Shown here: positions 1 to 64,000 of the stretch, piece by piece
Numbering within the stretch: position 1 is the first letter of the stretch
How the letters are laid out: every line of letters starts with the position of its first letter
DNA from: a virus
Length of the DNA: 64,000 bases
IMG/VR virus record: IMGVR_UViG_3300028800_000083
Reading direction: 5' to 3' (one strand)
Position numbers and translations under genes: made by a program
Notes under the pieces: generated by a model
Seen by the model: only the letters and a program-made list of their open reading frames with translations
Databases searched by the model: none
Told to the model about the DNA's origin: nothing

Positions 1-1
1 G

Positions 2-205
2 TACGAGCACGCGCAGGTCGTCGTCGAGCACCCCGACGGTAAGCTCTACCAGTTCGAGGTGCGCTACGACGACGAGCACGGCATCATCCCGTGCCTCAGT
101 CGGCCAAACGAGCTGACCGAGGCGGTCGAGGTCGAGGCGGTCGAGGTCGTGACGACCGTCTATCGTCCGAAGGGCACGGATGGCACGACGGGGGCATCTC
201 CGTGA
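2..205 (+). CDS. hypothetical protein, C-terminal fragment (5' end outside window)
   Basis: Frame 2 is open from the window edge to TGA at 203-205. Composition is coding-like (YEHAQVVVEHPDGKLYQFEVRYDDEHGIIP...). The stop overlaps the GTG start of the next ORF. Confidence 0.4.
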   Translation, partial: YEHAQVVVEHPDGKLYQFEVRYDDEHGIIPCLSRPNELTEAVEVEAVEVVTTVYRPKGTDGTTGASP

Positions 206-435
206 TCGGCGGTGTCCTGCGCGCGTTCGTCTTGCCGCTCGCGCTCGGTGCCTTGATCGTGCTGGCCGTGACCTGTACCTATTGGGTGATGGAGCCGCTG
301 CTCGCGAGCCGCACGGACTACGTCCGAGGTCTGTGGGAGGGGGCCGTCGTCGTGACGGTCGTCAACGCGGGGAACGCGATCGCGAGGCGCGTGATCAGGC
401 ATGTCGACGCACAGAAGGAGGACTCACGTGACTGA
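202..435 (+). CDS. small membrane protein (one predicted TM helix)
   Basis: GTG start at 202 overlaps the upstream stop (GTGA). Hydrophobic stretch VLRAFVLPLALGALIVLAV. Confidence 0.4.
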   Translation: MIGGVLRAFVLPLALGALIVLAVTCTYWVMEPLLASRTDYVRGLWEGAVVVTVVNAGNAIARRVIRHVDAQKEDSRD

Positions 436-1033
436 AGAATCGCGGCCCCAGTGGTCTGACGAGGTCGTCGCCGAGAGCTTCCGTGCCGAGGTCCGCGCGC
501 GCTTCGAGGCGCACAACGTCGCGTACCGCGCGCGTGAGGCGGCCGAGCTGGAGGCGGTGTTGCTCGAGCATCCCGACAAGCGCGGGCAGCCCGGCTACGA
601 GGTCCGCGACAGCCTTGCTTGGTACGTGTACCAAGCGTCCGAGGTCCGGATCGACCGGAACTCGGTGTCGATCGTCCTGCCGCGCGGGATCCACATCGGG
701 GTCGACCTCATCTACATGTTCGACCACACCACCGTGGCTGGGGGGAGTCTTTCGATCGGCGCGACGATCGTCGATGGCGAGGCGCGGGCCACGATCGAGA
801 TCATGCTCGTCGCCACCTGGGACGATGCGATGGACGTCGCGTGGCGCAAGGAGGGCCACGATCGCAAGCACGTTTTCGTCGAGCTCTTCGAGGACGACGT
901 TCACACCCTCTGCGGTTTGATTGACGCGCGCGCCGACGCGGACGCCGAGGCTCTGAAGGTCCGCTCCGACGCGGACACCGAGGTGCTGAAGATTCGCGCC
1001 CGGTTGAAACTGGCATTGGAGGTCCTGTCATGA
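428..1033 (+). CDS. hypothetical protein
   Basis: GAAGGAGG Shine-Dalgarno sits 6 nt upstream of GTG at 428 (alternative ATG at 401). 201 aa with coding-like composition. Confidence 0.55.
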   Translation: MTEESRPQWSDEVVAESFRAEVRARFEAHNVAYRAREAAELEAVLLEHPDKRGQPGYEVRDSLAWYVYQASEVRIDRNSVSIVLPRGIHIGVDLIYMFDHTTVAGGSLSIGATIVDGEARATIEIMLVATWDDAMDVAWRKEGHDRKHVFVELFEDDVHTLCGLIDARADADAEALKVRSDADTEVLKIRARLKLALEVLS

Positions 1034-1287
1034 ACGACGCGCTGCCGCTGCCCCCACCTCCCGGCGTCCGTGTCGACTCCTACGGAGACCACTACCCGGT
1101 CGCCGTCACCGCGCAGATCGTCGACGTCGGGGACCCGGACCGTTGGCGCCTCTTCATTGACACGTGGACCTACGACGCTGTTCGAGGGCTGTGGTCGCGC
1201 TCGTCGTTTGGTGACGGGCTCACGTCGACTGAGGTGCGAAGGCTCTTCGAGCACGTGACCAAGCACGCACCTGGGGTCCTGCCGTGA
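1030..1287 (+). CDS. hypothetical protein
   Basis: ATGA overlap with the upstream stop; 85 aa. Confidence 0.5.
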   Translation: MNDALPLPPPPGVRVDSYGDHYPVAVTAQIVDVGDPDRWRLFIDTWTYDAVRGLWSRSSFGDGLTSTEVRRLFEHVTKHAPGVLP

Positions 1288-1622
1288 GCCGCCGCGTGTT
1301 CACGCAGGCTGAGCGCTGGAGCCGCGCGATCGACGGCGGAGCGGACGTCTACGGCGAGGACTCGTGCGCCTACTGTGGGCGTCCCGTGCGCCCGGAAGCT
1401 GTTCGCCTGTACACGGCGCGCACGAACGACGGCGAGTGGTGGCTCGTGTCCGCGGACGAGGACCTCGCGGGCGCTGAGTGGAAGGACTTCCAGACCCAGC
1501 TCAACGGTAGCCGCGCGCCGACGCTCTTGCCGGTCGGTCCCGACTGTCTGCGCGATCACCCGGAGTTCGCCTTCGCGGTGGCCGAGTACGCGGGGAGCGG
1601 CCGGAGCCGGAGGACCTCGTGA
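1284..1622 (+). CDS. hypothetical protein (CxxC pair)
   Basis: GTG start in a GTGA overlap with the upstream gene; 112 aa; contains CAYCG. Confidence 0.5.
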   Translation: MSRRVFTQAERWSRAIDGGADVYGEDSCAYCGRPVRPEAVRLYTARTNDGEWWLVSADEDLAGAEWKDFQTQLNGSRAPTLLPVGPDCLRDHPEFAFAVAEYAGSGRSRRTS

Positions 1623-1828
1623 CGCGCGGATCGGGGGTCCACGACGACGTCTCGAGGCACTTCGGAGTGTGCTCGCAGTGCGCGAGCGTCCAGCCGGAGA
1701 GCGTCCGTGTCGCGCAGCCTGAGGCGCTTCGGCGGACCGTCCCCGACGACGTGCTCGTCAAGCTGTGCCTCGCCGGCCGGTCGATCTATCGGGCGTACCT
1801 GCGCTGGCTCGCGGAGCCCGACGAGTGA
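1619..1828 (+). CDS. hypothetical small protein
   Basis: Start overlaps the upstream stop; 69 aa; contains CSQC. Confidence 0.4.
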   Translation: MTRGSGVHDDVSRHFGVCSQCASVQPESVRVAQPEALRRTVPDDVLVKLCLAGRSIYRAYLRWLAEPDE

Positions 1829-1986
1829 GCGCCTCCAGCCGCGACTACGACCGGGACCGGGCCCTCTACGACTACGCGGTCCGGCGGGCGCTGTCCGTGT
1901 TGGTCGGCTATGCCGCGTGCCGCGGTCGGGGCTGGCACCATCTCGCCGACGGTGAGGTGATCGTCGCCGCGGAGATGGAGCTGTGA
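1825..1986 (+). CDS. hypothetical small protein
   Basis: GTG at 1825 overlaps TGA at 1826-1828; 53 aa; continues the chain of coupled ORFs. Confidence 0.3.
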   Translation: MSASSRDYDRDRALYDYAVRRALSVLVGYAACRGRGWHHLADGEVIVAAEMEL

Positions 1987-2162
1987 CGGCCGACGAGGTG
2001 ACAAGGGCCCCTGTGCGCGTGCTGCCGTGTCCCTTCTGCGGCGGGGCTGGCCATCGGTCCGCGCACGAGCACGAGCGCGGCATCGCTGTAGTCTTGGTGC
2101 TGGGACGAAGTCGGGCCGTGGCCGTGGCCGTGGCGCAGCGATCAGCGAGGATCGTCAGCTGA
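1983..2162 (+). CDS. hypothetical small protein (CPFCGG zinc-ribbon-like)
   Basis: GTG at 1983 overlaps the upstream stop; 59 aa; ends just before the first CRISPR-like repeat. Confidence 0.3.
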   Translation: MTADEVTRAPVRVLPCPFCGGAGHRSAHEHERGIAVVLVLGRSRAVAVAVAQRSARIVS

Positions 2163-2179
2163 TCAGATCAGGTGATGCT

Positions 2180-2887
2180 GTCGAGACCACGACGAGGTCT
2201 CGCATCGATTGCGCCGTTCTAGCTTTCTAGCTTGTTATGCAGGTACTTCTGTCGAGACCACAGCGCGGTTTCGCATCGATCGCGCCGGGCGCCGGGCGCC
2301 GAGCGCACCGGTCCCCACTCCGAGGTCGAGACCATCGCGAGGTCTCGCATCGAGCACGCCCGCTTCCGTGTCTCCTCTACGTCGAGACGTCGAGACCATC
2401 GCGAGGTCTCGCATCTCTCGCAGCGCTTGCGCTGATCTGTGCGTCCGTGCGTCCATCCCTCTACGTCGAGACCACAGCGAGGTCGCGCATTTATCGTTAC
2501 GTGCTTGTGCTTGAGCGAGAAGCGAGAACGGTCCGGGGTCCGGGGTCCCGTGTCCTGTGTCCCGTTATCCGACGCCGACGCCGACGCCCGACGCCTTGTG
2601 GACTTTGTCGAGTGTCGAGACCCGAGACCCCAGTGAGGTCTCGCAGCGGTGATCTTCGTGCGCACGTCGTCTTCGAGACCACCGCGAGGTCTCGCATTGA
2701 TCATTGATCGCGCCAGGCACCAGGTAGCGGCTCTTCGCTCTCCGCTCTCCGTCTCCGTCGACTCAGCGATGATCCAGTCGAGACCACAGCGAGGTCTCGC
2801 ATCGAGATCGCGTTGGCGAATCCACCGATTCACCTCAAGAACGTAAGCGTTGTCGAGACCACAGCAAGGTCTCGCATCGTTCGGCAC
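2180..2887 (-). CRISPR. decayed CRISPR remnant with B-type repeats (~10 degenerate units)
   Basis: Units such as gtcgagaccacgacgaggtctcgcatcgattgcgcc and gtcgagaccacagcgaggtctcgcatcgagatcgcg recur at irregular 60-90-nt spacing. They are clearly derived from the array B consensus and are heavily mutated. The remnant abuts the first A-type repeat at 2909. Confidence 0.6.
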
Positions 2888-2908
2888 TACACACTACACG
2901 GTCAAGAA

Positions 2909-5821
2909 GTCTCGGTTGTTAACCAACCGAGCGGGTACGATCATAGGGTGTCCCTTAGAGCCTTAGACAGTGCAGTAGCTTCCTGTCTCAGCCGTCAACC
3001 GGCTGAGCAAGTGCGACCAAGGGCCTCGGGCCTCGGGCTTGTGCCCCTCGGGCCTCGGGCCTCGGGGGTCGGGGAGAATGCACGGACTCCCACTCGTCTC
3101 GGGCGTCGACCGACCGAGCAAGTCTTGCGGTTTGCGGTGTGCCGGTGTGCCGGTGTGCCGGTGTGCCGTGTGCCGTTGCTCAAGTCCCGGTCGTCAACCG
3201 GCCGAGTGACCGAGTCTCATGGCACTGCGCTGTAATCCCCTTGCTGTCTCGGTCGTCAACCGACCAAGCAGGTACTCTCGCTACATGCACATGCGCGCAC
3301 TGGCACTCACTGACGTCAACCGTCCGTCTGAGCGTCTGAGCTGCAACAAGCTCAAGGCTGGTCTCGGACGTCAACCGTCCGAGCAGGCGCGATCACTCCG
3401 AAGCTCCGTAGGCATAGCTGTCTCGGACGTCGGACGTCAACCGTTCGAGCAGGTGTCGATCATCCGCACGAGTGTCGAGTGTCGAGTGTCGAGCGCAAAC
3501 TCGGGATTCTCTGTCTCGGACGTCAACCGTCCGAGCAGGTGCGATCACCTACCAGGGTGAGAGATGGAAACAATCTCCGTCTCGGGCGTCAACCGTCCGA
3601 GCAGGTGCGATCACTCTCATAGATCACGTGCTCCAGCCTCCAGCCTCCAGCCTCCAGCCTCCAGCCTCCAGACGTCGGATCAGGCTCGTCTCGGACGTCA
3701 ACCGTCCGAGCAGGTGCGATCACCTGCCCCCCTGCCCCCCGCAGAGGCCGCAGAGGCGCAAGAACTCTCTCGCCAGTCTCGGACGTCAACCGTCCGAGCA
3801 GGTGCGATCACAGGCAGGTTCTCGCCTGGCTCCCGGCTCCCGGCTCCCGGCTCCACCTAACCAAGGTGTCTCGGACGTTAACCGTCCGAGCAGGTGCGAT
3901 CACCCGCTCGCTGAGCGTGAGCGTGAGCGGCCGATCGTAGCGGGTGTCTCGGACGTCAACCGTCCGAGCAGGTGCGATCACACGCGAGCATCGGGTGGCG
4001 CTGGCCCTCTCTAAACAATGCGTCTCGGACGTCAATCGTCCGAGCAGGTGCGATCATCTTCTGGACGCACGACGACAGATTCGGGATTCGGGTTGGCCCA
4101 GTCTCGGACGTTAACCGTCCGAGCCGCATCCCATGCGGCAGCGGCCCGATCCCTTGTCTCGGACGTCAACCGTCCGAGCAGGTGCGATCACCTCGCACGG
4201 GCGCGCGAGCCGTGAGGCCGTGAGCCGTCGATCGAGCTCAAGTCTCGGACGTCAACCGTCCGAGCAGGTGCGATCACTTGTGCGCGCGCATGCCGCGGGC
4301 GGCGGGCGGCGCGTGGTCTCGAACGTCAACCGTCCGAGCAGGTGCGATCACACGACGACGAATCAGCAGGCAAGGATAACTGCTGGTCTCGGACGTCAAC
4401 CGTCCGAGCAGGTGCGATCACAGGGGACGGACATCTTCGTGTTCGATCTTGGCACGCCTCGACCTCGAGCCACCTATAGTCTCGGACGTCAACCGTCCGA
4501 GCAGGTGCGATCACAAGCCACCCGCGACGCCTACGCGATGGAGCGTCGAGTCTCGGACGTCAACCGTCCGAGCGTCCGAGCAGGTGCGATCACACGCGCT
4601 GTACATCGGCCCCGGCGAGAAGTTCCGGTCTCGGACGTCAACCGTCCGAGCAGGTGCGATCACACGCGACCCGTGACCCGTTGCGCGAACGCGCGAACGG
4701 AACGGCCGGCTCCTCGTCTCGGACGTCAACCGTCCGAGCAGGTGCGATCACGCTCGGCGGCCAGCTGATCAGCACGCGCGATCGCTTGTCTCGGACGTCA
4801 ACCGTCCGAGCAGGTGCGATCACAATTGGCGATCAGTTGCGCGCGGCTGCGCGCTCGTCTCGGACGTCAACCATCCGAGCAGGTGCGATCACCCGCAGTT
4901 CGGGCAGGGAGCGTCCTCAAAGATCTGTCTGTCTCGGACGTCAACCGTCCGAGCAGATGCGATCACCTTCGACCGGTAGCGCGAGCGCTCGGGTACTTGT
5001 GGTCTCGGACGTCAACCGTCCGAGCAGGTGCGATCACGCGTCTCGACGGGGTAGCGCACCGAAATGGTCCGGGTCTCGGACGTCAACCGTCCGAGCAGGT
5101 GCGATCACGAGGTCAGCCGGTGTCCCAAATGCGGCGCCTTCGGGTCTCGGACGTCAACCGTCCGAGCAGGTGCGATCACTTGTGACGCATGTGCTCGCGG
5201 CTGGCAGCACTCAGTCTCGGACGTCAACCGTCCGAGCAGGTGCGATCACAGGATCACGCGCGTCGCCTCGTTAATCAGTCCGTCGTCTCGGACGTCAACC
5301 GTCCGAGCAGGTGCGATCATGCGAGAGCCGTGCCCGTCTGAATCACGATCTCCCAGCGTCTCGGACGTCAACCGTCCGAGCAGGTGCGATCACCGGCCGG
5401 GCGAAGCTTACCCGTTCAACTATCGAGTGTGGTCTCGGACGTCAACCGTCCGAGCAGGTGCGATCACAGGTGCCGCCTTTTGCTGCGTGTACAGGCGTTG
5501 GCTGTCTCGGACGTCAACCGTCCGAGCAGGTGCGATCACTCACCCATCGGACTGGCCAGTCCCTGGAGATCGGGTCTCGGACGTCAACCGTCCGAGCAGG
5601 TGCGATCACACGTCGTGACCGATCTAGCGATGACTAATCGGTTCGTCTCGGACGTCAACCGTCCGAGCAGGTGCGATCACCCTCGGCGCTGCGCGTAGCT
5701 GGTCTGCCCGTCTAGTCTCGGACGTCAACCGTCCGAGCAGGTGCGATCACTCGCAGCAGGCGATCCTCAAGCTGGCGCGGCCGATGTCTCGGACGTCAAC
5801 CGTCCGAGCAGGTGCGATCAC
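2909..5821 (-). CRISPR. CRISPR array A, ~40 units, 36-nt repeat GTCTCGGACGTCAACCGTCCGAGCAGGTGCGATCAC (plus-strand reading)
   Basis: Regular ~71-72-nt period with unique 34-36-nt spacers between 3361 and 5821. Repeats are degenerate and spacers irregular in 2909-3350, so that is the old end and the effector-proximal right end is the young end. The repeat contains the inverted repeat CTCGGACG/CGTCCGAG. On the minus strand the hairpin sits at the 3' end of the repeat next to the spacer, which is the type V-like arrangement. Strand is inferred. Confidence 0.9.
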
Positions 5822-5970
5822 CGGAGTTTCTTATTCAGTTGTCAAAGAAGGCACTTGCATCCTTCGATGCAGGCACCGGTAGCTTTACTCCACGCTCGTG
5901 CGTGTCGCGAGGGAGGACCCCTCTGAATGCTGCTGTACGGCCTGAGGTTTCGGGGGCGCATGAACCTCTT
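5822..5970 (-). promoter_or_regulatory. candidate leader or intergenic region between effector A 3' end and array A
   Basis: 149-bp stretch with lower GC (cggagtttcttattcagttgtcaaagaagg...) directly flanking the best-conserved terminal repeat. Contains the hairpin TGCATCcttcGATGCA at 5856-5871. Confidence 0.35.
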
Positions 5971-7908
5971 CTACGCGGCACGCCGCACCTGCGGCACCGG
6001 ACCGCTCGACAAGCCGTGCCTGTGGAGGAGGTTGCGCGCGGCGTTCGCGTCCTGGTCCCAGGTCCGAATGCACGACGAGCAGGTGTGCTCGATCGAGGCT
6101 GCCGCGTCGAACGCCTCGACCGAGCCGCACCACGCGCACGCCTTGGTCGAGTCCGCGGCCTGCTCGGCCTCGACGCGGGCGCCGCGTTTGGGGGCGGCCT
6201 TGAGGATCTCGGCGCGAAGCTCGCCGGGAGCTGCAAGGCGGCTCATGCGGCGCTGCTCGCGCCCGTCGGACGGGTCGCCGTCCTCCGGCGCGGGCTGCTC
6301 CCAGCCGTCGACCTCGGTGAGCTTCATCGAGGTGTCGTGGTTCGACCCGCTCTCGATCAGGATCGTCGCGTAGCGGGCGGTGAGCTCGGCGGCGATCACG
6401 CGCCACACCTCACGGCGGTGGGCGATCAAGCGATCGCGCTGGTGCTCCTCCCAGTTCTGGAGGTGTCGATCTTGGCGCGCCCACGCCTGGAGCACGGCGA
6501 GGATCGGACCGTCGCCGTCGATGCGGTTGGCCGTCGAGCCGAAGTCCGAAGGGTTGCACTTCTTGCCCTCGGCGCGAGCGACGCGCCAGGCGTCCCAGTC
6601 GATCCCAGTCCAAGCGTCGACGAGGGAGGCGAGCTTGCGGGGGGCGCGCCACTGCGCCAGGCTGCCGACGCGCTCGGCCATCCACGCGGGGGTCTCCCGG
6701 TCGAGCAGCCAGGCCGCGAGGCGGTCGCGCGCGGTCTCGAACTCCTTGTCGCGGATCGACGCCAGGTCGTGGACCTTGGCCATTCCCGTCAGCAGATCGT
6801 CGGGCACACGGATCTCGCGCTCGTGCCCGTGCTCGTCGACGAGGTAACCAACGCGCAGACCGACCTGCACGCCCTGGGCGTCGAACAGCCGCCGCCAGCC
6901 CAGGTCGATCGCGCAGGTCCCCTCGCCGATCGCCACCGGGCAGGCACGAAAGCGCTCGCTCTCGAGCGTGAGCTGGAACCTCCACTCGTAGTGACGGCCG
7001 ACGCGCTTGCGCACGACGTACGCCCACTTGATCACCGCGTCCTTCGGGATGGGTCGGTGGAGGGTGAGGGGGAAGCGCGCGAAGATCGGCTTCCGGTCAG
7101 GGTGGCTGCCGACGCGCAGGTCGACGTACGTCCGTGCCGCGTGACGGCGCAGGTTGCGCGGGAGGCACGCGGCCTCCTCCCACGTGGCGCACGCTCCGAC
7201 CTCGGCGCGCGGGTGCTTGTCGGCGAGACCAGGGGTCCCCAGCCGGAGCCGGGAGTCCTGCTGCGACAGCAGCTCGCTGACGGTCATGCCGTAGATTCCC
7301 GGGGCGCCGTCGCGCGCGATGAGCTGCGTGCCGATCGATCCGGTCCCGTCGTAGCGCTCGAAGTGGAGCGGGCGCTTCGCCGTCTTGACGGCCTGCTTGA
7401 CCGAGTTCTCGACGCGGTCGTAGGTGCCGGTGCGCAGTCCTCGCTCGATGAAGGCGCGGCGGGCCTCCTTGCGGCGCAGCGCCGTGAGCGCGCGCGCGGC
7501 CTCGTAGCCCGGCTGGAGCTGCGCCGCGCGAGACGCCTTGGCCTCGCGCAGCTCCGCGCCGCACAGGGCGCGGAGGTCCTTGGCGCGGGCGAGCACCTCG
7601 CGCTCCGCCGTCAGGTCCGGGGCAGCGACGCCGGACTTCGCGGCCCGCAGGTCGTCGTAGGCGTCGTCGACGGCACCCGCCGCGTCCTCGTAGTCGCGGA
7701 GGGCCGCACCGACGATCGGATCCGCGAGCTGGACGCCGCGGAGGTCGTCCCAGAGCTTGTGCTCGATCTCGACGAGCGTGTTGCGGTACTGGTGCGCGAG
7801 GCGGAACTGCTCTTCGACGCGGTTCACCTCGGTGATCGGAGGCAGGCAGCGGTACGAGTAGATCCGGGTCGGGACGTCGGAAGTCTTCTTCCTGGGCTGT
7901 CGCGGCAT
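5971..7908 (-). CDS. TnpB-like RuvC nuclease, putative type V CRISPR effector (Cas12-family, subtype unresolved), copy A
   Basis: ~646 aa from ATG at 7908; the longer in-frame ORF reaches 7980. TnpB-like N-terminus (PTRIYSYRCLPP). RuvC-I is AIDLGW, with the Asp codon GAC at 6904-6906. RuvC-II is ILIESG. Zinc finger CAWCG..(14)..CSSC is followed by RuvC-III DQDANAARNLL. A 40-unit array lies 150 bp downstream on the same strand. Confidence 0.75.
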   Translation of the reverse strand: MPRQPRKKTSDVPTRIYSYRCLPPITEVNRVEEQFRLAHQYRNTLVEIEHKLWDDLRGVQLADPIVGAALRDYEDAAGAVDDAYDDLRAAKSGVAAPDLTAEREVLARAKDLRALCGAELREAKASRAAQLQPGYEAARALTALRRKEARRAFIERGLRTGTYDRVENSVKQAVKTAKRPLHFERYDGTGSIGTQLIARDGAPGIYGMTVSELLSQQDSRLRLGTPGLADKHPRAEVGACATWEEAACLPRNLRRHAARTYVDLRVGSHPDRKPIFARFPLTLHRPIPKDAVIKWAYVVRKRVGRHYEWRFQLTLESERFRACPVAIGEGTCAIDLGWRRLFDAQGVQVGLRVGYLVDEHGHEREIRVPDDLLTGMAKVHDLASIRDKEFETARDRLAAWLLDRETPAWMAERVGSLAQWRAPRKLASLVDAWTGIDWDAWRVARAEGKKCNPSDFGSTANRIDGDGPILAVLQAWARQDRHLQNWEEHQRDRLIAHRREVWRVIAAELTARYATILIESGSNHDTSMKLTEVDGWEQPAPEDGDPSDGREQRRMSRLAAPGELRAEILKAAPKRGARVEAEQAADSTKACAWCGSVEAFDAAASIEHTCSSCIRTWDQDANAARNLLHRHGLSSGPVPQVRRAA

Positions 7909-7920
7909 CCGTGAATGGCT

Positions 7921-7948
7921 AACAGGATGATAGACGTTTTGCAAGGCT
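7921..7948. promoter_or_regulatory. conserved motif copy 1 (GCTAACAGGATGATAGACGTTTTGCAAG), 13-40 bp upstream of effector A ATG
   Basis: A 28-nt identity with the copy at 18211-18238 and 21 nt shared with the copy at 22314-22334. On the minus strand it reads TTGCAA-N17-TAGCCA and ends 13 nt before ATG 7908. Confidence 0.45.
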
Positions 7949-8011
7949 TCGTGACGGCGGTCCCCCTGGGACAGAGTCACTACCCCGGAGCGTACACGGC
8001 GTCCGATTCAC

Positions 8012-11000
8012 GTCGAGACCACTGCGAGGTCTCGCATCGATCGCGTGATCGCCTGTTGGTCGAGGTTTCACATCGATCGTGCCGCCTTGCCGTGCCAGGT
8101 GAGCAAGCGCTTGCACACGTCGAGACCACAGCGAGGTCTCGCATCGATCGCACCAACCTGAAATCGTCGGCGCCTTCATCCGGACGATTCGTCGGTCGGT
8201 TGAGACCACAGCGAGGTCTCGCGTCTCGCATCGATTGTGCCGAGAGTCGGCGCGGAGTTCTACGTTGACTTCTTCGGGTCGAGACCACCGCGAGGTCTCG
8301 CATCGATCAGGCCCGGCAATTTCATTGGCCGGAACTCCCAGTACCGGCTGGTCGAGACCACCGCAAGGTCTCGCATCGATCCCAGCCCAAATGTGAATCC
8401 GTCGAGACCACCGCGAGGTCTTGCATCGATCATCGATTGGGCCTCCCGCCCGCTCGCCAGCTCGCCGGGTTAGCAGTGGTCTCGACGAGCGGATCTACCG
8501 CGAGGTCTCGCATTGATCGTACCCCTTTTCCCTCGCCGTTTTCGCGGTCGTTGAGACCACTGCGCGCTGCGAGGTCTCGCAGCGATCGGGCCGAGCGGCC
8601 GAGCGGCCGAACGGAGCTGCCCCCAGCTCACGCGCTCGTAGGCTGATCGACCGGCTCGTCGAGACCGCCGCGAGGTCTCGCATCGATCGTGGCACTTCTT
8701 CGGGACCATACCCGTCACCTTGAGGAGAACTCGTCGAACCTCGTCGAGACCACCGTGGTCTCGCATCGATCGTGCCAATCGATTCGCGCAACGTCGATCG
8801 TGTCTGATTCGACGAGCTCGGGGCGAAGCGGTCGAGACCACAGCGAGGTCTCGCATCGATCATGCCTGTGGTGACGAAAAGGGCTGACAACGGTGACCTG
8901 TGGGTCGAGACCACAGCGAGGTCTCGCATCGATCGTGCGTCGGTGACTTGCTTCGATCGTGTCTTTGTCGGGGGCTTGCGCGAAACTTGGACCATGGGCA
9001 GTCGAGACCACAGCAAGGTCTCGCATCGATCACACCTGCGAACGGCGAGCTTCACAGTCAAGACGGCGCGCATTGATCTTGGCAGGCTTCAAGTTTCAAG
9101 TCCCTCGTGCGCCTTATCGTCCGTATCGTCGCGTTCTGGTCGAGACCATCGCGAGGTCTCGCATCGATTGCACCAGGGCTGCTCTGTGCCCTGGGGGCAT
9201 GCTCGGTGCTCGGCTGCTCGTCGAGACCCCTGCAAGGTCTCGCACTGACCGGAACTGATTCGCAACCACCTGTCGAGACCACCGCAAGGTCTCGCATCGA
9301 TTGTGCCGTTTGTACGTGAGGTTGATGAGGGGACGTCGAGAGTCGAGACCACCGCTCCTCATGGCAGCGTCGGGGTGGACCAACGACCAACGGTCGAGAC
9401 CACCGTGAGGTCTCGCATTGATCGTGCCCCCTTCTTGGGCCAGCAGGCGTCCTCCGTCAAGTGGTCGAGACCACAGCACAGCGAGGTCTCGCATCGATCG
9501 CGCCTCGATATCGCGCGGGCGCGCGGTGGTGGCTCAATGCTCAATGTTGTCGAGACCGTAGATGACCTGCGGCATTGCGGCACATTGAGCGTGGTCGAGA
9601 CCACAGCGAGGTCTCGCATCGATTGTGTCACTCGGCGATCTCGTTGTCCGTACCCCGTCGCCGCAGTCGAGACCACAGCGAGGTCTCGCATCGATTGTGC
9701 CCGACCTCGTGATTCGTGATTCGACGTGAGGATGGAGATCCCGGTGTCGAGATCTCGCGTCGATTGTGCCGTGGACGCCAAGTGGAGCGAGAGCCTTGGT
9801 AAAGCTGTCGAGACCACCGCGAGGTCTCGCATCGATCGTGCCAAGTAGGCTGCACATGAGTCGATGGCCGTTCGGCGTGTCGAGACCACCGCGAGGTCTC
9901 GCATCGATCGAGCTTGCGCACAGGTTTTCGAGACCACCGCGAGGTCTCGCATCGATCGTGCCGTGAAGACGTAGTCCCCGCGCGGCGGACTCGCATTGTC
10001 GAGACCACCGCGAGGTCTCGCATCGATTGTGCCCGTCAGCCTAAGCACCCTGTCGCGCTGGGAGTCGAGACCACCGCGAGGTCTCGCATCGATTGTGCCG
10101 CCTAGGCGCAGGCGTCTCACCTACGCAATCGCTAAGTAGAGACCACCGAGGTCTCGCATCGATCGTGCCGGGGGGCCGGGGATCGTCGACCGTCGGCCCA
10201 ACTGCGGACAGTCTAGGCGAGACCACAGCGAGGTCTCGCATCGATCGTGCCCAGCGCTTGCTCGCTTCCTCTTCGCGCGCCGATGACGACGTGTTGCGGC
10301 GGTAACAGGTAACAGGTGCGCACCGGGTGTTTGGGTCGAGACCACAGCGAGGTCTCACATCGATTGTGCCCCGGCTAAGCTGAAGAACCGTGACCCCAAA
10401 CTACGGCGAGTCGAGACCACAGCGAGGTCTCGCATTGATTGTGCCCCGTGACCAGGCTCGAGTACGTCAGCTTCAGCACCGTAGGGTCGAGACCACAGCA
10501 AGGTCTCGCATCGATTGTGCCAGCCTCAGGCTCCGCGTCCTGCTATTCCCGTTCGTCCAAGTCGAGACCAGCGCGGTCTCGCATCGATTGTGCCACGTGC
10601 CACGCGAGCCGCATCCCAGCCGTCAGGGTGTCGAGACCACCGCGAGGTCTCGCATCGATTGATTGTGACGCCGTGCAGCGCGCCAAGAATCGGGGCGATG
10701 CCAGTGTCGAGACCACCGAGGTCTCGCATCGATTGTGCCGTACCGCCGCGAGCGCGCCTTGACCGACGTAGAGCGTGTCGAGACCACCGCGAGGTCTCGC
10801 GTCTCGCATCGATTGTGCCGCGACACTCGCCGAAGTCGACCTCCGATCCCGACCCTGTCGAGACCACCGCGAGGTCTCGCATCGATTGTGCCTCCGCACC
10901 GTGCGCTGCGCGCTTCGGTGTCGTCTGGTCGAGACCACCGCGAGGTCTCGCATCGATTGTGCCTGCCGGCCTGCCGGCCTGCCGGCATCGCGCCGACGTC

Positions 11001-14000
11001 GTGGACGTGGGCACACCCGTCGTCGAGACCCCCGCGAGCACAGCACCGATCGTCAACTGGTCGAGACCACCGCGAGGTCTCGCATTGATTGTGACCGCTC
11101 GGGTCACCCACCATCTGCCGTGACACGATCTTGTCGAGACCACCGCGAGGTCTCGCATCGATTGTGCCGACGGACGCGGACGTCGTCGAGAAATGTCGGC
11201 CCTTGTCGAGACCACCGCGAGGTCTCGCATCGATCATCGATCGTGCCTTGCCACGACTACGCATGTGGCTCGGCGGGTCTGCGCGTGGGGCCACACCTCG
11301 GACTGGTCGAGACCACCGCGAGGTCTCGCATCGATCATGCCGTTACCTGCTAAGACGGTAAGCAGGGAGGTCGTCGAGACCACTGCGAGGTCTCGCAGCG
11401 ATCGTGCCCGTGAGGTCTCGCCCCTGCGACGTTGGGATCGGTCGTTGGTCGAGACTACCGCAAGGTCTCGCATCGATCGTGCCGCAACAGAATTCGTGAC
11501 GGCGCCGATACTCGGAGCGGTCGAGACCACCGCGAGGTCTCGCAGCGATCGTGCCCAGGCATCTATCAAGGCTACGCTTGCACGGGCGCTCGTCGAGACC
11601 ACCGCAAGGTCTCGCATCGATCGTGCCCTTTGCTGTCATGTGTCCTCTTCTTCCTTCTTCCTTGCAGGTTGTCGAGACCATCGCGAGGTCTCGCATCGAT
11701 CGTGCCGCGCGGTCGCGCCGTCGCGCGGGACGCGATGCTGTAGTCGAGACCACCGCGAGGTCTCGCATCGATCGTGCCGCTCGCGTAGCGAGGTGCCAAC
11801 GGCGTTCTTACGAGGTCGAGACCACCGCGAGGTCTCGCATCGATCGTGCCGCCCAGGAGCGTCAGAGTGTCGACCATTTCGCCGTGTCGAGACCACCGCG
11901 AGGTCTCGCATCGATCGTGCCGTTCAACCCGCACTCGGGCAAGCACAAGACGCTCGGTCGAGACCACCGCCGTGACGGATGAGCCTGTTGCTGTTGGGCA
12001 GGCCTACGTCGTATTGGTCGAGACCACCGCGAGGTCTCGCATCGATCGTGCCCTGGCTGTCCTTAAGACGAGGCCCCTATGGACCGAGAGTCGAGACCAC
12101 CGCGAGGTCTCGACCACATGGCTCCGGCTCTGGTCGAGACCACCGCGAGGTCTCGCATCGATCGTGCCGTCTCCACGTTCACGCCGCCCTCCCACGCGAG
12201 CCAGTCGAGACCACCGCGCGGTCTCGCATCGATCGTGCCGTGCCACGTGCCACGTGCCACAGCAGCAGCGAGCCCAGACTAGACAGTTCGTCGAGACCAC
12301 CGGGAGGTCTCGCATCGATCGTGCCAGTCGGTCGCTTGACCATGGCTAACCTCAAAAATGTGTCGAGACCACCGCGAGGTCTCGCATCGGTCGTGCCCTC
12401 GATACGGACCCGAGAAACGGAAACTGGTTTTTCAGTCGAGACCACCGCGAGGTCTCTCATCGATCGTGCCGGCCAAGTCTTCCTCGGTCGTCGAGCGCCC
12501 GCCGGCCTTGTCGAGACCGCCGCGAGGTCTCGCATCGATCGTCGATCGTGCCCTCTTGTAGACCCAGCCGTGTAGCCGATAGAGCTGCTTGTCGAGACCA
12601 CCGCGAGGTCTCGCATCGATCGTGCCGTCTCGTCGCTCGCCATGCTCGCCGGCACACCGAACCCGTCGAGACCACCGCGAGGTCTCGCATCGATCGTGCT
12701 CCCAGGCGAGCGAGTCGAGGTAGTCGCGGACCGGGTGGGTCGAGACCACCGCGAGGTCTCGCATCGATCGTGCCGCACGCGGGCGCGCGCTCGGTGTCGT
12801 TGACCGTTGACCGAGGAGGTCGAGACCACCGCGAGGTCTCGCATCGATCGTGCCGCCGTGCAATTGCGGACGGCCGATCTACTTCCGGTGGTCGAGACCA
12901 CCGCGAGGTCTCGCAATCGATCGTGCCGGTCGAGAGTGCGTGACCGAAAACACGGAACCGGAGGCTGGTCGAGACCACCACGAGGTCTCGCATCGATCGT
13001 GCCGTACAGGTTCGCCGTGGTGCCCTTGGGCGCACCGTAGTCGAGACTACCACGTCATAGCGGCCGTCGAGACCACCGCGAGGTCTCGCATTGATCGTGC
13101 CGCGACCTCGTCGAGGTGCCGCTCGTCGTTCATTCTTGTCGAGACCACCGCGAGGTCTCGCATCGATCGTGCCTTGCCTAGCCGCCGAGGCGTTCGGCGA
13201 CAAGACAGCGGGTCGAGACCACCGCGAGGTCTCGCATCGATCGTGCCGCGGCCGGGCAGGAGGGCAGGAAGTTGAACGTCGAGTCAACTTTGTCGAGACC
13301 ACCGCGAGGTCTCGCATCGATCGTGCCGAACGCCGAACACTGCTGAGCGGCAGGCGATACTCCTAGGGCAGTCGAGACCACCGCGAGGTCTCGCATCGTC
13401 GCATCGCTCGTGCCTGCAACGCGCGGTTCGCTCAGCGGGGGTTGGAGGTGGTCGAGACCACTGCGAGGTCTCGCATCGATCGTGCCCGCGACTCGTTCGT
13501 CGTTCGCCGCGTCGGCCGTAGTGCGCCGGGTCGAGACCACTGCGAGGTCTCGCATCGATCGTGCCACGCGCGCCAAGTCGGTCCAACTAAGAGCCCCAAT
13601 CGTTGTCGAGACCACCGCGAGGTCTCGCATCGATCGTGCCCAGCCGACCGAATTCGCCACTGCATTTACGACGCTGTGTCGAGACCACCGAGAGGTCTCG
13701 CATCGATCGTGCCGAACGCGGGCGCGTCGGGCTCGAGTTCGTTCCATTGGTCGAGACCACCGCGAGGTCTCGCATCGATCGTGCCGCGCGCATCGTGCGG
13801 CAAGCGTGCGGCAAGCGTGCGGCATGAGCTTGTCGAGACCGCCGCGAGGTCTCGCATCGATCGTGCCTTATCGTCGGACTTGCCGATCCCGAGCTGCCCT
13901 TTTGTCGAGATCACTAGGTCTCACATCGATCGTGCCGGTTATGGCGCCCTCGTTGTCGCAGTGCCCGTTCTCGTCGAGACCACCGCGAGGTCTCGCATCG

Positions 14001-15906
14001 ATCGTGCCGATCGTCGACGTGGAACGTGGAGGCGCGTTGGCGCAACCGGAAGTCGAGACCACCGCGAGGTCTCGCATCGATTGTGCCCGTCGCGCGCTCG
14101 CCCGATATCGATGAGCCCAACGTGTCGAGACCACCGCGAGGTCTCGCATCGATCGTGCCGGGAAGTAGGCTGCACATGAGTCGATGGCCGTTCTGCGTGT
14201 CGAGACCACCGCGAGGTCTCGCATCGATCGTGCCGTCTAACGTGGCTGCTCACCGGAGCCGTGGTTCGCTGTCGAGACCACAGCGAGGTCTCGCATCGAT
14301 CGTGCCTCGGGAATTCCAAGACCTCCGTCAGCGGTTCCTCTCGTCGAGACCACAGCGAGGTCTCGCATCGATCGTGCCGGTGTCAAACGTGCGATGGAAC
14401 AGGCGGAGGTTTAGGTCGAGACCACCGCGAGGTCTCGCATCGATCGTGCCTGAACACGTTCTTGCCGTTGGCGCCTTCGCCATAATGGTCGAGACCACCG
14501 CGAGGTCTCGCATCGATCGTGCCGTTGTGCAGACACTTTGCCGTAACGACGCCGGTGTCGTCGAGACCACCGCGAGGTCTCGCATCGATCGTGCCGAACG
14601 ACTCGAAGGTCGCGACATCGACGCATCTGTCGTCGAGACCACCGCGAGGTCTCGCATCGATCGTGCCCGCGTGCGAAGCAGAGATGCCCTCGAGCAGTCG
14701 CTCGTCGAGACCACCGCGAGGTCTCGCATCGATCGTGCCGCTGCGCGACCGCGACGAAGCTCGTCGTCCTCATAGATGCTCACGTCACGTCGAGACCACC
14801 GCGAGGTCTCGCATCGATCGTGCCACAGGAGTAGACACGGATCCACGGAGGAACCAATGGGTCGAGACCACAGCGAGGTCTCGCATCGACGACGTGATCG
14901 CCCGTTGGTCGAGACCACCGCGAGGTCTCGCATCGATCGTGCCAGGTCGGGCTGGACCTTGGCAGTCGAGACCGCTGCGAGGTCTCGCATCGATCGTGCC
15001 GAAAGCGGCCGGGTCGGGCGCGGGCGCGATCTGCGCGTCGAGACCCCCGTGAGGTCTCGCGTCTCGCATCGATCGTGCTGTTCAGGATCTCAGCCGCAGC
15101 GAGCGAGGTGTCTATGTCGAGATGTCGAGACCACCGCGAGGTCTCGCATCGATCGTGCCCAGCAACGAACCCGGGCTAGAGAGTTCGAACCCATGTCGAG
15201 AGTCGAGACCACCGCGAGGTCTCGCATCGATCGTGCCGATCGCCGCCGCGATTGAAGCAGCGCTCGTCTCTGGCGTCGAGACCACCGCGAGGTCTCGCAT
15301 CGATCGTGCCTGATCTGAGCGGCCTTGTCGATCGGCTCAAGGTCGAGACCACCGCGAGGTCTCGCATCGATCGTGCCGGCTCGGACGCATGACCAAGAGC
15401 GTTACGTTCGATGTGTCGAGACCACCGCGAGGTGCCATGACCTCACCATAGCGCGCCCGCGATCGTGCCGACGAACCCGAATTCCTCCGCCGAGGACAAT
15501 CCGTAGGTGTCGAGACCACCGCGAGGTCTCGCATCGATCGTGCCGGGGCTTGGGCTCGATCCGCGCTACACGATCTCGTCGTCGAGACCACCGCGAGGTC
15601 TCGCATCGATTGTGCCCGCCTGACGGTACGCCGCCGGGGCGGAGGGCTGCGTGTCGAGACCACCGCGAGGTCTCGCATCGATTGTGCCCTCGACCGTCTC
15701 GTGCCAGCCCTTCGGGATTCGCACGTCGAGACCACCGCGAGGTCTCGCATCGATTGTGCCCACTCTCGTGGTCTCGTGGCAATACCCACTCGACGTGCGT
15801 CGAGACCACCGCGAGGTCTCGCATCGATTGTGCCGCGCCGCTTGTCCGGTGGCGACCAGGACTTCAGGATGTCGAGACCACCGCGAGGTCTCGCATCGAT
15901 TGTGCC
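8012..15906 (-). CRISPR. CRISPR array B, ~108 units, 36-nt repeat GTCGAGACCACCGCGAGGTCTCGCATCGATCGTGCC (plus-strand reading)
   Basis: 72-74-nt period with unique 36-39-nt spacers. Repeats are degenerate in 8012-9100 (old end) and near-perfect toward 15906, which is the end next to effector B. Palindrome GAGACC/GGTCTC. Sub-variants ...GATCGTGCC and ...GATTGTGCC occur in blocks. A few truncated repeats are present, for example at 12090. Strand is inferred as for array A. Confidence 0.9.
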
Positions 15907-15927
15907 TTCGATTGTCAGAGAACGAAC

Positions 15928-16199
15928 CATGCTTATCCGGTTGTCACCCCTCGCGGGCGCGACGGATCTCCTTGATCTTTCGCTCGGCGCGCTTCGCAGA
16001 GGCTCGCCATTCAGCGAGAGCTTCCGTTGGGGTGAATTCTTGAATCGTTCCGCCGACGTTGATCACGGACGGTCGCTTGCCCAGAGAGGCGGAAAGAAGC
16101 TCGCCCATTTCGGAGCGGATGATTTTAAGTTCACGTTCGAGTCGCGATGCCATTTGATGTCTCCCTGATCACGTTTGGGGTGTTAACCGGATAAGCATG
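15928..16199. mobile_element. MITE-like insertion (272 bp) with 23-bp imperfect terminal inverted repeats and 8-bp target-site duplication GAACGAAC (15920-15927 and 16200-16207)
   Basis: Left end CATGCTTATCCGGTTGTCACCCC versus right end GGGGTGTTAACCGGATAAGCATG; 21 of 23 positions match as reverse complement. Identical direct repeats GAACGAAC flank both ends. The interior has lower GC. It sits between the last array B repeat (ends 15906) and the effector B stop (16212). Confidence 0.65.
15944..16153 (-). CDS. small ORF inside the MITE (69 aa, coiled-coil-like, lower GC)
   Basis: MASRLERELKIIRSEMGELLSASLGKRPSVINVGG... The only ORF of 60 aa or longer within the TIR-bounded element. Codon usage is atypical for the surrounding DNA. 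It may not be expressed. Confidence 0.3.
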   Translation of the reverse strand: MASRLERELKIIRSEMGELLSASLGKRPSVINVGGTIQEFTPTEALAEWRASAKRAERKIKEIRRAREG

Positions 16200-16211
16200 G
16201 AACGAACGATC

Positions 16212-18167
16212 CTACGGCGTTGCGGGGCTCGGCGCGAGCGGCTGCTGGTCCTTCCGCCGGTTCCGCCGCGCCGGGGCCTTCTTCTTCGTCGAAGGTGCCG
16301 GAACCTTGGGGTCGAGCGGCCACCCGCTCTCGCCGCGCGCGACGGCGCTCGCGGCGGCGAGCAGGTTTCGGCTCATCGTGATGTCCTGGTCCTCGGCGTG
16401 GCCGCAGTTCTCGCAGCGGATCACCCGCTGCACCCGGTCTTCCCGCGAGACGTCGCGGTGGTGACCGCAGGCCGCGCAGTCGAGCGTCCCACCGGCAGCG
16501 TCGACCTCCAGGTCGACGCTGCCGTACTTCTTCGCGAAGTAGCCGACGCGGGCGCGGGCGCGCCCGGGCCCCAGGATGTTCACGCGGCGCGCCGTCTTCT
16601 TGCGCAGCTTCTGCTCGTCCTCGTCGTGCTGGTCGTCCTTCTCGACGAGGCCGGTCACGTCGAAGTCGTCGCGGGCGACGACCCCGTAGCGCTTGGCCAG
16701 CTGGACCGCGACCGCGGTGACGCGGCCCTCGACCTGGCGCTGCATGCGCTCGAGGCTCGGCACCTCGCGGTGGAGCAGGTGGACGTCCTGCTTGCTCCAC
16801 GCCTCCAGCGCCGCGAAGGCCGGCTGGTCGCCGTGGATGCGCTGGTCTCGCCACTGCCGGTGCAGGCGGACGTACTTGCTGGGGGCCCGCCAGTTGTGCA
16901 TGTGGCGGCTCTCTTCGCGGAGCCACGACGTCGCCGGCAGCGACCGGGCGTAGGCGAGGATCATGTCGCGGAGCACGTCCTGGTTCTGGTCGCGGATCGA
17001 ATGGATCGAGTCGGCCCAGGGTTTCACACCGAGCACGTCCTCGGGGATCACGAGTTGCCCCCAGAGCGGGCTCGCGGGGTCGTTGGGGTCGAGTGGCGCG
17101 GTGGCGCTCCACGTGAGCAGGCGGATGCCCGCCTTCTTGCCCTCCTCGTCGAAGAGCTGACGCCAGCCGATGTGGACGGCGACCGCGTCGTGCGGGTGCG
17201 GGTGCGGGGTGGTCACGGCCACGGAGCCCTCGACCTCAAGCGTGAGGTACCAGCGGTAGCGGAGCCCGGTGCGCTCGCGCCGGACCACGGCCCACTTGAC
17301 GACGTCGTGCCCGAGCTGGAGGCGGTTCTTCGTGCGCGGGGACTGGTGCAGGAGCAGGTGCATCTGGGCCCAAATCGGGCGGATGGTGCCCGGCACAGTC
17401 CCGACGCGGATCGCGAGCGCGTGGAAGCGCTTGCCCTTCGTGGCGGCCTCTCCCGCGCGCGGCCCGATCTTGATGACGTCTCCCGGGTTCCCGGCGACGT
17501 CGATCGCGCGCCCCTCGGCGTCGACCGCGGCGGGTCGGAAGTGGTCGACCGGGGCACCCAGCGAGTACGCGACCGATCCGATGCGCAGCCAAGACCCTTC
17601 GCCGCCGATGAGATCGTCGGCGTAGACGGACTTCTTGGCGGGAAGTGTCTTGCCGGTCCGCGCGTCGATGCGCGCGTTCTGCCGCTGGAACTGGACGGCG
17701 ATGCGGCCCACGTCCGGGGGGAAGTCCGTCCCCACGAACGTGGTCCGGCCGTTTTCGTCGATGAGCCCTGCCTTGTCGATCGTGCGCCGCGCGAAGTCGG
17801 CCGCGTCGTCCGCCTTGCCGAGCGTCCCCCACATGGCTCCCGCCTCGATCGTCGCGTCGCGCACGGCCTTGAGCGCGCGCTTCTTCCCCGCGAACACGCG
17901 CTCGCGGAGGGCCTTGAACTCGTCAGAGGCGTGCCACGCATCGCGGGCAGCTTTCCCAGCCTCCGACTTCCACCACGCGCCACGCGCTTCGACGGGTACG
18001 TCCCTGGCCGGGTAGTCGATGAGCGCGCGCCGGAGGAAGCGCTCGCGGTTCTCGATGAGCGCGATCTGTCGGCGGTAGCGCGCGCCGAGGCGCACCTGCT
18101 CGCGCAAGCAATGGTCGTCGGCGGCCGTCGCCGGGAGACAGAGGAACTTGTACACGCGCATCGTCAT
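16212..18167 (-). CDS. TnpB-like RuvC-fold protein, putative type V CRISPR effector paralog B with divergent catalytic residues
   Basis: 651 aa; about 30-35% identical to copy A over its full length (RVYKFLCLPA N-terminus, WRAPSK, AWSKQD, KRYG blocks). RuvC-I reads AVHIGW, with His codon CAC at 17172-17174 where copy A has Asp. RuvC-II reads VVARDD. Zinc finger CAACG..CENCG is followed by EDQDITMSRNLL. A 108-unit array lies downstream on the same strand. Confidence 0.75.
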   Translation of the reverse strand: MTMRVYKFLCLPATAADDHCLREQVRLGARYRRQIALIENRERFLRRALIDYPARDVPVEARGAWWKSEAGKAARDAWHASDEFKALRERVFAGKKRALKAVRDATIEAGAMWGTLGKADDAADFARRTIDKAGLIDENGRTTFVGTDFPPDVGRIAVQFQRQNARIDARTGKTLPAKKSVYADDLIGGEGSWLRIGSVAYSLGAPVDHFRPAAVDAEGRAIDVAGNPGDVIKIGPRAGEAATKGKRFHALAIRVGTVPGTIRPIWAQMHLLLHQSPRTKNRLQLGHDVVKWAVVRRERTGLRYRWYLTLEVEGSVAVTTPHPHPHDAVAVHIGWRQLFDEEGKKAGIRLLTWSATAPLDPNDPASPLWGQLVIPEDVLGVKPWADSIHSIRDQNQDVLRDMILAYARSLPATSWLREESRHMHNWRAPSKYVRLHRQWRDQRIHGDQPAFAALEAWSKQDVHLLHREVPSLERMQRQVEGRVTAVAVQLAKRYGVVARDDFDVTGLVEKDDQHDEDEQKLRKKTARRVNILGPGRARARVGYFAKKYGSVDLEVDAAGGTLDCAACGHHRDVSREDRVQRVIRCENCGHAEDQDITMSRNLLAAASAVARGESGWPLDPKVPAPSTKKKAPARRNRRKDQQPLAPSPATP

Positions 18168-18195
18168 TGTTGGGCGCCCCGCTGTCGCACGTGCT

Positions 18196-18238
18196 GTTGT
18201 TGCATTGACGAACAGCTAACAGGATGATAGACGTTTTG
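18196..18238. promoter_or_regulatory. conserved motif copy 2 (TTGCATTGACGAACAGCTAACAGGATGATAGACGTTTTGCAAG) between divergent effector B and RHH-like gene
   Basis: Nearly identical to the copy at 22302-22339. Quasi-palindromic ends (TTGCA..ACG / CGT..TGCAA). Possible -35/-10 readings in both directions: TTGACG-N17-TAGACG on plus and TTGCAA-N17-TAGCTG on minus. Confidence 0.5.
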
Positions 18239-18421
18239 CAAGACGCAATGTTCGAGCCGAAGCAACAAGCCGCGGAGAAACTCAGCCACTACATCGGTGC
18301 GCGCGTCACCGACACCGAAGAGTCGTGGCTCCGCGCCGAGATGAAGCGCAGAAAGATCACGATGAGTGACTTGATGCGCCTCGCGCTCGGCAAGCTCTTC
18401 GTTTCCAAGAAGACGGGGTGA
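18224..18421 (+). CDS. small ribbon-helix-helix-like protein (possible transcriptional regulator)
   Basis: 65 aa. The C-terminal half, MSDLMRLALGKLF, resembles the CopG/RHH fold. Transcribed divergently from effector B; its start lies within the conserved motif. Confidence 0.4.
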   Translation: MIDVLQDAMFEPKQQAAEKLSHYIGARVTDTEESWLRAEMKRRKITMSDLMRLALGKLFVSKKTG

Positions 18422-18786
18422 CCTTGGCGATCGAGTGCAAGGAGATGCACGAGTGGGCGTCGTGGCGTGACGAGTACACCCTCGCCGACGTCGAGAAGGC
18501 GCTCGCGTTCGCCGGCCTCAAGGGGTGGAAGTTCGACCACTGGTCCGACGGGGACGCGCAGTTCATGCACCCCGGGCCGGTGACGTTCGACGACCTCGCC
18601 AAGCTGCGGGTCACGTTCACGCCCCGGAGCATGGTCGTCGAGGCGGTCGTCGACCAGGACGCGGAGGACGAGCGGTTGGTCGCGTGGGAGCGCGCGGGGG
18701 CTAACCCGCTCGACCGTGGCGCCACGGCCTTGATGGTGCTGGTGACGATGAGCTGGAACGAAGTCTCCGACGCGGGGGCCGCCTGA
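18418..18786 (+). CDS. hypothetical protein
   Basis: GTGA overlap with the upstream gene; 122 aa. Confidence 0.5.
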   Translation: MTLAIECKEMHEWASWRDEYTLADVEKALAFAGLKGWKFDHWSDGDAQFMHPGPVTFDDLAKLRVTFTPRSMVVEAVVDQDAEDERLVAWERAGANPLDRGATALMVLVTMSWNEVSDAGAA

Positions 18787-19388
18787 TGGCCGACGCGTGC
18801 GATCACAAGCGTCGGATCGGGAACCACCGAAGCTCGGCCCTCACGGTCTGCCACGTGTGCCGCGACTTCCTGTGCTCGACCTGCGGCGCCACGATCGACT
18901 GGTACGAGGGGCTCTGCTGCGCCAACCCCGGCGCGCAGTGGCGCTACTGCACGAAGCCCGCGTGCGTTGAGGTGGAGGCCGCGTACCACGGGTTGGACCT
19001 CGACGAGATGGTCCGCTGTCGGGAGGCGCTGCGGGAGAAGCGCGTGCTCAGGCACCTCCAGGATCGAGGGGGCCACGCGGCGTTTGACGCTTTTGGTCCG
19101 CGCAGTCGTGTGGTCGAGGGGTCGTCTTCCGCGACGTCCGTGACGGGCCAGGGCACCGCGACGAGTCGTCCGCCGAACCAACGCTTCATCGAGCCCGTCG
19201 CCTTCGTGCTCGACCCCGGCGAGGCGTGCTGGTGCAACCTCGGTAAGGATTGCGACGGCAGTCACCAGGTCTGGATCGAGGAGCCCACGAACATCTGCGG
19301 TTTCTGCGGCGAGGAGTTCCAGATCTCCGCGACGGACCCCCACTTCTTGAGTGGCCGCGGACCCCGCTGCCCGACGAGGGCGGCATGA
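18786..19388 (+). CDS. hypothetical Cys-rich protein
   Basis: 200 aa; multiple CxxC pairs (CHVCRDFLCSTCG, CGFCGEEF); start overlaps the upstream stop. Confidence 0.5.
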   Translation: MADACDHKRRIGNHRSSALTVCHVCRDFLCSTCGATIDWYEGLCCANPGAQWRYCTKPACVEVEAAYHGLDLDEMVRCREALREKRVLRHLQDRGGHAAFDAFGPRSRVVEGSSSATSVTGQGTATSRPPNQRFIEPVAFVLDPGEACWCNLGKDCDGSHQVWIEEPTNICGFCGEEFQISATDPHFLSGRGPRCPTRAA

Positions 19389-19624
19389 CGGCTGATCCGG
19401 AATACCGGATCGCCTACGACGTCGAGCGTCACAAGGTCGGCTGCGGCTTGGTCCAGGCCGCGCTCGGCGGTGACGTTCCGAAGGTGCTGTTCCACGATTA
19501 CTTCGGCGACGGGCGTGCTTGGACGGTGGCGGCGGGTGATTGTCAGGTCTACACGATCCGGCGGAGCCAGCTGCCGGCGCTCGCCGCGCGCACGCTTCTC
19601 GGACGCGAGGAGACGAGGGAATGA
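19385..19624 (+). CDS. hypothetical small protein
   Basis: ATGA overlap with the upstream gene; 79 aa. Confidence 0.4.
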   Translation: MTADPEYRIAYDVERHKVGCGLVQAALGGDVPKVLFHDYFGDGRAWTVAAGDCQVYTIRRSQLPALAARTLLGREETRE

Positions 19625-19782
19625 CCGACGAGGCGCAGCTCGAAGGTGAGCGGCTGAAGGAGCAGATTCTCCGACTGTTCCCAGTTTCCGGGAGGCTGCG
19701 CAGGATCTGTGACTGTGTCGGGAGGTGCGCTAGCGAGGGCGCCGCGCTGGTGTCCCGAGAGGCGGGGGCAGCGCAGCGGTGA
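19621..19782 (+). CDS. hypothetical small protein
   Basis: ATGA overlap; 53 aa; bridges to the helicase gene. Confidence 0.3.
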   Translation: MTDEAQLEGERLKEQILRLFPVSGRLRRICDCVGRCASEGAALVSREAGAAQR

Positions 19783-21182
19783 CGGTGACGATGCGGCTCG
19801 AGGAGCGTCCGTACGAGGCGAAGGCCGTCCGAGACCTCCGCGTCGAGCTGCCGGCGTACAAGCGGGTGCTCGCCGTCGCGCCCACCGGCGCGGGCAAGAC
19901 GGTGATCGCGACGCTCTTGCTCGCGGTCGAGAAGCGCTGGCGTCGGGTGCTGTGGCTCGCGCACCGCGCCGAGCTGGTCGGACAGGCGCGGGAGAGCCTC
20001 TTTTCCCTCGGCGTCCCGTGCGGCGTGCGGTGTGCGTCGTACGAGGCGCTGCATCCCGACCACGTCGATCGCGAGGCCCGTGTGCAGGTCGGCAGCGTCC
20101 AGACCGTGTCGCGGCAGGAGGTCTTCGACGTCGACTTGATCGTGGTTGACGAGGCCCATCGCGCGATGGCCGACTCGTACCAGGCGATCGCGCGACTCCG
20201 GCCCCGCGCGGAGGTCCTCGGTCTCACCGCGACGCCGCTTCGGATGGACGGGCGCGAGCTGGGAGACTTCTTCCAGTCGCTGCTCGTCCTCGCCAAACCG
20301 AGTGAGCTCTACGCGGAGGGTTACCTCGCGGAGCCGGTCACCTACGCGGCCGGCCCGGAGACGCGGGCGTTGCTTGCGCAGCGTCTTCGATCGGTCCGCG
20401 TCAAGGGTGGTGACTTTCAGTTGGACGCGCTCGGTCGTGCCGTGAACACGACAGACCTCGTGGGCGACGTGGTCAGCGAGACTCGTCGCCTGGCGCCTGG
20501 TGTGCCCAAGGTCGTGTTCGCGGCGACGGTCGCGCACTCGAGAGAGATTGCGGAGCGCTTCTCGGGAGTCGGGGTCCGCGCCGCGCACATCGACGCGGAC
20601 ACGCCTACGGACGATCGGTCGCGCGCCTTGGCGATGCTCGCGTCCGGGGAGCTGGAGGTCGTCTGCAACGTCGAGATCTTGACCGAGGGTTGGGACCTCC
20701 CCGTCCTCGGTGCCGTCGTGGTGGCCAGGCCCACGTGGAGCCTCGGGCGCTTCATGCAGATGGTCGGTCGTGTGCAGCGGCCCGGCAGCGGCCCTCCGAA
20801 GTTGGTCCTCGACCATGGCGGAAACGCCGACCGGCTCCAACACTTCCCTGGCGAGGACGTTGACTGGAAGCTCGCACGAGGCTCTCGAAAGTTGAAGAGG
20901 AGAGCACCCCCGAGCGTGCGTCTCTGCGTCGCGTGCTGCGCCGTCCTACGGGAGACTTGCGAGGTGTGCCTCCACTGCGGCACGGCGCAGCCCCGGAGCA
21001 CGAAGCGCCTCGTCGAGGAGCACGAGGCCGAGCTGGTCGAACTCGATCGTGCACGCATCGAAGCGCTGCGGAGGGGCGTGCGTCAGCGTGCAGAGGAGGT
21101 GGCGCGGAGAGTCGGAGCACCTGCGAGCTGGGTGGACACCGTGGTTGAAGCTGTGGTCCTGCGCGGTGGGAGAGGGCGCTGA
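19779..21182 (+). CDS. SF2 DEAH-box helicase (ResIII/Rad25-like) with C-terminal zinc ribbon
   Basis: Walker A APTGAGKT, DEAH box (VVDEAHRA), motif III TATP, motif VI QMVGRVQR, C-terminal CVACC..CEVCLHCG. Confidence 0.85.
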   Translation: MTVTMRLEERPYEAKAVRDLRVELPAYKRVLAVAPTGAGKTVIATLLLAVEKRWRRVLWLAHRAELVGQARESLFSLGVPCGVRCASYEALHPDHVDREARVQVGSVQTVSRQEVFDVDLIVVDEAHRAMADSYQAIARLRPRAEVLGLTATPLRMDGRELGDFFQSLLVLAKPSELYAEGYLAEPVTYAAGPETRALLAQRLRSVRVKGGDFQLDALGRAVNTTDLVGDVVSETRRLAPGVPKVVFAATVAHSREIAERFSGVGVRAAHIDADTPTDDRSRALAMLASGELEVVCNVEILTEGWDLPVLGAVVVARPTWSLGRFMQMVGRVQRPGSGPPKLVLDHGGNADRLQHFPGEDVDWKLARGSRKLKRRAPPSVRLCVACCAVLRETCEVCLHCGTAQPRSTKRLVEEHEAELVELDRARIEALRRGVRQRAEEVARRVGAPASWVDTVVEAVVLRGGRGR

Positions 21183-21187
21183 CGTTG

Positions 21188-22276
21188 ATGGGGAGCCTGA
21201 AGTTTGAGTTGCCGACTAAGCAGTGTCAAAACTGCGAGCGCCTATTCGAGCGGCGTGTTGATGAAGCAGCTACCAACTACAGGCGCAGAAAGACGTGCAG
21301 CTGGGAGTGTCGGAATGCATTGTTAGCTTCGTTGAGGGAAGTGCCTGGCGTCCCAGTCCCCGCCTTCCGAAGATGCGCTGAGTGTGGCGAAGACTTCGCG
21401 CGTGGTCCTGACGAGAAGGCGTCAGAATTCTTGCGGCGGGCGACGTGTAGTCGTGTTTGTGGGAGACGTCAGGCGGCCAAGACGAACTCGAAGCATAGCA
21501 GGGAGTTGTCGAAGGCGTGCCGTAACTGTGGGGACGTCTTCTTCCGGCAGCCCGGGATTTCGCCGGCAGCCTTCGCGCGACGTCGTGTCTGTAGTCCCGC
21601 GTGCCATCAAGCGAGCTTTCGGCTAGCGACAACGGCTGATGATCTTGAGCGTACTTGCGTCGTGTGTGCGGCGGTGCTCGTGCAGCGTCCCAAAGAGAGC
21701 ACCCGCGAATTCTTGGAGCGACTGACCTGCGGAGTCCGTTGTGGCAGCGGTTTGCGCAAGGCACGCCTTCCCAAGAAGCTTGTCGACTATTATGGCGTGA
21801 CGTTGGCCTTCACAGAGGTTGTTGAGATAGAAGGGAAGAGCAAGTGGGCTGTAGAGCGCGCGATCGATCGCGGCAGGATCCCAGGCGTCGGCTGGATTGC
21901 GAGCGCGCCGGTCGCAGCACCCAAGAAAAAGTATTCCGGCCCGTTGGTCAAGACGTGCAGTGTTTGCGGTATCCCGTTTCCGCGTACGCCGAAGAATGCC
22001 AGTAACTTCGCGGTGCAGACGGTGTGTGGCGCGACTTGCCAGGGCGTTCGCAATCGGCTGGTCGTCGATCCCAACAGGCGTTGTCTGGCGTGCGCCAAGT
22101 TGCTGGTATGTCGCGCGCTGGAGCCGAATAACGACTTCGCCAAGAGGCTTACGTGCAATCGTGCCTGCACGCTGGTGCTCAAGAAACGGGGCGCGGCGAC
22201 CCTGGGGCCCAAGGCGCGGATGACCAGCGCTGGCGAGGCGCGTGTGCTCGGCTCTTTGCCCCCAGCGTCGGATTGA
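21188..22276 (+). CDS. zinc-ribbon repeat protein (six tandem ~50-aa CxxC..(T/V)C..C modules)
   Basis: Six repeats of CxNCxxxFxR..(21)..TCSxxC (CQNCERLF..TCSWEC, CAECGEDF..TCSRVC, CRNCGDVF..VCSPAC, CVVCAAVL..TCGVRC, CSVCGIPF..VCGATC, CLACAKLL..TCNRAC). Lies directly downstream of the helicase. Confidence 0.7.
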   Translation: MGSLKFELPTKQCQNCERLFERRVDEAATNYRRRKTCSWECRNALLASLREVPGVPVPAFRRCAECGEDFARGPDEKASEFLRRATCSRVCGRRQAAKTNSKHSRELSKACRNCGDVFFRQPGISPAAFARRRVCSPACHQASFRLATTADDLERTCVVCAAVLVQRPKESTREFLERLTCGVRCGSGLRKARLPKKLVDYYGVTLAFTEVVEIEGKSKWAVERAIDRGRIPGVGWIASAPVAAPKKKYSGPLVKTCSVCGIPFPRTPKNASNFAVQTVCGATCQGVRNRLVVDPNRRCLACAKLLVCRALEPNNDFAKRLTCNRACTLVLKKRGAATLGPKARMTSAGEARVLGSLPPASD

Positions 22277-22301
22277 GGACGTTCCTGTTGACGTCTCCAC
22301 G

Positions 22302-22339
22302 GCTGCATTGACGAACAGCTAACAGGATGATAGACGTTT
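22302..22339. promoter_or_regulatory. conserved motif copy 3 (TGCATTGACGAACAGCTAACAGGATGATAGACGTTTGG), upstream of gene 22386
   Basis: A 36-nt identity with copy 2. Lies in the 110-bp intergenic region about 47 bp upstream of the AAGGACGA-ATG start at 22386. Confidence 0.5.
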
Positions 22340-22385
22340 GGCCGGCGCACTCGGTTTTACGAGCGCTCTACAAAGGACGACACGC

Positions 22386-23213
22386 ATGGCGAAGCAACAA
22401 TCCGACTCCACCGAAGTGCACATCGTCAACGTCGAGCGCGGCAGGGTCACCTTCCACCTCATCGGCACCGCGCCCCTACTGCACAACTGCCTTAACAACA
22501 AGGCCCGGCAAGAGTTGCTCCTGCCGTCGGGTCGCAAGACCGAGGCCGAGCGCAAGACGACGCTGAAGCACCAGCCCCTCGAGGAGTTTCGCTCCTCGAT
22601 CTACTTCAATCATCGGCCCGAGGGTCCGACGCTCGTGCAGCACCTGTCGAGCGCGTTCCGCGGAGCGATGCGCTCAGCCGCGCTCGACTTGCCCGGCGTC
22701 ACGAAGGCCGAGATCGGGCGCCTGCTCTGGGTGGATGGAGACCGCGTCGACATCTACGGCCACCCACAGATCGACATGCGGATTGTCCGCCAGGCCGGCA
22801 TGAACCGCACGCCCGACGTGCGCACGCGCTGCATCATGCCCGAGTGGGCGTGCGCGATCACGGTGTCGTTCACCAAGCCCCAGCTCAAAGAGCAAGCCGT
22901 GGCGAACTTGATCACGGCTGCCGGCCTCTACATCGGAATCGGCGACTATCGGAACGAGAAGGGGGCCGGCAACTACGGGTTGTTCCGCGTCTGCGCGGAC
23001 AAGGATCCGGACTACGTGCGGATCCGGAAGGCCGGTCGTAAGGTGCAGGAGGCCGCGATGAAGACGCCCGAACCATTCAACGAGGAAACGGCCGAGCTCC
23101 TGACGTGGTTTGAGGGTGCGGTGGCGGAACACCGATCCTTCGCGCCGCTCACGTCGGCGTCGGCGTCGGCGAAGGGCAAGAGGCGCGGCAAATCGAGCGA
23201 GGCGCCGTCGTGA
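22386..23213 (+). CDS. hypothetical protein
   Basis: AAGGA RBS then ATG at 22386 (the ORF-track start at 22338 is less likely). 275 aa, coding-like. Confidence 0.6.
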   Translation: MAKQQSDSTEVHIVNVERGRVTFHLIGTAPLLHNCLNNKARQELLLPSGRKTEAERKTTLKHQPLEEFRSSIYFNHRPEGPTLVQHLSSAFRGAMRSAALDLPGVTKAEIGRLLWVDGDRVDIYGHPQIDMRIVRQAGMNRTPDVRTRCIMPEWACAITVSFTKPQLKEQAVANLITAAGLYIGIGDYRNEKGAGNYGLFRVCADKDPDYVRIRKAGRKVQEAAMKTPEPFNEETAELLTWFEGAVAEHRSFAPLTSASASAKGKRRGKSSEAPS

Positions 23214-23680
23214 CGAGCGCGGAGCGGCGGGCGATCGCGCAGAGGTTGGAAAAACTGACCGCTCGCGGCGGCGGCACGCTCACGGCGGCGGCCGTGGTCG
23301 AGGACGCGCGAAATTCGACGAGCCCCCTGCACGCGAGGATCTTCGGGCTGTCCGACGCCGAGGCAGCCCACGAGCACCGCCTCGACCTCGCCCGCCAACT
23401 CATCCGATCCGTCCGCGTGACGGTCACCGTTGACCAGCGTCCACTGTCGGTCGTCGCGTACGTCCACGCCTCAGGTGGCAGCAGCAGCTACGTGCCCACG
23501 GCGCATGTCGTCGACGTGCGCACGCGTGGAGTGGAGACGCTCCGCGTGGAGTTCGAGCGCGTCAAGGCGGCGATCGAGCGCGCGCGCGACCTCGCCGACG
23601 CGCTCGGGCTTCGCGCCGAGTTTGGCGAGATGCTTGCTGACGTGAAGGCGCTCCTCGTGCCGCTGCGGCGGGTGGCGTGA
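23210..23680 (+). CDS. hypothetical protein
   Basis: GTGA overlap with the upstream gene; 156 aa. Confidence 0.5.
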   Translation: MTSAERRAIAQRLEKLTARGGGTLTAAAVVEDARNSTSPLHARIFGLSDAEAAHEHRLDLARQLIRSVRVTVTVDQRPLSVVAYVHASGGSSSYVPTAHVVDVRTRGVETLRVEFERVKAAIERARDLADALGLRAEFGEMLADVKALLVPLRRVA

Positions 23681-23699
23681 CCGTGACCGCATGACGACA

Positions 23700-24005
23700 G
23701 GTCCTCGGTAGATAAGGCGCGGCTTGGTTGGGCATGGCGAGGTAAGGCCTGGCGAGGTAAGGCTGGCATGGGGCAGGGCGAGGCCCGGCTTGGCGGGGCA
23801 GGGCTCGGCACGGTTGGGCGAGGCGTGGCAGGCAAGGCGTGGCCGGGTAAGGTCTGGTTAGGCAAGGCAAGACAGGGCTTGGCAGGCGTGTCAAGGCTAG
23901 GCAAGGCTCGGCTCGGCTCGGCTCGGCTCGGCTGGGCACGGCAGGCACGGTGCGGCGCGGCAAGGTTCGGCACGGCAGGCGCGGTTCGGCGCGGTTCGGC
24001 GCGGC
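23700..24005. repeat. ~300-bp G-rich tract with 5-nt periodicity (GGNNN)n, including perfect (GGCTC)x4
   Basis: ggcga ggtaa ggcct ggcga ggtaa ... ggctc ggctc ggctc ggctc ... ggttc ggcgc ggttc ggcgc. All six frames are open. Lies immediately upstream of the sigma-factor ORF. Confidence 0.7.
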
Positions 24006-25718
24006 ATGGCAAGGCTGGGCCTGTATTCTTCGCGGTCCGTCAGATCATTAGCGAGATCACTCTACGGTTCGCAGCTTGGCGCCTGGAGGCTTGCAACCTC
24101 TGCTAGGGTCGCGGCATGTGCGACGAGCGGCATGGTCCTTACTGAAGGCGCGCGCTTCGTCACGCCCCGCGTGCGATCGCGCCTCCCGCTGAAGCGTTCA
24201 CTTGCGGCGGTGGGTGTGGCTACGCGGCGACCGCTACGTCTCACGGTTCGAGGACTCGCACCAAGAGCCTTGGCTTCGCAGCAGCCGGCCAAGGGTGCCT
24301 CCGAAATGGAGATTGCAGTCGTCGGTCGTCGACCGACTGATGATCGAGACGGTAAGTCTGTCGCTTCACCTGTTTCAACTCCTGCACATGCAGTGCTTGA
24401 AGACGCAGTAACGCTTGGGCGCCAGCGCAGCGCCGCGGCCAGGGGATCGAAGGTCGAAGGCCGCCGTGTGAAGGGGGCTGTGAAAGGAGTTGCTGTGAAG
24501 GGCTCTCCTCAAGTGAGCCCTTTCGTGGCCGAGAGTATTGCGCCCTCGGTACTGGTCCCCCCGGCACCGCTCCAACTTCAATCGCGGTCGTCGCTTGAGA
24601 CTGCGAAGCCCCCCGCGGTTGCGGCGGCGACTGACCCGCGTGTCCAGCAGGCGGCAAGCTGCCTCGATCGCGTGTCGTCGAAAGGGGTGCTCTCGCCCGA
24701 CGAGGTGAACGACCTGCACCAGTCGATCGAGGTGCTGGAGGTCGAGACTTGGCGCCTGGCGCTGGGTTCCGAGGAGTCATCGACCGCGACACGTCGTGTG
24801 ATCGATCGGTACGTCGCCGCACAGGCGTCTTCCAGTCATCCGTCTCCGCACATCATCGCGCTGCGCTCGATCTTGGCAGCCCACGACGGCCACGGGATGA
24901 CCTGCGCCTCCTTACGCGCGGCCGACCTGGACCTCGAGCTGATGATGCTGGTGGTCGTCGAGCTTGAGAGGCTGCGTCAGGTTGTCGAGCCCCTGCGCCG
25001 AGCGCACGACGCCGCGCAGCGGCTGCGCGCACGGTTCGTCGCCGCGAACATGGGCCTCGTCCACAGCATCGCCCGCAAGTACGCCTGGTCAGCCACGCCG
25101 TTCGCGGACCTCATACAGGACGGCACGCTCGGGCTCATGCACGCGATTCCGCGCTTCGACCGTGCGAAGGGCTTCCGTTTCTCGACGTACGCGTTGAATT
25201 GGATCCGTCAGGGGATCGTGCGGCAACTCCACGATTGTGGAGAGAACGTGCGTATCCCCGTCCACGCGCACGAGAGCTTGTACAAGATCAACAAAGCTCG
25301 TTCGCATCTTCGCGCGCAGCACGGGCACGATCCATCGGACGCCGAACTCAGTGCAGCGACGGGCATCAAGGTCGACGTGATCCAGAAGCTCGGCAAGGGG
25401 ATCGTCGGGGAAGCACGCATGTCGCCCGAGGTGACCGATCGCCTGTTCGGCAAGCTGCCCGACGCGGCAGAGTCCGCGGTGGATGTGTTAATCGCGGGCC
25501 AAGACCGTGCGGTCTTGCACGCCGCGATCGCCAAGCTGGCCCCACGCGAGCGCCTCGTGGTCGAGCGGCTGTACGGGTTTGTTGATGACGGCGAGGGGTG
25601 CACGCTCAGGGAGGTTGGCGAGGACGAGGGTGTGTCACGCGAGCGCATTCGACAGATCCAGGCGGCGGCGATCGCGAAACTGCGCAAGTTCCTGCTAGCG
25701 TCGGGAGCACGCGGATGA
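24006..25718 (+). CDS. sigma-70 family RNA polymerase sigma factor (RpoD-like) with long low-complexity N-terminal extension; true start uncertain (possibly 24306)
   Basis: Region 2 reads DLIQDGTLGLMHAIPRFDRAKGFRFSTYALNWIRQGI. Region 4 reads LREVGEDEGVSRERIRQIQAAAIAKLRK. The first ~300 aa are Ala/Ser/Val-rich low complexity. Confidence 0.8.
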   Translation: MARLGLYSSRSVRSLARSLYGSQLGAWRLATSARVAACATSGMVLTEGARFVTPRVRSRLPLKRSLAAVGVATRRPLRLTVRGLAPRALASQQPAKGASEMEIAVVGRRPTDDRDGKSVASPVSTPAHAVLEDAVTLGRQRSAAARGSKVEGRRVKGAVKGVAVKGSPQVSPFVAESIAPSVLVPPAPLQLQSRSSLETAKPPAVAAATDPRVQQAASCLDRVSSKGVLSPDEVNDLHQSIEVLEVETWRLALGSEESSTATRRVIDRYVAAQASSSHPSPHIIALRSILAAHDGHGMTCASLRAADLDLELMMLVVVELERLRQVVEPLRRAHDAAQRLRARFVAANMGLVHSIARKYAWSATPFADLIQDGTLGLMHAIPRFDRAKGFRFSTYALNWIRQGIVRQLHDCGENVRIPVHAHESLYKINKARSHLRAQHGHDPSDAELSAATGIKVDVIQKLGKGIVGEARMSPEVTDRLFGKLPDAAESAVDVLIAGQDRAVLHAAIAKLAPRERLVVERLYGFVDDGEGCTLREVGEDEGVSRERIRQIQAAAIAKLRKFLLASGARG

Positions 25719-26386
25719 GGTCCGTCGTCGTCACTGGCTACGTCGAGATCCCAGACCACCCTCGTGGTCGGGAGGAGTACGAGGGCCTCGGCGCGCGGCT
25801 CGCTGACCTGCGCGCCGCGCCGGTGAGCCTCGCCCGGTGCGCGCTCGACGAGTGCTGGCTGGACGTGCACGCCCGCGGCGTGGGCGTCCGGGCCGCCGAC
25901 GGGGGCGACCCCGCGAAGAACTCGCTCGCCTACCACAGCGTCCAGCACCAGAAGACGGCTTGGTTGGCGGAGGCCGCGGAGGCGTACCCGTGGGCGGAGG
26001 TCATGGTCTGGGTTGACTACGGGATCTTCCACCAGCCCGGCATCACCGTGGAGGTCCTCGACGCCTTCCTGCGCCGCGTCCGTCCCGATGAAGAGGTCGC
26101 GATCCCCGGCGCGTGGGAGCGCGCGGACGTCGCTGCCTCCGTCTCCGCCTCCGCAGAGTACCCGGACTGGCGCTTCCTGGGGTCGTCCCTCGTCGTCGCG
26201 CGCCAGCTCGCCGAGCCGTTCCACGACGCCGTCCGCGCGGTGACGCTCGCGCGGCTCTCCCGCGATCGCCTGGTGACGTGGGAGGTGAACGACTGGGCGG
26301 AGGTCGAGCGGCGGGGGACCGTGCCCATCCGGTGGTACCAGGCCGACCATGACCACACGCAGTTCACGAGCTACCCAGACGCATGA
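25715..26386 (+). CDS. hypothetical protein
   Basis: ATGA overlap with the sigma factor stop; 223 aa. Confidence 0.5.
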   Translation: MRSVVVTGYVEIPDHPRGREEYEGLGARLADLRAAPVSLARCALDECWLDVHARGVGVRAADGGDPAKNSLAYHSVQHQKTAWLAEAAEAYPWAEVMVWVDYGIFHQPGITVEVLDAFLRRVRPDEEVAIPGAWERADVAASVSASAEYPDWRFLGSSLVVARQLAEPFHDAVRAVTLARLSRDRLVTWEVNDWAEVERRGTVPIRWYQADHDHTQFTSYPDA

Positions 26387-27033
26387 AGGTCGCGGTCTAC
26401 ACGGCGATCACTGCGGGCAGGGACTCCGTCAAGGATCCGCCGGTCCACGAGGGCGTCGACCGGATCTTGTTCACCGACCGACCGCGCGACCAGCTCGGGC
26501 CCACCGTCTGGGACGCGCGGCCGGCGTGCGCGCTCTTCACCGACCCGCGGCGGAACTCGCGGGCGCACAAGATCCTCGCGCATCAGTACCTCGACGAGTA
26601 CGACTACTCGCTGTGGATCGACGGATCGGTCTGGCTCCGCGCGTCGCCGCGCACGCTCGTCGCCGCGCACCTGCTCGACGCGGACGTGGCGATGTTCAGG
26701 CACCCGGCGCGCAGCTGCCTCTACGTGGAGGCGGCTGGTCTCGCGGGCGCGGGGTACGACGCCGCCGAGACGTTCGCCGACCAGGTCGCGAAGTACCGTC
26801 GAGTCGGTTACCCGGCCGACAACGGCCTCAACGAGTGCGCGGTGATCCTCCGGCGGCACAACGCGCGTACGGCCGCGTTCAACGACGCCTGGTGGTCGGA
26901 GTATTGCCGGCACTCCTGCCGCGACCAGGTGAGCGTGAACTACGTCGCTCGATCGACCGGCGTTCGCCTGGCGCTCTTGCCGGGCACCGTCCAGGACAAC
27001 CCGGGGATCGTCTACTACGAGGGGCACCTGTGA
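26383..27033 (+). CDS. hypothetical protein, possible DUF616/TOD1-like glycosyltransferase fold
   Basis: Start overlaps the upstream stop. N-terminal MKVAVYTAITAGRD resembles the YTAIxGxYD signature. The family assignment is tentative. Confidence 0.5.
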   Translation: MKVAVYTAITAGRDSVKDPPVHEGVDRILFTDRPRDQLGPTVWDARPACALFTDPRRNSRAHKILAHQYLDEYDYSLWIDGSVWLRASPRTLVAAHLLDADVAMFRHPARSCLYVEAAGLAGAGYDAAETFADQVAKYRRVGYPADNGLNECAVILRRHNARTAAFNDAWWSEYCRHSCRDQVSVNYVARSTGVRLALLPGTVQDNPGIVYYEGHL

Positions 27034-27293
27034 TCAAACCGTGGCGCTGGATCGATCGGACGGGCGGCTTCTCGATCCGTGGTGGCCGGTGGGAGCTGGT
27101 CGACGGGCGCGGACGCGATCGGGCAACGATCTGGGAGAATGCGGCCGACCGCTTCACGTGGCACACGTGGGACGAGCAGGGTACCGGTGGCGAGAACGAC
27201 GTGGCCGTGTCGCTCGACGACGCCAAGCGCCACTGCGTCGCGGCGATCGTGCTCCAGGGCTGGGCGCCGGGTGGCTGGGAGGTGAGGTGGTGA
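27030..27293 (+). CDS. hypothetical small protein
   Basis: GTG at 27030 in a GTGA overlap; 87 aa. Confidence 0.4.
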   Translation: MIKPWRWIDRTGGFSIRGGRWELVDGRGRDRATIWENAADRFTWHTWDEQGTGGENDVAVSLDDAKRHCVAAIVLQGWAPGGWEVRW

Positions 27294-28271
27294 CGTGGTG
27301 AAGGGCCTAGAAACGGCGTGCCCCCGTCGTGGCACGCGCTACGGTACGCACTCGTGACGCAGCTCGCGGTCATCACCGACGTCCACGCGGACGCGCACGC
27401 CCTGCGCGAAGCGTTCGCTATTGTCGACGTCATGCTGCGCGAGGTGCCCGTGCGTCGTGCGAAGGTCGTCCCGCTGCGCAGCCGCGCGCGCTCCGCCTAA
27501 TTGACTGTCAGACCCGCCGTGATCCGGGCGTCTCACGGGCATGCAGGCCAGAGAATTCATCATCGCGCTCGTGCACGTCGACATGGAGCACGGTTACGCA
27601 GGAGACCTCATCGAGGGCGTGGGAGCGCGTGGCTCCGTCGTCACGCGCTGTGCTGGAGCGCGGCGCTTCAAGTCGCTCAAGCGGGCGCTCGACGCGGCGC
27701 AGGGCTGGACCTGGTACGCGGACATCGTCCGGGTCATGGCCGTTGAAGGTTGAAGCGCACGGGAAGCGCGGATCTTTCTTCTTTCTTGACCGTCAAACCC
27801 CCTCACGCGAAACTGAGGTCGTGCCACGAGTCTCGAATTTTGTGCGGGAATTCAAGGGCATGCGGGGATTCAAGGACGGCTGGTACTACAGGTTGACTGA
27901 GGGATATCCCTGGATCGGACCCTTCGTGACAGAGCGCATTGCGGGTCACGCGAGAGCGCATGTGACCAGTAACGTCAGAGACGTCTGGTCTGAACCACCG
28001 CAGTGGCTCAAGATCTCCACGTCCGTCGCCCTTGGTCGTCTCTCCCTGATACCGCCCCGCGGCGCCCCCGCATTTAAGATCCCTGCGACGAGCCTGCACA
28101 CGGTCCCGGTCCCGGCATCAGCGCCACTTCAATCAAACGGCTACCAAGCGCGACCACGACACGCATTGTCCGCCCGTCAAGAAGCCCCCGTAGGGCGCGA
28201 TAAGAGCGCTGCTCCAGAAGCGGTCATGGTCCCGCGTCGGCGCGGTTCACGAACAGTCTGATGCGGGTCTA

Positions 28272-28296
28272 GCTGTTGCCCGTTTATCGAAAGGGC
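28272..28296 (-). terminator. candidate hairpin downstream of gene 28322..28837 (GTTGCCC-N11-GGGCAAC)
   Basis: 7-bp GC-rich stem; no U-tract. Weak. Confidence 0.2.
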
Positions 28297-28321
28297 AACG
28301 TCGTGCGCTCAGCGCTCAGCC

Positions 28322-28837
28322 TCAGCCTTCCTTCGTGTACTTCGTCCCGCGCGGCATGCGGTCCACGGGGGGTAGACCGTCGTGGCCCCGCGTCGAGTTG
28401 TAGTCCCACAGAGCGTCACGTCGAGCGTTGGGCAGGGGGCCGCGCACTCGCGTCGTGTAGCTGCCCACCTCCGCTGTCGGAGGGACCGTGACGACGTAGA
28501 GCTTCTTCATGGTCGCGTGCGCACGGGGGTTCTCCGCGCCACCAGCGTGCGCGGTGATCTTCGCGCGGGCGCGCGCACGGGAGGGAAACGTGCCGAGATC
28601 GACCTCGTTGCTCGGTCCCCAGGACTTGTAGTCGACGCGGTGCCCGGTCGGCACCGTGACGATCCAGTAGGCGCCGTCCTTCGTCCGCACGTCCGCCGTG
28701 CCGAGGGCGTGGCTGCCGACGACGGGGCCCCACACGCTCCGAGGTGTCGAACGTTTGGTCGCGTGGCTCGTGGGCTTTCCCGCGAGAGCTTCGTTGATCT
28801 CGCGTTGGAGCTGGGCGTGCGTCTTCTTGGCCGTCAT
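28322..28837 (-). CDS. hypothetical protein, member of the KKTxAQLDREIAEAL-motif family (motif at N-terminus)
   Basis: Begins MTAKKTHAQLQREINEALAG; 171 aa. Confidence 0.55.
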   Translation of the reverse strand: MTAKKTHAQLQREINEALAGKPTSHATKRSTPRSVWGPVVGSHALGTADVRTKDGAYWIVTVPTGHRVDYKSWGPSNEVDLGTFPSRARARAKITAHAGGAENPRAHATMKKLYVVTVPPTAEVGSYTTRVRGPLPNARRDALWDYNSTRGHDGLPPVDRMPRGTKYTKEG

Positions 28838-28889
28838 TGGTTATCCCGTCGAGTCTATCGAAGGCGGTAACAAAGCGCACATTTTTTGC

Positions 28890-29237
28890 TCACGAAGCGA
28901 CCCGCGCCTTCGCCGCGCGTTCGGCGTCGGCGTCACGGGGCGCGGGCGCGATCGAAGCGTCAGCCTCCGTGAGGTGCGCGTGCGCCGGGCAGAAGTCGCG
29001 TCCTCCCCGGTCCTCGCAGCGCCAGCCGTCCTTGTTCTCCGCGATGCACCGGATCAGGACGGCGTCGCGGTGTAGCGAGAAGGCCGTCTCGCAGCGACGG
29101 TCGAACAGCATCGTGCCGCCACAGAGCCGGCAGGCGACGCCGGTCACCGCAGAGGAGGTCGCGACCTCCGCCTGGCAGTCCGTGCAGTGCAGGAGCGCCG
29201 CGTCGCACGAGATCGTTGTCACCACCACGACGCTCAC
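28890..29237 (-). CDS. hypothetical Cys-rich protein
   Basis: 115 aa; contains CxxC..CRLCGG..C..H. Confidence 0.45.
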   Translation of the reverse strand: MSVVVVTTISCDAALLHCTDCQAEVATSSAVTGVACRLCGGTMLFDRRCETAFSLHRDAVLIRCIAENKDGWRCEDRGGRDFCPAHAHLTEADASIAPAPRDADAERAAKARVAS

Positions 29238-29274
29238 CCTACCGAGGCTCCGATCCTGATCGCAAGGTCCAAGA

Positions 29275-29919
29275 TCACGCGCGGACCTCGACGCGCATGT
29301 GCACCATCGTCACGCCGTCGAGCAGGGCTGCGGGCACGTCGAGCCGCACGCCGAGGGCTTTTGCCGCGAGCACGAACACCAGTGGGATCGGGCCGCCGGT
29401 CAGCGAGCCGAAGGCTTGGGCGCCCGCGAGCGCGGTCGCGTGCTCGATCTTCCGCAGGTCGACCAGCGCGATCGGCTTGGGCTCCGCGCCCGGGCCGAGC
29501 TCGCAGTTCTCTGGGGGTGAGACCACCATGTGGTAGCGGCAGACCGTGGGGCGGACCGCGTAGACCTCGCAGCGTCGGTCCGGTGTCAGGAACATGCACG
29601 GGAGCTGGCGCTGGAAGAAGGCCACGCGCTCGCGCTCGTCGAGGACGTTGACGCCGGCGAACGCGGTGAGCTGCTTGACCAGCTCGCGCTCGAGCGCGGG
29701 GCGCCGCTGCTCCCAATCGCAGCGACTCGTGAGGTACTCGACGACCGGGACCATCTCCGGGATGGTCGCGGTCGCGGGCAGCGTGCAGCAGTGGGCGCAG
29801 CCCTCCTTGCAGGTCACGCCCATCGTGGCCACGGCCTCTGCGACGAGCGGCGCGTGCTCGCGGTAGAGCTGGAGCACCACCTTGCTGGCACGCTTCGCGC
29901 GGCGACCCTCTTGGCTCAC
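29275..29919 (-). CDS. YkgJ-family CxxCxxCC zinc/iron-chelating domain protein
   Basis: GTG at 29919 with a GAGGG RBS (the upstream Arg-rich extension of the ORF is rejected). Contains CKEGCAHCC and, downstream, CEVYAVRPTVCRYHMV, which are typical of the family. Confidence 0.6.
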   Translation of the reverse strand: MSQEGRRAKRASKVVLQLYREHAPLVAEAVATMGVTCKEGCAHCCTLPATATIPEMVPVVEYLTSRCDWEQRRPALERELVKQLTAFAGVNVLDERERVAFFQRQLPCMFLTPDRRCEVYAVRPTVCRYHMVVSPPENCELGPGAEPKPIALVDLRKIEHATALAGAQAFGSLTGGPIPLVFVLAAKALGVRLDVPAALLDGVTMVHMRVEVRA

Positions 29920-30425
29920 GGGCGGCCCTCGGCGTCCCAGCGCTTCATCGCGGCGCGTTCGGTGGGACGATGGGCGGCGAAGGTCTCGGCGGAGATCGCG
30001 CGCCGCGTCGCCTCCTCGATCGCTTGCTCTCGAGGCAGTCCGGCGCCGCTGGCGCGCCGCCACTCGCGCGAGCCGTCGTCGTAGAAGCGCAGCTGGTAGA
30101 CGTAGAAACTGCGGCAGTCGTCGCTCTGCGGGCAGCCCGGGAGCCCGCAGCGAGCGGTGCAATGGGGGATGCGCAGCACGCGCACGCCGGATCGGAACTG
30201 CACGACCAGGCACCCTTCCATCCAGTAGTCCGGTCTCGTCACGAGCCACGAGCGTCTCGGTGGCCGTGCCGACCGCGTCGGGGTGAGTGGTAGTCGCGGA
30301 GCCGGCGGCAGGCAGCCGACGCAGAAGCAGTGCGCCCACACTCGGGAGTCCGCGCGCGGGCCGATGACGGGCACACCGCAGCGCTCGCACGCGCCGCGCG
30401 GCGTGCTTTGACGTGGAGAGGACAT
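29916..30425 (-). CDS. hypothetical Cys-rich protein
   Basis: MSSPRQSTPRGACERCG...; ~170 aa; start overlaps the upstream stop by 1 nt. Confidence 0.45.
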   Translation of the reverse strand: MSSPRQSTPRGACERCGVPVIGPRADSRVWAHCFCVGCLPPAPRLPLTPTRSARPPRRSWLVTRPDYWMEGCLVVQFRSGVRVLRIPHCTARCGLPGCPQSDDCRSFYVYQLRFYDDGSREWRRASGAGLPREQAIEEATRRAISAETFAAHRPTERAAMKRWDAEGRP

Positions 30426-30661
30426 CAGGACCCTTGGCAATGCTCGTGCTCGTAGTACGGGTTCGACACGTACGGCCTGTGGGACTTGCTGGGAGCGCGA
30501 GCGCTCGCCACGAGCTGGGCTCCGAGGATCCCCAGGGTTCCGAAGCCGATAAGGATGCCGAACATCTCGACGAGCACGTCGGGCTTCTTCGCGGAGTGCC
30601 CTTGCGGGTCCTCCACGACCTGACCGGCCTGAGTGGCGCCGTAGTACCCGCGTGCGTTCAT
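30425..30661 (-). CDS. small membrane protein
   Basis: 78 aa; TM segment VLVEMFGILIGFGTLGILGAQLVA. Confidence 0.45.
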   Translation of the reverse strand: MNARGYYGATQAGQVVEDPQGHSAKKPDVLVEMFGILIGFGTLGILGAQLVASARAPSKSHRPYVSNPYYEHEHCQGS

Positions 30662-30739
30662 TTTTTCATACTAGCGTTGGGTCGAGAGGATGTGTCGAAG
30701 TTTCATCGACGGAAACTGCACGACCAAGTCCCCTTCCAT

Positions 30740-31107
30740 TCAGTAGTTCGGTTTCGTGGTCACGTCGGCGCCTTCGCTCCGCGCGGCTTCTTCTGGCCGC
30801 GGGCCACCTCGTGGGCCGCGAGGCGGGCGATCGTTTCGCTCGTGTTGTCGCCGATCCGGCACACGTAACACGTTGGAGGCGGTGGTCGCGGCGACCCGTC
30901 CCCACCGTCGACGCCCCAACCCGCCGTCGCCGGTCCGCCGCAGCTCGTGCAGACGGAGTCGTGCGATCGGAGCAGCCACCCGTTGCCGTGGCCGACGACG
31001 GGGACGACGTCGCGACTGGAGTCATCGAAGCCGAAGCACCACGGGCAGCGGTTGGACGGACAGCGCGTGAAGTAGCCGTGGGGGCACTTCTCCGCTGAGA
31101 GGCTCAC
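30740..31107 (-). pseudogene. frameshifted or truncated paralog of the Cys-rich gene 29916..30425
   Basis: A ~50-bp DNA repeat (30712-30764 versus 30203-30255) encodes NYWMEG in the intact copy and NY-stop-MEG here. The N-terminal Cys-rich part (CPSNRCPWCFG) is in a different frame from the C-terminal part. Confidence 0.35.
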
Positions 31108-32222
31108 CTCCGGGACCTCTTCTTACGCGGTCGATCGTCGCCGAGCGCCACGAACTCGCGCAGGAGATCCTCCTGCTTGGGGGACAGCTTCCGCGGCACT
31201 TCGACGATGAAGCGGACCACGTGGTCACCACGCTCTCCTCCGCCGACGCTCGGGATGCCCTGGCCGCGACGATGCAACTCGTCGCCCGGCTGCGTGCCGG
31301 GACGCAACTCCAGGATCGCGGTCCCCGTGCAGTCGTCGTCGAGCGTGTCGACCTCGACCTCGCCGCCGAGCTCTGCTTGGGCGAAGCTGATCGTCACCTC
31401 GCTGGTGACGTCGCTGCCGTCGCGCGTGAAGCGCTCGTCTTCTTGGACGTGGAGGACGACGTGGAGGTCGCCGGAGGCGCCGCCGGGCACGCTCTCGCCC
31501 CTGCCGGAGACGCGGAGCGTTTGGCCGTCGTCGACGCCGGCTGGGACCGTCAAGGACAGCGTGGACTTCTCGGTCCGCGTGCCTCGCCCGCGGCAGTCCG
31601 GGCACGGGTCCTTGATCGTCTTCCCCGCGCCCTGGCAGTGCGGACACGTCGTCTGCACCATGAAGAAGCCTTGTGCGTGAGTGACCTGACCCTTGCCCTG
31701 GCACGCACGGCAAGGCTCGGGTTGCGCTGCGCCGCGCACGCCGGTCGCGCGACACGCCGCGCACCCCGCGGCGCGCGTGACCTCGACGTCCTTGCGCACG
31801 CCCCACACGGCCTCGCGGAAGGTGAGCCTCAGGTCGAGGCGCAGGTCGGCACCGCGCGTCGGTCGGCGCGAGTTGCGACCAAAGAAGTCGCCGAACAAGT
31901 CGCCGAACGCCGAGAAGATGTCGTCGACGTTGTTGAAGCCGCCGCTGAACCCCGCCCCTGGTCCGTCGCCGGGGGCAGCGCCGCCGCGGCGGATCCCGTC
32001 GAAGCCGTGGCGGTCGTACGCAGCACGCTTGTCGGTGTCGGACAGGACCTGGTAGGCGTTCGCGGCCTCCTTGAACTTCTCCTCGGCGGTCTTGTCTCCC
32101 GGGCACTTGTCGGGGTGGTACAGCTGCGCGAGGCGGCGGTAGGCTTTCTTGAGGTCGGCTGGCGTCGCCGCGCGCGGGACGCCGAGCACCTCGTAGAGGT
32201 CGCGAGGCGCAGACGTGCTCAC
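31104..32222 (-). CDS. dnaJ: molecular chaperone DnaJ
   Basis: J domain [32 protein letters not shown]; four CxxCxGxG zinc-finger repeats; C-terminal substrate-binding region. GTG start at 32222 (the longer ORF to 32294 has a spurious Arg-rich N-terminus). Confidence 0.9.
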
Positions 32223-32536
32223 GCCGTGCCTCCGGGAGCCTGCGGCTGGCGGAGGACCGCTCCCGCCTCGAGCTTGGGGATCGCCAACTCGCACGAGCGC
32301 AGCTCGATGAGGAGGTTCTGCGGCACGACCTGCGCCTTGCTCAGGACCTCGTCGACGAGGCGGCGGGGTTCCACGACGGCGGTCCGGAGCTTCGCCAGCT
32401 CAGTGTCTCGCTCGGCGCTTCGCGGTGGTGTCGCGGCGGTGATGAGCATGCAGGTTTTGGCCCACGCGACCTCGTCGATCAGGCGATCGATCAGCTCGCG
32501 CGACGGGCGGTTTGGGGGGTCGGAGCAGGCGGGCAT
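32219..32536 (-). CDS. hypothetical protein
   Basis: 105 aa; 4-nt overlap with the dnaJ start. Confidence 0.4.
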
Positions 32537-32733
32537 TTGCTGGGGAGTCTACTCGGTGGAGGGTGGGAACCTGACACAGATCCGCGCCTCACCGCCATCG
32601 TTTCGATCCTGGGCCTTGCCATCACACCGAGTGCACGTTTGGAGGCGCCCTGCGCCCTGGCGCCTGGCGCCTCGGAGGTCAGCGGTCAGCGGGGTGCCGC
32701 GTGATCGCGTATAAGCGACCTTGAGCCGGCGCG

Positions 32734-34071
32734 GTGCTGGCCGACGAGGAGCAGGAGATGCCGGAGCAGATCGAACAGCTCGACGCGACCCGAAGTGTCG
32801 CAGATCACCACGCTTGGTTCGTTGGAGAGCTGGACCGGCTCGCCAGCGCCGTCAAGCTGGACCCGACCCACGTACCGTCTGGGCTGCTCGAGATCATCGC
32901 GAACGCACGCGCGCACTCGGAGGCGCTCGTCGCGAACCCGCTGCACCGCGAGCCGATCGCGGTCGTCGGTGTTGACCCACGGACCGCGGGCATGATCGAG
33001 ATGCACGCCGCGCTCGTCCAGTCGGCGCACGCCGAAGCGGCGCTCGCCGCGCCGAACAACGTCCCCCCGAAGCCCGACAGCTGGTTGCAGCGACTTCGTG
33101 ACCGCATCTTCGGGCATGCCGAACCCAACGCTCAGCGCTACGGTGACTTCGACGTCCACTGGCTTGAAGCACTCGCCGAGCGCCTCACCGCGAAGAAGGC
33201 CGCCTTTTCGACGGCTCCTCCCGCCGACCTCGCGATCGGCGCGGGCAAGGTGCGGCTCGCGATCGTCGGTGACTGGGGAACCGGTCTGCCGGAGTCCGAC
33301 CTGATCGGCACGCACATGCTCGCGACCGATCCCGACTACACGATCCACCTCGGCGACGTCTACTACGCCGGGACGGTCCCCGAGGAGGAGCGCTACGTCG
33401 AGTTGTGGCCAGGCGCGCCCGGCAAGTCACTGTCGCTCAACTCCAACCACGAGATGTACAGCGGGGGTCACGGCTACTTCGAGGCGACTCTCGGGAGCGC
33501 GAAGTTCGCGCTCCAGCAGCACGCGAGTTACTTCGTGATGCGCCACGAGCACTTCCTGATCATCGGGCTCGACTCGGCGTACTACGCTGACGACTTCCTG
33601 TACCAGCAAGGCAACCTCGACGACGTCCAGCTGCGGTTCGTCCGCGAGCTCGCCGCGGCAAACCCAACCCGCAACATCGTCATCCTGACGCACCACCACG
33701 GGCTCGACCTCGATAACGCGCCGACGCGGATGTGGAGCCAGGTGCTCGGCGCCGTCGGCCGGCCGTTCCTGTGGGTGTGGGGACACATCCACGCCGGCGT
33801 GGCGCACGAACCGCGGCCGTTCCCGTTCCCGGTGTTCGCACGCTGCGTCGGCCACGGAGGTGTGCCGCATTCGCCGTTCACTGCGGCCGAGGCGGCGACG
33901 TATGCTTGGGCGGAAACGCGCCTCGCCGATGATCGCGACGAGGCGAAGCGCGCGCTCAACGGGTTCTACACGCTCGAGATCGACGGCGCCACGCTGACCG
34001 AGCGGTTCATCGACGAGCGCGGTGACGAGACGTACTCGTCGGTGGTGTTCCGCGGACCGCCGACGCGCTGA
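32734..34071 (+). CDS. calcineurin-like metallophosphoesterase
   Basis: Motifs LAIVGDWGTG, IHLGDVYYAG, SNHEMY and WGHIHAG. 445 aa; start may be at 32758. Confidence 0.8.
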   Translation: MLADEEQEMPEQIEQLDATRSVADHHAWFVGELDRLASAVKLDPTHVPSGLLEIIANARAHSEALVANPLHREPIAVVGVDPRTAGMIEMHAALVQSAHAEAALAAPNNVPPKPDSWLQRLRDRIFGHAEPNAQRYGDFDVHWLEALAERLTAKKAAFSTAPPADLAIGAGKVRLAIVGDWGTGLPESDLIGTHMLATDPDYTIHLGDVYYAGTVPEEERYVELWPGAPGKSLSLNSNHEMYSGGHGYFEATLGSAKFALQQHASYFVMRHEHFLIIGLDSAYYADDFLYQQGNLDDVQLRFVRELAAANPTRNIVILTHHHGLDLDNAPTRMWSQVLGAVGRPFLWVWGHIHAGVAHEPRPFPFPVFARCVGHGGVPHSPFTAAEAATYAWAETRLADDRDEAKRALNGFYTLEIDGATLTERFIDERGDETYSSVVFRGPPTR

Positions 34072-34079
34072 CGGGGGGC

Positions 34080-34427
34080 TCACCGCTTCGGTTCGTAGCA
34101 GCGCCCTCCGGCTCCGAGCGACGACCCGAGTTGCCCGCGGCGCCGCATCGATTCGAGCACCGAGCGCGTCCAGGTGCGCTGCCGCTCCTTGGTGGCCCAG
34201 CGGAAGTCCTCTGGCATGTGCGCCTGGCGCAGGTAGTCGGCGACGAGACCGACCGTCACGCATGGTTCTTTGCCCCCGACGGTCGCGTGTCGTCTGTACG
34301 CGCCCTCGATGATCTCCGTCGCGCCGGCCTCGATTGCCGTGCGCACGGCGTCGGGGATCCGCTTTCGTGCAGCGTGCCTCGTGAGGGCTGCGGCAATCTC
34401 GGCGTCGAGTTGGGAAGTCTTGGTCAC
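34080..34427 (-). CDS. hypothetical protein, motif-family member (N-terminal VTKTSQLDAEIAAAL)
   Basis: GTG at 34427 in a GTGA overlap with the upstream gene; the Arg-rich upstream extension is rejected. Confidence 0.45.
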   Translation of the reverse strand: MTKTSQLDAEIAAALTRHAARKRIPDAVRTAIEAGATEIIEGAYRRHATVGGKEPCVTVGLVADYLRQAHMPEDFRWATKERQRTWTRSVLESMRRRGQLGSSLGAGGRCYEPKR

Positions 34428-34873
34428 CGCTGCTTGCTCTTCGGTCGGACCCACAGGACGTCCACCTCCTCGACACCGTGGTCGGCGAGAACTGACAGCC
34501 GGTGGTTCCCGTCGATCACTCCACCGTGCTGGTCGATGACGATCGGCCAGGGTTCTTGGTGCTGGTAGACGATCAGCCCTTCGACTTGATCGTACCGCCT
34601 GAGGTTCTGGCGGACCTCCTTGGCGTCGCTGTCGGGATCCACCTCGTAGTCGAACCTCGACCCGGGGTCCAGGTCGTGGATCGGTACGCCGCGAACGAGG
34701 TCCCACGTGTACTTAGACGGGGATTTGAACTCGGGGAACTTGACGGCCTTCTTGATCAGGGCGCCGTAGGACTTTGGGTCGACGCGCTCTCTGTGGAGGG
34801 AGACCAGCCACTCCGGGGCGCTCAGGGCTTCGTCGATCTCGGCGTCGAGTTGCGAGGGCTTCTTGGGTGTCAT
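34424..34873 (-). CDS. ParB-like nuclease domain protein with N-terminal KKPSQLDAEIDEAL motif
   Basis: Begins MTPKKPSQLDAEIDEALS. VIDGNHRLSVLADHG matches the ParB/Srx DGxHR signature. 150 aa. Confidence 0.55.
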   Translation of the reverse strand: MTPKKPSQLDAEIDEALSAPEWLVSLHRERVDPKSYGALIKKAVKFPEFKSPSKYTWDLVRGVPIHDLDPGSRFDYEVDPDSDAKEVRQNLRRYDQVEGLIVYQHQEPWPIVIDQHGGVIDGNHRLSVLADHGVEEVDVLWVRPKSKQR

Positions 34874-35205
34874 CGGTCTTCTGCTTCGGACGCGATCCAT
34901 TCCTGCATGTCCGCCTTCACAGCGCTCTCCGCGCAACTCTGCCAGGCATCACGCCACGCTCTGTAAGCGGCTCTCAGCTCGAGACCGCTCTTGAGGATCC
35001 CGTCAACGTCGGCTTGAGAGAGCCACTGATCGTACTGGTCCTCGTCGTTACCCCACGCTTCGCGCACGATCTTCTTGGCAGCTCCGCTGCCTTGCGGTTT
35101 GCCGAGGCGTTCCCAAGCGTCGTTGTGGTCGCTCGTGTTGAATACGTTGGCGCAGTCCTGGTAGCCGGTTCGGGCGAAGTCCCCGTAGTTTAGTCTGTCC
35201 CGCAT
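34870..35205 (-). CDS. hypothetical protein
   Basis: ATGA overlap; 111 aa; no motif. Confidence 0.45.
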   Translation of the reverse strand: MRDRLNYGDFARTGYQDCANVFNTSDHNDAWERLGKPQGSGAAKKIVREAWGNDEDQYDQWLSQADVDGILKSGLELRAAYRAWRDAWQSCAESAVKADMQEWIASEAEDR

Positions 35206-35507
35206 TTGGATCTCCTAAGAGCCTCGGCGATCTCGGCGTCGAGGCGGGCCCGCGTCCTCTTCACCGGGGGCACCGGGGTCCGTGGCACGGTTTCCAGCGT
35301 CGCGTACTTCGGGTTCATGCGCATCTCGACGGTCTTCGCGACGCGCCCGCGGTCGACGATGCGCAGTCGTCGGTGGGCACCGGGGGGCTCGACCTCGTCG
35401 CCCTCGGCGTTGACCTCGACGCCGCGGATGAAGAGCACAGAGTCGCTGGTGACGCGTAGGATGAAGCGCGTGCCGTCGTCGAGCGTGACCTTCAGGTAGC
35501 GGATCAC
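35190..35507 (-). CDS. hypothetical protein with the motif at its C-terminus (KRTRARLDAEIAEALRRS)
   Basis: 105 aa. Confidence 0.45.
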   Translation of the reverse strand: MIRYLKVTLDDGTRFILRVTSDSVLFIRGVEVNAEGDEVEPPGAHRRLRIVDRGRVAKTVEMRMNPKYATLETVPRTPVPPVKRTRARLDAEIAEALRRSKCGTD

Positions 35508-35920
35508 GTGAGCCCCTGGGCCGCGAGGAGCTGCTGGACCTCGGCGCGCAGCGCGCCCACCTCGCGGTGCAGCTGTGACCGGGGCGTGTGAGGAAACATC
35601 GGGGAGCCCAGGTTGGCGTCGAGGCCCGGGACCTCGACGTTGTCGACTTGGTCGTTCACGACCTTCGTGAGGCCGCCGAGCGCTCTCAGGCGATCGGCGG
35701 TCGGGGAGGGACCGACGGCCTCGACGGAGGCGCGGACGACCTCCAGCCGCCCTAGGCGGTACGCCTCGGAGGCGCGGACGCGGTCCGTCACGACCTCCGC
35801 CGCCGTGGACAGGGGGTCGCGGCGGTCGGTGTAGGACACCCTGCCTGCGCCGGACTCCTGCGCGGCGCGCGTCACGGCGATCTCGCGGTCGAGCTGGGCG
35901 GATTTCCGACGATCAGACAT
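35504..35920 (-). CDS. hypothetical protein, motif at N-terminus (MSDRRKSAQLDREIAV)
   Basis: ATG at 35920; 138 aa. Confidence 0.45.
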   Translation of the reverse strand: MSDRRKSAQLDREIAVTRAAQESGAGRVSYTDRRDPLSTAAEVVTDRVRASEAYRLGRLEVVRASVEAVGPSPTADRLRALGGLTKVVNDQVDNVEVPGLDANLGSPMFPHTPRSQLHREVGALRAEVQQLLAAQGLT

Positions 35921-36212
35921 CGGACCAGCCTTCCTTGCTCGCGAGGCCCTGCATGTAGCGACCGCCACGCCAGCGGTGCCACACCTCGACACGCGAGTGC
36001 TCCCCCTGACGCACGAGCTTCATTGCGGCGCGCTTCGCCGCAAGACGAGACCGAAATTCCGGTTCCAGCGGCTGCTCCTTGGTGTCGGTGAGGTAGAAGA
36101 CTCTTTCGTCGTCGCTGTCATCGTCAGACGTAGACGTGGACGCGGATCCCGCGAGCGCTGCGGCGATTTCGCGGCTGAGCTGTGTAGCGGACGTTTTCGA
36201 GCGCCTGTTCAT
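35913..36212 (-). CDS. hypothetical protein, motif at N-terminus (MNRRSKTSATQLSREIAAALAG)
   Basis: 99 aa; Asp/Ser-rich linker. Confidence 0.45.
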   Translation of the reverse strand: MNRRSKTSATQLSREIAAALAGSASTSTSDDDSDDERVFYLTDTKEQPLEPEFRSRLAAKRAAMKLVRQGEHSRVEVWHRWRGGRYMQGLASKEGWSDV

Positions 36213-36214
36213 TG

Positions 36215-36922
36215 TCAGCTTCTCCCAGGGACAATCTTGATCCGCTTTGGATCGAAGATCACCCAGTCGTCGTCCAGATGGATGCTGTCGTAACCGAGGC
36301 TCTCCAACTCATCGAGGCTATGCCGGTCGTACTCGTCCCAACCCGCGGTCTTGTCAACGTGCAGAAGTGCCTTGATCAGATGCTTCGTGCTCACGGCACC
36401 GCTTTCGCCGCGTAAGATCTTGTCCTTGTCCGTGCTAAACCAGAACACGCCCTGCGCTGAATAGCGCGGATCGAAGCGTCGGATCTGCACGTCGCTGCCG
36501 TGATACGCGGTGATGACGCGGGGATGTGATCTAACGAGGACTTTGGTCTCGCGCTTGAGCGTTGTTTCCGATGGCTGCCCCGTGAGTGCGGCGGCGACCT
36601 CGCGGTCAAGTTGGGAGGACGTCTTCTTCCTCAGCGAACTGTGCGATCTGGAAGATTCGGAGGCCCTACGGTACCACGCCGCGTCGACGACGTTGCCTTC
36701 GACGGCGATCGCGTGCAGCGGGCCGTGCTGACTGTTGGCCTCGGCGACGGCGTCGCGCTTCGTCGCGAAATCGTCGCCCGCCTCGTCAGCGTACGTCGTG
36801 ATCTTGCCGGACGGGTAGAACACGTCGTAGTCCCACCGGCCGTTCAAGCGTCGGTGCACGCGCACCCGCAGCGAGTCGTGCCTGTCGCGGTAGACGTAGT
36901 CGGCGTGCTTGCGCGCGGTCAT
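36215..36922 (-). CDS. two-domain hypothetical protein with the motif internal (RKKTSSQLDREVAAALTGQ at ~aa 96-115)
   Basis: 235 aa. The motif separates an N-terminal ~95-aa domain from a C-terminal ~120-aa domain. Confidence 0.5.
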   Translation of the reverse strand: MTARKHADYVYRDRHDSLRVRVHRRLNGRWDYDVFYPSGKITTYADEAGDDFATKRDAVAEANSQHGPLHAIAVEGNVVDAAWYRRASESSRSHSSLRKKTSSQLDREVAAALTGQPSETTLKRETKVLVRSHPRVITAYHGSDVQIRRFDPRYSAQGVFWFSTDKDKILRGESGAVSTKHLIKALLHVDKTAGWDEYDRHSLDELESLGYDSIHLDDDWVIFDPKRIKIVPGRS

Positions 36923-37254
36923 CTTCCGCCGGGAACGTCGAGTGCGACCTCACGCCCCATCGCACGGTAGTGAAGACGGCGTTCGTCGATGTTGTCTTGC
37001 ACGTCCGGCGTGGGCGTCTCCTCGGCGTCGTCGAACTCGCCGCCGTTGTCCGAGATCGTGTAGCGCTCCTCGTCGTCCTCGTCCTCGTCCTCGTCGTCCT
37101 CGTCGTCGTCCTCGTCGTCGTCCTCGTCGTCGTCCTCGTCGTCGTCTTCGTCGTTGTCCGCATGCACCGAAACCGAGATCGTCACTGGCTGCTTCGCGGC
37201 GAGCGCGGCAGCGATCTCACGATCGAGTTGGGCGGCGGTCTTCTTACGCTTCAC
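36919..37254 (-). CDS. highly acidic protein (DE-rich run) with N-terminal MKRKKTAAQLDREIAAALAA motif; DNA-mimic candidate
   Basis: 111 aa; contains DNDEDDDEDDDEDDDEDDDEDDEDEDEDDEE. Confidence 0.5.
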   Translation of the reverse strand: MKRKKTAAQLDREIAAALAAKQPVTISVSVHADNDEDDDEDDDEDDDEDDDEDDEDEDEDDEERYTISDNGGEFDDAEETPTPDVQDNIDERRLHYRAMGREVALDVPGGR

Positions 37255-37292
37255 GGCGTCACGCTACCAGCACGGTAAGGCGGTGCTTACGT

Positions 37293-37559
37293 CTAGGGTT
37301 TCAGGATCAGGTCCACGAGTGTCCTGATATTGTCGTCGGTCGCTCCATTGAGGCGTGCCGCTACAATCGCCAGCCCCATCAAGTGTCCGGACAAACCGAA
37401 GAGGTCGTAGCAAGGGGCTGCGTCGCTGCGGGCCTCGCATTCATCGGTGCTGATCACGCACAGCCTGTGCAGCGTAGTCAGTTGGCTTTCGAGCAGTGCA
37501 CGGGTGTGATCGATGCTTTCGAGGCACTCTTCGATCTCGATCGCGGGTTCGGCGCTCAT
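37293..37559 (-). CDS. hypothetical small protein
   Basis: 88 aa. Confidence 0.35.
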   Translation of the reverse strand: MSAEPAIEIEECLESIDHTRALLESQLTTLHRLCVISTDECEARSDAAPCYDLFGLSGHLMGLAIVAARLNGATDDNIRTLVDLILKP

Positions 37560-37664
37560 TGGCGTAGTGTCCTGGCAGGCGCTTCGATCCTCGATGAATC
37601 AAGTGGCTTCCGATTCATGTTTTCACCTCGCTATGTATTCGAGCCTGAGAAGCGTGATCGGTGA

Positions 37665-38141
37665 TCAGCGCGGTCGCACCTCGGAGCGCTTCTTCCAGAT
37701 CTCGTGGCGACGCGGCGGTTCGCCAGTCCTCCTGGCCTCTTCGAGGTCGTACTTGAACGAATACTCGACGCGCACGCGCTTCGGTGTCGCGCGCACGACG
37801 ACTCCGGGCCGGTAGCCGTGGGCGCTCTTCCCCGAGTAGCTCGGCGATTTGAACGAGACCTTGTCGCCAGGCTGGTAGTCGCGCTCGGTGCTCTTCAGGT
37901 GCGGGATGAGGGCTGGCGAGGGGTTCGCGGCGGAGTAGCCGGCACCGAGCGAGAGGCCCTGGTTCTCGACGTAGCCCTTCCAGTGCACGAGCAGGCGCTC
38001 GGCGCTCGACACGGAGGCGCTGAGCGCGTGGGCGCCCCACTTGCCGCCGTCCATCACGATCTGATCGCCCTTGCGGTAGAGCTGGAGGCCGCCGGGCTTG
38101 GGGAGTGTTGCGATCAGGTTGTCGGCTTCGGTGTTGGTCAT
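37665..38141 (-). CDS. hypothetical protein
   Basis: 158 aa. Confidence 0.45.
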   Translation of the reverse strand: MTNTEADNLIATLPKPGGLQLYRKGDQIVMDGGKWGAHALSASVSSAERLLVHWKGYVENQGLSLGAGYSAANPSPALIPHLKSTERDYQPGDKVSFKSPSYSGKSAHGYRPGVVVRATPKRVRVEYSFKYDLEEARRTGEPPRRHEIWKKRSEVRPR

Positions 38142-38144
38142 GAC

Positions 38145-38387
38145 CTAGTTACCCCAGTCGAGGGCGTCGTAGTTCGTCGAGTAGGCCGCCGTCGCGCCGA
38201 CCGAGGTCGACGTACCGCGTCGGATCCCGACGGCGCCGTCGTCCTCGACCCAGGTGGCGTGACTTTCTGGATCGATCTGCGCGTGGTTCTGCGGCTCGGT
38301 TTCGTCGGCACCGTAGTAGAAGCGCGCCCTGGCGGCGCTGCCGTCACGGTAGTTGAGGAAGCCCGTCTTGGCTCGAAGCGCGCCCAT
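38145..38387 (-). CDS. hypothetical small protein
   Basis: 80 aa. Confidence 0.35.
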   Translation of the reverse strand: MGALRAKTGFLNYRDGSAARARFYYGADETEPQNHAQIDPESHATWVEDDGAVGIRRGTSTSVGATAAYSTNYDALDWGN

Positions 38388-38397
38388 CGGGGGGATC

Positions 38398-38973
38398 TTA
38401 CCGCGGAGGCCGGGCCAGGTCTCTTTTTGGATCAGGCGGCTGGGCGACCTCCGCGAGGGAGAGCGCGACGCGCCGGAGCAGCCCCGCGGTCTCGACCCGC
38501 GCGCCGGACCACTTGCTCTCGCGGGGCCCGGCGATGAGCAGCCTTGTCGGGATGGGGTTGAGAGGTGCCCCGAGCAGAGGCAACGGCAGCGTCTTCGTCA
38601 TCATCATCAGGTCGCTCCAGATCCAGCGCGCGACCCGCGCCGGATCGCACGTCGGGTCGACGATCAGGCGGGGGAGGTGACGTCCGGCTGCGAGGTCGAT
38701 CGTCTTGGCGGTGCCGGGTGTCACCCGTGGGTCGTCGGCGTCGTGGACCACGATCAGCGCAGCGCTCGCCCTCTGTACGTTGGCCTCGGTGCGCGCGGCG
38801 TAGCTGGTCTTGTCGTGCAGCGTGAGGAACCGCGCGACGGCCTCCGGGATCTTGCCGCGCTCGTCGCGGCCGTCGCGCGGCATGTAGCCCGTGACGAGCC
38901 AGCCGTTGTCGAGGGCGGCCTCGTGCGCGCCGCGGTCGACACCCGTCTGTCCGCCATGCACGACTGTGATCAT
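38398..38973 (-). CDS. SLOG-family / putative molybdenum-carrier-like (YpsA-like) protein
   Basis: N-terminal MITVVHGGQTGVDRGAHEAALDNG matches the SGGQTGADRAALD signature; 191 aa. Confidence 0.55.
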   Translation of the reverse strand: MITVVHGGQTGVDRGAHEAALDNGWLVTGYMPRDGRDERGKIPEAVARFLTLHDKTSYAARTEANVQRASAALIVVHDADDPRVTPGTAKTIDLAAGRHLPRLIVDPTCDPARVARWIWSDLMMMTKTLPLPLLGAPLNPIPTRLLIAGPRESKWSGARVETAGLLRRVALSLAEVAQPPDPKRDLARPPR

Positions 38974-39446
38974 GGGGTCTTCGCCTCCGCCACTGCCTCG
39001 ACGCTCCTCGTCGTCGTCGTGTCCTTCGCCTGGTAGCCGATCGCGCAGAGGACCTCGGCCTCGGCAGCCCGGTGCGCTTGCTCCGCCACGGCAAGAGTGG
39101 TCTTCGCGTCCTCGATCGCGCGTGCTGTCGACTGGAGACGTTGGAGCGCCGTGGCGGGCAGCCTCCGCGCGCGCAGGTCCAGCTCGGCGAGTGCCGTCAG
39201 GATGTCACGGCACGCGAGGTGCCCGAGGCCGTCGCGATCTAGGGCGCCGACTTGGCGCGTGGCGTTCGCGAGGGCTTCGGCAACCTGGCCCCTCGTGACG
39301 AGGACGAGCGCGTGGTCCGGGTCGATCAGTAGCCTCAGCGCCTCGGCGGGCGGGAATCGTGAGCGCTCGCCGACAGCGCGCTGGCGCGGACTCCTGGAGC
39401 ACGTCGTCCGGTTGTGCCCGTCCTCGCGGCAGAGGGCGCACTTCAT
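38970..39446 (-). CDS. hypothetical protein with CCHC zinc knuckle
   Basis: ATG at 39446 (MKCALCREDGHNRTTC, C-x2-C-x4-H-x4-C); the upstream Arg-rich extension is rejected. Confidence 0.45.
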   Translation of the reverse strand: MKCALCREDGHNRTTCSRSPRQRAVGERSRFPPAEALRLLIDPDHALVLVTRGQVAEALANATRQVGALDRDGLGHLACRDILTALAELDLRARRLPATALQRLQSTARAIEDAKTTLAVAEQAHRAAEAEVLCAIGYQAKDTTTTRSVEAVAEAKTP

Positions 39447-39709
39447 GGCAGGGCCCTGCCCAGGTCGCGCTCGAGTCGCGCGCGCTTCGCCGCGCGGTCG
39501 TCCTCGTCGCCCGTGTCGCTGTTGACGTGGATTGTCGGTGCGACGTGCAGCTCGACGCGGCAGAGCGCCCCGCCGACGTTCGCCAGGCACAACCAGCGCC
39601 CGTCGAACGTCTTCAGCGCCTTGCCGACGTAGCGGATGCCAGTTGACTCGTCGACGACGCCGTCGACGTCGATCTCGGTCGCGTCGGCGTTCGTAGTGAC
39701 TTCCACCAT
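39443..39709 (-). CDS. hypothetical small protein, motif-like C-terminus (AAKRARLERDLGRAL)
   Basis: ATG at 39709; ~88 aa. Confidence 0.35.
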   Translation of the reverse strand: MVEVTTNADATEIDVDGVVDESTGIRYVGKALKTFDGRWLCLANVGGALCRVELHVAPTIHVNSDTGDEDDRAAKRARLERDLGRALP

Positions 39710-39728
39710 CAGCGCTTCTCCTTGATGA

Positions 39729-40016
39729 TCACGAGGCACGCGTCCCTGATCGGGAGGGCAGTGTCCAGCCGTTCACGAGGTACGTGCGCGGCGTGTCATC
39801 CCGCAGCGGTGGCAGCGTCTCAGCGGGCTCGCCGTCGTAGTGCCGCTGTATGGCGCCGCAGGCAGGGCACCACAGGATCGCGAGCCCGGTGAGCGGCTCG
39901 GGTGGGACGGTGTCGAGGGAGAACGTGCCTGCGATCCAGCTCGGGCGGTCGTGGGCACAGAGGTCCTTGATCCGGTTGTCACCCATCGCTTTTGCTCCAT
40001 GGGCGGAGGCGTTCAT
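39729..40016 (-). CDS. hypothetical small protein
   Basis: ATG at 40016 (MNASAHGAKAMG..); contains CPACG. Confidence 0.35.
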   Translation of the reverse strand: MNASAHGAKAMGDNRIKDLCAHDRPSWIAGTFSLDTVPPEPLTGLAILWCPACGAIQRHYDGEPAETLPPLRDDTPRTYLVNGWTLPSRSGTRAS

Positions 40017-40414
40017 CGCAGCACAACTTTGATCACGTCCGTCTTCGCGTTCATTGACGATTCGATGCCGCTGCCGCTGTTCGCAGTCAGTTCTCCGGTC
40101 TTCACGAACAAGCGCTGTGCGCCGAGGTAACCGCCATGGCCTGCGTTGTCGCCCGACACAGGCCAATAGATGAAGTGTTCCCCACGCGCCAGGGCGCCAA
40201 ACTTGAGCTTCTGGTCTGACATCGTTTGCACCGCGGGTTTTTGATCGGGCTCGTCGTCGAGGACTTCTCCGATGTCCCAGGGCGTAACTTGCTCCTCGGG
40301 TCCGTCGGCATAGCGCACGCGGTCGTCTTCGCCGTCGGGCGTGACCTTGGTGACGACGGCGATTCGCCCGTCGCGCATGCGGACGCGCGTCCCGGGACTC
40401 GGCATGAAGCTCAT
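40013..40414 (-). CDS. hypothetical protein
   Basis: ATG at 40414 (MSFMPSPGTRVRMRDG); ATGA overlaps on both sides. Confidence 0.45.
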   Translation of the reverse strand: MSFMPSPGTRVRMRDGRIAVVTKVTPDGEDDRVRYADGPEEQVTPWDIGEVLDDEPDQKPAVQTMSDQKLKFGALARGEHFIYWPVSGDNAGHGGYLGAQRLFVKTGELTANSGSGIESSMNAKTDVIKVVLR

Positions 40415-40683
40415 GGCTCGACGCTCCTGGTGGCGATCGCCCGCTGGTACGCCTCGGGCGCGTGTTCGACGCCCCAGTGCGCGCGCGTCACCCACTCGAT
40501 GAACTGAGATGCGAGGCTCTTGCCCGCGCCGGTCGCGGCGTCGATCGCGGCGTTGATCGGCACTGTCACGGCGCAGATCTCGAGGCCGGTCGCGGCGGTG
40601 AACTGCTCGCGCATCTGCGGCTCGTTCCACGCCCACAGGACGAAGTCCCGCCAACCGATCGCGTTCAGGTCGTCGAGGGTCAC
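40411..40683 (-). CDS. hypothetical small protein
   Basis: 90 aa; coupled to its neighbours. Confidence 0.4.
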   Translation of the reverse strand: MTLDDLNAIGWRDFVLWAWNEPQMREQFTAATGLEICAVTVPINAAIDAATGAGKSLASQFIEWVTRAHWGVEHAPEAYQRAIATRSVEP

Positions 40684-40970
40684 TTTTTGGTCTCACGGCC
40701 GGCCCCGCGCAGGAAGCTCTCCTGTCGGAGTCGGAGCTGCTGCTCCTCGTCGTGACCTTCGCGCAGGAGAGCACGCCGCTCGCGCTGCTTCTCCTCGTTC
40801 GCGAGGCGCGCGCGCTGCGCGCGCCTCGCGCCGTCGGCCCTGGTCGCGGACACGAGCTGCGTTGCGCGCAGGGCTTCTTGCAGGGATGACAAGCGTGGTT
40901 CTCCTTGAGGGTTACGTGAAGCGGCGGAGTGATCCGTCCGCTGCGCGCTCGAGACGGATCTTCTCGTCAT
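40680..40970 (-). CDS. hypothetical small protein (low complexity)
   Basis: 96 aa, Arg/Gln/Glu-rich; only its operon position supports it. Confidence 0.25.
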   Translation of the reverse strand: MTRRSVSSAQRTDHSAASRNPQGEPRLSSLQEALRATQLVSATRADGARRAQRARLANEEKQRERRALLREGHDEEQQLRLRQESFLRGAGRETKK

Positions 40971-41481
40971 TGTACAGCGTGCGTGCCTCGACGCTCTTGC
41001 CGTGGTCCCAGGTCACGATCGCCGTGCCCTCGTACGAACTCCCGATCGTGAAGTTCGTGTACTTGACCTTGTCGCCTGGTCGGAGCGTACGGGCCACCTT
41101 GGGCGCAGGTTCGACGCGGGTGGTGGGTATGGGCTCTTGGTGTGCGTGCTTTGGGATCGGTGGCGATCCTGGGGGCAGGGTCACCGTGATCGAGACCCAC
41201 TCGTCGACGACCTCGGTGCGGGCCTTCGCGCCAGGTACCGCCGCTTCGATCTCCTTGGCCTTCGTCCTAGCGAACTGGACCGTCCCGGGGTCGGCACGTC
41301 CTTCGACGATGTCGCCTTCGTCGCGAGACGTGAAGTGAAGTTGGTTGTCCGCATCGTCGTAAGCTTCTTCCTCGTCGAAGCCCGTCGATCGCATGAGGCG
41401 GCGGACCACCTCAAGCGCGCTCGGGCCGCTGGGACCGGCAGGTGGATTCTTCTTGCGCGTGCGTGCTTGCGTGGTGCTCAT
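40912..41481 (-). CDS. hypothetical protein
   Basis: ATG at 41481 (MSTTQARTRKKNPPAG); 190 aa. Confidence 0.45.
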   Translation of the reverse strand: MSTTQARTRKKNPPAGPSGPSALEVVRRLMRSTGFDEEEAYDDADNQLHFTSRDEGDIVEGRADPGTVQFARTKAKEIEAAVPGAKARTEVVDEWVSITVTLPPGSPPIPKHAHQEPIPTTRVEPAPKVARTLRPGDKVKYTNFTIGSSYEGTAIVTWDHGKSVEARTLYNDEKIRLERAADGSLRRFT

Positions 41482-41726
41482 GGTGACTCCTCGGCGATCC
41501 TGCGTTCGACAAGCCCTCGGCGGAGGACCGCCCACCCCTCGCGGTCCGCCTTGGTGAGGGCGCGCCGCGCCGCGGCGGCCCATGTCTCGTGGCCGCGCGT
41601 CGTGTAGAGGACCACGCCGGTCTCGATGTTGCGATCGTCGACCTCGTAGAGGCGCGCGTCACGTTCGCCCGATCGAAAGGGGACGCGCGACGTCCGCTGG
41701 TGCACGCGCAGCTCGACGCGCTTCAC
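41478..41726 (-). CDS. hypothetical small protein
   Basis: ATGA overlap; 82 aa. Confidence 0.4.
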   Translation of the reverse strand: MKRVELRVHQRTSRVPFRSGERDARLYEVDDRNIETGVVLYTTRGHETWAAAARRALTKADREGWAVLRRGLVERRIAEESP

Positions 41727-42064
41727 GCGGGCCTCCCCGTCGCGGCTCCAACGGCGTCGCGCAGCTCGCTCGCCGTGAGGTCCCTCGTGCCCTCGTTCAG
41801 GACGAACTCGGTCTTACCGCCGCGCGCGAAGTAGATGTTGGTCGTGCGTGGGCCGACGGTGACGCGCAGGTCGGTGCTCGGCAGCGCGTAGCGCGCTCGC
41901 CCCCCGAGTGTCCGGTGCTCACCGCCGGTTCCGCCGTAGATCGGCGACCGCCTCGTCGGGATCCGCACGACCTCCTCGCGTGTCGCGCCCGCCGGAGTGA
42001 AGCCCAGCTCCAGGAGCGTCGTGACGACCTCGTCGACGGTCACGGCTCGTCCCTGAGCTTGCAA
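41723..42064 (-). CDS. hypothetical protein
   Basis: 113 aa; coupled. Confidence 0.4.
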   Translation of the reverse strand: MQAQGRAVTVDEVVTTLLELGFTPAGATREEVVRIPTRRSPIYGGTGGEHRTLGGRARYALPSTDLRVTVGPRTTNIYFARGGKTEFVLNEGTRDLTASELRDAVGAATGRPA

Positions 42065-42279
42065 GCGGCGCCACGGACCTCCGTGGCGACGTCGGCCGCG
42101 CGCTCGGCGTCGGCCGTCCCCGCGATGTAGGCCGTCAGCTTCTTGGGAGGAAACCAGTCGCGGAACATCATGGTGACCTGGTGGGGCTCGTAACCGGCAG
42201 CGTACATGCGTACGCGGAGCGTGTCCCTGTAGGCGCGCGCCGTGTCGGGGTGGTTGAAGCGCAAGAACGCGGCCTTCAT
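42040..42279 (-). CDS. hypothetical small protein
   Basis: 79 aa. Confidence 0.35.
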   Translation of the reverse strand: MKAAFLRFNHPDTARAYRDTLRVRMYAAGYEPHQVTMMFRDWFPPKKLTAYIAGTADAERAADVATEVRGAACKLRDEP

Positions 42280-42614
42280 CGGGGAGACTCCTCGCCGAGC
42301 GCCTCGGCGATCTCGGCGTCGAGTTGCGCGGGGGTCTTCGTCTCAGTGGCCTGGGGCGCCTTCCTCGCGCGCCACCAAGCGTTCAGCGCTGACTGGAGGG
42401 AGGGGAACGTCGATGGGAACGCCCGGTCGGTGTGCGGCGCGAGCCACTTCTCGATCCGGTAGCGCCTGCCCTTCGGGCCCAGCCAGGCGTGGCCGACGTG
42501 CTGGAACAGGTCGTTGTCGGGCGTCCACCAGAACCCGGGCAAGACGCTGTGGAGGACGATCGGGTGCGTGGCGCCGCGGGGACCGACGTGGAATGTCCGG
42601 CGCTGCTCGGCCAT
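42276..42614 (-). CDS. hypothetical protein with the motif at its C-terminus (TKTPAQLDAEIAEALGEESPR)
   Basis: 112 aa. Confidence 0.45.
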   Translation of the reverse strand: MAEQRRTFHVGPRGATHPIVLHSVLPGFWWTPDNDLFQHVGHAWLGPKGRRYRIEKWLAPHTDRAFPSTFPSLQSALNAWWRARKAPQATETKTPAQLDAEIAEALGEESPR

Positions 42615-42616
42615 GG

Positions 42617-42820
42617 TCAGTGTCCCTTCTTCATCGGGTGAAGCTCCTCGCTGACGGCCAGCCAGACGCGACGGAGGTCGCCGCCCAGCGACGAGCTGTT
42701 CGCGTTGTGGACGTGGTAGGTGTCCGAGACAGCCTGTAGTGCCGCTGCGGCTTTACCGGTACCCGCTGAGTGCAGGCTCCGCGCTCTGTACCCTTCCTCG
42801 GGCTCTTCACAGCTTTGCAC
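42617..42820 (-). CDS. hypothetical small protein
   Basis: 67 aa; weak. Confidence 0.25.
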   Translation of the reverse strand: MQSCEEPEEGYRARSLHSAGTGKAAAALQAVSDTYHVHNANSSSLGGDLRRVWLAVSEELHPMKKGH

Positions 42821-43142
42821 GGAGCGCGCGGATCTGCCGGCCGAACGGCGTGTTCCCGACGGAGAAGCCCCGCGACTGCGCCATGTGCCCGAAGTCTTCT
42901 TCGACGCTATCGACGAGGATGGACTTCAGGAAGTCGAAGTCTTCCCAGCCCCAGCCGTGCACGTTGAACAGGTACCCGCCGCGGTGGGGGGCTGCGTTCT
43001 GGAGGGACACCTTGATCTTGGCGGCGCGCGCCTTGTCTTCGCCTTCCCACCCGAGCGCGTCGATGGACTCGATCAGCGCGTCGCGCAGCATGTTGCCGAC
43101 GTAGTAGTAGTCCTCCTTGCTATTGCGCTTGCTCGTCGCCAT
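42807..43142 (-). CDS. hypothetical protein
   Basis: ATG at 43142 (MATSKRNSKEDYYYVGNMLRD); the upstream extension is rejected. Confidence 0.45.
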   Translation of the reverse strand: MATSKRNSKEDYYYVGNMLRDALIESIDALGWEGEDKARAAKIKVSLQNAAPHRGGYLFNVHGWGWEDFDFLKSILVDSVEEDFGHMAQSRGFSVGNTPFGRQIRALRAKL

Positions 43143-43150
43143 GGCACTTC

Positions 43151-43354
43151 CTAGGGGATCTTCTGCATCCCGTGCGGGTACGGGCACGGGCACGGGGCGG
43201 GAGGCTCTTCCCCGACGAGTGGGAGCGGTGATCCCGACAAGCACTGCCCCGTGTGGTCGTGGCAGTGCCGGTGGCCGCAGTGGTCGCACGCGCCGTCGCA
43301 GAGGCTGCCGTCATACGCGCGTGTCGCCGGGCGCTGGTCGAGTGCGAGGGGCAT
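43151..43354 (-). CDS. small Cys/His-rich protein
   Basis: 67 aa; CDGACDHCGHRHCHDH. Confidence 0.35.
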   Translation of the reverse strand: MPLALDQRPATRAYDGSLCDGACDHCGHRHCHDHTGQCLSGSPLPLVGEEPPAPCPCPYPHGMQKIP

Positions 43355-43362
43355 GGGTGATC

Positions 43363-43698
43363 CTACCGCGGAACGCCTTCACGGTGACGGGTGGACAGCC
43401 TCGTCCACAGCGCGGTCGTCTCCTCGACGTGGTGCGCGCGCAGGTCCTTGTACGCGCGGCGCAGGTCGTCGAGCGTCGCGTGCTCGAGAGCGTCGTCGTC
43501 GAGCTCGTGGAAGCGCGCGAGCCTCGCGGGGCGGTAGCCGTCGCAGCCGTGGCAGCTCATCTTGCCGGCGATGCACGGGCCGCCGCGGTGCGCGTGCCTC
43601 TGGCACCCGCACGCGCAGGTTGGGTGGGCAGGGCAGTAGTCGCCGTCCTGATCGCAGGTGCAGATCTGGCTCGGCGGAGCTTCTTGGTTAGCGCCCAA
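43363..43698 (-). CDS. small Cys-rich protein
   Basis: 111 aa; CTCDQDGDYCPAHPTCACGC...CHGC. Confidence 0.4.
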   Translation of the reverse strand: MGANQEAPPSQICTCDQDGDYCPAHPTCACGCQRHAHRGGPCIAGKMSCHGCDGYRPARLARFHELDDDALEHATLDDLRRAYKDLRAHHVEETTALWTRLSTRHREGVPR

Positions 43699-43981
43699 GG
43701 CGCTCCCTCATGTCGAGGATGAGCCCTTGATGGGCTCTGTCGAGGTCGTTCAGGATCTGCGTTGTCTGAAGTTGCATGGAGGCGTAGCCCGTCAGGAACG
43801 CGCACACGCTCTGCCGGGTCCCGACGTACTGGACGTCGTACTGGAGGGGTCCTGCGAAGCGTCCAGCGGTTAGGGTCCACTCGTCTGTGCCAGGCGCACG
43901 ATCAAAGACGACTTGGAAACCGCAAGCCTCTGCCAGTGCAGTGAGCACTTCGGTGGGTAGGTTGTCTTCGATCTTACTCAT
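43688..43981 (-). CDS. hypothetical small protein
   Basis: 97 aa. Confidence 0.4.
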   Translation of the reverse strand: MSKIEDNLPTEVLTALAEACGFQVVFDRAPGTDEWTLTAGRFAGPLQYDVQYVGTRQSVCAFLTGYASMQLQTTQILNDLDRAHQGLILDMRERLGR

Positions 43982-44034
43982 TGGGTCTCAACCGGATCTG
44001 GACAGGTCTCTCGTCGGAACGTCGGAACGGCCTC

Positions 44035-44679
44035 TCACATTGACGTAGCTGGGGAGTGCGCGTCGGCGGCTACCCGCGGCTGATCCACATGTGCCGCGTG
44101 AGGCTCCTGCCGTGGGCGATCGCGCAGCGCGAGACTCCTGCCGCGGGCGATCATGGCGTGGACCTCGGCCAATCGATCGTTGCTGAGGGAGAGGCGCTGC
44201 TCTTCTGCGATGCGCTCCAGGGCATCACACAACTCGAGGATCACCGCATCGCGCGGCTCGACGCGCACGCGGCGCACGCGGTCTTTCGGCTCCACGTACT
44301 GAAGGATCGCCACCTCGTGGTTGGTCACGTAACAGCGGCGATCGTCGATCTTCTTGAGCACGCCCTCGTTCGTTAGTTCAGCGACACGTGCGCGCCACAG
44401 GTTCAGGTTCTCGCTGAGACCTGCGGCTCGTAGCACCTCGGTAGCTGAGCCGGGGCTGAACTTCCGAAAAGCCTGGATGACGATGTCGCGCTTGCGCTGG
44501 AGCCGCCCACTGTCTTCCTCGATGTGGAAGGCGTCGATGCTGGTGGGCGGATGGGCCCTGTCGAACGCACTGACGTAGGTGACGTTGTCGAGTGACGGTG
44601 TCGCGTTGGAGTCGTTGTTGTCGGGCACGTCTCCTCGTAGCACGTGGGTCTGATGAGCTGATGAGTAAGACGTATGCAC
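44035..44679 (-). CDS. hypothetical protein, possible winged-helix DNA-binding domain
   Basis: GTG at 44679 with a GGGAAG RBS; the ORF-track start at 44772 would overlap the upstream gene by 90 nt. ~214 aa. Confidence 0.4.
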   Translation of the reverse strand: MHTSYSSAHQTHVLRGDVPDNNDSNATPSLDNVTYVSAFDRAHPPTSIDAFHIEEDSGRLQRKRDIVIQAFRKFSPGSATEVLRAAGLSENLNLWRARVAELTNEGVLKKIDDRRCYVTNHEVAILQYVEPKDRVRRVRVEPRDAVILELCDALERIAEEQRLSLSNDRLAEVHAMIARGRSLALRDRPRQEPHAAHVDQPRVAADAHSPATSM

Positions 44680-44681
44680 GC

Positions 44682-45479
44682 TCAACGACTTCCCGGGGTG
44701 AGGATGCGCGTCGCGCCGATCGCGAGCTTCTCCTTCTGGCTGAGGTTGTCGACCAGGCCGCACTTGTTGCACTCCATGGCGAGGAGCGCGCGGGTAACGT
44801 CCTCGGCGCTGGAGTGCACGTTGCCGATCGGGAAGCAGTTCGAGGTCTCGCCGGCGACGATCGTGCCGTCGCTCGAGATGCTGGGCGCGCAGTTGCCGGA
44901 CATCCCAACCGCGGCCCGGGCGCGTATCACGAACAGCGCCTCGCGGACGTCGCCGAATGACCGGGTCAACGACCGTATGTTGAACGACGTGGGGGCCCGG
45001 TGGATCGGCGGCGAGGGTGGCAGCCGCGATCGCTTGAGCCGACCGAGCGTGACGAGCCGGGTCAGAGCCGGCTCGAACACGACGCGCGGGTCGTCCATAG
45101 GTACGGCCTTGGGCGCTCGCGGGTAGAACCTGGGGTCGTTGGTCACCTGGACCATCAGGTCAGGCCAGTCGGGGCGGAGGATCCTCGCGCGCAGCTCGGG
45201 GTCGTCGAGCCACAGGCCGTTGGTGATCAGGATGACCTGGTGAGCGTGGGCGAGCGCGGTCTCCAGGAACCACGCGACGTCGGGGTGCTCCGTCGCCTCG
45301 CCGCCGCTCAGGAGGAGCACCCGCGGGACCCCGCACGACCACGCGAGGCCCTCAAGCCGCGCGGTGAGAGCGAGCGCGGTGGTGAACGTCTCGCGGGTCA
45401 TGTGCTGACCGGTGACGGTCGAGTCTTCCATGCAGTGCGAGCAGCCCATGGAGCAGTAGTTGGTGATCTTGATCAGCAC
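44682..45479 (-). CDS. radical SAM domain protein
   Basis: N-terminal ITNYCSMGCSHC (CxxxCxxC) and LLLSGGEATEHPD (the GGE motif); 265 aa. Confidence 0.8.
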   Translation of the reverse strand: MLIKITNYCSMGCSHCMEDSTVTGQHMTRETFTTALALTARLEGLAWSCGVPRVLLLSGGEATEHPDVAWFLETALAHAHQVILITNGLWLDDPELRARILRPDWPDLMVQVTNDPRFYPRAPKAVPMDDPRVVFEPALTRLVTLGRLKRSRLPPSPPIHRAPTSFNIRSLTRSFGDVREALFVIRARAAVGMSGNCAPSISSDGTIVAGETSNCFPIGNVHSSAEDVTRALLAMECNKCGLVDNLSQKEKLAIGATRILTPGSR

Positions 45480-45498
45480 GCGACCTCCTCGCTAGATG

Positions 45499-46347
45499 CT
45501 AGATGCGACCAGCGGTTGGCTTCTTCCAAGCGTCGCGGTCGACGTACGCCGCGAACACGATCTTGTCCGCGTCCTTGGGGGCGCCGTTGCGGTTGATAGC
45601 GACGATGAAGGGCCCGTCGATCTTGACCGTGCGGACCGTACGGACGCCCCTGGTCACCGCGATCTCCGCAGCGGCACTCGCGCGCCCGCCGACCTCGTTC
45701 AGCTCCAGGCGGAGCTGCTCGACCGCCTGCGTGACCACGTTCGTGCCCGCGCGGAGGCCACGCATGTACTTGGCGTCGTCGCGGACGAGCAGGTCGACCA
45801 TCGGGAAGTCGAGTCGGACTTCTTCGCGCGCCGAACGACAGACCATAGCCAGCGCGCGTTCAGCTAGCTCGGCGGCGTGCACGGGTGCCGTGTCCGCCTG
45901 CTGGAAGCAGAAGCTGAAGCTCGCGTGCTGAGTGACGACCTCCACCACGGGATGCTCGCGGGGGGCTGAAGTGGACGTGTACGCGCCCTTCTTTAAGAGG
46001 ACGCGGTCGACCTCGCGTTCCCGGTACGCTTGTCCGATCGCGCGCCACTTGGCGATGATGTTCAGCGTGCTCGCGAGGAAGATGTCGTTGGGGGTGCCCT
46101 GCGTGACCTGGGCTTCCCAACCTTCGCTCTTCAACCACGCGACGTGCTGCTCGGCGGAGGCGGTGGCGTTGCGGTGGACCTCGGGCATCGTGGCGGCCAG
46201 CTCGGCGCGTCGCCGGAAGCTGCTGAGCCACGCTGCTTGGTCAGCTCGGTCAGGGCTCCCCAGCCACGTCGGGCTGCCCAGGAGATCGTCGGCCGCGGCG
46301 AGGGCTGTGGGCATCGTGAAAGGAGAAACAGCGAGGCACTTCGTCAT
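45499..46347 (-). CDS. hypothetical protein
   Basis: 282 aa. Confidence 0.5.
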   Translation of the reverse strand: MTKCLAVSPFTMPTALAAADDLLGSPTWLGSPDRADQAAWLSSFRRRAELAATMPEVHRNATASAEQHVAWLKSEGWEAQVTQGTPNDIFLASTLNIIAKWRAIGQAYREREVDRVLLKKGAYTSTSAPREHPVVEVVTQHASFSFCFQQADTAPVHAAELAERALAMVCRSAREEVRLDFPMVDLLVRDDAKYMRGLRAGTNVVTQAVEQLRLELNEVGGRASAAAEIAVTRGVRTVRTVKIDGPFIVAINRNGAPKDADKIVFAAYVDRDAWKKPTAGRI

Positions 46348-46569
46348 TCAACAGGACCTTTCGACAGGGGACAGGTTAGCGCCCATGCTTCGCAGCCGCG
46401 CGGTCTCCAGGAGCATCGGCGATGGCGGGACACAGCTTCCGGCACGCGACTTCGCTTCGCCTTCCGCCGTGTAGTACGTCAGCTGGCCTGTTCGGCCGCC
46501 GCCATAGCCGCTGCGAACAGTTCCGCAGTTGGCGCAAGCGTCGTTTTCGTTCCAGCGGTGGCGCGTCAT
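46348..46569 (-). CDS. small zinc-ribbon protein
   Basis: ATG at 46569 (MTRHRWNENDACANCG); ATGA overlap with the upstream gene. Confidence 0.4.
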   Translation of the reverse strand: MTRHRWNENDACANCGTVRSGYGGGRTGQLTYYTAEGEAKSRAGSCVPPSPMLLETARLRSMGANLSPVERSC

Positions 46570-47219
46570 GAGTTGATCAGTGCCTCGGCCTCGTCGGGTG
46601 TGCAGCGCGCCTTCACCTTGTCGACCCACGCGCGGGTCTTGGCCTTGGCCATGACGAGGTCGTGCGTCTTGCCGTGGCCCGCTTTGCCGACGACGCCCTC
46701 GAAGGTCACACCCTCGACGTCGCCGTTCCAGACGCGGTCGACGAACCCGCGCGTCCAGTTGAGGCGCCCAAGGAACCGCGCCATCGGCAGCCCCTCGAAT
46801 AGTTTCAGGTACGCGGCGGGACCGAGCAGTCCCTGCTTGTACGGCGCGACGTCGATCAGGGCGACGCGCATCTGGTCGTCAGGATCGAGGGGCTGGTTCT
46901 GGGCGTCGTGGTGGCAGCCCGCGAAGCTGCTGGGTCCCCAGTGCTCGGCGAACGCGACGACGTGCTCCCAGCGCTGGTCGACGGCGACCTTCGCCACAGG
47001 CTCCGAGAGCGTGTCCATGAAGATCTTGATCGCGCGCCCGAACTGCCAGTCGCTCGCGTCGAAGAGGCGCGTCCGCGTGCCGGACTTCGTCCACTGCTTG
47101 CGCTTGCGGCTCCACTCGAAGCGAAGGTTCGATCCGTCGAGCTTGTCGAAGACGTAAGCGTCTGGGATCTCCTGGAAGGTCATCCCTGTGGCGCGTGAGA
47201 TCGAGGGGTAGGTCTTCAT
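46566..47219 (-). CDS. ATP-dependent RNA/DNA ligase-like nucleotidyltransferase
   Basis: Motif I KxDG (YVFDKLDGSNLRF); 217 aa. Confidence 0.5.
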   Translation of the reverse strand: MKTYPSISRATGMTFQEIPDAYVFDKLDGSNLRFEWSRKRKQWTKSGTRTRLFDASDWQFGRAIKIFMDTLSEPVAKVAVDQRWEHVVAFAEHWGPSSFAGCHHDAQNQPLDPDDQMRVALIDVAPYKQGLLGPAAYLKLFEGLPMARFLGRLNWTRGFVDRVWNGDVEGVTFEGVVGKAGHGKTHDLVMAKAKTRAWVDKVKARCTPDEAEALINS

Positions 47220-47413
47220 CGCGCTCCTTTGGAGCGTTCGGTCAGCGCTCTTGATTGTTGGTGTGACAGCAGGCGCCGGCCCAGCGCGGCGGTGAGTTTG
47301 AGGATCTCCTCATTGATGAATTCGATCTGAGACCCGTCCTGGTCCGCCTCAACAGCGCGTATCGCCGCAGCGTCGAGCGCGAGCCGTACTTCCCTGAGGG
47401 TTTGTTTCTTCAC
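47216..47413 (-). CDS. small protein with degenerate family motif (MKKQTLREVRLALDAA)
   Basis: 65 aa; ATGA overlap. Confidence 0.35.
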   Translation of the reverse strand: MKKQTLREVRLALDAAAIRAVEADQDGSQIEFINEEILKLTAALGRRLLSHQQSRALTERSKGAR

Positions 47414-47940
47414 GGCGCGCGCCCCCTCTGAACAGCATCGTTTGCGCTCTTCGCTCGACCCTCCGCGGCGTGTCGCGAGGGGTAGGTCTTCGTCCCGACC
47501 TCGCGCGCCTTGCGCGCGAGCACGCGCGCCAAGCTCTCAGGCGTGGTCGGCAACCGCGTGATCCGGTGGGTGCGCAGCAACTCGCTGACGGAGCGCTTGC
47601 ACCAGCGCTCGAACGAGCACTCGATCGTGTCTTCGTCGGTGAACTGGATCTCCTCGTCGGCGAGCTTGCCGTGCCCTGACCGGCGGAGCAGTCGCTGCGA
47701 GACCGAGATCGCGGCGATCTCCCTGGAGACGGCATAGTGGTAGCGACGCCCGATGCGCGGACTCGTGATGTCGAGCCCAAACATGAACTGCCGACACTCA
47801 GCCCGCGTGGCGACGAGGAAGTGTCCGATCTCGTGCGCGGGCCACCACGATCGCGGGCCTTCCATGTAGAGGCGCTCGTCTGCCGCGGCTCCCGGGACGA
47901 AGCGGTAGGCGAGGTCCCTGATCTCGGAGAGCTTCATCAT
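47410..47940 (-). CDS. hypothetical protein
   Basis: ATG at 47940 (MMKLSEIRDLAYRF); the upstream Arg-rich extension is rejected. Confidence 0.45.
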   Translation of the reverse strand: MMKLSEIRDLAYRFVPGAAADERLYMEGPRSWWPAHEIGHFLVATRAECRQFMFGLDITSPRIGRRYHYAVSREIAAISVSQRLLRRSGHGKLADEEIQFTDEDTIECSFERWCKRSVSELLRTHRITRLPTTPESLARVLARKAREVGTKTYPSRHAAEGRAKSANDAVQRGRAP

Positions 47941-48473
47941 CGGGATCCCTCCCCGAGCCGCGGCGCAACCTTCTTGGCCACGATGTCGAGGCCGACCGCG
48001 ACGGCGACCGTGCCCGGCGGCGCGTCGCCGCGGTGGGCCAGGTAGCCGTCCCACCGCGCGCCGATCGGGTCCGACGGGTCGTGCTTCAAGTACCAGAGCA
48101 GCCGTCGGTCGACGTAGGCGTAGTGCGTCGCGCCGCCGAAGCTCGCGGGGTACATGATGCGGCGGAGCGTGATCGGTCCCTCGTGGACAACCACGTCGCG
48201 CCTCCACGCCTCCGCGAGACGGGGGTCGACGCGCTCGAAGTGGAGGAGGACCGCGCGCGCGTCCTTGAGGGTGATGCCGGGCAGGTCACCGGTGAGCGGA
48301 TCGATCGGAGGCTTGACGCGCTCCTCGCTCGTCGTCGGGCGATCGATGGGGCGGACCTCGCGGGCCGGCGGTGACCGCGTGAGCGCTCGCTCCGCGGGCT
48401 CGCGTGGAGTAGCGGCGGCGCGGGTACGCTTGGGAGAGGGCTTCTTTCGAGGGACACGCGGCTTCTTCGTCAT
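47937..48473 (-). CDS. hypothetical protein
   Basis: ATG at 48473 (MTKKPRVPRKKPSPKRTRAA); ATGA overlap. Confidence 0.45.
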   Translation of the reverse strand: MTKKPRVPRKKPSPKRTRAAATPREPAERALTRSPPAREVRPIDRPTTSEERVKPPIDPLTGDLPGITLKDARAVLLHFERVDPRLAEAWRRDVVVHEGPITLRRIMYPASFGGATHYAYVDRRLLWYLKHDPSDPIGARWDGYLAHRGDAPPGTVAVAVGLDIVAKKVAPRLGEGSR

Positions 48474-49102
48474 CGCCTGGCACCCTCCTCCGCGATGACC
48501 CACGGCGGCGAGAGCCGCCGCTCCAGCGCCTCGAGCGCGTCAGCGTCGAGGTCGGCAGCGCGCTCGGGTCGGAGGTCGGCGACCGGCTCGGTGATGACCT
48601 CGCGCTGCGTGCGCAGCGACCACTCGACCTGGCGCTTTCCCTCCTCGCCCATGTGCGGGTGGATCAGGGCGAAACACGCGAGCCCCTCGAGCGCGCTCGC
48701 CCAGCTGTGGTGGAACAGCACGCGCGATGGCGGTGCGGGGAGAGTCGCGACGTAGCCATGCAGTCGCGGGTTGAGGCGCGCGAGCGGCTCGCTGACCACG
48801 GATCGAGCGCACGCGAACCACGCGGCGACGTCGGGGTCCTCGCTCCACGACAGGAACGTGAGCTCGGGGTCGACGACGAATGGCACGTCGGGATCGAGCA
48901 ACATGCCGCGGTAGAGCGGCGCGGGGTCGATCGGGAAGGTCGCGACGAGGTCGTCGGCGACTCGACGGACGGCGTCGCCCGCGAAGCGCATGATCGTGTC
49001 TGCCTCGCCGAGCTTGCCGTAGACCGCGTGCAGCGCGAAGTTGACGTAGAAGTTGAGGTCGTCTCGGTTGCTCACGGCGACTCCGTTGTCGCGCGTGACC
49101 AC
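48470..49102 (-). CDS. hypothetical protein
   Basis: 210 aa. Confidence 0.5.
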   Translation of the reverse strand: MVTRDNGVAVSNRDDLNFYVNFALHAVYGKLGEADTIMRFAGDAVRRVADDLVATFPIDPAPLYRGMLLDPDVPFVVDPELTFLSWSEDPDVAAWFACARSVVSEPLARLNPRLHGYVATLPAPPSRVLFHHSWASALEGLACFALIHPHMGEEGKRQVEWSLRTQREVITEPVADLRPERAADLDADALEALERRLSPPWVIAEEGARR

Positions 49103-49788
49103 AGCAGCACTGCGTCGCTGAAAGGCGCCTCGTTGTAGTGGAGGCCGACGACGCGCGTGCCGACCTCGTGTTGACGGCTGTAGTGTGTGTGCCAGTGCCC
49201 GTGGATGTGCAGCGTCGGGCGGTGCTTCTTGATGAGTGCGTCGACCCGCTCCATCGACAGCGCTTGGTCGCGCTGGTAGTCGGGGGATCCCTTGGGGAGG
49301 AAGCCTGGCGGAAGATCAGGGGCGTCGTGCGTGACGAGCACGTGGACGGGGCCGGTGGCCGACAGCGCACGGTCGAACTCGGCTGCCGTGATGCTCTCCT
49401 CGGGCCACCATGCCTGACCCTCGGTGAGGAGATCTCGGTCGATCGACGGGGCGCCACCCAAGAACAGGAAGCGGGTGCCGTCCTCGTCCTCGTGGACGGA
49501 GCCTCGTGGCTGGTAGATAACGGCCGGTGCGATCAGGGTCGCGGTGCAGGCGACCACGTGTTTCCTCAGCCGTGGGTGCTGGTCGTGGTTGCCGTCGACG
49601 AAGCGCATGGTGACGCCGTGGGAGACGAGCGCTTTCGAGAGCGCCTTGACCCGCGAGTCGCCCGGCCAGTAGTAGCCCCAGTCACCCAGCTGCACGATCT
49701 CGGCTCCGTGTTGCTGCGCGCAGTTGACGGCCTGCATGGCGAACGCGATGTCGCCGTGCGTGTCGCCGACGAACAAGTAGGTCTTCAT
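49072..49788 (-). CDS. calcineurin-like metallophosphoesterase (Ser/Thr phosphatase-like)
   Basis: Motifs MKTYLFVGDTHGD, QLGDWGYY, VDGNHD and IHGHWH. Confidence 0.8.
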   Translation of the reverse strand: MKTYLFVGDTHGDIAFAMQAVNCAQQHGAEIVQLGDWGYYWPGDSRVKALSKALVSHGVTMRFVDGNHDQHPRLRKHVVACTATLIAPAVIYQPRGSVHEDEDGTRFLFLGGAPSIDRDLLTEGQAWWPEESITAAEFDRALSATGPVHVLVTHDAPDLPPGFLPKGSPDYQRDQALSMERVDALIKKHRPTLHIHGHWHTHYSRQHEVGTRVVGLHYNEAPFSDAVLLWSRATTESP

Positions 49789-49994
49789 GGGGCTGACACG
49801 TGATCGTCAATCGCGACGACCGTCCACTGGTCGAAGCTCGTCCAGCCGCAGAAGCCGCCCTCGTCGGTGGCGACCCAGAAGTCGCGGCCGTTGGCGTTCA
49901 CGACGTCGATCGTGCCGAGCTGGCCCACGGGGAACGCCCAGTGGGGCACCGTGCGACGCACGCGCTGCCCGATCCGCGGTCCGTTGGGGCTCAC
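49785..49994 (-). CDS. hypothetical small protein
   Basis: GTG at 49994 in a GTGA overlap; the ORF-track start at 50057 overlaps the upstream gene. Confidence 0.3.
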   Translation of the reverse strand: MSPNGPRIGQRVRRTVPHWAFPVGQLGTIDVVNANGRDFWVATDEGGFCGWTSFDQWTVVAIDDHVSAP

Positions 49995-50176
49995 CACCGG
50001 TGCCGCTCCTCGACGGGGTCCGGCGACGGGACCTCCTCGACGGTGTGCACGTCCCACGTCTTCCCCGCGTTGAGCGCCGCAGCGACGGCCTCCGCCTCGC
50101 GCTCGTCGAAGTGCCAGGACCGGAGCGCGCGGTCGTTGTTACGGTCGATTACGACGTAGATCTTCGGCCCTTTCAC
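49991..50176 (-). CDS. hypothetical small protein
   Basis: GTG at 50176 in a GTGA overlap (VKGPKIYVVIDRNNDRAL...). Confidence 0.35.
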   Translation of the reverse strand: MKGPKIYVVIDRNNDRALRSWHFDEREAEAVAAALNAGKTWDVHTVEEVPSPDPVEERHRW

Positions 50177-50361
50177 GTGAGCCTCCGTGCGAAGAAGAGC
50201 GTCGAGAGGCCGGCGACGACGAGCGTGACGATCGGGATGCCGAGCAGGGCCTCGCTCCCGAACGTCCACCCGACCACCCATGCGGTGAACGCGACCGCTT
50301 CGCGCGCGTTCTGATGAGCGCGAGAGCAGTGCGGCGTCATGCACGCGAGCACGTGCTTCAC
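50173..50361 (-). CDS. small membrane protein
   Basis: 62 aa; hydrophobic LLGIPIVTLVVAGLSTLFF. Confidence 0.35.
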   Translation of the reverse strand: MKHVLACMTPHCSRAHQNAREAVAFTAWVVGWTFGSEALLGIPIVTLVVAGLSTLFFARRLT

Positions 50362-50903
50362 GTCGCCTCCGTCGTCTCGATGACCGATCGGATCAACGCG
50401 TAGGTCTGAGGGGCCGTCGCGCCGACCGCCATCTCCTCACGGAGCTTGGCGACGAGCGTGGGCCACGCGACGGCGAAGCGCGCCCAGCGGGGGCTCACGG
50501 TCGCCATCTCGCCGATCCGCGCCTCGAACTCCGGGACCGCGTCGGTCAAAAGGACGCAGCGGCGGAGGTCGTCCGCGTCCCACGGGTGGGCCTTTTTGTC
50601 GCGATCGCTCAGGCCCATCGTGCTGCCACCGAGGTGGTGGGCGATCGCGTTGCTCGAGGACCCGCGCTCACCGTGGTTGACCCACCACTGGAGGCGCTCC
50701 GCGGTCGACGCGCCCTCGCGGACCGGTTCTGGGCGGTTGGCTGGCGTCGGCACGCAGCGCGCGTGGTCCTTCCGGAACGCCTCGCCAGCCGCGATGAGCA
50801 CGTTGATCGAGATCGGCATCGCGAGCGCCTGACGGACGCCGCAGTTCACGCAGCGGAACTCGTCGTTGCCGATGACGACATGCGGTGACTTCGACACGCT
50901 CAC
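50358..50903 (-). CDS. hypothetical protein
   Basis: GTG at 50903 in a GTGA overlap (VSVSKSPHVVIGNDEFRCVNCG...); the upstream Arg-rich extension is rejected. Confidence 0.4.
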   Translation of the reverse strand: MSVSKSPHVVIGNDEFRCVNCGVRQALAMPISINVLIAAGEAFRKDHARCVPTPANRPEPVREGASTAERLQWWVNHGERGSSSNAIAHHLGGSTMGLSDRDKKAHPWDADDLRRCVLLTDAVPEFEARIGEMATVSPRWARFAVAWPTLVAKLREEMAVGATAPQTYALIRSVIETTEAT

Positions 50904-51310
50904 TTCGTCACCGCCTTCGCGCGCTTCTTCCCGGGTTTCTTTACCTTCGACGGCGGGTCGATCTCCGCGTGCTTCGACCCGAAGTGGGGAGCGACGCAGC
51001 AGCACCCGACACCCGAGCCGTTCGGGTCTGGCGCGTGGGTCTCCACGTTGATCCGCGGGTGGACGACATGCCGGTGCGTCGCGCACCCCTCGGTCCAACC
51101 CGTGTGCCGCGTCGTGCAGCGGAACACGTCGCGGTCGCAGCACGGGCAGTACCCGACGGGCTCGATGCTCCACGTCTCAGGCCGGTAGTGGTCAGGGTCG
51201 CGGTCGATCTCCGCGCGCACGGCGTCGGCCATCATGCCTGTCCCGATCACGACCCAGCCTTTTGGTGCGCTCACTCGCTGGCCCCGCACGTCGGGCAGGG
51301 ATTCATCCAC
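50900..51310 (-). CDS. hypothetical Cys-rich protein
   Basis: 136 aa; CPCCDRDVFRC...CATHRH. Confidence 0.45.
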   Translation of the reverse strand: MDESLPDVRGQRVSAPKGWVVIGTGMMADAVRAEIDRDPDHYRPETWSIEPVGYCPCCDRDVFRCTTRHTGWTEGCATHRHVVHPRINVETHAPDPNGSGVGCCCVAPHFGSKHAEIDPPSKVKKPGKKRAKAVTK

Positions 51311-51552
51311 GAGCCATCACGCTCGTTGTGGCCACGCTTTGCGCCGTCGTGCTTGCAGCGCGCTTGCACGATCTCGAGCAAACCGCGCACCAGTGTCTCG
51401 ACGCGGTCGTGGTGCGTCTGCCATTCGTGAAGGAGCGCGCGAAGTGCGTCCGTGCTCTGCTTGATGTCTGCACTCTCGTTGGAGATCGTGAACGCTGTTT
51501 GCGCCGAGGTGAGTGCCTGCCCGAGGGCCGCTGCGAGGAAGTCTGTGCTCAT
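51271..51552 (-). CDS. hypothetical small protein with C-terminal CPTCG
   Basis: ATG at 51552 (MSTDFLAAALGQ...); overlaps the ATPase stop by 1 nt. Confidence 0.4.
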   Translation of the reverse strand: MSTDFLAAALGQALTSAQTAFTISNESADIKQSTDALRALLHEWQTHHDRVETLVRGLLEIVQARCKHDGAKRGHNERDGSWMNPCPTCGASE

Positions 51553-52415
51553 CACGTCTCCTTGATCTTCTTCAGGGATGCCCGCGCTGTCTTGACTGCT
51601 TCCTTGGAGGTTTTTTGCGGTTTCTCCTCGGGCCACGTCTTGAGGATCTCCAGTACACCCTCGGATCCGGCCAGGTAGCGCGGGGATAGCTCGACGTAGT
51701 GGGCGCCGGGGATCTTGAGCGCGAACAGCGAGTGAGACGCGACGATGAACTGGACCTGGTCGGCGTAGGCGCGCAGGAAGCGCCAGATTCCGACCTGCGC
51801 GTTTAGGTCGTAGCTGCGCTCGGGCTCGTCGAGGAGGATCGTCGGCTGGCCCCTGGTGCTGGTGCCCTTGAGGAAGCGCTCGGCGAGCTCTGCGCGCTCG
51901 CGCCAGACGCCGTTGACGTTGGCGCGTGAGAACTTCCACGCGACCTCCGGCACCTCTCCCGCGACGATCTCGTGCGCGAGGCGCTCGAACCGGAACATCG
52001 TCGTCTGGCCGGCGGACCCCTTGAACATTGCGTTGGCGACGCCTTCCATTCCGAAGGCCCAGTCGAACCCCGCACCACCACCGACCAGGCCGACGGCGTG
52101 ACTGGGGTCGAAGTGGCGCACGCCCTGCCCGTCGTGCGTGATCGCAAGGCCCTTCTTGAGGTCGACGGGCTCGTGGCCGCCGCCGACCAGCTCGGTGAGC
52201 GACTCCTGGGTCACGATCGGGTGGTTGCCCTGCTCGCAGTGGAAGAGGCGCGCGAGCACCTTGGTCAGCGACGTCTTGCCGGACCCGTTGCGCCCCCACA
52301 GGACGTTGAGCCCGGGCTTGAACTCGAACGACCTGGGCTTCGCGAGCGCGTCGACGCGAGCGAGCCACTTCACGGGGGTCTTGGTCGGGTCGAGGATGTC
52401 GAGCTTGTGGATCAC
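51552..52415 (-). CDS. ABC-type / AAA_21-like ATPase
   Basis: Walker A GRNGSGKTS, Walker B ILLDEPERS, H-loop ASHS; 287 aa. Confidence 0.8.
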   Translation of the reverse strand: MIHKLDILDPTKTPVKWLARVDALAKPRSFEFKPGLNVLWGRNGSGKTSLTKVLARLFHCEQGNHPIVTQESLTELVGGGHEPVDLKKGLAITHDGQGVRHFDPSHAVGLVGGGAGFDWAFGMEGVANAMFKGSAGQTTMFRFERLAHEIVAGEVPEVAWKFSRANVNGVWRERAELAERFLKGTSTRGQPTILLDEPERSYDLNAQVGIWRFLRAYADQVQFIVASHSLFALKIPGAHYVELSPRYLAGSEGVLEILKTWPEEKPQKTSKEAVKTARASLKKIKET

Positions 52416-52795
52416 CGGGCCCCTTGCTCATTCGCCCGTGCGCGCGCGGGCATCGACAGTTCGGCCACTGAGTGGTGCGGGTCGAAGAGGCGCACGCCCC
52501 GGAAGAGGAAGGCTTCCATCAGCTCGTGGCGCACGATCAACTCGGCGAGCAGCCAGCACGTCTTCACCACGGCTGTCTCGCTCGCGCCGCGCTCGACCAG
52601 TTCCTTGCGGCCGGTGCCGACGCCGACCTCGCCGGTGCGCGTGTCGGGGCGGCGGAACGTGGTGTTGACGAGCCACCCGCGCACTTCGCCTCCGGCGAGG
52701 CGCAACTCCTCGACCTGCCACTGCCACTGCATGTTCACGCAGGACGGCGCGAACGAGACCTGGTCGAGCACCGCGTGCAGGTCGGCCTCGGTCAT
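52412..52795 (-). CDS. hypothetical protein
   Basis: ATG at 52795 (MTEADLHAVLDQVSFAPSCVNMQWQWQ...); the upstream Arg-rich extension is rejected. Confidence 0.4.
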   Translation of the reverse strand: MTEADLHAVLDQVSFAPSCVNMQWQWQVEELRLAGGEVRGWLVNTTFRRPDTRTGEVGVGTGRKELVERGASETAVVKTCWLLAELIVRHELMEAFLFRGVRLFDPHHSVAELSMPARARANEQGAR

Positions 52796-52815
52796 GATGT
52801 TCGGATTTTTGACGG

Positions 52816-53094
52816 TCACGGTGCGGGTCTCTCCGCCAACGGGGCCGACCCGAACGTCTCGACCTCGCAGGCGACCTCTGACTCCTTGGGCGCGACGCAG
52901 CGGAAGTGCTGGTTTCCCGCCTGGCACGTGACGAGGTCGGAAGACGACTTGGCTGGTTCGTCGCATGCGACCGGCGTGAGCCCGCGGGCGCGGAGGTAGG
53001 CCGCGGCGTGCTGCGCCGACTCGTTGCACGGGGGCAGGACCGCGGCGAACACGACAGCGGCGAACAGCACCGCGTTCGCTAGGGTCAAGCGCAC
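52816..53094 (-). CDS. small secreted protein (signal peptide, 6 Cys)
   Basis: MRLTLANAVLFAAVVFAAVLPPC... Confidence 0.4.
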   Translation of the reverse strand: MRLTLANAVLFAAVVFAAVLPPCNESAQHAAAYLRARGLTPVACDEPAKSSSDLVTCQAGNQHFRCVAPKESEVACEVETFGSAPLAERPAP

Positions 53095-53327
53095 GGTACG
53101 ACCTCCAACTCTTCCGGGTCGTAGAAGGCGCGGCCTCCCTCGAACTCCACGCCGTAGCAGAGGCCGTGGGAGTCGTGGTGCTCGCGCACGACGCCGACTT
53201 CACCGTCGTGCCGGACCCTCGCGGCGATCGCGTCGCCCGTGTAGTCGCCCGTGCCCACGCGGCGCACGAGCGCCCTGACGTGCGTGCCGTTCTTGATCGG
53301 TGGGTAGGTCGTGGTCACGAGGTTCAC
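53085..53327 (-). CDS. hypothetical small protein downstream of the SPFH gene
   Basis: GTG at 53327 in a GTGA overlap with the SPFH stop; 80 aa. Confidence 0.35.
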   Translation of the reverse strand: MNLVTTTYPPIKNGTHVRALVRRVGTGDYTGDAIAARVRHDGEVGVVREHHDSHGLCYGVEFEGGRAFYDPEELEVVPCA

Positions 53328-54226
53328 TTGACCTGGATCATCGGGATCGAGCCGCCCGTGACCGTGGGCAGGTACCCCGACCACTTCTGCGCCTTGACGT
53401 ACTCGATGAGCTGCGGTGTCACCGAGTCGGATAGCTCCTTGTTCGCCTTCGCCTGCGCGTCGGCGACGGTCTGGATCGCCGCGGCGTCGCCCTCGGCCTG
53501 CGCCTTCTTCGCGTCGGCCTGCCCCTTCGCGACGGCCACAGCCTGCGCGGCTTCCGCCTGCTTCTTGCGGACCTCCTGCTCGCTCTGCTGCGCCTGCTGG
53601 ACCATCGCGACCTTCGCGTTGATCGCGTTGATGACCTGCTGCGGGGGCTCGATGCGGTTGATGGTGAACTGAGAGATCACGAACCCCAGCGGGCCGAGCG
53701 CCTTCTCCAGGAGCGTCTGCACCTCGGCGCGCGCGGTCTCCTTCTTGGTGGAGTACAGCTCCTCGGCCGTGTACTTCGCGAACGTGTTCTGTAGCTCCTC
53801 GCGGATGGTCTGGCGGATGTACTTGTGCGAAATGTTCTCGATGTCGTCGCGCCACTTCGCGTAGATCTGCGGCACCTTCTTCGGGTCGAGCGTGAAGTTG
53901 AGCGCGACGTCGCACTCGATGCCGAGGCCCTCGGACGAGGTCACGATGATCGACTGGTCCTCCTTGGCGCCCTCGTGCAGGCTCTTCGTGAGGATGAGGG
54001 ACTGCATCGAGATCGGGTACTCCTCGACCTCCTCGCAGAACAGATCGCGCCAGTAGTAGCCGGTCGGGATGGGGTCGTCGGAGACGCCCCCGCCGCCGCA
54101 CTTCTTGACGGAGACGCCCACGTAGCCGGGGCGGATCTTCTCCATCTTGGCTCGCAACACGGCCCCGGTGATGATGGCTGCCAGGCCGACGAGGCTGATG
54201 ACGGTGATGACGACGAATTTTTTCAT
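53324..54226 (-). CDS. SPFH (band 7 / flotillin-like) domain membrane protein
   Basis: ATG at 54226 (MKKFVVITVISLVGLAAIITGAV TM anchor), band-7 core, Ala/Gln/Lys-rich coiled-coil C-terminus. Confidence 0.7.
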   Translation of the reverse strand: MKKFVVITVISLVGLAAIITGAVLRAKMEKIRPGYVGVSVKKCGGGGVSDDPIPTGYYWRDLFCEEVEEYPISMQSLILTKSLHEGAKEDQSIIVTSSEGLGIECDVALNFTLDPKKVPQIYAKWRDDIENISHKYIRQTIREELQNTFAKYTAEELYSTKKETARAEVQTLLEKALGPLGFVISQFTINRIEPPQQVINAINAKVAMVQQAQQSEQEVRKKQAEAAQAVAVAKGQADAKKAQAEGDAAAIQTVADAQAKANKELSDSVTPQLIEYVKAQKWSGYLPTVTGGSIPMIQVK

Positions 54227-54471
54227 GGTGTCCCTTCGTTCCTGTTGCAGCCCCGGTGGTACCAGTACGGGTTGATGAAGAGGTCGACGGCGGGGTCCGT
54301 CGGCTTCTTGCAGAAGTGGCAGCATCGCGCCCGCTCGGCCGCCTCGGCTCGCGCGTTCTCTTCGCCGCGCACCTCGGGCTTGGTCTTGCGCCAGTAAGCG
54401 CGCAGCCCGAGCAGCGTGCCGAGCCCCAGCGCCACCGCGCCGACCACCACGGCGACGTCTATCGCGAGCAC
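54223..54471 (-). CDS. small membrane protein with CxxC..H..C
   Basis: 82 aa; ATGA overlap with the SPFH gene. Confidence 0.4.
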   Translation of the reverse strand: MLAIDVAVVVGAVALGLGTLLGLRAYWRKTKPEVRGEENARAEAAERARCCHFCKKPTDPAVDLFINPYWYHRGCNRNEGTP

Positions 54472-54595
54472 GTCACCCCCGTAGGTACGGTCGCGACGGC
54501 CGTCAACCGAAAGTTGTTTTCGTGATGGAACTCAACTGCTTTGGAGGCGCAGCGCCTTGGCACGCAGTGGGGTGATCGCACGGTTCGTGGGCACG

Positions 54596-55363
54596 TCACG
54601 TCGACCAGCCCTTCTGAGCGTCTAGCCAGCGCTGAATCACGGCAACGCGCGCTTCCTCGCGCGCTTTCTCTCGCGTCTCTTCGCGGACCTGTTTCTCGCC
54701 GGTCAGTTCGGCAATCGCGTCGTGCAGAAGCGTCTGGAAGATGGGGCCATGCTGCTCATAGTTTGGTGCGGCGAGGTGTGCCAACTCGTGGATGAGCGTC
54801 GCCAGATCGTCGCCAGCGTTCGCGCCGGTCGTAACAACCAGGCGCTGCAAGCCAACCCGCGCGTGACCGCTAGCGCGCTGTCGGCCACGCTGGATCATGA
54901 CCTCGTCAAGCCCCTCAAAGGCGCAAGAGCCGGGATTCGCGTGCAGGAAAGCCTCGGCGTTCTCGCGCGGGACGATCGTGCAGAGCGTGTTGCCCTGGCG
55001 GATCACGATCGTCGGCGCCCAGAGCCCGTAGCCCTGCGTGACCAGGTGCCAACGGCAGTGCTTGCAGCGCAGGGAAGCGCCGATCGGATCGGGGACGAGG
55101 CCGGCATCGCACGAGGGGCAGTAGCGCTGGCCAGCCGGATGGTTCTCGGCAAAGGCACGCCGGAGCGAGGAGAGTCGAACGATTCTCGGCACCCACGCGC
55201 GGAGCCAGTTGGCTGCGTCGGGGATCGCGCGGTTGAATGATGTCGCGAGCGCCGCGTGCATGACCTCGGTGGACGTCTGCTGGTCCTGGTGCTTCGACCA
55301 AGGACGCCGAGACCTCAGGATCCGCGCGACCACTTCGTCGACCACTTCGTCGTTATTATTCAA
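54596..55363 (-). CDS. HExxH zinc metallopeptidase (SprT/DUF45 YgjP-like)
   Basis: LIHELAHLAAPNYEQHGPIF, plus zinc ribbon CPSCD..CKHCRWH. Confidence 0.65.
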   Translation of the reverse strand: MNNNDEVVDEVVARILRSRRPWSKHQDQQTSTEVMHAALATSFNRAIPDAANWLRAWVPRIVRLSSLRRAFAENHPAGQRYCPSCDAGLVPDPIGASLRCKHCRWHLVTQGYGLWAPTIVIRQGNTLCTIVPRENAEAFLHANPGSCAFEGLDEVMIQRGRQRASGHARVGLQRLVVTTGANAGDDLATLIHELAHLAAPNYEQHGPIFQTLLHDAIAELTGEKQVREETREKAREEARVAVIQRWLDAQKGWST

Positions 55364-55406
55364 GCGTAACTCCTTGAGCAGGCGTTAACTGGATTCGTTC
55401 CGGTTG

Positions 55407-55616
55407 TTACCCGCGGCGTCTTGCGGTGAGGCACTTCAACGCGGCCATCTTCGCTGCGTACGCGATCGTCTGCATCTCGGCTTCCGTGAAACCAGGCTCG
55501 ACGGCCTCGTCAAGGCCGAGGTTGGCCACCACCTTGTCACGCTGCATGAGGTGTCCCCTGCCGCCGTCGCGTGCGTCACGTGCGTCGCGGTACCCCGACC
55601 AGTAGACGTGGATCAT
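55407..55616 (-). CDS. hypothetical small protein
   Basis: MIHVYWSGYRDARD...; 69 aa; weak. Confidence 0.25.
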   Translation of the reverse strand: MIHVYWSGYRDARDARDGGRGHLMQRDKVVANLGLDEAVEPGFTEAEMQTIAYAAKMAALKCLTARRRG

Positions 55617-55846
55617 GGTCTCCGCGTGCGGGGGCCCGGCGTCGAGGGAGGAGAAGGCGCGCGGGTTGATCGTCTTGGTCCACGCGGGGGCACGCTTCGT
55701 CTTCGTCTTCGTTTTCGTTTCACGCTTTGCGGTCACGCGCGTTCTCCTTCGTGGCTGTTGTAGATCATTCTCCGCGTCCCCATGCACTCGCGGCGAGTGC
55801 AATTTCGATCTCGTTGTGGAACGGCCCGCGTTCGGGATCGGACAGG

Positions 55847-56419
55847 TCACCGCCGCTGGCCAACCAGGCGGACTTCGTGGCGTCCATCCGACCTGCGACA
55901 TTCGCCCGTGGACGCGCACTCCACGATGACGGGGCGGTCGTCGTAGGGGTTCACGTCGTGGCCCATCCTCGCGACGACGTCGCTGATGAGTTGCTTGGTC
56001 ATCACTGTGGGGACTGGGCGCTCGAAGAGCCAGATGAGGAAGTGGCGCAGCGCGCCTGCGCGGTCCTCGTGGGTGCGCGGACCGTCGCAGCCCTCGCCGG
56101 GTCGCGCGTGGCACTTCTCGCAGGCGACGTCGCTCGGTCTGAACGGCAGGAGACCCATCACCGCGAGCGCCGCGCTCTCGCGGAGGCCGATCGCCGGGCA
56201 CCGCTCGCGGGCGCGCGCGATCAAGTCGGCGCCGTCCTTCACGTTCGCGTCGATCAGCGCGTCTATCGAGGGGTGCTCCACGGACATGATCGTCGTGCGC
56301 GTCGTCGTAGACTCCACGTAGACGACGTCGCCACGACACGAGCCGTCCGGTCGATCGTAGACGTCCATCGCCAGGAAGTGCCCGGAGAGCCCGACGGTGC
56401 CGCGCTTGGTCTCACTCAT
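55847..56419 (-). CDS. hypothetical protein
   Basis: 190 aa; CEKCH..C pattern. Confidence 0.45.
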   Translation of the reverse strand: MSETKRGTVGLSGHFLAMDVYDRPDGSCRGDVVYVESTTTRTTIMSVEHPSIDALIDANVKDGADLIARARERCPAIGLRESAALAVMGLLPFRPSDVACEKCHARPGEGCDGPRTHEDRAGALRHFLIWLFERPVPTVMTKQLISDVVARMGHDVNPYDDRPVIVECASTGECRRSDGRHEVRLVGQRR

Positions 56420-56843
56420 CGTACGCCGCCCCCAGCAGCCGCCATCGCGCGCAGGAGCCGCCGCTCGAGGATCATCAGCAAGTGCCGCGCCTGGTTGTCG
56501 GTGAGCTTGAACGGTCTGGTCATTTGACGTCCTCCTTCTGGCGCTTCACGCGCTCGACGAGGGCTCGCCGCTCTGGTTCGTGACGCTCGGCGTCGTTGGG
56601 TCTGTCGACCGTGTAGTAGTCGGTGACGACGTACACCGGGCAGCCACTGCGGTCTGCGGTCGACGTGGCGCCGGTTCGCGCCGCTGCGCCCGACGACCCC
56701 GAGCACGGCCCCCACGAGCAGGCGGAGCTTGCGCTCGTTCGTTGCGCGGATCGGCTTGAGGTCGAGCGCGTGCTTGCCGCCGAGCATGAACGCGCGCGCC
56801 CCCAACTCGACCAGGAGCTTCCAGGACCTCTCCTCGTGGACGT

Positions 56844-57665
56844 TCACGCGGCCACCGCTTCTTCGTCGACCTTCTTGGGGTAGGCGACCGGGTCGCCGTT
56901 CGCGTCGACGATCGCGAGCCGCGCGACGTCCTTGCGCAGCCGCCGGTCCAAGGCCCAGAGGTAGCGGTAGTTGCCGCGGTGACGCATGCGGCGGGCGACG
57001 CCCGGGAGCTGCGCAGTCAGCCACGCTCCGAGGTCCTGCCCGAGGTCGAGCGGGGGCACCGCGCCGTGCTCGACGAGCTTGTTGATCGCGGCCCGGTAGC
57101 CGCGGGCGCGCGCGGGGATCTTGGACAGCGTGCGATCGGAGAGCACGGTGCCGTCGGGGAGGAGCCAGATCTTCCGCGCCTGGGTTCGGCCGCCGTAGAC
57201 CGCGTTCGTGGCCTGGTAGATGTTCCCGACGTGACCGGGCAGCACCAGGGTGCCGTCGGACGCGCGGCGGGGGCACGGGTCGCTGTGGCTGACGAGCGCC
57301 TCGATACCCTTGGCGCGCAGGCGATCGAAGCAGCGCGCGAGGAACCAACTCTCGCCGTTGCCGGCCACGCTCGAGAGCAGCACGAAGCGCCCCAGCTCGA
57401 TGCCGGCCATGCGCTCGCAGGGCAGCCGTCGCAGTACAGCCTCGTTGGGTGGGTGCGAGAACACCGCGACGCCGACGAGCAGCGCTCCCTGGTAGAGGCC
57501 GAAGCGCGCGCGGGCGGCGGGGTAGCTGCCGCTGTAGTGGTGCTCCTCGACGAAGGTCCTGGGCGTGGTGTCGTCGAGCAGCTCGACGACCTCGTGGGCC
57601 CGCGTGTCGATGATCTCGCTCGGGTCGCGCCAGGTGCCGAGGCGCTGGTACCAGCGCTGGTTCAC
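56844..57665 (-). CDS. hypothetical protein
   Basis: GTG at 57665 (VNQRWYQRLGTW...EHHYSGSYPAA...LVGVAVFSHPP); the upstream Arg-rich extension is rejected. Confidence 0.45.
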   Translation of the reverse strand: MNQRWYQRLGTWRDPSEIIDTRAHEVVELLDDTTPRTFVEEHHYSGSYPAARARFGLYQGALLVGVAVFSHPPNEAVLRRLPCERMAGIELGRFVLLSSVAGNGESWFLARCFDRLRAKGIEALVSHSDPCPRRASDGTLVLPGHVGNIYQATNAVYGGRTQARKIWLLPDGTVLSDRTLSKIPARARGYRAAINKLVEHGAVPPLDLGQDLGAWLTAQLPGVARRMRHRGNYRYLWALDRRLRKDVARLAIVDANGDPVAYPKKVDEEAVAA

Positions 57666-58129
57666 GGGGTGTCTCTCTCGACGGTGGCGGCGAGTTGTTG
57701 CTTCAACCACTGGAGGCGCTGGCCGACCTGCATCTTGGCGAGCGGTTCGTGGAACGTCGCTTGGTGGAATCCCGCGCTCCGGATCGGCTGCGCGTAGTCT
57801 TTCCCGGCGTAGACGTGGATCTGACGATCTACGCCCTGGTGACGGTTCACGATTGAACCCCACACGCGGAGACCCCAGATCACGCGCCATTCCTTGGCGA
57901 TGTTGCCCATCGTGAGGTCGTACGGCGCGACCACCTGGTCGAGAGCTACCAACTCGTGCTTGGCGCTGATGACGTAGACGACGTCGTGACGGCGCTCCGC
58001 GAGCTCCAGCGTCGATCGAAACAGCTGCGACGTGTAGAACTGCCGCGCGGGCGCGGGGTGCTTGAGCTTGGGCCCCGAGCAGCCCACGAGCGCGATGGAG
58101 ACGGAGGTCACGACGGCCCTCGCTTGCAT
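57662..58129 (-). CDS. hypothetical protein
   Basis: 155 aa; GTGA overlap with the downstream gene. Confidence 0.4.
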   Translation of the reverse strand: MQARAVVTSVSIALVGCSGPKLKHPAPARQFYTSQLFRSTLELAERRHDVVYVISAKHELVALDQVVAPYDLTMGNIAKEWRVIWGLRVWGSIVNRHQGVDRQIHVYAGKDYAQPIRSAGFHQATFHEPLAKMQVGQRLQWLKQQLAATVERDTP

Positions 58130-58716
58130 GCACTTGCCGCGGTTGGCAGCGGCAGCATCAACTCGTTGGCGTCATAGACGCAGCCATGCGCCTTGGTCAT
58201 GGCCTCTCGGATCTTGGGGACCGCCCCGGTGCCTGACGCCTTGTCGACGTCCTCGACCCAGGTCACCACGAGGATCGTGTGGGGAGCGTAGCGGGGGTGC
58301 GTTGACGGGTAGACGGGGGCCATGCAGATCGTCATCAGCGCTTTGGCGTGCAATGCGAGGTGGGGACGGATCTCGGAGGAGCGGAGGGTGGATCGGACGA
58401 CCCGCTCTACGTAGTGCTCGATCTCTACGACCGGGACGGTCGGCTCGCTGACCCGCGCGCAACAGATCGCCAGTTCCAGGAATGACTCGGCTGCCCAGGC
58501 GGCCGTGGAGGTGAAGCCCTTGTCGGCCTTCGCCAAGAGGACGATCGCGTTGCCGCGCGCTGCGGCGAAGGCCGTGACGCTGCGGAGAATGCCCGCGCGA
58601 TCCGCGCGAGGGTTCGCTACTGACACCGCGGCTAGCTCCAAGGGGCACGCCTTGGCGAATGGGCAGACGCTCTTGCCCGCTTGAAGGTATTTTTTGACGG
58701 CAGCCGCTCTGTCCAT
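58108..58716 (-). CDS. hypothetical protein
   Basis: ATG at 58716 (MDRAAAVKKYLQAGKSVCPFAKACP). Confidence 0.4.
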   Translation of the reverse strand: MDRAAAVKKYLQAGKSVCPFAKACPLELAAVSVANPRADRAGILRSVTAFAAARGNAIVLLAKADKGFTSTAAWAAESFLELAICCARVSEPTVPVVEIEHYVERVVRSTLRSSEIRPHLALHAKALMTICMAPVYPSTHPRYAPHTILVVTWVEDVDKASGTGAVPKIREAMTKAHGCVYDANELMLPLPTAASACKRGPS

Positions 58717-59144
58717 CACAGCCTCCGCCGCAGGCCCCTGGCCAACTTCTTGTACGCGGGCAACTCGCGCCCGCACCAGTTGATCATGATGTCATCGATC
58801 GCGTCGGCACCGTCTGCTGTCTCGATGTAGCGGGCGCCCTCGTCGAAGCGCACCACGTGCACGGCCTTGTTGCTCCGGTCGAACTGCGTCGCGGTGGCGT
58901 CGACGATCAGCGCGCCGACGCGGCACCAGGCGTGTCGGTTCGGGAAGCGCCCGCGCTTGCCGAGGAACAACTCGTGCTTCATGTAGAAGCCGGTGCGCAG
59001 GGCGCGGGGGTCGTCGATCGCGGTGGCCACGCGCATCGCGGCGAGGCCGCACTCGCCCGCGAGGTTGCGCGGCGTCTTGGCGTCGCGCAGCAGCTCGGCG
59101 CGGACGTCGCGCGCAACGAGGGTCGTCCGCTCGACCAGGGTCAC
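58716..59144 (-). CDS. hypothetical protein
   Basis: 142 aa. Confidence 0.4.
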   Translation of the reverse strand: MTLVERTTLVARDVRAELLRDAKTPRNLAGECGLAAMRVATAIDDPRALRTGFYMKHELFLGKRGRFPNRHAWCRVGALIVDATATQFDRSNKAVHVVRFDEGARYIETADGADAIDDIMINWCGRELPAYKKLARGLRRRL

Positions 59145-59587
59145 GTTTCACCGCCATTGTCAGTGCCATAGACGGCCCCTTGACGACCGATCTCTTGCGC
59201 CGCGCGTTCCCCCGCCGATGTCCGTCGGTACTCCCAGGCGGAGCGTGTGTGACCCCCGCGCGCCCGGCGCTCGGCCAAACCTTTGCGGACGAGCTGCGCC
59301 AGCGTCGCGCTGTGGTGCGACCCGTCGGTGCCGCCGAGGAAGCGAGGCGTGCACCAGAAATCGTCGGACAGCTGGTGGTACAGCAGGTCACGCTGCCTGG
59401 GAGTCAGCGTGCGCGCGTTGAGGATCTCGGCGATTCGTGCGCGGGCCTCCGCACGCGCCCGCTTCGTGTTACCGAGCGCGAAGCCGCATGTGTTTAGCAA
59501 CGTGACGTCGCCGTCGTCGGCGCGGCGGCCCGCTTCCGCGAACAGGTCCTTGATCTGCTCGTCGGTGATCGTGGCGGCGGTCAGCAT
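59141..59587 (-). CDS. hypothetical protein
   Basis: ATG at 59587 (MLTAATITDEQIKDLF). Confidence 0.4.
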   Translation of the reverse strand: MLTAATITDEQIKDLFAEAGRRADDGDVTLLNTCGFALGNTKRARAEARARIAEILNARTLTPRQRDLLYHQLSDDFWCTPRFLGGTDGSHHSATLAQLVRKGLAERRARGGHTRSAWEYRRTSAGERAAQEIGRQGAVYGTDNGGET

Positions 59588-59805
59588 CGAGGCTCCTTCG
59601 TTTCGATCCCGAGCGTGCGGCGGAAGCAGCTCAGGTGCCACGGGCGGTACGCGGTGCCGCTCTCATCCGCGTGCTCCATCGAGACGCCGCAGTCGTCGGC
59701 CTCGATGGGCTGGGAGCACGCGAGGCAGTGCTCACCGACGGGGACGGGCACCTCCGCGATCTCACGGAGGCGCGGACGCCACGTGCCGTTCGTGAAGAAC
59801 CGCAT
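59581..59805 (-). CDS. hypothetical small Cys-rich protein
   Basis: MRFFTNGTWRPRL...CLACSQP; 74 aa. Confidence 0.3.
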   Translation of the reverse strand: MRFFTNGTWRPRLREIAEVPVPVGEHCLACSQPIEADDCGVSMEHADESGTAYRPWHLSCFRRTLGIETKEPRC

Positions 59806-60056
59806 CACGGGAGCACCAGGGGACTGGGGTTGTTGGGATTCGGCGCGGGGAGCGCAGGGCCGCAGGCGGGGATCTGGTTGCCTGCGAAGCGGTCCGGGTA
59901 CACCGGGCGGTATGCCCGTTCCATGGTCGCGAGTACGAAGTGTGCGGCTTCGGCGTCCGCTCGTTGCTCGAAGGCGACGCCGACGATCGTCGCGTTGCAC
60001 GCGCAGGCGGCGTTCCACAGACCGTCCTCGCGCTGGTGCCAGACGAGGCGCATCAC
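59805..60056 (-). CDS. hypothetical small protein
   Basis: 83 aa. Confidence 0.35.
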   Translation of the reverse strand: MMRLVWHQREDGLWNAACACNATIVGVAFEQRADAEAAHFVLATMERAYRPVYPDRFAGNQIPACGPALPAPNPNNPSPLVLP

Positions 60057-60451
60057 TTCGTCTCCGGGCGTGCGCGTATTTTGCGGTAGCTCCAGACGAT
60101 CGCGTTAGCCATGCCGATAGAGGTGCGCACGCCATTGTCGTGCGCGTAGACCGTGTATCCGTCGCGCGGCGGCGGGCGCGGACCGTATTCTTCCTCTGCA
60201 AGCCACTCCAATAGCGCGGTTCGCAGTTGGCGCTTGGTCGAGAGGACGCCGCTGATCGGCTCGCCCCCAGGCAGTCGCTTGATCCGCCATCGCCCGGGAC
60301 CGGCGATGCCGCTGAGAGGCTCGATGCGCACGAACCCGCGTGATCCACGCGCCGCTCCCCGCGCTTCGGGCGGCGGCGACGTCACGCCGTACGGCCCCGC
60401 CTCGTACGTGAAGCGGTTCAGGGCGGCGCAGGCGTCCGTGATGTCCTTCAT
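60053..60451 (-). CDS. hypothetical protein
   Basis: ATG at 60451 (MKDITDACAALNRF); the upstream Arg-rich extension is rejected. Confidence 0.4.
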   Translation of the reverse strand: MKDITDACAALNRFTYEAGPYGVTSPPPEARGAARGSRGFVRIEPLSGIAGPGRWRIKRLPGGEPISGVLSTKRQLRTALLEWLAEEEYGPRPPPRDGYTVYAHDNGVRTSIGMANAIVWSYRKIRARPETK

Positions 60452-60459
60452 CGTGAGTG

Positions 60460-60972
60460 TCACGGCGTAGCAACCTCGCCGCCTGGCTGGCGCCCCTCGG
60501 CCGCGAGCGCCTTGTCGGTCGCGTCCGTGAGCGCGTCGTACACCTCGCGCCACGCGGCGTGCGCGGTGAGGACTTCGTCGTCGGACACGAGCCCTTCCCC
60601 GGGCTGCGGTTCGCCGTCGAGGTCGCGCCAGCGGCGCAGCAGGTCGACCAGTTCGTCGCGCGTTGGCGGCTCGGGCGGAGGCGGGGTCTCGGACGGGGGG
60701 ACGTGCCGTGCGTTCGTCCTTCTGAGCTGATGACACGCGCAGCGGCAGTCGGCGATCACACAGTAGGCGTTCAGCTCCACGCCCGCTGCCGCGTCGAGCA
60801 AGGTCGCTGGCCCCTTACCGGCGCAGGCGCTGCACGGGCTCGGGCAGCGGCGGCAGGGGATGTACCGGTTGAGGGCCGGGAACCACACGCGATGGCTGTC
60901 ACCGCAGGTCACGCAACGGGGGCTCACGATTTGGGCTCCTCGCGGGTCAGCGGACATCGGCCCCGGTACCAT
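60460..60972 (-). CDS. hypothetical Cys-rich protein
   Basis: 170 aa; N-terminal cluster of 11 Cys. Confidence 0.4.
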   Translation of the reverse strand: MVPGPMSADPRGAQIVSPRCVTCGDSHRVWFPALNRYIPCRRCPSPCSACAGKGPATLLDAAAGVELNAYCVIADCRCACHQLRRTNARHVPPSETPPPPEPPTRDELVDLLRRWRDLDGEPQPGEGLVSDDEVLTAHAAWREVYDALTDATDKALAAEGRQPGGEVATP

Positions 60973-61172
60973 GGGTGTCCGGATAACGCGCGGGTGTAGA
61001 GGACCTCAGGATCCAGTGTTTGATCGACCGTGGGCTGCTGCACCCAGTAGCCGTCGAAGTCGCTGCGGCTGGAGTTGACGACCTTCCGTGCGCGCTCCTT
61101 GTTGGGGGCGATCACGAGACCCTGGCGCGATCCGTCGAGGTTCCCGACCCACATCTTGAGCTTCACGGGCAT
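60924..61172 (-). CDS. hypothetical small protein
   Basis: 82 aa. Confidence 0.3.
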   Translation of the reverse strand: MPVKLKMWVGNLDGSRQGLVIAPNKERARKVVNSSRSDFDGYWVQQPTVDQTLDPEVLYTRALSGHPWYRGRCPLTREEPKS

Positions 61173-61438
61173 CGCGGTTTCTCCGTGCCGTCAGGCCAGA
61201 TGCTTCCGAGCACAGCTTCGTACGACGTCCTGACTTCATAGCTCCAGCGACGCTTCGTCGGGAACCACTCCGCGGTGACGATGCGCTGCTCGCCGTCCTT
61301 GTCCTTGAAGACGGAGACCACGTGCAGGAGCGCGTCCACCTGCTTGACGCGACCGCCGCCAGCGCCGTGCCGCGTGGCGTGGCGGAGCGTGGTGCCGACC
61401 TTCGGCGGCCACCATGTGGGCGTCTCGCTGCGCTTCAC
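61163..61438 (-). CDS. hypothetical small protein
   Basis: 91 aa. Confidence 0.35.
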   Translation of the reverse strand: MKRSETPTWWPPKVGTTLRHATRHGAGGGRVKQVDALLHVVSVFKDKDGEQRIVTAEWFPTKRRWSYEVRTSYEAVLGSIWPDGTEKPRCP

Positions 61439-62430
61439 GGCGTCACCTCGTAGTCCGACACGACGAAGCCTTCCTCCTCGGAGCCCGCGAGCGTCGGCCC
61501 CCAGTACCAGACGTCCTTGTAGCGCCCGAACAGCCCTTTGCCGGCACGGTAGTCCTTCATGTGCCCGCGCTTTCGGTGGCGCCGCGGCGTCGAGCCGTCA
61601 CCGGGTAGCCCCTCGGACGCGATCGTGCGGGGCGTCTTGTCGAGGTCGACGCGCACCGTGTGGTACGACACGAGCGGCTTCTTGCCACTCTTCACGCGGG
61701 ACTTCTGAAAAGCGTCCGGTGCCCGGTGCTCGATCGTGTCGATGTTGGCGCAGTTCATCATCGCGAGCGTCGTCCAGCCGACGAGTGACGCAGCGCCGAC
61801 CTGCACCGACTCGTCCTGGGACAGGATCGATCCGTGGCTCATCCAGAAGTTCAGAAGCGTGCCGTCAGCGGCGACGGAGATCGTGCCGACATGGTAGGGA
61901 CCGCGCAGCCCCGAGATGTGCGCGCCGTCGTTCTTGTGGGCGAACTCCAGGAAGTCCAGCGTCAGGTAGATCCACCGGCAGCGAACGTCGCGCGAGAACT
62001 CGACGATCTTTGTCGGGGTCGCCTGCGCGCCGTCGCCGATGATCGTTCTCGCGATCTCCTCTGCCTGTGCGGGCGCGCAGGCCACGAACAGCATGCCCAT
62101 CCGCTTGGCGGTCGGGAGGCGGGGATGGTCCCACTCGACGAAGAACTTCGTGTGCGGGGGCACGAGGCACTTGAGGTCGCTCCAGAAAGCGGCGTGGGCC
62201 TCCTTGGCGCTCTTGCTGGAGCCGTCGCCGCTCAGGTAGTTGGCGTCGAAGAAGCGCGCGACGTTCGTCGCTTCGACGCACACCGCCCCGCCGAGGATCT
62301 GGCGCATCCCCGCGTTGTGCTGGAACACCATCTCCTGGTCCAGCGCGACGTCCGTGGCCGGCAGTGGCGGCACGATGATGCCGGACAAGAGCGCGTCGAG
62401 CAGGCGCGCGCGGACAGGCTGCTTGCTCAT
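61435..62430 (-). CDS. hypothetical protein
   Basis: ATG at 62430 (MSKQPVRARLLDALLSG); ~331 aa. Confidence 0.5.
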   Translation of the reverse strand: MSKQPVRARLLDALLSGIIVPPLPATDVALDQEMVFQHNAGMRQILGGAVCVEATNVARFFDANYLSGDGSSKSAKEAHAAFWSDLKCLVPPHTKFFVEWDHPRLPTAKRMGMLFVACAPAQAEEIARTIIGDGAQATPTKIVEFSRDVRCRWIYLTLDFLEFAHKNDGAHISGLRGPYHVGTISVAADGTLLNFWMSHGSILSQDESVQVGAASLVGWTTLAMMNCANIDTIEHRAPDAFQKSRVKSGKKPLVSYHTVRVDLDKTPRTIASEGLPGDGSTPRRHRKRGHMKDYRAGKGLFGRYKDVWYWGPTLAGSEEEGFVVSDYEVTP

Positions 62431-62584
62431 GGGCGCCTCGGGTCGCCGATCAGCAGCTTCGCCATGCACGTGAAGCAGACCCACAGGCCGCCGCCGAGGT
62501 AGTGGGCGCGCTGGGATCGATCTCCGTGGCCGCAGAGCTGCGCGCCGGGGTCGAACGTTTCGACCTTTGGTGACGGCGACGTGC

Positions 62585-62902
62585 TCATTCGGAGGGCTCC
62601 GGTTGAGGTTGAGGCTTACGCTGGAGCCACCAGCCCCACTGCTCGTGCTGCTTGCCGTCCGCTTCCCACGCCTCGCGTTGGGGCGCTCCGAGGAGTTCCC
62701 AGCCGTCCGCCAGCATCTCCAGGAGGCAGGTGTAGCGAGGGATGTTCTTGGGCGCAGGTGTGTAGCCGATGAAGATCTTCCCTGCGTACTCGTCCCCGGG
62801 GCGCGACTTCTTCACGAGCAAGCTCGCGTCCTCGAACGTCCAGCCGTCGATCTCGCTCCGCAGTGACGGGCTGACTGTGCAGACGCTCGCGACCTGTATC
62901 AC
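62585..62902 (-). CDS. hypothetical protein
   Basis: GTG at 62902 in a GTGA overlap; the upstream His/Arg-rich extension is rejected. Confidence 0.3.
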   Translation of the reverse strand: MIQVASVCTVSPSLRSEIDGWTFEDASLLVKKSRPGDEYAGKIFIGYTPAPKNIPRYTCLLEMLADGWELLGAPQREAWEADGKQHEQWGWWLQRKPQPQPEPSE

Positions 62903-63297
62903 GTGGTCTCCTGGTCGTGAGGGGATTCCGACCCCGGCAGCTTCATGCACTCTTTGTGCTGGCGCTCGATCGCGCGCATCGTCTCGCGCAGCCACGAGCG
63001 GATCGTGCGGATGAGCGCGTGGTCGTGCGTGTGGTATTCGAGCTGCTCGGCGACCTTGGTGGTGATGTTGAGGTCCGTGTGGGATACCGGGTAGAAGCTC
63101 GGCCACTCGGTGCCGCGGGCCGTGTTGAACAGACCGTTGATCACGCCGTGGTCCCCCAGTGCACGGCACCGGGCGTCGTAGTGATGCTTGCTGGCTTCCT
63201 TGAGCAGCTGCGCCCACGCGATCGGGATCGACACGTTCAGGCGCACTTCGTACGTGAAGCTGTCCTGGACCGGGGCGGTGGGATCTTGCGACGTCAC
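62899..63297 (-). CDS. hypothetical protein
   Basis: GTG at 63297 in a GTGA overlap; 132 aa. Confidence 0.35.
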   Translation of the reverse strand: MTSQDPTAPVQDSFTYEVRLNVSIPIAWAQLLKEASKHHYDARCRALGDHGVINGLFNTARGTEWPSFYPVSHTDLNITTKVAEQLEYHTHDHALIRTIRSWLRETMRAIERQHKECMKLPGSESPHDQETT

Positions 63298-63515
63298 GAC
63301 GACGCCTCCTCGGAGGTCATGGGCTTGGTCTCCTGTCGGCCCAGCGTCATCAAACGAACGTGGTCGTAGCCGGACGCAGCGTCCGTGCAACCCCGCCGCG
63401 CGGCGCCACGGGCCATCGTCGAGAGCAGGGAGGGCGGCGCGCCTGCCGCGAGCAGCGCCAGCGCGTGCTCGACCGCTGCGAAGAAGTGATCCGGGTGGGC
63501 AGACCGGGTGTTCAT
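63294..63515 (-). CDS. hypothetical small protein
   Basis: ATG at 63515 (MNTRSAHPDHFFAAVEHAL). Confidence 0.3.
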   Translation of the reverse strand: MNTRSAHPDHFFAAVEHALALLAAGAPPSLLSTMARGAARRGCTDAASGYDHVRLMTLGRQETKPMTSEEASS

Positions 63516-63733
63516 TGGAGGGGGAGTCCCTTCCGAGCGCAGACGTCCTGGACGAAGGGGAGGGGCAGCTCGGCGATCGTCGCGATCCGGTCGGCGGTGC
63601 ACACGGCCTCGCCCTCGTGGTAGGCGACGGTGCGCCATGCGCGCGCGACGGCGGCCTCTCGCGCGAGGATCCTCGCGGCTTCGTTCGCCGAGCTGTCGCC
63701 GGTCTCCTGCGCGACCTGGTTGATCGACTTCAC
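63512..63733 (-). CDS. hypothetical small protein
   Basis: GTG at 63733 preceded by GAGGAGG; 73 aa. Confidence 0.35.
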   Translation of the reverse strand: MKSINQVAQETGDSSANEAARILAREAAVARAWRTVAYHEGEAVCTADRIATIAELPLPFVQDVCARKGLPLQ

Positions 63734-63999
63734 GAGTACGCCTCCTCGGAGACGATCTCGGCGTCGACGGCGTCGTCCACCGGGCTCCACCAGGTCGGCG
63801 CCTTGACCAAGGCGGTGCCGGCCGAGCGGGCCTGCGTCGGGCGGGTCTGCGTCGGGGCGGGGGCGCGGGTCGTCGTGCTGCGGGGCGTGCGACGCCGCGC
63901 GCGGGTCGCGGCGCGGCGGGCGTCCGCCTCGCGGCGACGGCACGCGGCGTCGCGGGCGAGCGCGATCGTCGCCCCGTTGCTGACCGCGTTGATGAGGAT
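63730..63999 (-). CDS. hypothetical protein, C-terminal part (5' end outside window)
   Basis: Open frame to the window edge ending ..VDDAVDAEIVSEEAYS; its stop overlaps the next GTG. Confidence 0.3.
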   Translation of the reverse strand: MLINAVSNGATIALARDAACRRREADARRAATRARRRTPRSTTTRAPAPTQTRPTQARSAGTALVKAPTWWSPVDDAVDAEIVSEEAYS

Positions 64000-64000
64000 C

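Follow-up and report, generated by a model that had tools for sequence, protein, structure and literature searches.

Two effector genes and their CRISPR arrays

The 64,000-nt stretch analyzed here (hereafter the window) encodes two effector proteins, A and B, that share only 27% identity and are each followed by a large CRISPR array with its own repeat type (Table 1). Both effector genes are open and complete, with third-codon GC contents of 0.91 (cas12m-A) and 0.93 (cas12m-B), as expected of genuine genes at the 68% GC of this sequence. Each array lies on the strand of its effector and begins 149 nt (A) or 305 nt (B) past the stop codon, and an array directly 3′ of the effector gene and on its strand was also found in 25 or more related loci.

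Table 1 Features of the two-effector locus, in window coordinates
Feature	Position	Strand	Description
Type-2 array remnant	2180..2885	minus	Distal to array 1; 8 solid (4–6 edits) and 1 weak degenerate type-2 repeats
CRISPR array 1	2909..5821	minus	~39 units; type-1 repeat, crRNA sense GTGATCGCACCTGCTCGGACGGTTGACGTCCGAGAC; leader-proximal end 5821
cas12m-A	5971..7908	minus	645-aa effector, assigned to Cas12m (type V-M)
28-nt motif	7918..7945	minus	CTTGCAAAACGTCTATCATCCTGTTAGC; candidate promoter or operator; −37..−10 from cas12m-A start codon
CRISPR array 2	8012..15906	minus	~106 units; type-2 repeat, crRNA sense GGCACGATCGATGCGAGACCTCGCGGTGGTCTCGAC; leader-proximal end 15906
Small insertion	15920..16207	minus	Between cas12m-B stop codon and first type-2 repeat; read directly from sequence
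cas12m-B	16212..18167	minus	651-aa effector, assigned to Cas12m (type V-M); H-D-D triad, CxxC..CxxC zinc ribbon
28-nt motif, second copy	18215..18242	minus	Identical; −75..−48 from cas12m-B start, in divergent intergenic region
Small divergent gene	18224..18421	plus	65 aa; probable start is internal Met at 18248

Array structure and nested layout

At up to 3 mismatches, the type-1 repeat GTCTCGGACGTCAACCGTCCGAGCAGGTGCGATCAC was found 30 times and the type-2 repeat GTCGAGACCACCGCGAGGTCTCGCATCGATCGTGCC 76 times, all on the plus strand, with 0 matches expected by chance (100 shuffles). An indel-tolerant scan recovered 39 units in array 1 (36 with ≤8 edits) and 106 in array 2 (100 with ≤8 edits), in line with the giant arrays of ~40 and ~108 units claimed in a preliminary description of this DNA. 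Repeats are 36 nt long in both arrays, and the modal spacer length is 34–35 nt in array 1 and 36 nt in array 2. The two repeats align gap-free and differ at 16 of 36 positions, and both carry a 3′ hairpin on the effector strand with a terminal GAC adjoining the spacer. Across 7 repeat types, 94.6% of the cells in this hairpin are paired, with compensatory changes at 4 of 8 pairs, compared to 20–45% paired in slid controls. The gap-free alignment and this covariation support the earlier suggestion that the repeats are distinct yet co-diverged around a shared architecture, and the covariation also favors the predicted minus-strand crRNAs, in which the hairpin lies at the 3′ end of the repeat beside the spacer. 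No tracrRNA-like anti-repeat was found outside the arrays.

The 137 spacers extracted (≥18 nt) include a single near-duplicate pair, which indicates that the arrays grew by acquisition rather than duplication, and the spacers show a coding-like codon signal (1.42 vs. −0.52 for shuffles, n = 85). Both arrays are polarized: neither the sequence nor the spacing deviates in the 15–25 units nearest to each effector, and regularity of both repeat and spacing falls with distance. The oldest array 1 units (at 2909, 2985, and 3246) resemble the repeat of a relative, L010, with compensatory stem changes. Truncated or irregularly spaced units are numerous and occur even close to the leader of array 2. 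The arrays do not differ between assemblies from different samples (99.9–100% identity in all of them), and there is therefore no sign of ongoing acquisition.

The two gene-array modules lie head to tail. The A module is nested within the type-2 array, with type-2 repeats on both of its sides, in array 2 and in the remnant. The remnant is not part of array 1, a correction to the preliminary description; it consists instead of degenerate type-2 repeats, and several of its units carry a CCACAGCG variant that elsewhere is frequent among the older units of array 2, at low coordinates. An inserted element of 272 bp (15928–16199) separates cas12m-B from its array; it is bounded by 15-nt terminal inverted repeats CATGCTTATCCGGTT and a flanking 8-bp direct repeat GTTCGTTC, with a 69-aa ORF (15944–16153, minus strand) for which a Pfam search returned nothing significant. 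Minus this insertion, array 2 would begin ~25 nt past the cas12m-B stop codon, as it does in relative L042. Given the truncated or irregular units and the insertion between cas12m-B and its array, some decay is under way.

Assignment of the effectors to Cas12m

Protein A matches the PADLOC Cas12u1 profile over its full length (E 8.8e-89), with far weaker matches to rival profiles (Cas12u4 8.5e-10, TnpB 1e-7). Among solved structures it matches the Cas12m entry 23vw_A across residues 17–628 (E 8.3e-65) and Cas12m2 (E 8e-26). A 38-sequence alignment (triad and invariant columns) gives a canonical D-E-D RuvC triad, D335-E519-D620, and the zinc ribbon is formed by C591, C594, C610, and C613. Its lineage comprises ~100 clusters, all from metagenomes and with no characterized member; some of these have N at RuvC-I, and most keep the canonical carboxylates. 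A protein identical to A (P0001) is present in several metagenome assemblies. On these sequence matches, protein A is assigned to Cas12m (type V-M, formerly V-U1).

Protein B is more divergent, and sequence profiles cover mainly its C-terminal half. It nevertheless matches PADLOC Cas12u1 at E 1.5e-38, vs. 6.7e-14 for Cas12u4, and its PDB matches are to Cas12m only (23vw_A, E 1.3e-25). A profile of its lineage (8 sequences) matches 23vw_A (2.9e-33), GoCas12m 8PM4 (6.8e-21), and MmCas12m2 (8e-19), and aligns the motifs AVHIGW, VARDD, and EDQD onto GoCas12m H322, D497, and D590. The preliminary description had listed RuvC motifs for both proteins alike, but the catalytic residues of B are His rather than Asp at RuvC-I and Asp rather than Glu at RuvC-II. 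An AF2 model of B (pLDDT 75.4, pTM 0.47) contains long helices at 15–133 and 383–493, and the four best Foldseek matches of this model are all Cas12m2 or GoCas12m (3.6e-24 for 8HHL to 6.6e-22 for 8PM4), 12 orders of magnitude ahead of Cas12f, which follows at 1e-10. The fold alignment gives 18–20% identity between B and solved Cas12m structures, and the TM scores of the model are low (0.35–0.41) because its domain arrangement is uncertain. The close lineage of B is rare (8 clusters at 90% identity) and has no characterized member, and an exhaustive search recovered full-length relatives as a continuum at 31–41% identity. Profile, PDB sequence, and predicted fold all place protein B in Cas12m (type V-M) as well.

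The locus as a whole carries the features of V-M membership, namely an effector profile match, a RuvC triad, and an adjacent array without other cas genes, and the predicted fold of protein B agrees with that of the Cas12m family (bilobed, with a long WED/REC helical “roof”, a RuvC helical insertion, and a zinc ribbon). Catalytic-site and zinc-ligand columns are conserved in the effector alignments, and the triads of A and B are both among the known Cas12m configurations (DED/NED/DND, HDD, and HEK/HQK in the clade scheme of PMC10442227). Models of Cas1, Cas2, and Cas4 matched none of the 90 window ORFs, as the initial reading by eye had anticipated; absence of these genes and of a tracrRNA is the rule in V-M (PMC10691335, PMC11013384), whose loci, frequently plasmid-borne, contain an array but no further cas genes (PMC10691335). 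We thus interpret the locus, with a probability of about 0.8, as a compound of two type V-M systems, each with a single Cas12m effector and its own array. Profile, PDB-sequence, and fold tests in this way bear out the proposal of two TnpB-derived single-effector type V CRISPR loci, and the subtype that had been left open is a described one, which takes away the novelty that had been considered and leaves the annotation standing.

Host replicon and related elements

The locus resides on a mobile element of very large size (≥300 kb), a putative huge phage or megaplasmid. This element extends over two contigs of a single sample (154.7 kb and 151.8 kb), and the length of one carrying contig is 0.2–1 Mb. 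Related huge elements also carry two Cas12m loci each, with the same pairing of an A-type and a B-type, and keep gene-array pairs of 25–55 units. Almost all neighboring genes lack a Pfam match, and >85% of called genes have none and lie in long same-strand strings of small ORFs. Recognizable products of the window include DnaJ, a sigma-70 family factor, SPFH, and a helicase; genes for an integrase, a ParB-like protein, RNA ligases, and a Mom-like product were also identified. Close homologues are absent from the 185,579 species genomes of GTDB (best identity 33%), and IMG/VR contains a homologue at 50% identity.

The description of these surroundings as “phage-like genes” holds in part: PHROG matches and the strings of dark-matter genes agree with it, but the examined sequence showed no capsid, portal, or terminase gene. 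Structural PHROGs were likewise absent from the 90 window ORFs and from 81 ORFs of flanks and relatives, except for “tail fiber” matches, which most likely reflect a collagen-like GXY protein in relative L009. Ribosomal, tRNA, and core metabolic genes were not seen in the ~150 kb sampled from this and related elements.

Comparison with known Cas12m systems

The closest characterized parallels to protein B are MmCas12m2 (Mycolicibacterium mucogenicum; PDB 8HHL/8HHM/8HIO) and GoCas12m (Gordonia otitidis; PDB 8PM4), type V-M effectors of the H-D-D clade. B shares with them the H-D-D triad residue for residue, a zinc ribbon before RuvC-III, and the organization as a single effector (~600 aa) with an array directly downstream, 36-nt repeats that bear a 3′ hairpin, and neither an apparent tracrRNA nor cas1/2/4. 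Unlike these proteins, to which it is ~20% identical, B is 45–55 residues longer, and whereas their loci have short arrays and belong to chromosomes or plasmids of actinobacteria, B has ~106 units (plus 8–9 in the remnant) on a huge uncultivated element. For protein A, the D-E-D triad is common to MsCas12m, TfCas12m, UnCas12m (from an IMG/VR scaffold), and 23vw_A, with the last of which A aligns over nearly its whole length. The tested D-E-D members bind DNA without cutting it (PMC11013384). A differs from these D-E-D proteins (536–583 aa) in its length of 645 aa and its array of ~39 units.

Compact type V effectors with arrays have also been described on phages. Virus Rctr197k (KX853510, Caudoviricetes, 197 kb) encodes a Cas12m homologue, annotated only as “similar to transposase”, that has 29% identity to A across 95% of its length. 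An annotated CRISPR of 1.5 kb comes after it, and the 36-nt repeat there shares the design seen here (...GCTCAGA...TCTGAGAC); in contrast to the present locus, it has one locus of ~20 units, neither nested nor paired. MvCas12m of myxophage MV-1 (bioRxiv 10.64898/2026.09.14.751636) and CasPhi/Cas12j of huge phages (PMC7162821) likewise lack cas1/cas2/cas4 and a tracrRNA, and inter-element competition has been proposed for them. MV-1 has 8 spacers, however, compared to 39 and 106 units and two different effectors here, and Cas12j belongs to a different subtype that cuts DNA.

Proposed mode of action and alternative interpretations

Cas12m proteins process their own pre-crRNA, need no tracrRNA, and protect against plasmids and phages, and members with D-E-D, H-D-D, and N-D-D triads all bind dsDNA and none cleave it (PMC11013384); the HDD triad has been linked to silencing through binding (PMC10442227). 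By analogy with this family, each gene and its array would be transcribed from the minus strand and the pre-crRNA cut within the repeats, without need for a tracrRNA, to yield guides composed of a 5′ repeat-derived handle (a hairpin ending in ..GAC) and a ~36-nt spacer. In V-M the guide is a single short crRNA whose 5′ repeat handle combines a stem with a pseudoknot. Each Cas12m would bind only guides with its own repeat, and as 16 of the 36 repeat positions are not shared, the A and B systems are probably orthogonal. The complexes would recognize a PAM and a matching dsDNA target and block transcription or replication by tight binding. Binding without cutting is firmly expected of protein B from its H-D-D triad and is likely for protein A, for which the canonical D-E-D triad still leaves room for nuclease activity as judged from sequence. 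New spacers would have entered at the effector-proximal end, and because the locus has no acquisition genes, the ~145 unique spacers were presumably added over a long history in trans by a Cas1-Cas2 of the host or of the same replicon, whose cas1/cas2 may lie beyond the sequence examined (the 64-kb window and ~11 kb of flanks). No protospacers were found for either array among 50,697 phage and 72,556 plasmid records, or for four spacers in IMG/VR, and one spacer searched in JGI metagenomes matched only arrays of this same element. Most plausibly, the systems would help the element compete with other mobile elements, silence host genes, or both.

Other interpretations bear on what the effectors do and on whether the locus is still in use. 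A division of labor, in which A would be a crRNA-guided DNA nuclease and B would only bind and silence, giving one cutting and one repressing system, is in our view unlikely. It draws on the retention of D335, E519, and D620 in A and most of its lineage, on the N at RuvC-I in some members, which suggests that inactivation is derived and not universal, and on the speculation of Omura et al. that DED clades may hydrolyse DNA (PMC10442227). Yet 23vw_A, the closest solved relative of A, was deposited as “DNA-binding protein Cas12m”, and restoring the DED triad in MmCas12m2 did not restore cleavage (PMC10442227). We consider it quite unlikely that the arrays are fossils, closed to further acquisition and perhaps unused, with the effectors persisting by inertia or in another role: neither ORF is disrupted and both have the strong codon bias of genuine genes, their catalytic and zinc-ligand positions are conserved, the effector-proximal units are perfect, and related elements maintain their gene-array pairs. 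A relic could account for the lack of adaptation genes in the window, the invariance of the arrays across samples, the many truncated repeats and off-size spacers, the TIR-flanked insertion that parts cas12m-B from its array, and the splitting of the type-2 array by another module. It would also fit the failure of spacers to match anything except the element’s own arrays, but a lack of protospacers is the norm for spacers from soil metagenomes.

The setting and the classification could also be read differently. The window might be part of a bacterial chromosome, with a conventional CRISPR-Cas system elsewhere whose Cas1-Cas2 feeds the arrays, as the length of the carrying contigs (up to 0.2–1 Mb), the lack of capsid, portal, and terminase genes, and the presence of DnaJ, sigma-70 family factor, SPFH, and helicase genes, which are also cellular, would allow. 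This is very unlikely given the absence of ribosomal, tRNA, and core metabolic genes in the sampled ~150 kb, the strings of small ORFs without Pfam match, the integrase, ParB-like, RNA ligase, and Mom-like genes, the ceiling of 33% identity in GTDB species genomes, and the occurrence of relatives in IMG/VR contigs and one deposited caudovirus. A new type V subtype distinct from V-M is extremely improbable: the low identity of B to solved Cas12m, the restriction of profile matches mainly to its C-terminal half, and the rarity of its close lineage would suit one, but A matches the V-U1 profile end to end, the best fold matches of B are all Cas12m, full-length relatives form a continuum, and the triad, zinc ribbon, and long N-terminal helical hairpin of B, like the repeat design and locus layout, are those of V-M.

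Significance of the two-system locus

As a pair of type V-M systems, the locus is not a new kind of system; the type is known, and it is the array size and nested layout that are unusual. V-M arrays are short relative to those of V-A and V-B in surveys (PMC10691335), and the median for arrays carried by phages is 6 repeats (PMC7162821). With nearly all-unique spacers, ~39 and ~106 units sharpen the unsolved problem of spacer acquisition by cas1-less type V systems. The pairing of a D-E-D with an H-D-D Cas12m, in one transcriptional direction and with repeats that are clearly distinct, offers a natural setting in which to examine guide orthogonality and any difference in action between D-E-D and H-D-D members, and A and B are potential new compact DNA-binding platforms. 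A bolder generalization, which we consider quite unlikely, is that a lineage of huge elements (300–460 kb) routinely carries two mutually orthogonal Cas12m systems, with 25 to >100 unique spacers per array and no adaptation genes of its own. If true, this would point to efficient long-term capture through host Cas1-Cas2 that accepts V-M repeats, or to Cas1-independent spacer addition, and ~145 non-cutting guides would amount to a programmable repression program against competitors or host genes.

Candidate regulatory elements

A sigma-70 consensus scan gave no convincing promoter and did not call the 28-nt motif, which from its identical copies upstream of both effector genes may act as a promoter or operator. 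The product of the small divergent gene has only a sub-threshold NikA-like match in Pfam (E 0.0036) and, judging from its sequence, looks like a ribbon-helix-helix protein and candidate regulator; in relative L010, the gene next upstream of the A-type cas12m encodes a protein 70% identical to it.

Two Cas12m effectors encoded in tandem

Both long minus-strand ORFs claimed in the preliminary description are present with exactly those boundaries (see table), and their third-codon GC, 0.91 for cas12m-A and 0.93 for cas12m-B in a window of 62-71% GC along its whole length, gives them the profile of real genes. Pfam and NCBIfam matches were limited to the C-terminal TnpB/Cas12f-type zinc-ribbon region of the two proteins (hereafter A and B). 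The PADLOC profile Cas12u1 (type V-U1, now V-M) covered the full length of A (E = 8.8e-89; profile positions 3-529 against residues 14-630); in B it aligned with the last 320 residues (E = 1.5e-38). Among PDB sequences, A matched 23vw_A, "DNA-binding protein Cas12m" (8e-65), Cas12m2 (8e-26), and also UnCas12m4a. B matched 23vw_A at 1e-25 as a single sequence, while an eight-sequence profile of its lineage matched 23vw_A (2.9e-33), GoCas12m 8PM4 (6.8e-21), and MmCas12m2 (8e-19). When an AlphaFold2 model of B (pLDDT 75, pTM 0.47) was used in a fold search, four Cas12m structures led (E = 3.6e-24 to 6.6e-22), with Cas12f, TnpB, Fanzor, and others following from 1e-10 downward; TM scores were low, and the argument rests on this ranking rather than on superposition.

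An alignment of 38 sequences gives D335-E519-D620 as the RuvC residues of A and H, D, D as those of B (AVHIGW, VARDD, EDQD), and the four zinc-ligand cysteines are invariant. In the profile alignment, the B triad falls on GoCas12m H322/D497/D590. Taken together, the profile, PDB, fold, triad, and zinc-ligand evidence identifies both proteins as Cas12m, type V-M, which settles the subtype comparison by HMM and structure (the latter with a model for B) suggested in the preliminary description.

The two effectors share 27% identity across their C-terminal 390 residues. Among 185,579 species genomes there is no close relative of A (best identity 33%), and homologues on plasmids of Meiothermus, Mycobacterium, and others are 25-29% identical. 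Single-protein scans of IMG/VR returned no match, and an alignment-based scan of the same database recovered 20 Cas12m-like loci, including one at 50% identity. The close lineage of B comprises 8 clusters at 90% identity; since an exhaustive search also recovered ~40 clusters (E <= 1e-30) that include full-length relatives of 31-41% identity, B is a rare branch rather than an orphan.

Features of the tandem Cas12m loci and the surrounding element (window positions unless a locus is named)
Feature	Position	Strand	Description
cas12m-A ORF	5971..7908	-	645 aa counted from Met; GTG extension to 7980 unlikely
cas12m-B ORF	16212..18167	-	651 aa
Type-1 repeat		effector strand	GTGATCGCACCTGCTCGGACGGTTGACGTCCGAGAC
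Type-2 repeat		effector strand	GGCACGATCGATGCGAGACCTCGCGGTGGTCTCGAC
Array 1 (type-1 repeats)	2909-5821	-	39 units, 36 with <=8 edits (indel-tolerant scan)
Array 2 (type-2 repeats)	8012-15906	-	106 units, 100 with <=8 edits (indel-tolerant scan)
28-nt motif CTTGCAAAACGTCTATCATCCTGTTAGC	7918-7945; 18215-18242		identical copies upstream of cas12m-A and cas12m-B
28-nt motif, third copy	22318-22345		upstream of minus-strand ORF 21623-22300; three mismatches/28, 3' 22 nt recur
Ribbon-helix-helix (RHH)-like small gene	18224-18421	+	divergent from cas12m-B
Miniature element	15920-16207		272 bp, between cas12m-B stop codon and first array 2 repeat
Sigma-70 family factor, full DnaJ, SF2 helicase, circularly permuted YpsA/SLOG, SPFH/Band-7 (positions given jointly)	24006-25718, 31104-32294, 19779-21182, 38398-38973, 53324-54325		element genes with known families
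Mom-like DNA-modification protein gene	locus L039 13774-14595		element gene with known family

Repeat arrays and predicted guides

The 36-nt consensus repeats matched 30 (type 1) and 76 (type 2) times at <=3 mismatches, all in a single orientation, against 0 matches expected by chance (100 dinucleotide-preserving shuffles). Each effector is followed by the large same-strand array that had been anticipated, at coordinates below its own ORF. The 137 spacers extracted have modal lengths of 34-35 nt (array 1) and 36 nt (array 2) and include a single near-duplicate pair, so that both arrays are genuine CRISPR arrays grown by acquisition. The two members of this pair (9843-9878 and 14160-14198) agree over 36 nt except at one position and lie ~58 units apart within array 2. 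They could have been acquired separately from variant targets, or could go back to an old duplication inside the array.

Units beside each effector gene have perfect repeats and spacing, and distal units are mutated, truncated, and irregular; this decay with distance marks the effector-proximal end as the young one. With one exception, the arrays are identical across all compared assemblies, which lends no support to ongoing acquisition. The exception, a 2843-bp short-read contig (Logan SRR8544146, L008), fuses window position 5786 to 3396 and skips most of array 1. This junction is probably a short-read repeat collapse, the alternative being a real deletion variant.

Five repeats of related loci align gap-free with types 1 and 2. 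Across the helix columns (14-21/27-34) 94.6% of cells are paired, with compensatory changes at 4/8 pairs, whereas sliding the partner by 1-3 columns leaves only 20-45% pairing. This covariation supports the hairpin that had been placed at the repeat's 3' end. Two nucleotides, AC, separate it from the spacer, an arrangement that matches the 5' handle of type V guides. The repeat at the Cas12m-like locus of Rctr197k, a deposited caudovirus, has the same design. No anti-repeat was found outside the arrays, in agreement with the tracrRNA-free nature of Cas12m (PMC11013384).

The oldest array 1 units (2909-3336; e.g., GTCTCGGTTGTTAACCAACCGAGC..GTACGATCA) resemble the current repeat of L010 (L010 12366-15870), a related locus with 62% protein identity, and carry paired stem changes relative to the young units. 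These old units form a record of repeat evolution inside one array.

Nested layout and upstream regions

The region 2180-2885, previously taken as the start of array 1, instead carries degenerate type-2 repeats (eight solid and one weak). The minus-strand order is accordingly cas12m-B, array 2, cas12m-A, array 1, and further type-2 repeats. The last type-2 unit before cas12m-A ends ~100 nt short of the start codon, the first type-2 remnant starts 23 nt past the oldest type-1 unit, and the remnants carry the CCACAGCG variant, which is common in the old part of array 2. Given these type-2 units on both sides and their common variant, the A module (putative promoter motif, gene, and array 1) is embedded inside the type-2 array, likely through recombination at the common motif and within the arrays.

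The first 18 nt of the 28-nt motif also occur upstream of cas12m in L010, where the next 12 nt appear inverted. The motif may be an element-specific promoter or operator, perhaps one recognized by the sigma factor that the element encodes; a scan for sigma-70 and terminator consensus sequences stayed at background level. The 169 nt upstream of cas12m-B, including the small RHH-like gene, share 81% identity with the sequence preceding the A-type gene of L010, and the RHH-like gene itself shares 70% identity with the immediate upstream neighbor of that cas12m. It could encode a local regulator. A role as a general Cas12m partner was considered and rejected, as the gene occurs only here and in L010 and is absent at other B-type loci.

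Between cas12m-B and array 2 lies what looks like a miniature transposable element. It is bounded by 15-nt terminal inverted repeats (CATGCTTATCCGGTT), lies between 8-bp direct repeats (GTTCGTTC) resembling a target-site duplication, and carries an ORF of 69 aa whose ribosome-binding site reads GGGAGA. The window and the compared loci L001-L047 contain no further copy.

Origin of the spacers

No protospacer was found for the whole arrays in phage and plasmid collections, leaving the spacer comparison envisaged earlier without a target, nor for the newest or duplicated spacers in IMG/VR. Matches of the duplicated spacer in JGI metagenomes were confined to this element's own arrays, and matches of the spacers to the rest of the window, its flanks, and 40 related loci were at chance level. 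Spacer GC is 63-64%, and the codon-usage score under the element's usage is 1.42, compared to -0.52 for shuffles (sd 1.95, n = 85) and 3.62 for the element's own genes. Based on this score and the high GC, many spacers probably derive from protein-coding DNA of high-GC genomes. Strand calls were 49 sense and 36 antisense, a bias too weak to interpret at a calling accuracy of 79%.

A huge mobile element

A protein identical to A occurs on many metagenome contigs, the majority broken inside the arrays. In one sample the element extends over two contigs, 154.7 kb and 151.8 kb long; one carrying contig measures 0.2-1 Mb, and the longest listed for the identical-protein cluster in the homologue table is 461.4 kb. 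The neighborhood consists of long same-strand strings of small ORFs, nearly all without a Pfam match, so that the few recognized genes (see table), which also include a radical SAM protein, are surrounded by dozens of ORFs without known family. No tRNA was detected, and no phage structural genes were found in the window (PHROG and Pfam scans) or in 81 ORFs of flanks and related loci. When 25 kb of the window was compared by megablast with phage and plasmid sequences, nothing matched, and most DnaJ homologues from phage records resemble cellular ones and are of no help in identifying the replicon. We conclude that the replicon is a huge mobile element, phage or plasmid. A related 410-kb element has, at L009 20306-21070, a gene for a collagen-like protein built of Gly-X-Y repeats. 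This protein most likely accounts for the "tail fiber" PHROG matches among the 81 ORFs of flanks and related loci, which are poor evidence for a phage tail.

Mode of action, alternatives, and novelty

We assign a probability of about 0.8 to V-M membership combined with the general mode of action, i.e., crRNA-guided, PAM-dependent DNA binding. The steps beyond anatomy draw on other, published Cas12m proteins (PMC11013384, PMC10442227): the two loci would be orthogonal V-M systems, each acting by such binding, with spacers supplied in trans. A PADLOC scan of 90 ORFs, within a 64-kb window of a much larger replicon, gave no match to Cas1, Cas2, or Cas4 models, as already noted by eye, and V-M loci normally lack these genes (PMC10691335, PMC11013384). 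That the locus is a chromosomal island with Cas1-Cas2 elsewhere is decidedly improbable; the scan covers only part of the replicon, and the replicon itself is taken to be a mobile element.

Nuclease activity of A is unlikely despite its canonical RuvC triad; B has the H-D-D triad of the two structurally characterised Cas12m members. A decaying relic locus is quite unlikely, with mutated distal units and invariant arrays to be set beside perfect repeats next to each gene and two effectors with real-gene codon profiles. There is very little chance of a new type V subtype; A and B each belong to a lineage without a characterised member, and both find Cas12m as their best match among solved structures. 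The V-M type is indeed already known, likewise on plasmids and in viral contigs, with UnCas12m from IMG/VR as a tested viral-contig example (PMC11013384), Rctr197k as an already-known viral carrier (one Cas12m homologue and an annotated 1.5-kb CRISPR), and a myxophage example with eight spacers in a 2026 preprint (bioRxiv 10.64898/2026.09.14.751636). New or unusual here are these two Cas12m lineages, arrays of this size in a V-M system lacking cas1, the nesting of loci with two effectors, and the recurrence of the A-type and B-type pairing on huge elements.

Two related contigs each carry two Cas12m loci, 15-31 kb apart and with arrays of ~25-55 units. The 332,853-bp contig (L010/L042) pairs, as in the window but in divergent orientation, an A-type locus of ~48 units with a B-type locus of ~50 units (repeat GTAGCAATCGATGCGAGACCTCGCACTGGTCTCGAC) ~31 kb apart, and the 410,486-bp contig (L009/L044) bears two A-family loci. 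By repeat k-mer counting, more distant Cas12m loci from IMG/VR and genomes reach only 3-19, the close lineage reaches 21-41 (~25-55 units by span), and the window arrays are the largest seen. Array size varies by lineage.

What the first reader, a model, noticed from the sequence alone, without database searches (positions are those of the whole stretch)
2180..5821. Composite array: decayed B-type repeats fused to the distal end of array A
Degenerate B-type units occupy 2180-2887 and run without a break into degenerate A-type units at 2909-3350, followed by well-kept A-type units up to the effector-proximal end at 5821. The last B-type unit is gtcgagaccacagcaaggtctcgcatcgttcggcac, and a 21-nt spacer separates it from the first A-type unit, gtctcggttgttaaccaaccgagcgggtacgatcat. 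This looks like the record of an older B-type unit whose effector and leader-proximal array were replaced by, or recombined with, the A-type unit. It suggests modular exchange between the two repeat families.
Basis: seen in the sequence. Interest (0 to 1): 0.55.

Follow-up and report, generated by a model that had tools for sequence, protein, structure and literature searches.

The report
Fossil CRISPR repeats behind another array
A dead stretch of one CRISPR repeat type lies directly behind the old end of a second CRISPR array in a giant phage-like genome; it is a scar of past reshuffling between two Cas12m defence modules, not a working hybrid array.

Summary
Nine decayed B-type repeats (2180-2887) are followed after 21 nt by the old end of array A (2909-5821). 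None is expected by chance, and independent assemblies from several samples agree.

The locus holds two type V-M CRISPR-Cas12m modules in tandem on the minus strand: cas12m-B (16212-18167, H-D-D RuvC), then array B (about 100 units, 15906 to 8012), then cas12m-A (5971-7908, D-E-D), then array A (38 units), then the B-type remnant B'. Both arrays are young at the effector end and decayed at the far end.

B' is one of three A/B junctions:
- cas12m-B sits behind a regulatory cassette that relatives carry only on A-type genes.
- cas12m-A keeps a truncated copy of that cassette, fused to the last unit of array B.
- The tail of array A abuts B'.

The locus is therefore a recombination mosaic. The oldest "degenerate" A units are partly ancestral repeat variants with compensatory stem changes.

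This is ordinary CRISPR biology in an unusual setting. Interest is modest.

The parts
2180..2887 (-). B': nine decayed B-type repeat units with irregular, duplication-ridden spacers (15-120 nt). A stranded fossil of a B-type array.
   Evidence: 24-32/36 identity; 0 expected by chance. The 7-bp stem is intact in 7 of 9 units. There are 14.1 tandem duplications per kb. No spacer is shared with array B.
2888..2908 (-). Junction iii, between the last A unit and the first B' unit. It contains a 7-nt tandem duplication (CACTACA on +). On the minus strand it reads TTCTTGACCGTGTAGTGTGTA.
   Evidence: TTCT-TGAC resembles the window's B leader TTCTCTGAC; 5 of 143 spacers match equally well by chance. 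CCGTGTA recurs at junction ii (P about 0.027).
2909..3512 (-). Tail of array A: seven old units, several with different but still complementary stems. These are ancestral-type variants as well as decay.
   Evidence: Unit 2909 is closer to a relative's repeat (31/36 to L015) than to the modern A repeat (28/36). There are 14.9 duplications per kb.
3513..5821 (-). Main body of array A (36-nt repeat; on the minus strand GTGATCGCACCTGCTCGGACGGTTGACGTCCGAGAC). It is pristine from 4716 to 5821, the leader-proximal end.
   Evidence: edit distance per unit 0.19 proximal, 1.13 middle. The hairpin folds at -16.1 kcal/mol.
5822..5970 (-). Leader of array A, between the cas12m-A stop codon and the first repeat. 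It carries the conserved motif TTTGACAACTGAATA.
   Evidence: the motif is conserved in front of the first repeat in L015, L020, L021 and L041.
5971..7908 (-). cas12m-A (645 aa from ATG 7908), with a D-E-D RuvC triad.
   Evidence: PADLOC Cas12u1, E 1e-88. (PDB Cas12m 23vw_A, E 1e-64; AIDLGW, LIESG, WDQD). The start codon was set by alignment with relatives.
7909..7992 (+). Truncated A-type regulatory cassette. The conserved core at 7918-7945 is identical to 18215-18242. It is followed by a decayed remnant of about 65 nt of the small divergent gene, with the start codon lost.
7993..8011 (-). Junction ii: 19 nt between the cassette remnant and the last unit of array B.
8012..15906 (-). Array B: about 100 units (36-nt repeat; on the minus strand GGCACGATCGATGCGAGACCTCGCGGTGGTCTCGAC). 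Decay increases smoothly from 15906 to 8012.
   Evidence: Edit distance per unit runs 0.55, 0.29, 0.77, 1.14, 1.00, 1.58, 2.93, 4.21 from the proximal to the distal end.
15907..16211 (-). Leader of array B (TCTCTGACAATCGAA next to the first repeat), interrupted by a 272-bp insertion at 15928-16199. The insertion has 15-nt terminal inverted repeats, an 8-bp direct duplication and one 69-aa ORF.
   Evidence: Relatives have only 25-26 nt here.
16212..18167 (-). cas12m-B (651 aa), with an H-D-D-type RuvC triad. It is 25% identical to cas12m-A.
   Evidence: AVHIGW, ARDDF, EDQD. H is conserved in the seven closest homologues (P0001-P0007, the first being this protein's own cluster).
18168..18421 (+). 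Junction i plus an intact A-type cassette. It comprises about 25 nt of remnant from the 5' coding end of an A-type effector, the conserved core at 18215-18244, and the intact small divergent gene at 18248-18421 (57 aa; weak NikA-like / ribbon-helix-helix hit).
   Evidence: The cassette is present before A-type genes in L015, L020 and L021. It is absent before B-type genes in L012/L013, L016 and L040.

Best explanation
What the locus is. The region belongs to a tandem pair of type V-M CRISPR-Cas12m modules on the minus strand of a very large phage-like genome.

How each module works. Each module is an effector gene followed by its own array. The array is transcribed in the same direction as the gene. 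By analogy with characterised Cas12m, the effector itself cuts the transcript into crRNAs, each with a 36-nt repeat handle followed by a guide. The crRNA directs Cas12m to bind matching DNA and so silence it, without cutting it (inferred).

How the arrays age. New units enter at the effector-proximal end, next to a conserved leader motif. Old units drift to the far end. There they decay by substitutions, deletions and, in this genome, 7-8-nt tandem duplications.

What B' is. B' (2180-2887) is such a decayed far end of a B-type array. It is a fossil and not part of a working hybrid array: its spacers are scrambled and it has no leader or effector of its own.

How B' came to lie behind array A. 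The locus was rearranged by recombination between the two modules, and three A/B junctions survive.

Preferred reconstruction (inferred, about 0.5). The block 'cassette remnant + cas12m-A + array A' (7992 to 2909) came to lie inside the old tail of array B. This happened either by insertion or by a swap of neighbouring segments with duplication of about 140 bp of the cassette. B' is then the original end of array B, cut off from it.
For: Shown:
- Both effectors are Cas12m. One has a D-E-D and the other an H-D-D triad, which are known clades of the family.
- Arrays are transcribed on the effector strand. Of 32 distinct A-type repeat variants from the window and three relatives, 29 keep 8/8 stem pairs on that strand, against 13 on the other. 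On the 30 aligned variants, 98.8% of cells are paired, 4 of 8 pairs show compensatory changes, and 0 of 500 shuffles do as well.
- Polarity is shown by decay gradients in both arrays and by a leader motif conserved beside the first repeat in the arrays of the window and seven related loci.
- B' is B-type.
- The three junctions are documented.
- In a related 332,853-bp genome the two modules are separate loci about 31 kb apart in opposite orientation. Their arrays are clean and of a single type. The site syntenic to the left flank of the window has no CRISPR there. The tandem, composite arrangement is therefore derived.

For B' as the severed end of array B:
- Repeat decay continues the B gradient, from 4.21 edits per unit at 8012-9000 to 4.33 in B'.
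- The ancestral C at repeat position 33 rises from 0% to 27%, 38% and then 63% towards B'.
- B' shares C11/G34/C35 with array B, against the repeats of L012 and L040.
- The two cassette copies are each other's closest relatives: identical core, and S-H-Y codons where relatives have A-N-Y.
- A 7-nt direct repeat, CCGTGTA, flanks the A block (P about 0.027).
- One rearrangement then explains junctions ii and iii together.
Against: - Tandem-duplication density is 14.1/kb in B' but only 3.0/kb in the adjoining B tail (binomial p=0.011). It matches the A tail instead (14.9/kb). If duplications act as a clock, B' shares its history with array A, not with array B.
- TTCT-TGAC lies 6 nt before the first B' unit and resembles the window's own B leader. 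This would make B' an array with its own leader end. Five of 143 spacers match as well by chance.
- No spacer is shared between B' and B, and no related genome shows an unsplit array. The reconstruction therefore rests on internal evidence only.
- Both junction 'signatures' were found post hoc, at P of about 0.01-0.03.
- Cas12m function, crRNA processing and transcription of B' are inferred from the family, not tested.
Confidence: 0.5

Rival explanations
1. B' is what remains of an independent, older B-type module at this site. Its effector gene, and most of its leader, were replaced by the incoming cas12m-A module. The present cas12m-B + array B block arrived later, inserting into the regulatory cassette of the A module and duplicating about 140 bp of it.
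For: - The density of 7-8-nt duplications orders the parts as B' (14.1/kb) and A tail (14.9), then A middle (9.1), then the whole of array B (2-6, flat), then A proximal (0). This is the order this history predicts.
- A possible B-leader remnant, TTCT-TGAC, lies at the right distance before the first B' unit.
- Array B looks frozen: there are no pristine units even at its leader end (4.4 duplications/kb), and a 272-bp element is inserted in its leader. This fits an imported block that no longer grows.
- A relative (L042) shows that an old array with its own leader copy can sit directly behind a younger one.
Against: - It needs two separate events and two related B-type modules.
- The continuity of repeat decay and of repeat variants from array B into B' would be a coincidence.
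- The leader match has a chance rate of 2-3.5% per spacer and was found post hoc.
- The duplication 'clock' disagrees with the repeat-decay gradient inside array B itself, so it may not be a clock.
Confidence: 0.3
2. B' is a copied or translocated piece of array B (or of another B-type array). It was moved to the far side of array A by a separate illegitimate recombination, or it arose by leader-plus-array duplication of the kind seen in L042.
For: - Stacked arrays of one type, with a duplicated leader, exist in L042.
- One spacer is duplicated within array B (9843-9878 and 14160-14198, 35/36), showing that units can be copied.
Against: - No spacer of B' matches any spacer of array B.
- It requires more events than either of the other histories.
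Confidence: 0.1
3. The composite is a functional hybrid array, or it records gradual in-place evolution of the repeat from B-type to A-type.
For: - Seven of nine B' stems are intact, and a cognate effector (cas12m-B) is encoded 13 kb away.
- The two repeat types share one architecture: a 13-nt tail, a hairpin at positions 14-34 and a 2-nt end.
Against: - The switch is abrupt. Unit 2852 is B-type and unit 2909 is A-type, with no intermediates.
- The effectors are only 25% identical, and both types already exist as separate loci in a relative.
- B' spacers are irregular (15-120 nt) and full of tandem duplications.
- No targets were found.
Confidence: 0.04
4. The junctions are assembly chimeras, created where a metagenome assembler jumped between repeats.
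For: CRISPR arrays commonly break or mis-join assemblies. In one sample the two effectors lie on different contigs that end inside array B.
Against: - Junctions ii and iii lie in degenerate, unique sequence.
- They are reproduced at 99.96-100% identity in contigs assembled independently from at least six samples by different pipelines: ENA, JGI and Logan.
Confidence: 0.02

Closest known systems
Type V-M (formerly V-U1) CRISPR-Cas12m systems, e.g. Mycolicibacterium mucogenicum Cas12m2 and Gordonia otitidis Cas12m (PMC10442227, PMC11013384)
   Same: - Effector homology (PADLOC Cas12u1; PDB Cas12m) and a compact size of about 650 aa.
- D-E-D and H-D-D RuvC variants, both described for the family.
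- A 36-nt repeat with a 3' hairpin, and an effector plus array with no adaptation genes nearby.
- By inference, PAM-dependent DNA binding without cleavage, guided by self-processed crRNA.
   Different: - Two divergent Cas12m modules (25% identity) sit head to tail.
- The arrays are far longer (about 100 and 38 units) than the 8-spacer phage example or the short arrays studied so far.
- One module has captured the other's regulatory cassette.
- The host is a phage-like genome with a contig of 461,400 bp, not a bacterial chromosome.
- No function was tested here.
Trailer-end degeneration of CRISPR repeats (PMC12839519; review PMC8047081)
   Same: Mutations concentrate in terminal repeats, and old spacers are retained there. 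Both arrays here show that polarity.
   Different: - The decayed zones are very long: about 25 units in array B and 7-20 in array A.
- Decay includes a distinctive 7-8-nt tandem-duplication signature.
- The oldest A units preserve earlier functional repeat versions with compensatory stem changes.
Recombination as a driver of CRISPR array evolution (PMC4524480)
   Same: Arrays and modules are reshuffled by recombination. The three A/B junctions here are scars of that kind.
   Different: That work concerns exchange of spacers between arrays of the same type in E. coli relatives. Here the exchange is between two different effector/repeat families, and it includes a promoter/regulator cassette.
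Phage-encoded CRISPR-Cas: huge-phage CasPhi, and the myxophage MV-1 Cas12m reported as the first phage Cas12m (bioRxiv 10.64898/2026.09.14.751636)
   Same: A compact type V effector with an adjacent array, no cas1/cas2/cas4, on a virus-like genome. The GC content of about 67% resembles that of myxobacteria and their phages.
   Different: - MV-1 has one D-E-D Cas12m and 8 spacers. This genome has two Cas12m clades and more than 140 spacers.
- The phage nature of this genome is not proven: no structural genes lie in the window.
- No close homologue exists in GenBank phages or IMG/VR.
Solitary or ectopic repeat units used as RNA anti-CRISPRs or CreTA-type regulators (PMC9458426; the RNA anti-CRISPR literature is cited from memory)
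   Same: Repeat-like units with intact hairpins but no useful guide, carried on a mobile element.
   Different: B' is a run of nine units in array register, decaying like neutral DNA. Its cognate effector is the genome's own, and nothing suggests selection on it. I considered this reading and did not adopt it.

Membership tests
Type V-M CRISPR-Cas12m | The effector is homologous to Cas12m / V-U1 over its full length. | tested here: met
   cas12m-A: PADLOC Cas12u1 E 1e-88, PDB 23vw_A E 1.2e-64. cas12m-B: PADLOC Cas12u1 E 1.5e-38, PDB 23vw_A E 1.3e-25.
Type V-M CRISPR-Cas12m | The RuvC triad is one of the family's described variants (D-E-D, H-D-D, N-D-D, etc.). | tested here: met
   cas12m-A has AIDLGW / LIESG / WDQD, i.e. 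D-E-D. cas12m-B has AVHIGW / ARDDF / EDQD, i.e. H-D-D, aligned to solved Cas12m. H is conserved in the seven closest homologues of cas12m-B (P0001-P0007, the first being its own cluster). Clades are as listed in PMC10442227.
Type V-M CRISPR-Cas12m | An adjacent array of about 36-nt repeats with a 3' hairpin, transcribed with the effector. | tested here: met
   Both repeats are 36 nt with a hairpin at positions 14-34. Covariation supports pairing on the effector strand. In relatives the arrays begin 25-70 nt after the stop codon.
Type V-M CRISPR-Cas12m | No tracrRNA. | tested here: inconclusive
   No anti-repeat was found outside the arrays at 22 or more of 36 matches; the minus-strand hits are self-overlaps of the palindromic stems. 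There are no Rfam hits. No RNA data are available.
Type V-M CRISPR-Cas12m | No adaptation genes (cas1/cas2/cas4) in the locus. | tested here: met
   The 20 ORFs within 2 kb to the left and 20 kb to the right have no PADLOC hit. Larger ORFs elsewhere in the window have no Cas hit in Pfam or PHROGs. ORFs beyond 38 kb were only partly scanned.
Type V-M CRISPR-Cas12m | [quoted passage not shown] | not testable with these tools
   Known for characterised members (PMC11013384, PMC10442227). Inferred here.
Functional hybrid (two-repeat-type) CRISPR array | Both repeat types are intact and in register with spacers of regular length, under one leader. | tested here: not met
   B' units are 24-32/36 identical, with spacers of 15-120 nt and 14 tandem duplications per kb. 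The adjoining A units are the most decayed of array A, at 6.7 edits per unit.
Huge (jumbo) phage genome | Virion structural and packaging genes (capsid, portal, terminase, tail). | tested here: inconclusive
   None were found among 20 ORFs of the window scanned against PHROGs. Hits were to a helicase, a DnaJ-like PHROG, RNA ligase, phosphoesterase and a glycosyltransferase. Gene style (many short co-directional ORFs without Pfam hits), a sigma factor and a 461,400-bp contig fit a huge phage or another giant extrachromosomal element. The rest of the contig was not available.

The most novel reading that the evidence does not exclude
The locus is a dated, readable record of competition between two Cas12m modules in one giant phage genome.

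- A module swap put cas12m-B under the regulatory cassette of cas12m-A.
- Array B then stopped acquiring spacers, possibly because a 272-bp inverted-repeat element landed in its 26-nt leader.
- Array A is still growing.
- The genome's 7-8-nt tandem-duplication habit acts as an internal clock that orders these events.

If so, these arrays would offer a natural experiment on leader function and on spacer acquisition by a phage that has no cas1/cas2 of its own.
Probability: 0.2. Interest if true: 0.55.

Novelty: new member of a known kind. Interest (0 to 1): 0.38.

Why it matters
Effector-plus-array modules of type V-M systems are shown here to be shuffled as cassettes within large phage-like genomes. 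Even promoter/regulator pieces are exchanged between effector clades.

The old ends of very long arrays can preserve both the scars of those events and earlier versions of the repeat hairpin. That gives a natural covariation data set for the Cas12m crRNA handle.

For annotation, it is a warning. A run of foreign-type repeats behind an array should not be called a separate or hybrid CRISPR without checking polarity and decay.

More broadly, more than 140 spacers beside two Cas12m genes, with no adaptation genes within 20 kb, sharpens an open question: how do such phage-borne arrays acquire spacers?

Tried and rejected
- Strain variants. Exact-protein look-ups for both effectors and for a left-flank gene returned only the same genome at 99.9-100% identity, with no spacer gain or loss.
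- IMG/VR. Protein-based scans for both effectors and DNA scans for both repeat cores found nothing.
- GTDB genomes. The B-type repeat core gave no hit. The A-type core gave 11 single, non-array hits, taken as chance.
- GenBank phages. The only hit is a 29% homologue in Virus Rctr197k. No protospacer was found for 2.3 kb of array A or for the whole of array B.
- Self-targets and targets in related loci. Only chance-level 15-20-nt matches were found.
- Spacer sharing between B' and B. None was found. An apparent 400-nt similarity between 9806-10170 and 14122-14524 reduces to one shared spacer.
- Synteny. The relative's homologue of the left flank lies 100 kb from both of its CRISPR loci, so synteny does not say which array 'belongs' next to the flank.
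- tblastx without a score filter gave only high-GC noise.
- Promoter/terminator scan: nothing above chance.
- tRNA and Rfam searches: nothing.
- Junction arithmetic. Leftover pieces of 19 nt + 14 nt add up to about one spacer. This is compatible with insertion into a spacer, but it is too weak to count and conflicts with reading the 14 nt as a leader remnant.
- The 160-nt interruption in the L041 array shows no homology to effector genes or leaders.
- In-place evolution of the repeat from B-type to A-type was rejected: the switch is abrupt and the effectors diverged long ago.
Full report
**Observation**

The window contains two families of 36-nt direct repeats.
- A gapless scan with the B consensus finds nine units between 2180 and 2887, with 24-32 of 36 matches.
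- A scan with the A consensus finds 38 units from 2909 to 5821.
- Eight of the nine B-type units match a 30-nt core with at most three mismatches. No such match occurs in 100 shuffles of the window.

The composite is not an assembly artefact. The same sequence across 2887-2909 and across 7992-8012 is found at 99.96-100% identity in contigs assembled separately from several samples by three sources. Both junctions lie in degenerate, therefore unique, sequence.

**What the locus is**

The two long minus-strand ORFs are both Cas12m, the effector of type V-M (formerly V-U1) CRISPR systems.
- The ORF at 5971-7908 matches PADLOC Cas12u1 at E 1e-88 and solved Cas12m at E 1e-64.
- The ORF at 16212-18167 matches PADLOC Cas12u1 at E 1.5e-38 and solved Cas12m at E 1e-25.
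- They are only 25% identical to each other.
- Alignment to solved structures gives a D-E-D RuvC triad for the first and H-D-D for the second. The histidine is conserved in the seven closest homologues of the second (P0001-P0007, the first of which is its own cluster).
- Both triads are described clades of the family, and neither cleaves DNA in the cases tested (PMC10442227, PMC11013384).

Read on the minus strand the order is: cas12m-B, array B (15906 to 8012, about 100 units), cas12m-A, array A (5821 to 2909), and B' (2887 to 2180). The convergent plus-strand genes of the left flank follow.

**Strand and polarity**

I collected 32 distinct A-type repeat variants from the window and three related loci.
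- 29 of the 32 keep all eight stem pairs on the effector-coding strand. Only 13 do on the opposite strand, because many changes pass through G-U pairs.
- On an alignment of 30 of these variants, 98.8% of cells pair, four of eight pairs show compensatory changes, and none of 500 shuffles does as well.

The arrays are therefore transcribed in the direction of the effector genes.

Both repeat types fold the same way: a 13-nt tail, a hairpin at positions 14-34 and a 2-nt end. A short motif, T(C/T)TGA(C/T)AA, lies next to the first repeat in both arrays of the window and in the arrays of seven related loci. This marks the effector-proximal end as the leader end.

Repeat decay, measured as edit distance to a consensus that allows the common variants, rises smoothly away from the leader.
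- Array B: 0.55, 0.29, 0.77, 1.14, 1.00, 1.58, 2.93, 4.21 edits per unit.
- Array A: 0.19, 1.13, 6.71 edits per unit.

So 5821 and 15906 are the young ends. B' lies beyond the old end of array A.

**What 'degenerate' means here**

The oldest A units are not only decayed.
- Unit 2909 has the stem CTCGGTTG/CAACCGAG and unit 2985 has CTCAGCCG/CGGCTGAG. The modern stem is CTCGGACG/CGTCCGAG. All of these are complementary.
- Unit 2909 is closer to the repeat of a relative (31/36 to L015) than to the modern A repeat (28/36).

These units are earlier working versions of the repeat, preserved at the tail.

Decay proper consists of substitutions, deletions and a striking number of perfect 7-8-nt tandem duplications. 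Densities per kb are:
- 14.1 in B'
- 14.9 in the A tail
- 9.1 in the middle of array A
- 0 in the youngest 1.1 kb of array A
- a flat 2-6 along all of array B
- 1-2 in coding DNA, where the periods are mostly 6.

The same signature is seen in the old units of relatives. The only indels between samples are microsatellite copy-number changes.

**Three junctions, not one**

In relatives, A-type effector genes (L015, L020, L021) are preceded by a cassette with three parts:
- a small divergent gene of 54-57 aa, with a weak NikA-like / ribbon-helix-helix hit;
- a conserved core of about 30 nt, GTCTTGCAAAACGTCTATCATCCTGTTAGC;
- TTCGTCA immediately before the ATG.

B-type effector genes in relatives (L012/L013, L016, L040) lack this cassette.

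In the window the cassette occurs twice.
- In front of cas12m-B it is intact (small gene at 18248-18421). About 25 nt that resemble the 5' coding end of an A-type effector follow it, just before the cas12m-B start. This is junction i.
- In front of cas12m-A the core is identical (7918-7945). Only about 65 decayed nucleotides of the small gene remain and the start codon is lost. This remnant abuts the last unit of array B at 8012 after 19 nt. This is junction ii.

**Comparison with relatives**

- A related 332,853-bp contig carries a 70% homologue of cas12m-B and a 62% homologue of cas12m-A. They lie about 31 kb apart in opposite orientation. Each has a clean single-type array of about 50 units, with no foreign units at the end.
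- That genome also has homologues of the window's left-flank genes, but with no CRISPR next to them.
- The tandem, composite arrangement is therefore derived in the lineage of the window.
- No genome with an intermediate arrangement was found. All other contigs either end in the arrays or are the same strain.
- One relative (L042) has a second copy of its leader inside its array, with no shared spacers on either side. An old array behind a younger one is therefore not unique to this window.

**How B' got there**

Two histories fit.

(a) The block 'cassette remnant + cas12m-A + array A' came to lie inside the old tail of array B. This could have happened by insertion, or by a swap of neighbouring segments with duplication of about 140 bp of cassette. 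B' is then the cut-off end of array B. In favour:
- Repeat decay is continuous, 4.21 then 4.33 edits per unit.
- The ancestral C at repeat position 33 rises 0%, 27%, 38%, 63% towards B' (polarised with L012 and L040).
- B' shares window-specific repeat states with array B.
- The two cassettes are each other's closest relatives.
- A 7-nt direct repeat flanks the block (P about 0.027).
- One event explains two junctions.

B' is the relic of an older B-type module whose effector was replaced by the A module, and the present B block arrived later. In favour:
- Duplication density in B' is like that of the A tail and 4.7 times that of the adjoining B tail (p=0.011).
- A possible remnant of the window's own B leader, TTCT-TGAC, lies 6 nt before the first B' unit. 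Five of 143 spacers match as well by chance.

The two internal 'clocks' disagree, and both junction signatures were noticed post hoc. I put (a) at about 0.5 and (b) at about 0.3. Either way, B' is a fossil left by recombination between the two modules.

**Function**

By analogy with characterised Cas12m, each effector would process its own array transcript. It would then use crRNAs, each a 36-nt handle plus a guide, to bind and silence matching DNA. This was not tested here.
- Seven of nine B' hairpins are intact, so read-through transcripts could still be bound by cas12m-B.
- The spacers, however, are scrambled, and no targets were found for any spacer in the window, in related loci or in GenBank phages.
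- No cas1, cas2 or cas4 was found among the 20 ORFs within 2 kb to the left and 20 kb to the right. How more than 140 spacers were acquired is open.
- Array A has 16 pristine leader-proximal units and looks active.
- Array B has no pristine zone. A 272-bp element with inverted-repeat ends is inserted in the 26-nt gap between its effector and its first repeat. Whether that stopped its growth is speculation.

**Context and novelty**

- The window comes from a 461,400-bp contig. It has about 67% GC, many short ORFs without Pfam hits, a sigma factor, helicases, DnaJ and RNA ligase. No virion genes lie in the window. This fits a huge phage or another giant extrachromosomal element, but it is not proven.
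- A 2026 preprint reports what it calls the first phage-encoded Cas12m, with eight spacers.
- Trailer-end repeat decay and recombination between arrays are established (PMC12839519, PMC4524480).

The finding is thus a new, well-preserved example of known processes in a known system type. The extras of some interest are capture of a regulatory cassette between effector clades, preserved ancestral hairpins and a 7-8-nt duplication signature.

Noticed in passing
window 15920-16207: A 272-bp element (15928-16199) has 15-nt terminal inverted repeats (CATGCTTATCCGGTT), an 8-bp flanking direct duplication (GAACGAAC) and one 69-aa ORF without Pfam hits. It is inserted in what relatives keep as a 25-26-nt gap between the cas12m-B stop codon and the first repeat. 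It has a single copy in the window.
   Followed up: partly
window 2180-15906, densest at 2180-4715; also L041 13000-13950 and L042 5190-5210: Perfect tandem duplications with units of 7-8 nt (2-6 copies) pervade the old parts of the arrays, up to 15 per kb. Coding DNA shows mostly period 6. Between samples the only indels are microsatellite copy-number changes (2114 GGCCGT, 23905 GGCTC). This looks like a genome-specific mutational signature.
   Followed up: partly
window 7918-7945 and 18215-18242; L015, L020, L021 upstream of their cas12m genes: A conserved core of about 30 nt (GTCTTGCAAAACGTCTATCATCCTGTTAGC, containing the palindromic TTGCAA) lies between a small divergent 54-57-aa gene and A-type cas12m genes. 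In the window it precedes both effectors and the two copies are identical. It is a candidate shared operator/promoter.
   Followed up: partly
L042 5156-5212: A relative's B-like array contains a second copy of its own leader motif, with TGATCTC triplicated, between unit 13 and unit 14. No spacers are shared on the two sides. This is two stacked arrays of one type with no effector between them.
   Followed up: partly
window 9843-9878 and 14160-14198: One spacer occurs twice in array B (35/36 identical). Its neighbours differ, so this is either a repeated acquisition or the copying of a single unit.
   Followed up: yes
window 8012-15906: Array B is built of blocks with alternating repeat variants at position 31. 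T is found at 15581-15906, C at 11205-15544, T at about 9272-11168, and a mixture below that. This suggests repeated sweeps of the leader-proximal repeat or recombination between arrays.
   Followed up: no
L041 5826-7049: A 407-aa gene with a Pfam AcrVA2-like hit lies 2.5 kb upstream of a cas12m-A-like gene in a related 99,865-bp contig.
   Followed up: no
window 23730-24011: A long imperfect pentanucleotide tract (GGCTC/GGCAA, about 50 units in all) lies upstream of the sigma-factor gene region. Its copy number differs by one unit between samples.
   Followed up: no
window 5832-5846, 15907-15921 and the leaders of L012, L015, L020, L021, L040, L041, L042: The leader motif T(C/T)TGA(C/T)AA (TTGACA-like) is conserved immediately upstream of the first repeat. 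It occurs in both Cas12m repeat families despite only 25% effector identity.
   Followed up: partly
L040 1930-2100: Upstream of a cas12m-B-like gene (83% identical), on the same strand, lies a short ORF ending ...TLTEWMRAVLNPAAVPPPPIKE. It looks like a ribbon-helix-helix protein. B-type modules may have their own, different small regulator.
   Followed up: no

What the first reader, a model, noticed from the sequence alone, without database searches (positions are those of the whole stretch)
15920..16207. MITE-like transposon insertion exactly between effector B and its array
A 272-bp element at 15928-16199 is bounded by 23-bp imperfect inverted repeats: CATGCTTATCCGGTTGTCACCCC on the left and GGGGTGTTAACCGGATAAGCATG on the right. 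It is flanked by a perfect 8-bp direct duplication, GAACGAAC, at 15920-15927 and 16200-16207. Without the element only about 25 bp would separate the last repeat (15906) from the effector B stop (16212). That implies array B was originally co-transcribed with or immediately abutted the effector gene, and that the insertion now separates them. The element carries one small lower-GC ORF (69 aa) and could supply or disrupt promoter activity for the array.
Basis: seen in the sequence. Interest (0 to 1): 0.6.

Follow-up and report, generated by a model that had tools for sequence, protein, structure and literature searches.

The report
Transposon gene cassette inside CRISPR leader
A 272-bp transposon-derived cassette of the IS1595 family, which has no transposase but carries one conserved 69-codon gene, has inserted into the 25-bp gap between a Cas12-type gene and its CRISPR array; this is a real but ordinary kind of event, and the cassette family turns out to be common in uncultivated viral contigs.

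Summary
Window 15928-16199 is a 272-bp element with 23-bp terminal inverted repeats (2 mismatches), flanked by a perfect 8-bp duplication GAACGAAC.

It is a genuine transposition product:
- The same cassette sits end to end at unrelated sites elsewhere, with its own duplications: GTTGTCTC in L012 and GATCGTTT in L021.
- Its terminal 15 nt (CATGCTTATCCGGTT) bound at least 80 distinct elements in IMG/VR viral contigs, most with perfect 8-bp duplications.
- The 1.6-2.5 kb members encode an IS1595-family transposase. The closest named element is ISAcr1, which has similar ends and an 8-bp duplication.

Three relatives of the Cas12-like effector (70-83% identity) lack the element. They have 25-27 bp between the stop codon and the first repeat. 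Removing the element and one duplication copy from the window restores exactly 25 bp, and this aligns with two of them without gaps.

It is not a classic non-coding MITE. The 69-aa ORF is under strong purifying selection (dN/dS 0.05-0.19), so "mobile insertion cassette" is the better name.

Its effect on crRNA expression is untested. The cassette is co-oriented with cas12 and the array, has no predicted promoter or strong terminator, and leaves a conserved leader motif intact.

It is a new member of a known kind, of moderate interest.

The parts
15928..16199 (-). Non-autonomous IS1595-family element (mobile insertion cassette), 272 bp. Strand is given as that of its cargo gene.
   Evidence: It is bounded by inverted repeats and an 8-bp duplication. 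Full-length copies at other sites are L012 3955-4226, L017 3954-4227 and L021 3010-3280. Its ends match those of transposase-bearing elements.
15920..15927 (.). Target-site duplication, left copy (GAACGAAC).
   Evidence: It fits 8 of 8 positions of the family target consensus RWWYRWWY, derived from 74 unique perfect duplications.
16200..16207 (.). Target-site duplication, right copy (GAACGAAC).
15928..15950 (+). Terminal inverted repeat on the stop-codon side of the cargo (CATGCTTATCCGGTTGTCACCCC). The cargo TGA stop (15944-15946) lies inside it.
16177..16199 (-). Terminal inverted repeat on the start-codon side of the cargo (CATGCTTATCCGGTTAACACCCC on the minus strand).
   Evidence: L012 and L021 show the same AA/GT asymmetry between the two ends, so the 2 mismatches are a feature of this cassette and not decay.
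15944..16153 (-). Cargo gene of 69 aa, predicted as helix, beta-hairpin, helix. Function unknown.
   Evidence: Nine homologs at 80-96% identity. Pairwise dN/dS is 0.05-0.19. The AlphaFold2 model has mean pLDDT 94.5. No match in PHROGs or PADLOC, and only a below-threshold Pfam hit.
16160..16166 (-). Shine-Dalgarno-like AGGGAGA, 6 nt upstream of the cargo ATG.
   Evidence: Read from the sequence. An equivalent AGGAG is present in L012, L017, L021 and L013.
15907..15919 (-). Retained 13 bp of the original leader next to the first repeat. It contains TCTGACAAT (15911-15919), the counterpart of the conserved motif CTTTGAYAAY.
   Evidence: The motif is present in L142, L143, L146 and in the leader of array A.
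16208..16211 (-). 4 bp of original leader between the effector B stop codon and the duplication.
15871..15906 (-). Leader-proximal repeat of array B. Array B runs 8012-15906, about 93 repeats, with older degenerate copies at 2180-2887.
16212..18167 (-). Effector B, a 651-aa Cas12u1/Cas12f-like protein. Its coding sequence is untouched, because the insertion lies 4 bp after the stop codon.
   Evidence: Pfam Cas12f1-like_TNB 6.7e-8. PADLOC Cas12u1 1.5e-38 and Cas12f 1.8e-34. The C-terminus matches its homologs.

Best explanation
The element is a non-autonomous derivative of an IS1595-family insertion sequence. It has two transposase-binding ends and no transposase, and it carries one small passenger gene, which makes it a mobile insertion cassette. 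An IS1595-type DDE transposase supplied in trans recognised the CATGCTTATCCGGTT ends. That transposase is not encoded in this window and may have come from a phage or another replicon. It made an 8-bp staggered cut at GAACGAAC and inserted the cassette into the 25-bp leader, 4 bp after the cas12-like stop codon and 13 bp before the first CRISPR repeat. Gap repair produced the 8-bp duplication.

Shown here: the insertion, its family, its mobility, the empty ancestral state in relatives, and that the cargo is a real gene.

Inferred here:
- The cargo has a ribosome-binding site but no predicted promoter, and it is co-oriented with cas12 and with the array. It is therefore probably expressed by read-through from cas12.
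- Array transcription probably continues through the cassette. Alternatively it starts at the conserved TCTGACAAT leader motif, which the insertion left intact 2 bp away.
- In a read-through RNA the two ends would pair into a stem of about 22 bp enclosing the cargo. That stem could be cleaved by a double-strand-specific RNase and so uncouple the effector mRNA from the pre-crRNA.
For: Anatomy:
- 23-bp inverted repeats and a perfect 8-bp duplication.

Mobility:
- The same cassette lies in four unrelated contexts, each with its own flanking 8-mer.

Family:
- At least 120 IMG/VR stretches carry the end sequence.
- 112 paired-end elements were found, 79 of them with perfect 8-bp duplications.
- The 1.6-2.5 kb members encode a roughly 349-aa protein with DDE_Tnp_IS1595 (6.9e-34) and Zn_ribbon_IS1595 (3.1e-11) domains.
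- That protein is 63.6% identical to the annotated ISAcr1 transposase.
- ISAcr1 ends in CTTGCCTATCCGGTTGAC with an 8-bp duplication, GAATCAGC.
- A published IS1595-family member makes 8-bp direct repeats and a circular intermediate (PMC12561309).

Target:
- GAACGAAC matches the family consensus RWWYRWWY.

Empty sites:
- Three effector homolog loci have 25-27 bp between stop codon and first repeat and no element.
- The reconstructed site aligns gap-free with two of them, L142 and L146.

Not an assembly artefact:
- The 10 contigs fetched from different samples are 100% identical across the element.

No transposase in the window:
- tblastn gives nothing better than E = 1.

Cargo is real:
- dN/dS is 0.05-0.19.

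Foreign composition:
- GC is 56.6% against 66.9% for the window.

Expression-related predictions:
- No promoter is predicted inside the element. The only terminator-like site on the minus strand is a 5-pair stem inside the ORF.
- The inverted repeats pair in the minimum-free-energy fold of the read-through RNA.
Against: - No autonomous copy was found in the 64-kb window, and the rest of the genome could not be examined. The source of the transposase is therefore unknown.
- No empty allele of this exact locus was found in the metagenome collection. That collection also missed known occupied contigs, so this negative result is weak.
- The L017 duplication is imperfect (GAATGTT versus GAATGTC).
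- The functional consequences (read-through, RNA processing, cargo expression) rest on consensus scans and folding only. All sampled contigs share the same leader-proximal spacers, so nothing shows that the array was active after the insertion.
Confidence: 0.9

Rival explanations
1. The inverted repeat and the sequence between it are a native, structured leader of array B (for example a regulatory RNA or a leader-encoded peptide), and the GAACGAAC repeat is coincidental.
For: The element sits exactly where a leader is expected. The RNA folds better than shuffles, with z = -2.96.
Against: Three relatives at 70-83% effector identity have only 25-27 bp there and no inverted repeat. The same 272 bp occurs at unrelated non-CRISPR sites with other flanking 8-mers. 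There is no Rfam match. The GC content is 10 points below the surroundings.
Confidence: 0.01
2. The cassette moves by site-specific recombination, like an integron cassette or a lox-like site. In this view the composite end, 8 bp, end (for example CCGGATAAGCATG-GATCGTTT-CATGCTTATCCGG in L021) is a recombinase core site with an 8-bp overlap region.
For: L021 holds four cassettes in tandem. All have the same orientation, each holds one gene, and each is separated from the next by exactly the same 8 bp. This looks superficially like an integron array or like lox/FRT architecture, which has inverted arms and an 8-bp spacer.
Against: The flanking 8-mers differ between solitary insertions (GAACGAAC, GTTGTCTC, GAATGTY, plus 74 different ones in viral contigs). 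The outer flanks show no arm-like sequence. Both points fit target duplication and not overlap-region homology. The long members encode a DDE transposase and not a recombinase. The closest named IS has the same ends and an 8-bp duplication. Tandem copies 8 bp apart are explained by insertion into the duplication that flanks a resident copy, or by resolution of a circle or dimer junction. An IS1595-family element has been reported to form a circular intermediate.
Confidence: 0.04
3. The insertion is not neutral. The cassette was selected at, or targeted to, the CRISPR leader because it silences the array or delivers an anti-CRISPR-like or regulatory small protein expressed from the cas12 transcript.
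For: - The cargo is conserved and co-oriented with cas12.
- The family is abundant in viral contigs, and other cargos include typical phage counter-defence functions such as orphan DNA methyltransferases and a NADAR domain.
- A related 320-bp member lies about 1 kb from the cas12 gene of relative L146.
- The insertion is present in every sampled contig.
- No spacer gain is seen after the insertion.
Against: - About 50 consensus target octamers exist in this window alone, so a leader hit can be chance.
- None of the other copies of this cargo is next to a CRISPR locus.
- The cargo has no similarity to any defence or anti-defence model, and fold matches are non-specific.
- The conserved leader motif and the effector ORF are intact.
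- No spacers match the fetched viral loci.
Confidence: 0.08

Closest known systems
IS1595 family insertion sequences, closest annotated member ISAcr1 of Acidiphilium (RefSeq annotation; family defined by Siguier, Gagnevin and Chandler 2009, cited in PMC12561309)
   Same: The terminal sequence is closely related: CATGCTTATCCGGTTGAC here against CTTGCCTATCCGGTTGAC in ISAcr1. Both make an 8-bp target duplication. The autonomous relatives encode a transposase with the Zn-ribbon and DDE_Tnp_IS1595 domains, 63.6% identical to the ISAcr1 transposase.
   Different: The window element has no transposase and is 272 bp, against about 1.08 kb for ISAcr1. It carries a passenger gene instead. Its autonomous relatives were found here only in uncultivated viral contigs, and they carry an extra passenger gene upstream of the transposase. 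GenBank phage records gave only two remote transposase matches (27-33% identity) and no DNA match to the element.
Mobile insertion cassettes (MICs), first described as MIC231 of Bacillus cereus and mobilised in trans by the IS231A transposase (PMC3913671 and references therein)
   Same: It is bracketed by IS-type inverted repeats, has no transposase, carries a passenger gene and is flanked by a target duplication. This is the definition quoted.
   Different: It belongs to a different IS family (IS1595, not IS4/IS231). It is much smaller, and the single 69-aa gene fills nearly the whole element. Mobilisation in trans has not been demonstrated.
Bacterial MITEs (miniature inverted-repeat transposable elements)
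   Same: Small size, terminal inverted repeats, a target duplication, non-autonomous, and derived from an IS family.
   Different: MITEs are by definition non-coding. This element encodes a protein under purifying selection.
IS and MITE insertions in CRISPR-Cas loci (Sheng et al. 2023, PMC10359306)
   Same: A transposable element has landed inside a CRISPR-Cas locus. That paper surveys natural IS and MITE insertions into cas genes and mentions IS insertion into CRISPR loci.
   Different: Here the hit is in the 25-bp leader between the effector and the array and not in a cas ORF. The effector and the array remain intact, so inactivation is not evident.
MPME1/MPME2 ultra-small mobile elements of mycobacteriophages (PMC3029335)
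   Same: Elements of a few hundred base pairs with inverted repeats and one small ORF, moving among phage genomes.
   Different: MPMEs are 439 bp and add an unexplained 6 bp at one end only. They do not make an 8-bp duplication, and there is no sequence relationship. No search for MPME sequences was run here.

Membership tests
IS1595 family (as a non-autonomous derivative) | Terminal inverted repeats shared with autonomous members that encode the family transposase. | tested here: met
   The terminal 15 nt at both ends of the window element are the 15-mer that bounds the transposase-bearing elements (0-2 mismatches per end, e.g. L057, L081, L077, L084). 13 of 15 are identical to ISAcr1.
IS1595 family (as a non-autonomous derivative) | Transposase with an N-terminal zinc ribbon and a DDE_Tnp_IS1595 catalytic domain. 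| tested here: met
   Met in the autonomous relatives: PF12762 at 6.9e-34 and PF12760 at 3.1e-11. The annotation of the closest plasmid hits is 'IS1595-like element ISAcr1 family transposase'. The window element itself encodes none, as expected for a non-autonomous derivative.
IS1595 family (as a non-autonomous derivative) | 8-bp target-site duplication. | tested here: met
   The window has a perfect GAACGAAC duplication. 79 family elements have perfect 8-bp duplications. ISAcr1 has GAATCAGC. Published ISApl4 makes 8-bp direct repeats.
IS1595 family (as a non-autonomous derivative) | Mobilisation by the family transposase in trans. | not testable with these tools
   This needs a transposition assay. 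It is inferred from the shared ends and from multiple independent insertions.
Mobile insertion cassette (MIC) | Bracketed by IS-type inverted repeats, with no transposase gene and with a target duplication. | tested here: met
   The definition is as quoted in PMC3913671.
Mobile insertion cassette (MIC) | Carries a passenger gene that is a real gene. | tested here: met
   The 69-aa ORF is kept intact in six further copies, with a seventh (L017) altered at its C-terminus. dN/dS is 0.05-0.19. The structure model is confident.
MITE | Small, non-autonomous, with terminal inverted repeats and a target duplication. | tested here: met
MITE | No coding capacity. | tested here: not met
   The ORF is conserved and under selection, and it fills 210 of the 272 bp.
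MITE | Multiple copies within the host genome. | not testable with these tools
   There is only one copy in the 64-kb window, and the rest of the genome is not available. Copies in other genomes and contigs do exist.
Integron gene cassette | An attC site recombined by an integron integrase, with no target duplication. | tested here: not met
   Variable 8-bp duplications flank the solitary copies, and a DDE transposase sits in the long members. No integrase was seen in the fetched neighbourhoods.

The most novel reading that the evidence does not exclude
The window element is one visible member of a previously undescribed cassette-shuffling system. In this system, IS1595-type ends package single promoterless genes and move them between genomes. 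The packaged genes include DNA methyltransferases, a NADAR-domain protein, radical-SAM-like enzymes and many small unknown proteins. The family was found mainly in predicted viral contigs and sometimes piles up in tandem arrays spaced by exactly 8 bp. This is functionally analogous to integron cassettes but driven by a transposase. On this reading, the landing in the CRISPR leader is an adaptive hit. It places a phage-derived 69-aa protein under cas12 transcription and inserts a stem of about 22 bp between the effector mRNA and the pre-crRNA, modulating or blunting this Cas12 system.
Probability: 0.1. Interest if true: 0.75.

Novelty: new member of a known kind. Interest (0 to 1): 0.42.

Why it matters
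For this locus, the result shows that the type V effector and its array were originally separated by only 25 bp that contain a conserved motif. A foreign cassette now sits between them. Anyone reconstructing or expressing this system should remove 15928-16207 (the element plus one duplication copy) to recover the ancestral arrangement. The locus is also a natural experiment on how much leader this Cas12 subtype needs.

More broadly, the ends CATGCTTATCCGGTT mark a large and apparently active IS1595-type family in uncultivated viral contigs. Most of its members carry a single passenger gene and no transposase. That could be a significant and so far unannotated route for exchange of accessory genes among phages. 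The insertion itself belongs to a class of event that is already documented.

Tried and rejected
- Empty allele of this exact locus. An exact 24-mer spanning the reconstructed site gave no hit in metagenome contigs. The collection is incomplete, because a second scan with an internal 32-mer recovered only one of the known occupied JGI contigs. The negative result therefore carries little weight. Relatives supplied the empty-site evidence instead.
- Genome-contig scan with the 23-nt end. It gave one hit, in an Actinomycetes MAG (L011). The locus is cut 164 bp after the end, so the element there could not be characterised.
- Whether the window is a phage genome. Some ORFs hit PHROG families (mostly of unknown function, plus a metallophosphoesterase and an RNA ligase), and there are DnaJ, helicase and Band-7 genes. 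The effector has no close relative in IMG/VR and only one at 29% identity. Left undecided.
- Spacers against the 1.1 Mb of fetched loci and against the window. Only 16-20-nt partial matches were found, so there is no link between the arrays and the cassette-bearing contigs.
- Second copy or transposase in the window. None found.
- Known RNA family in 15700-16400. None found.
- GenBank phage records. No DNA match to the element, and only two remote matches to the transposase.
- Literature. No paper describing this element family or IS1595-type cassettes in phages was found in the searches made.

Full report
**1. The observation**

The sequence is as described.
- CATGCTTATCCGGTTGTCACCCC lies at 15928-15950.
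- Its imperfect reverse complement GGGGTGTTAACCGGATAAGCATG lies at 16177-16199 (21 of 23 positions pair).
- GAACGAAC lies at 15920-15927 and again at 16200-16207.
- The repeat finder reports the pair as I7.
- The 23-mer with up to 3 mismatches occurs nowhere else in the window and in none of 100 shuffles.
- The 69-aa ORF runs 15944..16153 on the minus strand. An AGGGAGA ribosome-binding-like site lies 6 nt before the ATG, and the stop codon lies inside the left inverted repeat.
- The element is 56.6% GC, against 66.9% for the window and 71% for the neighbouring effector genes.

**2. The surroundings**

Mapping both repeat types gives the following layout.

| Feature | Coordinates | Notes |
|---|---|---|
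| Degenerate B-type repeats | 2180-2887 | 4-6 mismatches |
| Array A | 2909-5821 | Separate repeat type |
| Effector A | 5971..7980, minus strand | 669 aa |
| Array B | 8012-15906 | About 93 repeats; degenerate at the 8012 end, near-perfect at the 15906 end |
| The element | 15928-16199 | |
| Effector B | 16212..18167, minus strand | 651 aa |

- Both effectors are Cas12u1/Cas12f-like. Pfam gives Cas12f1-like_TNB. PADLOC gives Cas12u1 at 1.5e-38 for B and 1e-88 for A.
- In both loci the well-preserved repeats are next to the effector stop codon.
- On the minus strand the repeat hairpin sits at the 3' end of the repeat.
- The arrays are therefore most likely read in the same direction as the effector genes, and the leader is the short stretch after each stop codon. 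This is inferred from repeat decay and repeat structure.
- The element sits in that leader, 4 bp after the stop codon and 13 bp before the first repeat. Its ORF has the same orientation as cas12 and the array.

**3. It is a mobile element**

- The exact 69-aa protein is recorded on 22 contigs from several samples. Every place returned is this same locus, and the 10 contigs fetched are 100% identical across the element. An assembly artefact is therefore excluded.
- Nine homologs at 80-96% identity exist. Their contigs are different genomic contexts.
- BLAST of the 272 bp shows end-to-end copies in L012 (88.6%), L017 (87.6%) and L021 (93.8%).
- Each copy has its own flanking 8-mer: GTTGTCTC/GTTGTCTC in L012, GAATGTT/GAATGTC in L017, and GATCGTTT in L021.
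- Decayed or end-less versions of the gene also exist. L013 and L019 keep one end only, and L018 keeps none.

**4. The family**

- Pairing neighbouring inward-facing ends in all fetched loci gave 112 elements of 184-2563 bp. Of these, 79 have a perfect 8-bp flanking duplication, and 74 of those duplications are unique. The pairing is a simple nearest-neighbour rule, so some of the pairs with unmatched flanks may be mis-paired ends.
- The duplications give a palindromic target consensus, RWWYRWWY, with T and A two bases outside it. GAACGAAC fits all eight positions.
- About 50 such octamers occur in the window, close to the number expected from base composition. The leader is a permitted target and not a unique one.
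- Members of 1.57-2.5 kb carry an ORF of about 349 aa with DDE_Tnp_IS1595 (6.9e-34) and Zn_ribbon_IS1595 (3.1e-11) domains. 34 of the fetched loci hold it.
- That ORF is 63.6% identical to the RefSeq-annotated 'IS1595-like element ISAcr1 family transposase' of Acidiphilium plasmids.
- ISAcr1 itself ends in CTTGCCTATCCGGTTGAC and is flanked by the 8-bp duplication GAATCAGC.
- A published IS1595-family member likewise makes 8-bp direct repeats and forms a circular intermediate (PMC12561309).
- The window encodes no such transposase. The element is non-autonomous.

**5. It is a cassette and not a non-coding MITE**

- Across seven copies of the cargo gene, pairwise dN/dS is 0.05-0.19, with dS up to 1.45. 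The reading frame is intact in six of the seven. The L017 copy diverges and ends early at its C-terminus.
- AlphaFold2 gives a confident helix, beta-hairpin, helix model (pLDDT 94.5).
- No function could be assigned. The Pfam hit is sub-threshold, PHROGs and PADLOC are empty, and fold matches are non-specific.
- The same architecture recurs through the family. Nearly every 213-1191-bp member holds one ORF (57-343 aa) that starts roughly 30-95 nt from one end and stops shortly before the other.
- Sampled cargos include a D12 N6-adenine DNA methyltransferase, a NADAR domain, and weaker radical-SAM and DHHA1 matches.
- By the definition quoted in PMC3913671, these are mobile insertion cassettes.

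**6. The empty site**

- Effector B has few relatives.
- The loci of P0011 (83% identity), P0012 (74%) and P0014 (70%) were fetched.
- In all of them the stop codon is followed by 25-27 bp and then the first repeat, with no inverted repeat.
- Deleting 15928-16207 from the window leaves TAG-GATCGTTCGTTCTCTGACAATCGAA-repeat, which is 25 bp. This aligns without gaps with L142 and L146.
- A motif CTTTGAYAAY lies 5-7 bp before the first repeat in the relatives. It also occurs in the longer (149-bp) leader of array A.
- In array B the motif reads TCTGACAAT at 15911-15919. It survives intact, 2 bp from the element end once the flanking duplication is counted.

**7. Consequences (inferred)**

- The consensus scan finds no sigma-70-like promoter in the element. 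The only terminator-like site on the minus strand is a weak 5-pair stem inside the ORF.
- A 356-nt read-through RNA folds so that the two inverted repeats form a long stem around the cargo (minimum free energy -133.9 kcal/mol, z = -2.96).
- The most economical reading is that cas12 transcription runs through the cassette, expressing the cargo from its own ribosome-binding site, and on into the array. Alternatively the array has its own start at the conserved motif, which was spared.
- Nothing shows loss of function. Equally, nothing shows activity after the insertion: all sampled contigs have identical leader-proximal spacers.
- No Rfam family matches the region.

**8. Rivals**

- A native structured leader is excluded by sections 3 and 6.
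- A site-specific (integron-like or lox-like) mechanism was considered because L021 holds four cassettes in tandem, each separated by the same 8 bp, GATCGTTT. L123 shows one more such junction, and all four junctions detected (three in L021, one in L123) have exactly 8 bp between the ends.
- Against that mechanism: the flanking 8-mers of solitary copies vary, the flanks have no arm-like sequence, and the long members carry a DDE transposase. All of this favours transposition. Tandem copies would then arise by insertion into the duplication next to a resident copy, or from circle or dimer junctions.
- An adaptive or anti-CRISPR role for the insertion cannot be excluded, but it has no positive evidence beyond co-orientation and the viral association of the family.

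**9. Comparison and novelty**

- IS and MITE insertions in CRISPR-Cas loci are documented (PMC10359306). IS1595 elements and mobile insertion cassettes are established categories. The finding is therefore a new member of a known kind.
- Several aspects appear undescribed in the literature searches made and in GenBank phage records:
  - the abundance of this particular family in uncultivated viral contigs;
  - the dominance of single-gene cassettes in it;
  - the tandem arrangement with 8-bp spacing.
- These points deserve a systematic census, but they go beyond the finding under review.

Noticed in passing
window 2180-2887, 2909-5821, 5971-7980, 8012-15906: Degenerate B-type repeats lie on both sides of the whole A module (array A plus effector A). 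The A locus therefore appears to be nested inside the old, distal part of array B. Only 21 bp separate the last B-type repeat (2887) from the first A-type repeat (2909), and 31 bp separate the effector A start (7980) from the next B-type repeat (8012).
   Followed up: partly
L021 2063-3280 (ENA ERZ25039482 contig_24775); also L123 3017-3026: Four IS1595-type cassettes lie head to tail, each holding one small gene (57, 117, 78 and 69 aa). Each is separated from the next by the same 8 bp, GATCGTTT. A partial fifth end follows the last cassette. All four end-to-end junctions detected in the fetched loci (three in L021, one in L123) have exactly 8 bp between the ends.
   Followed up: partly
IMG/VR loci L022-L141: The family with CATGCTTATCCGGTT ends is large, with at least 120 viral stretches. 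About three quarters of the TSD-flanked elements carry only a passenger gene, including a D12 DNA methyltransferase, a C5-methyltransferase-like protein, NADAR, radical-SAM-like and DHHA1-like proteins, and many unknowns. The autonomous copies carry a passenger gene upstream of the transposase.
   Followed up: partly
L146 1684-2003 (JGI Ga0214473_10000008, a 332-kb contig): The contig that carries the 70%-identical relative of effector B has its own 320-bp member of the same cassette family, with a different 91-aa cargo. It lies about 1 kb upstream of the cas12-like gene.
   Followed up: no
L019 385-6704 against window 31644-38970: The contig holding cargo homolog P0007 is syntenic with the window at 65-80% amino-acid identity, including the DnaJ gene. 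There the cargo gene sits at a different site and keeps only a decayed downstream end. A related genome therefore acquired the cassette independently and earlier.
   Followed up: partly
window 15911-15919 and 5836-5846; L142, L143, L146 leaders: A conserved motif CTTTGAYAAY lies just upstream of the first repeat in both type V loci of the window and in all relatives examined. Its spacing to the repeat is 5-7 bp in B-type loci and 23 bp in array A. It contains a TTGACA-like hexamer, but no convincing partner hexamer was found, so its role (promoter element or leader recognition) is open.
   Followed up: partly
window 15581-15906: The five repeats nearest the leader all carry the same C-to-T variant (GATTGTGCC). 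This fits copying of a mutated first repeat during recent spacer additions. The same variant also occurs in older blocks (about 9272-11168 and 14052), which suggests past duplications or recombination within the array. Many spacers have irregular lengths of 7-137 bp.
   Followed up: no
window 18300-64000: No cas1, cas2 or cas4 was seen among the ORFs examined near the two effectors. The rest of the window mixes DnaJ, a ResIII/DEAD helicase, radical SAM, Band-7, RNA-ligase-like and metallophosphoesterase genes with many ORFs that match only PHROG families of unknown function. It is therefore unclear whether this is a chromosome, a plasmid or a large phage.
   Followed up: partly
L011 7814-7836 (Actinomycetes MAG JAKOVA010000281.1): This was the only hit for the element end in the species-representative genome collection, which gives a tentative host phylum. 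The stored locus stops 164 bp inside the element, so its content is unknown.
   Followed up: no
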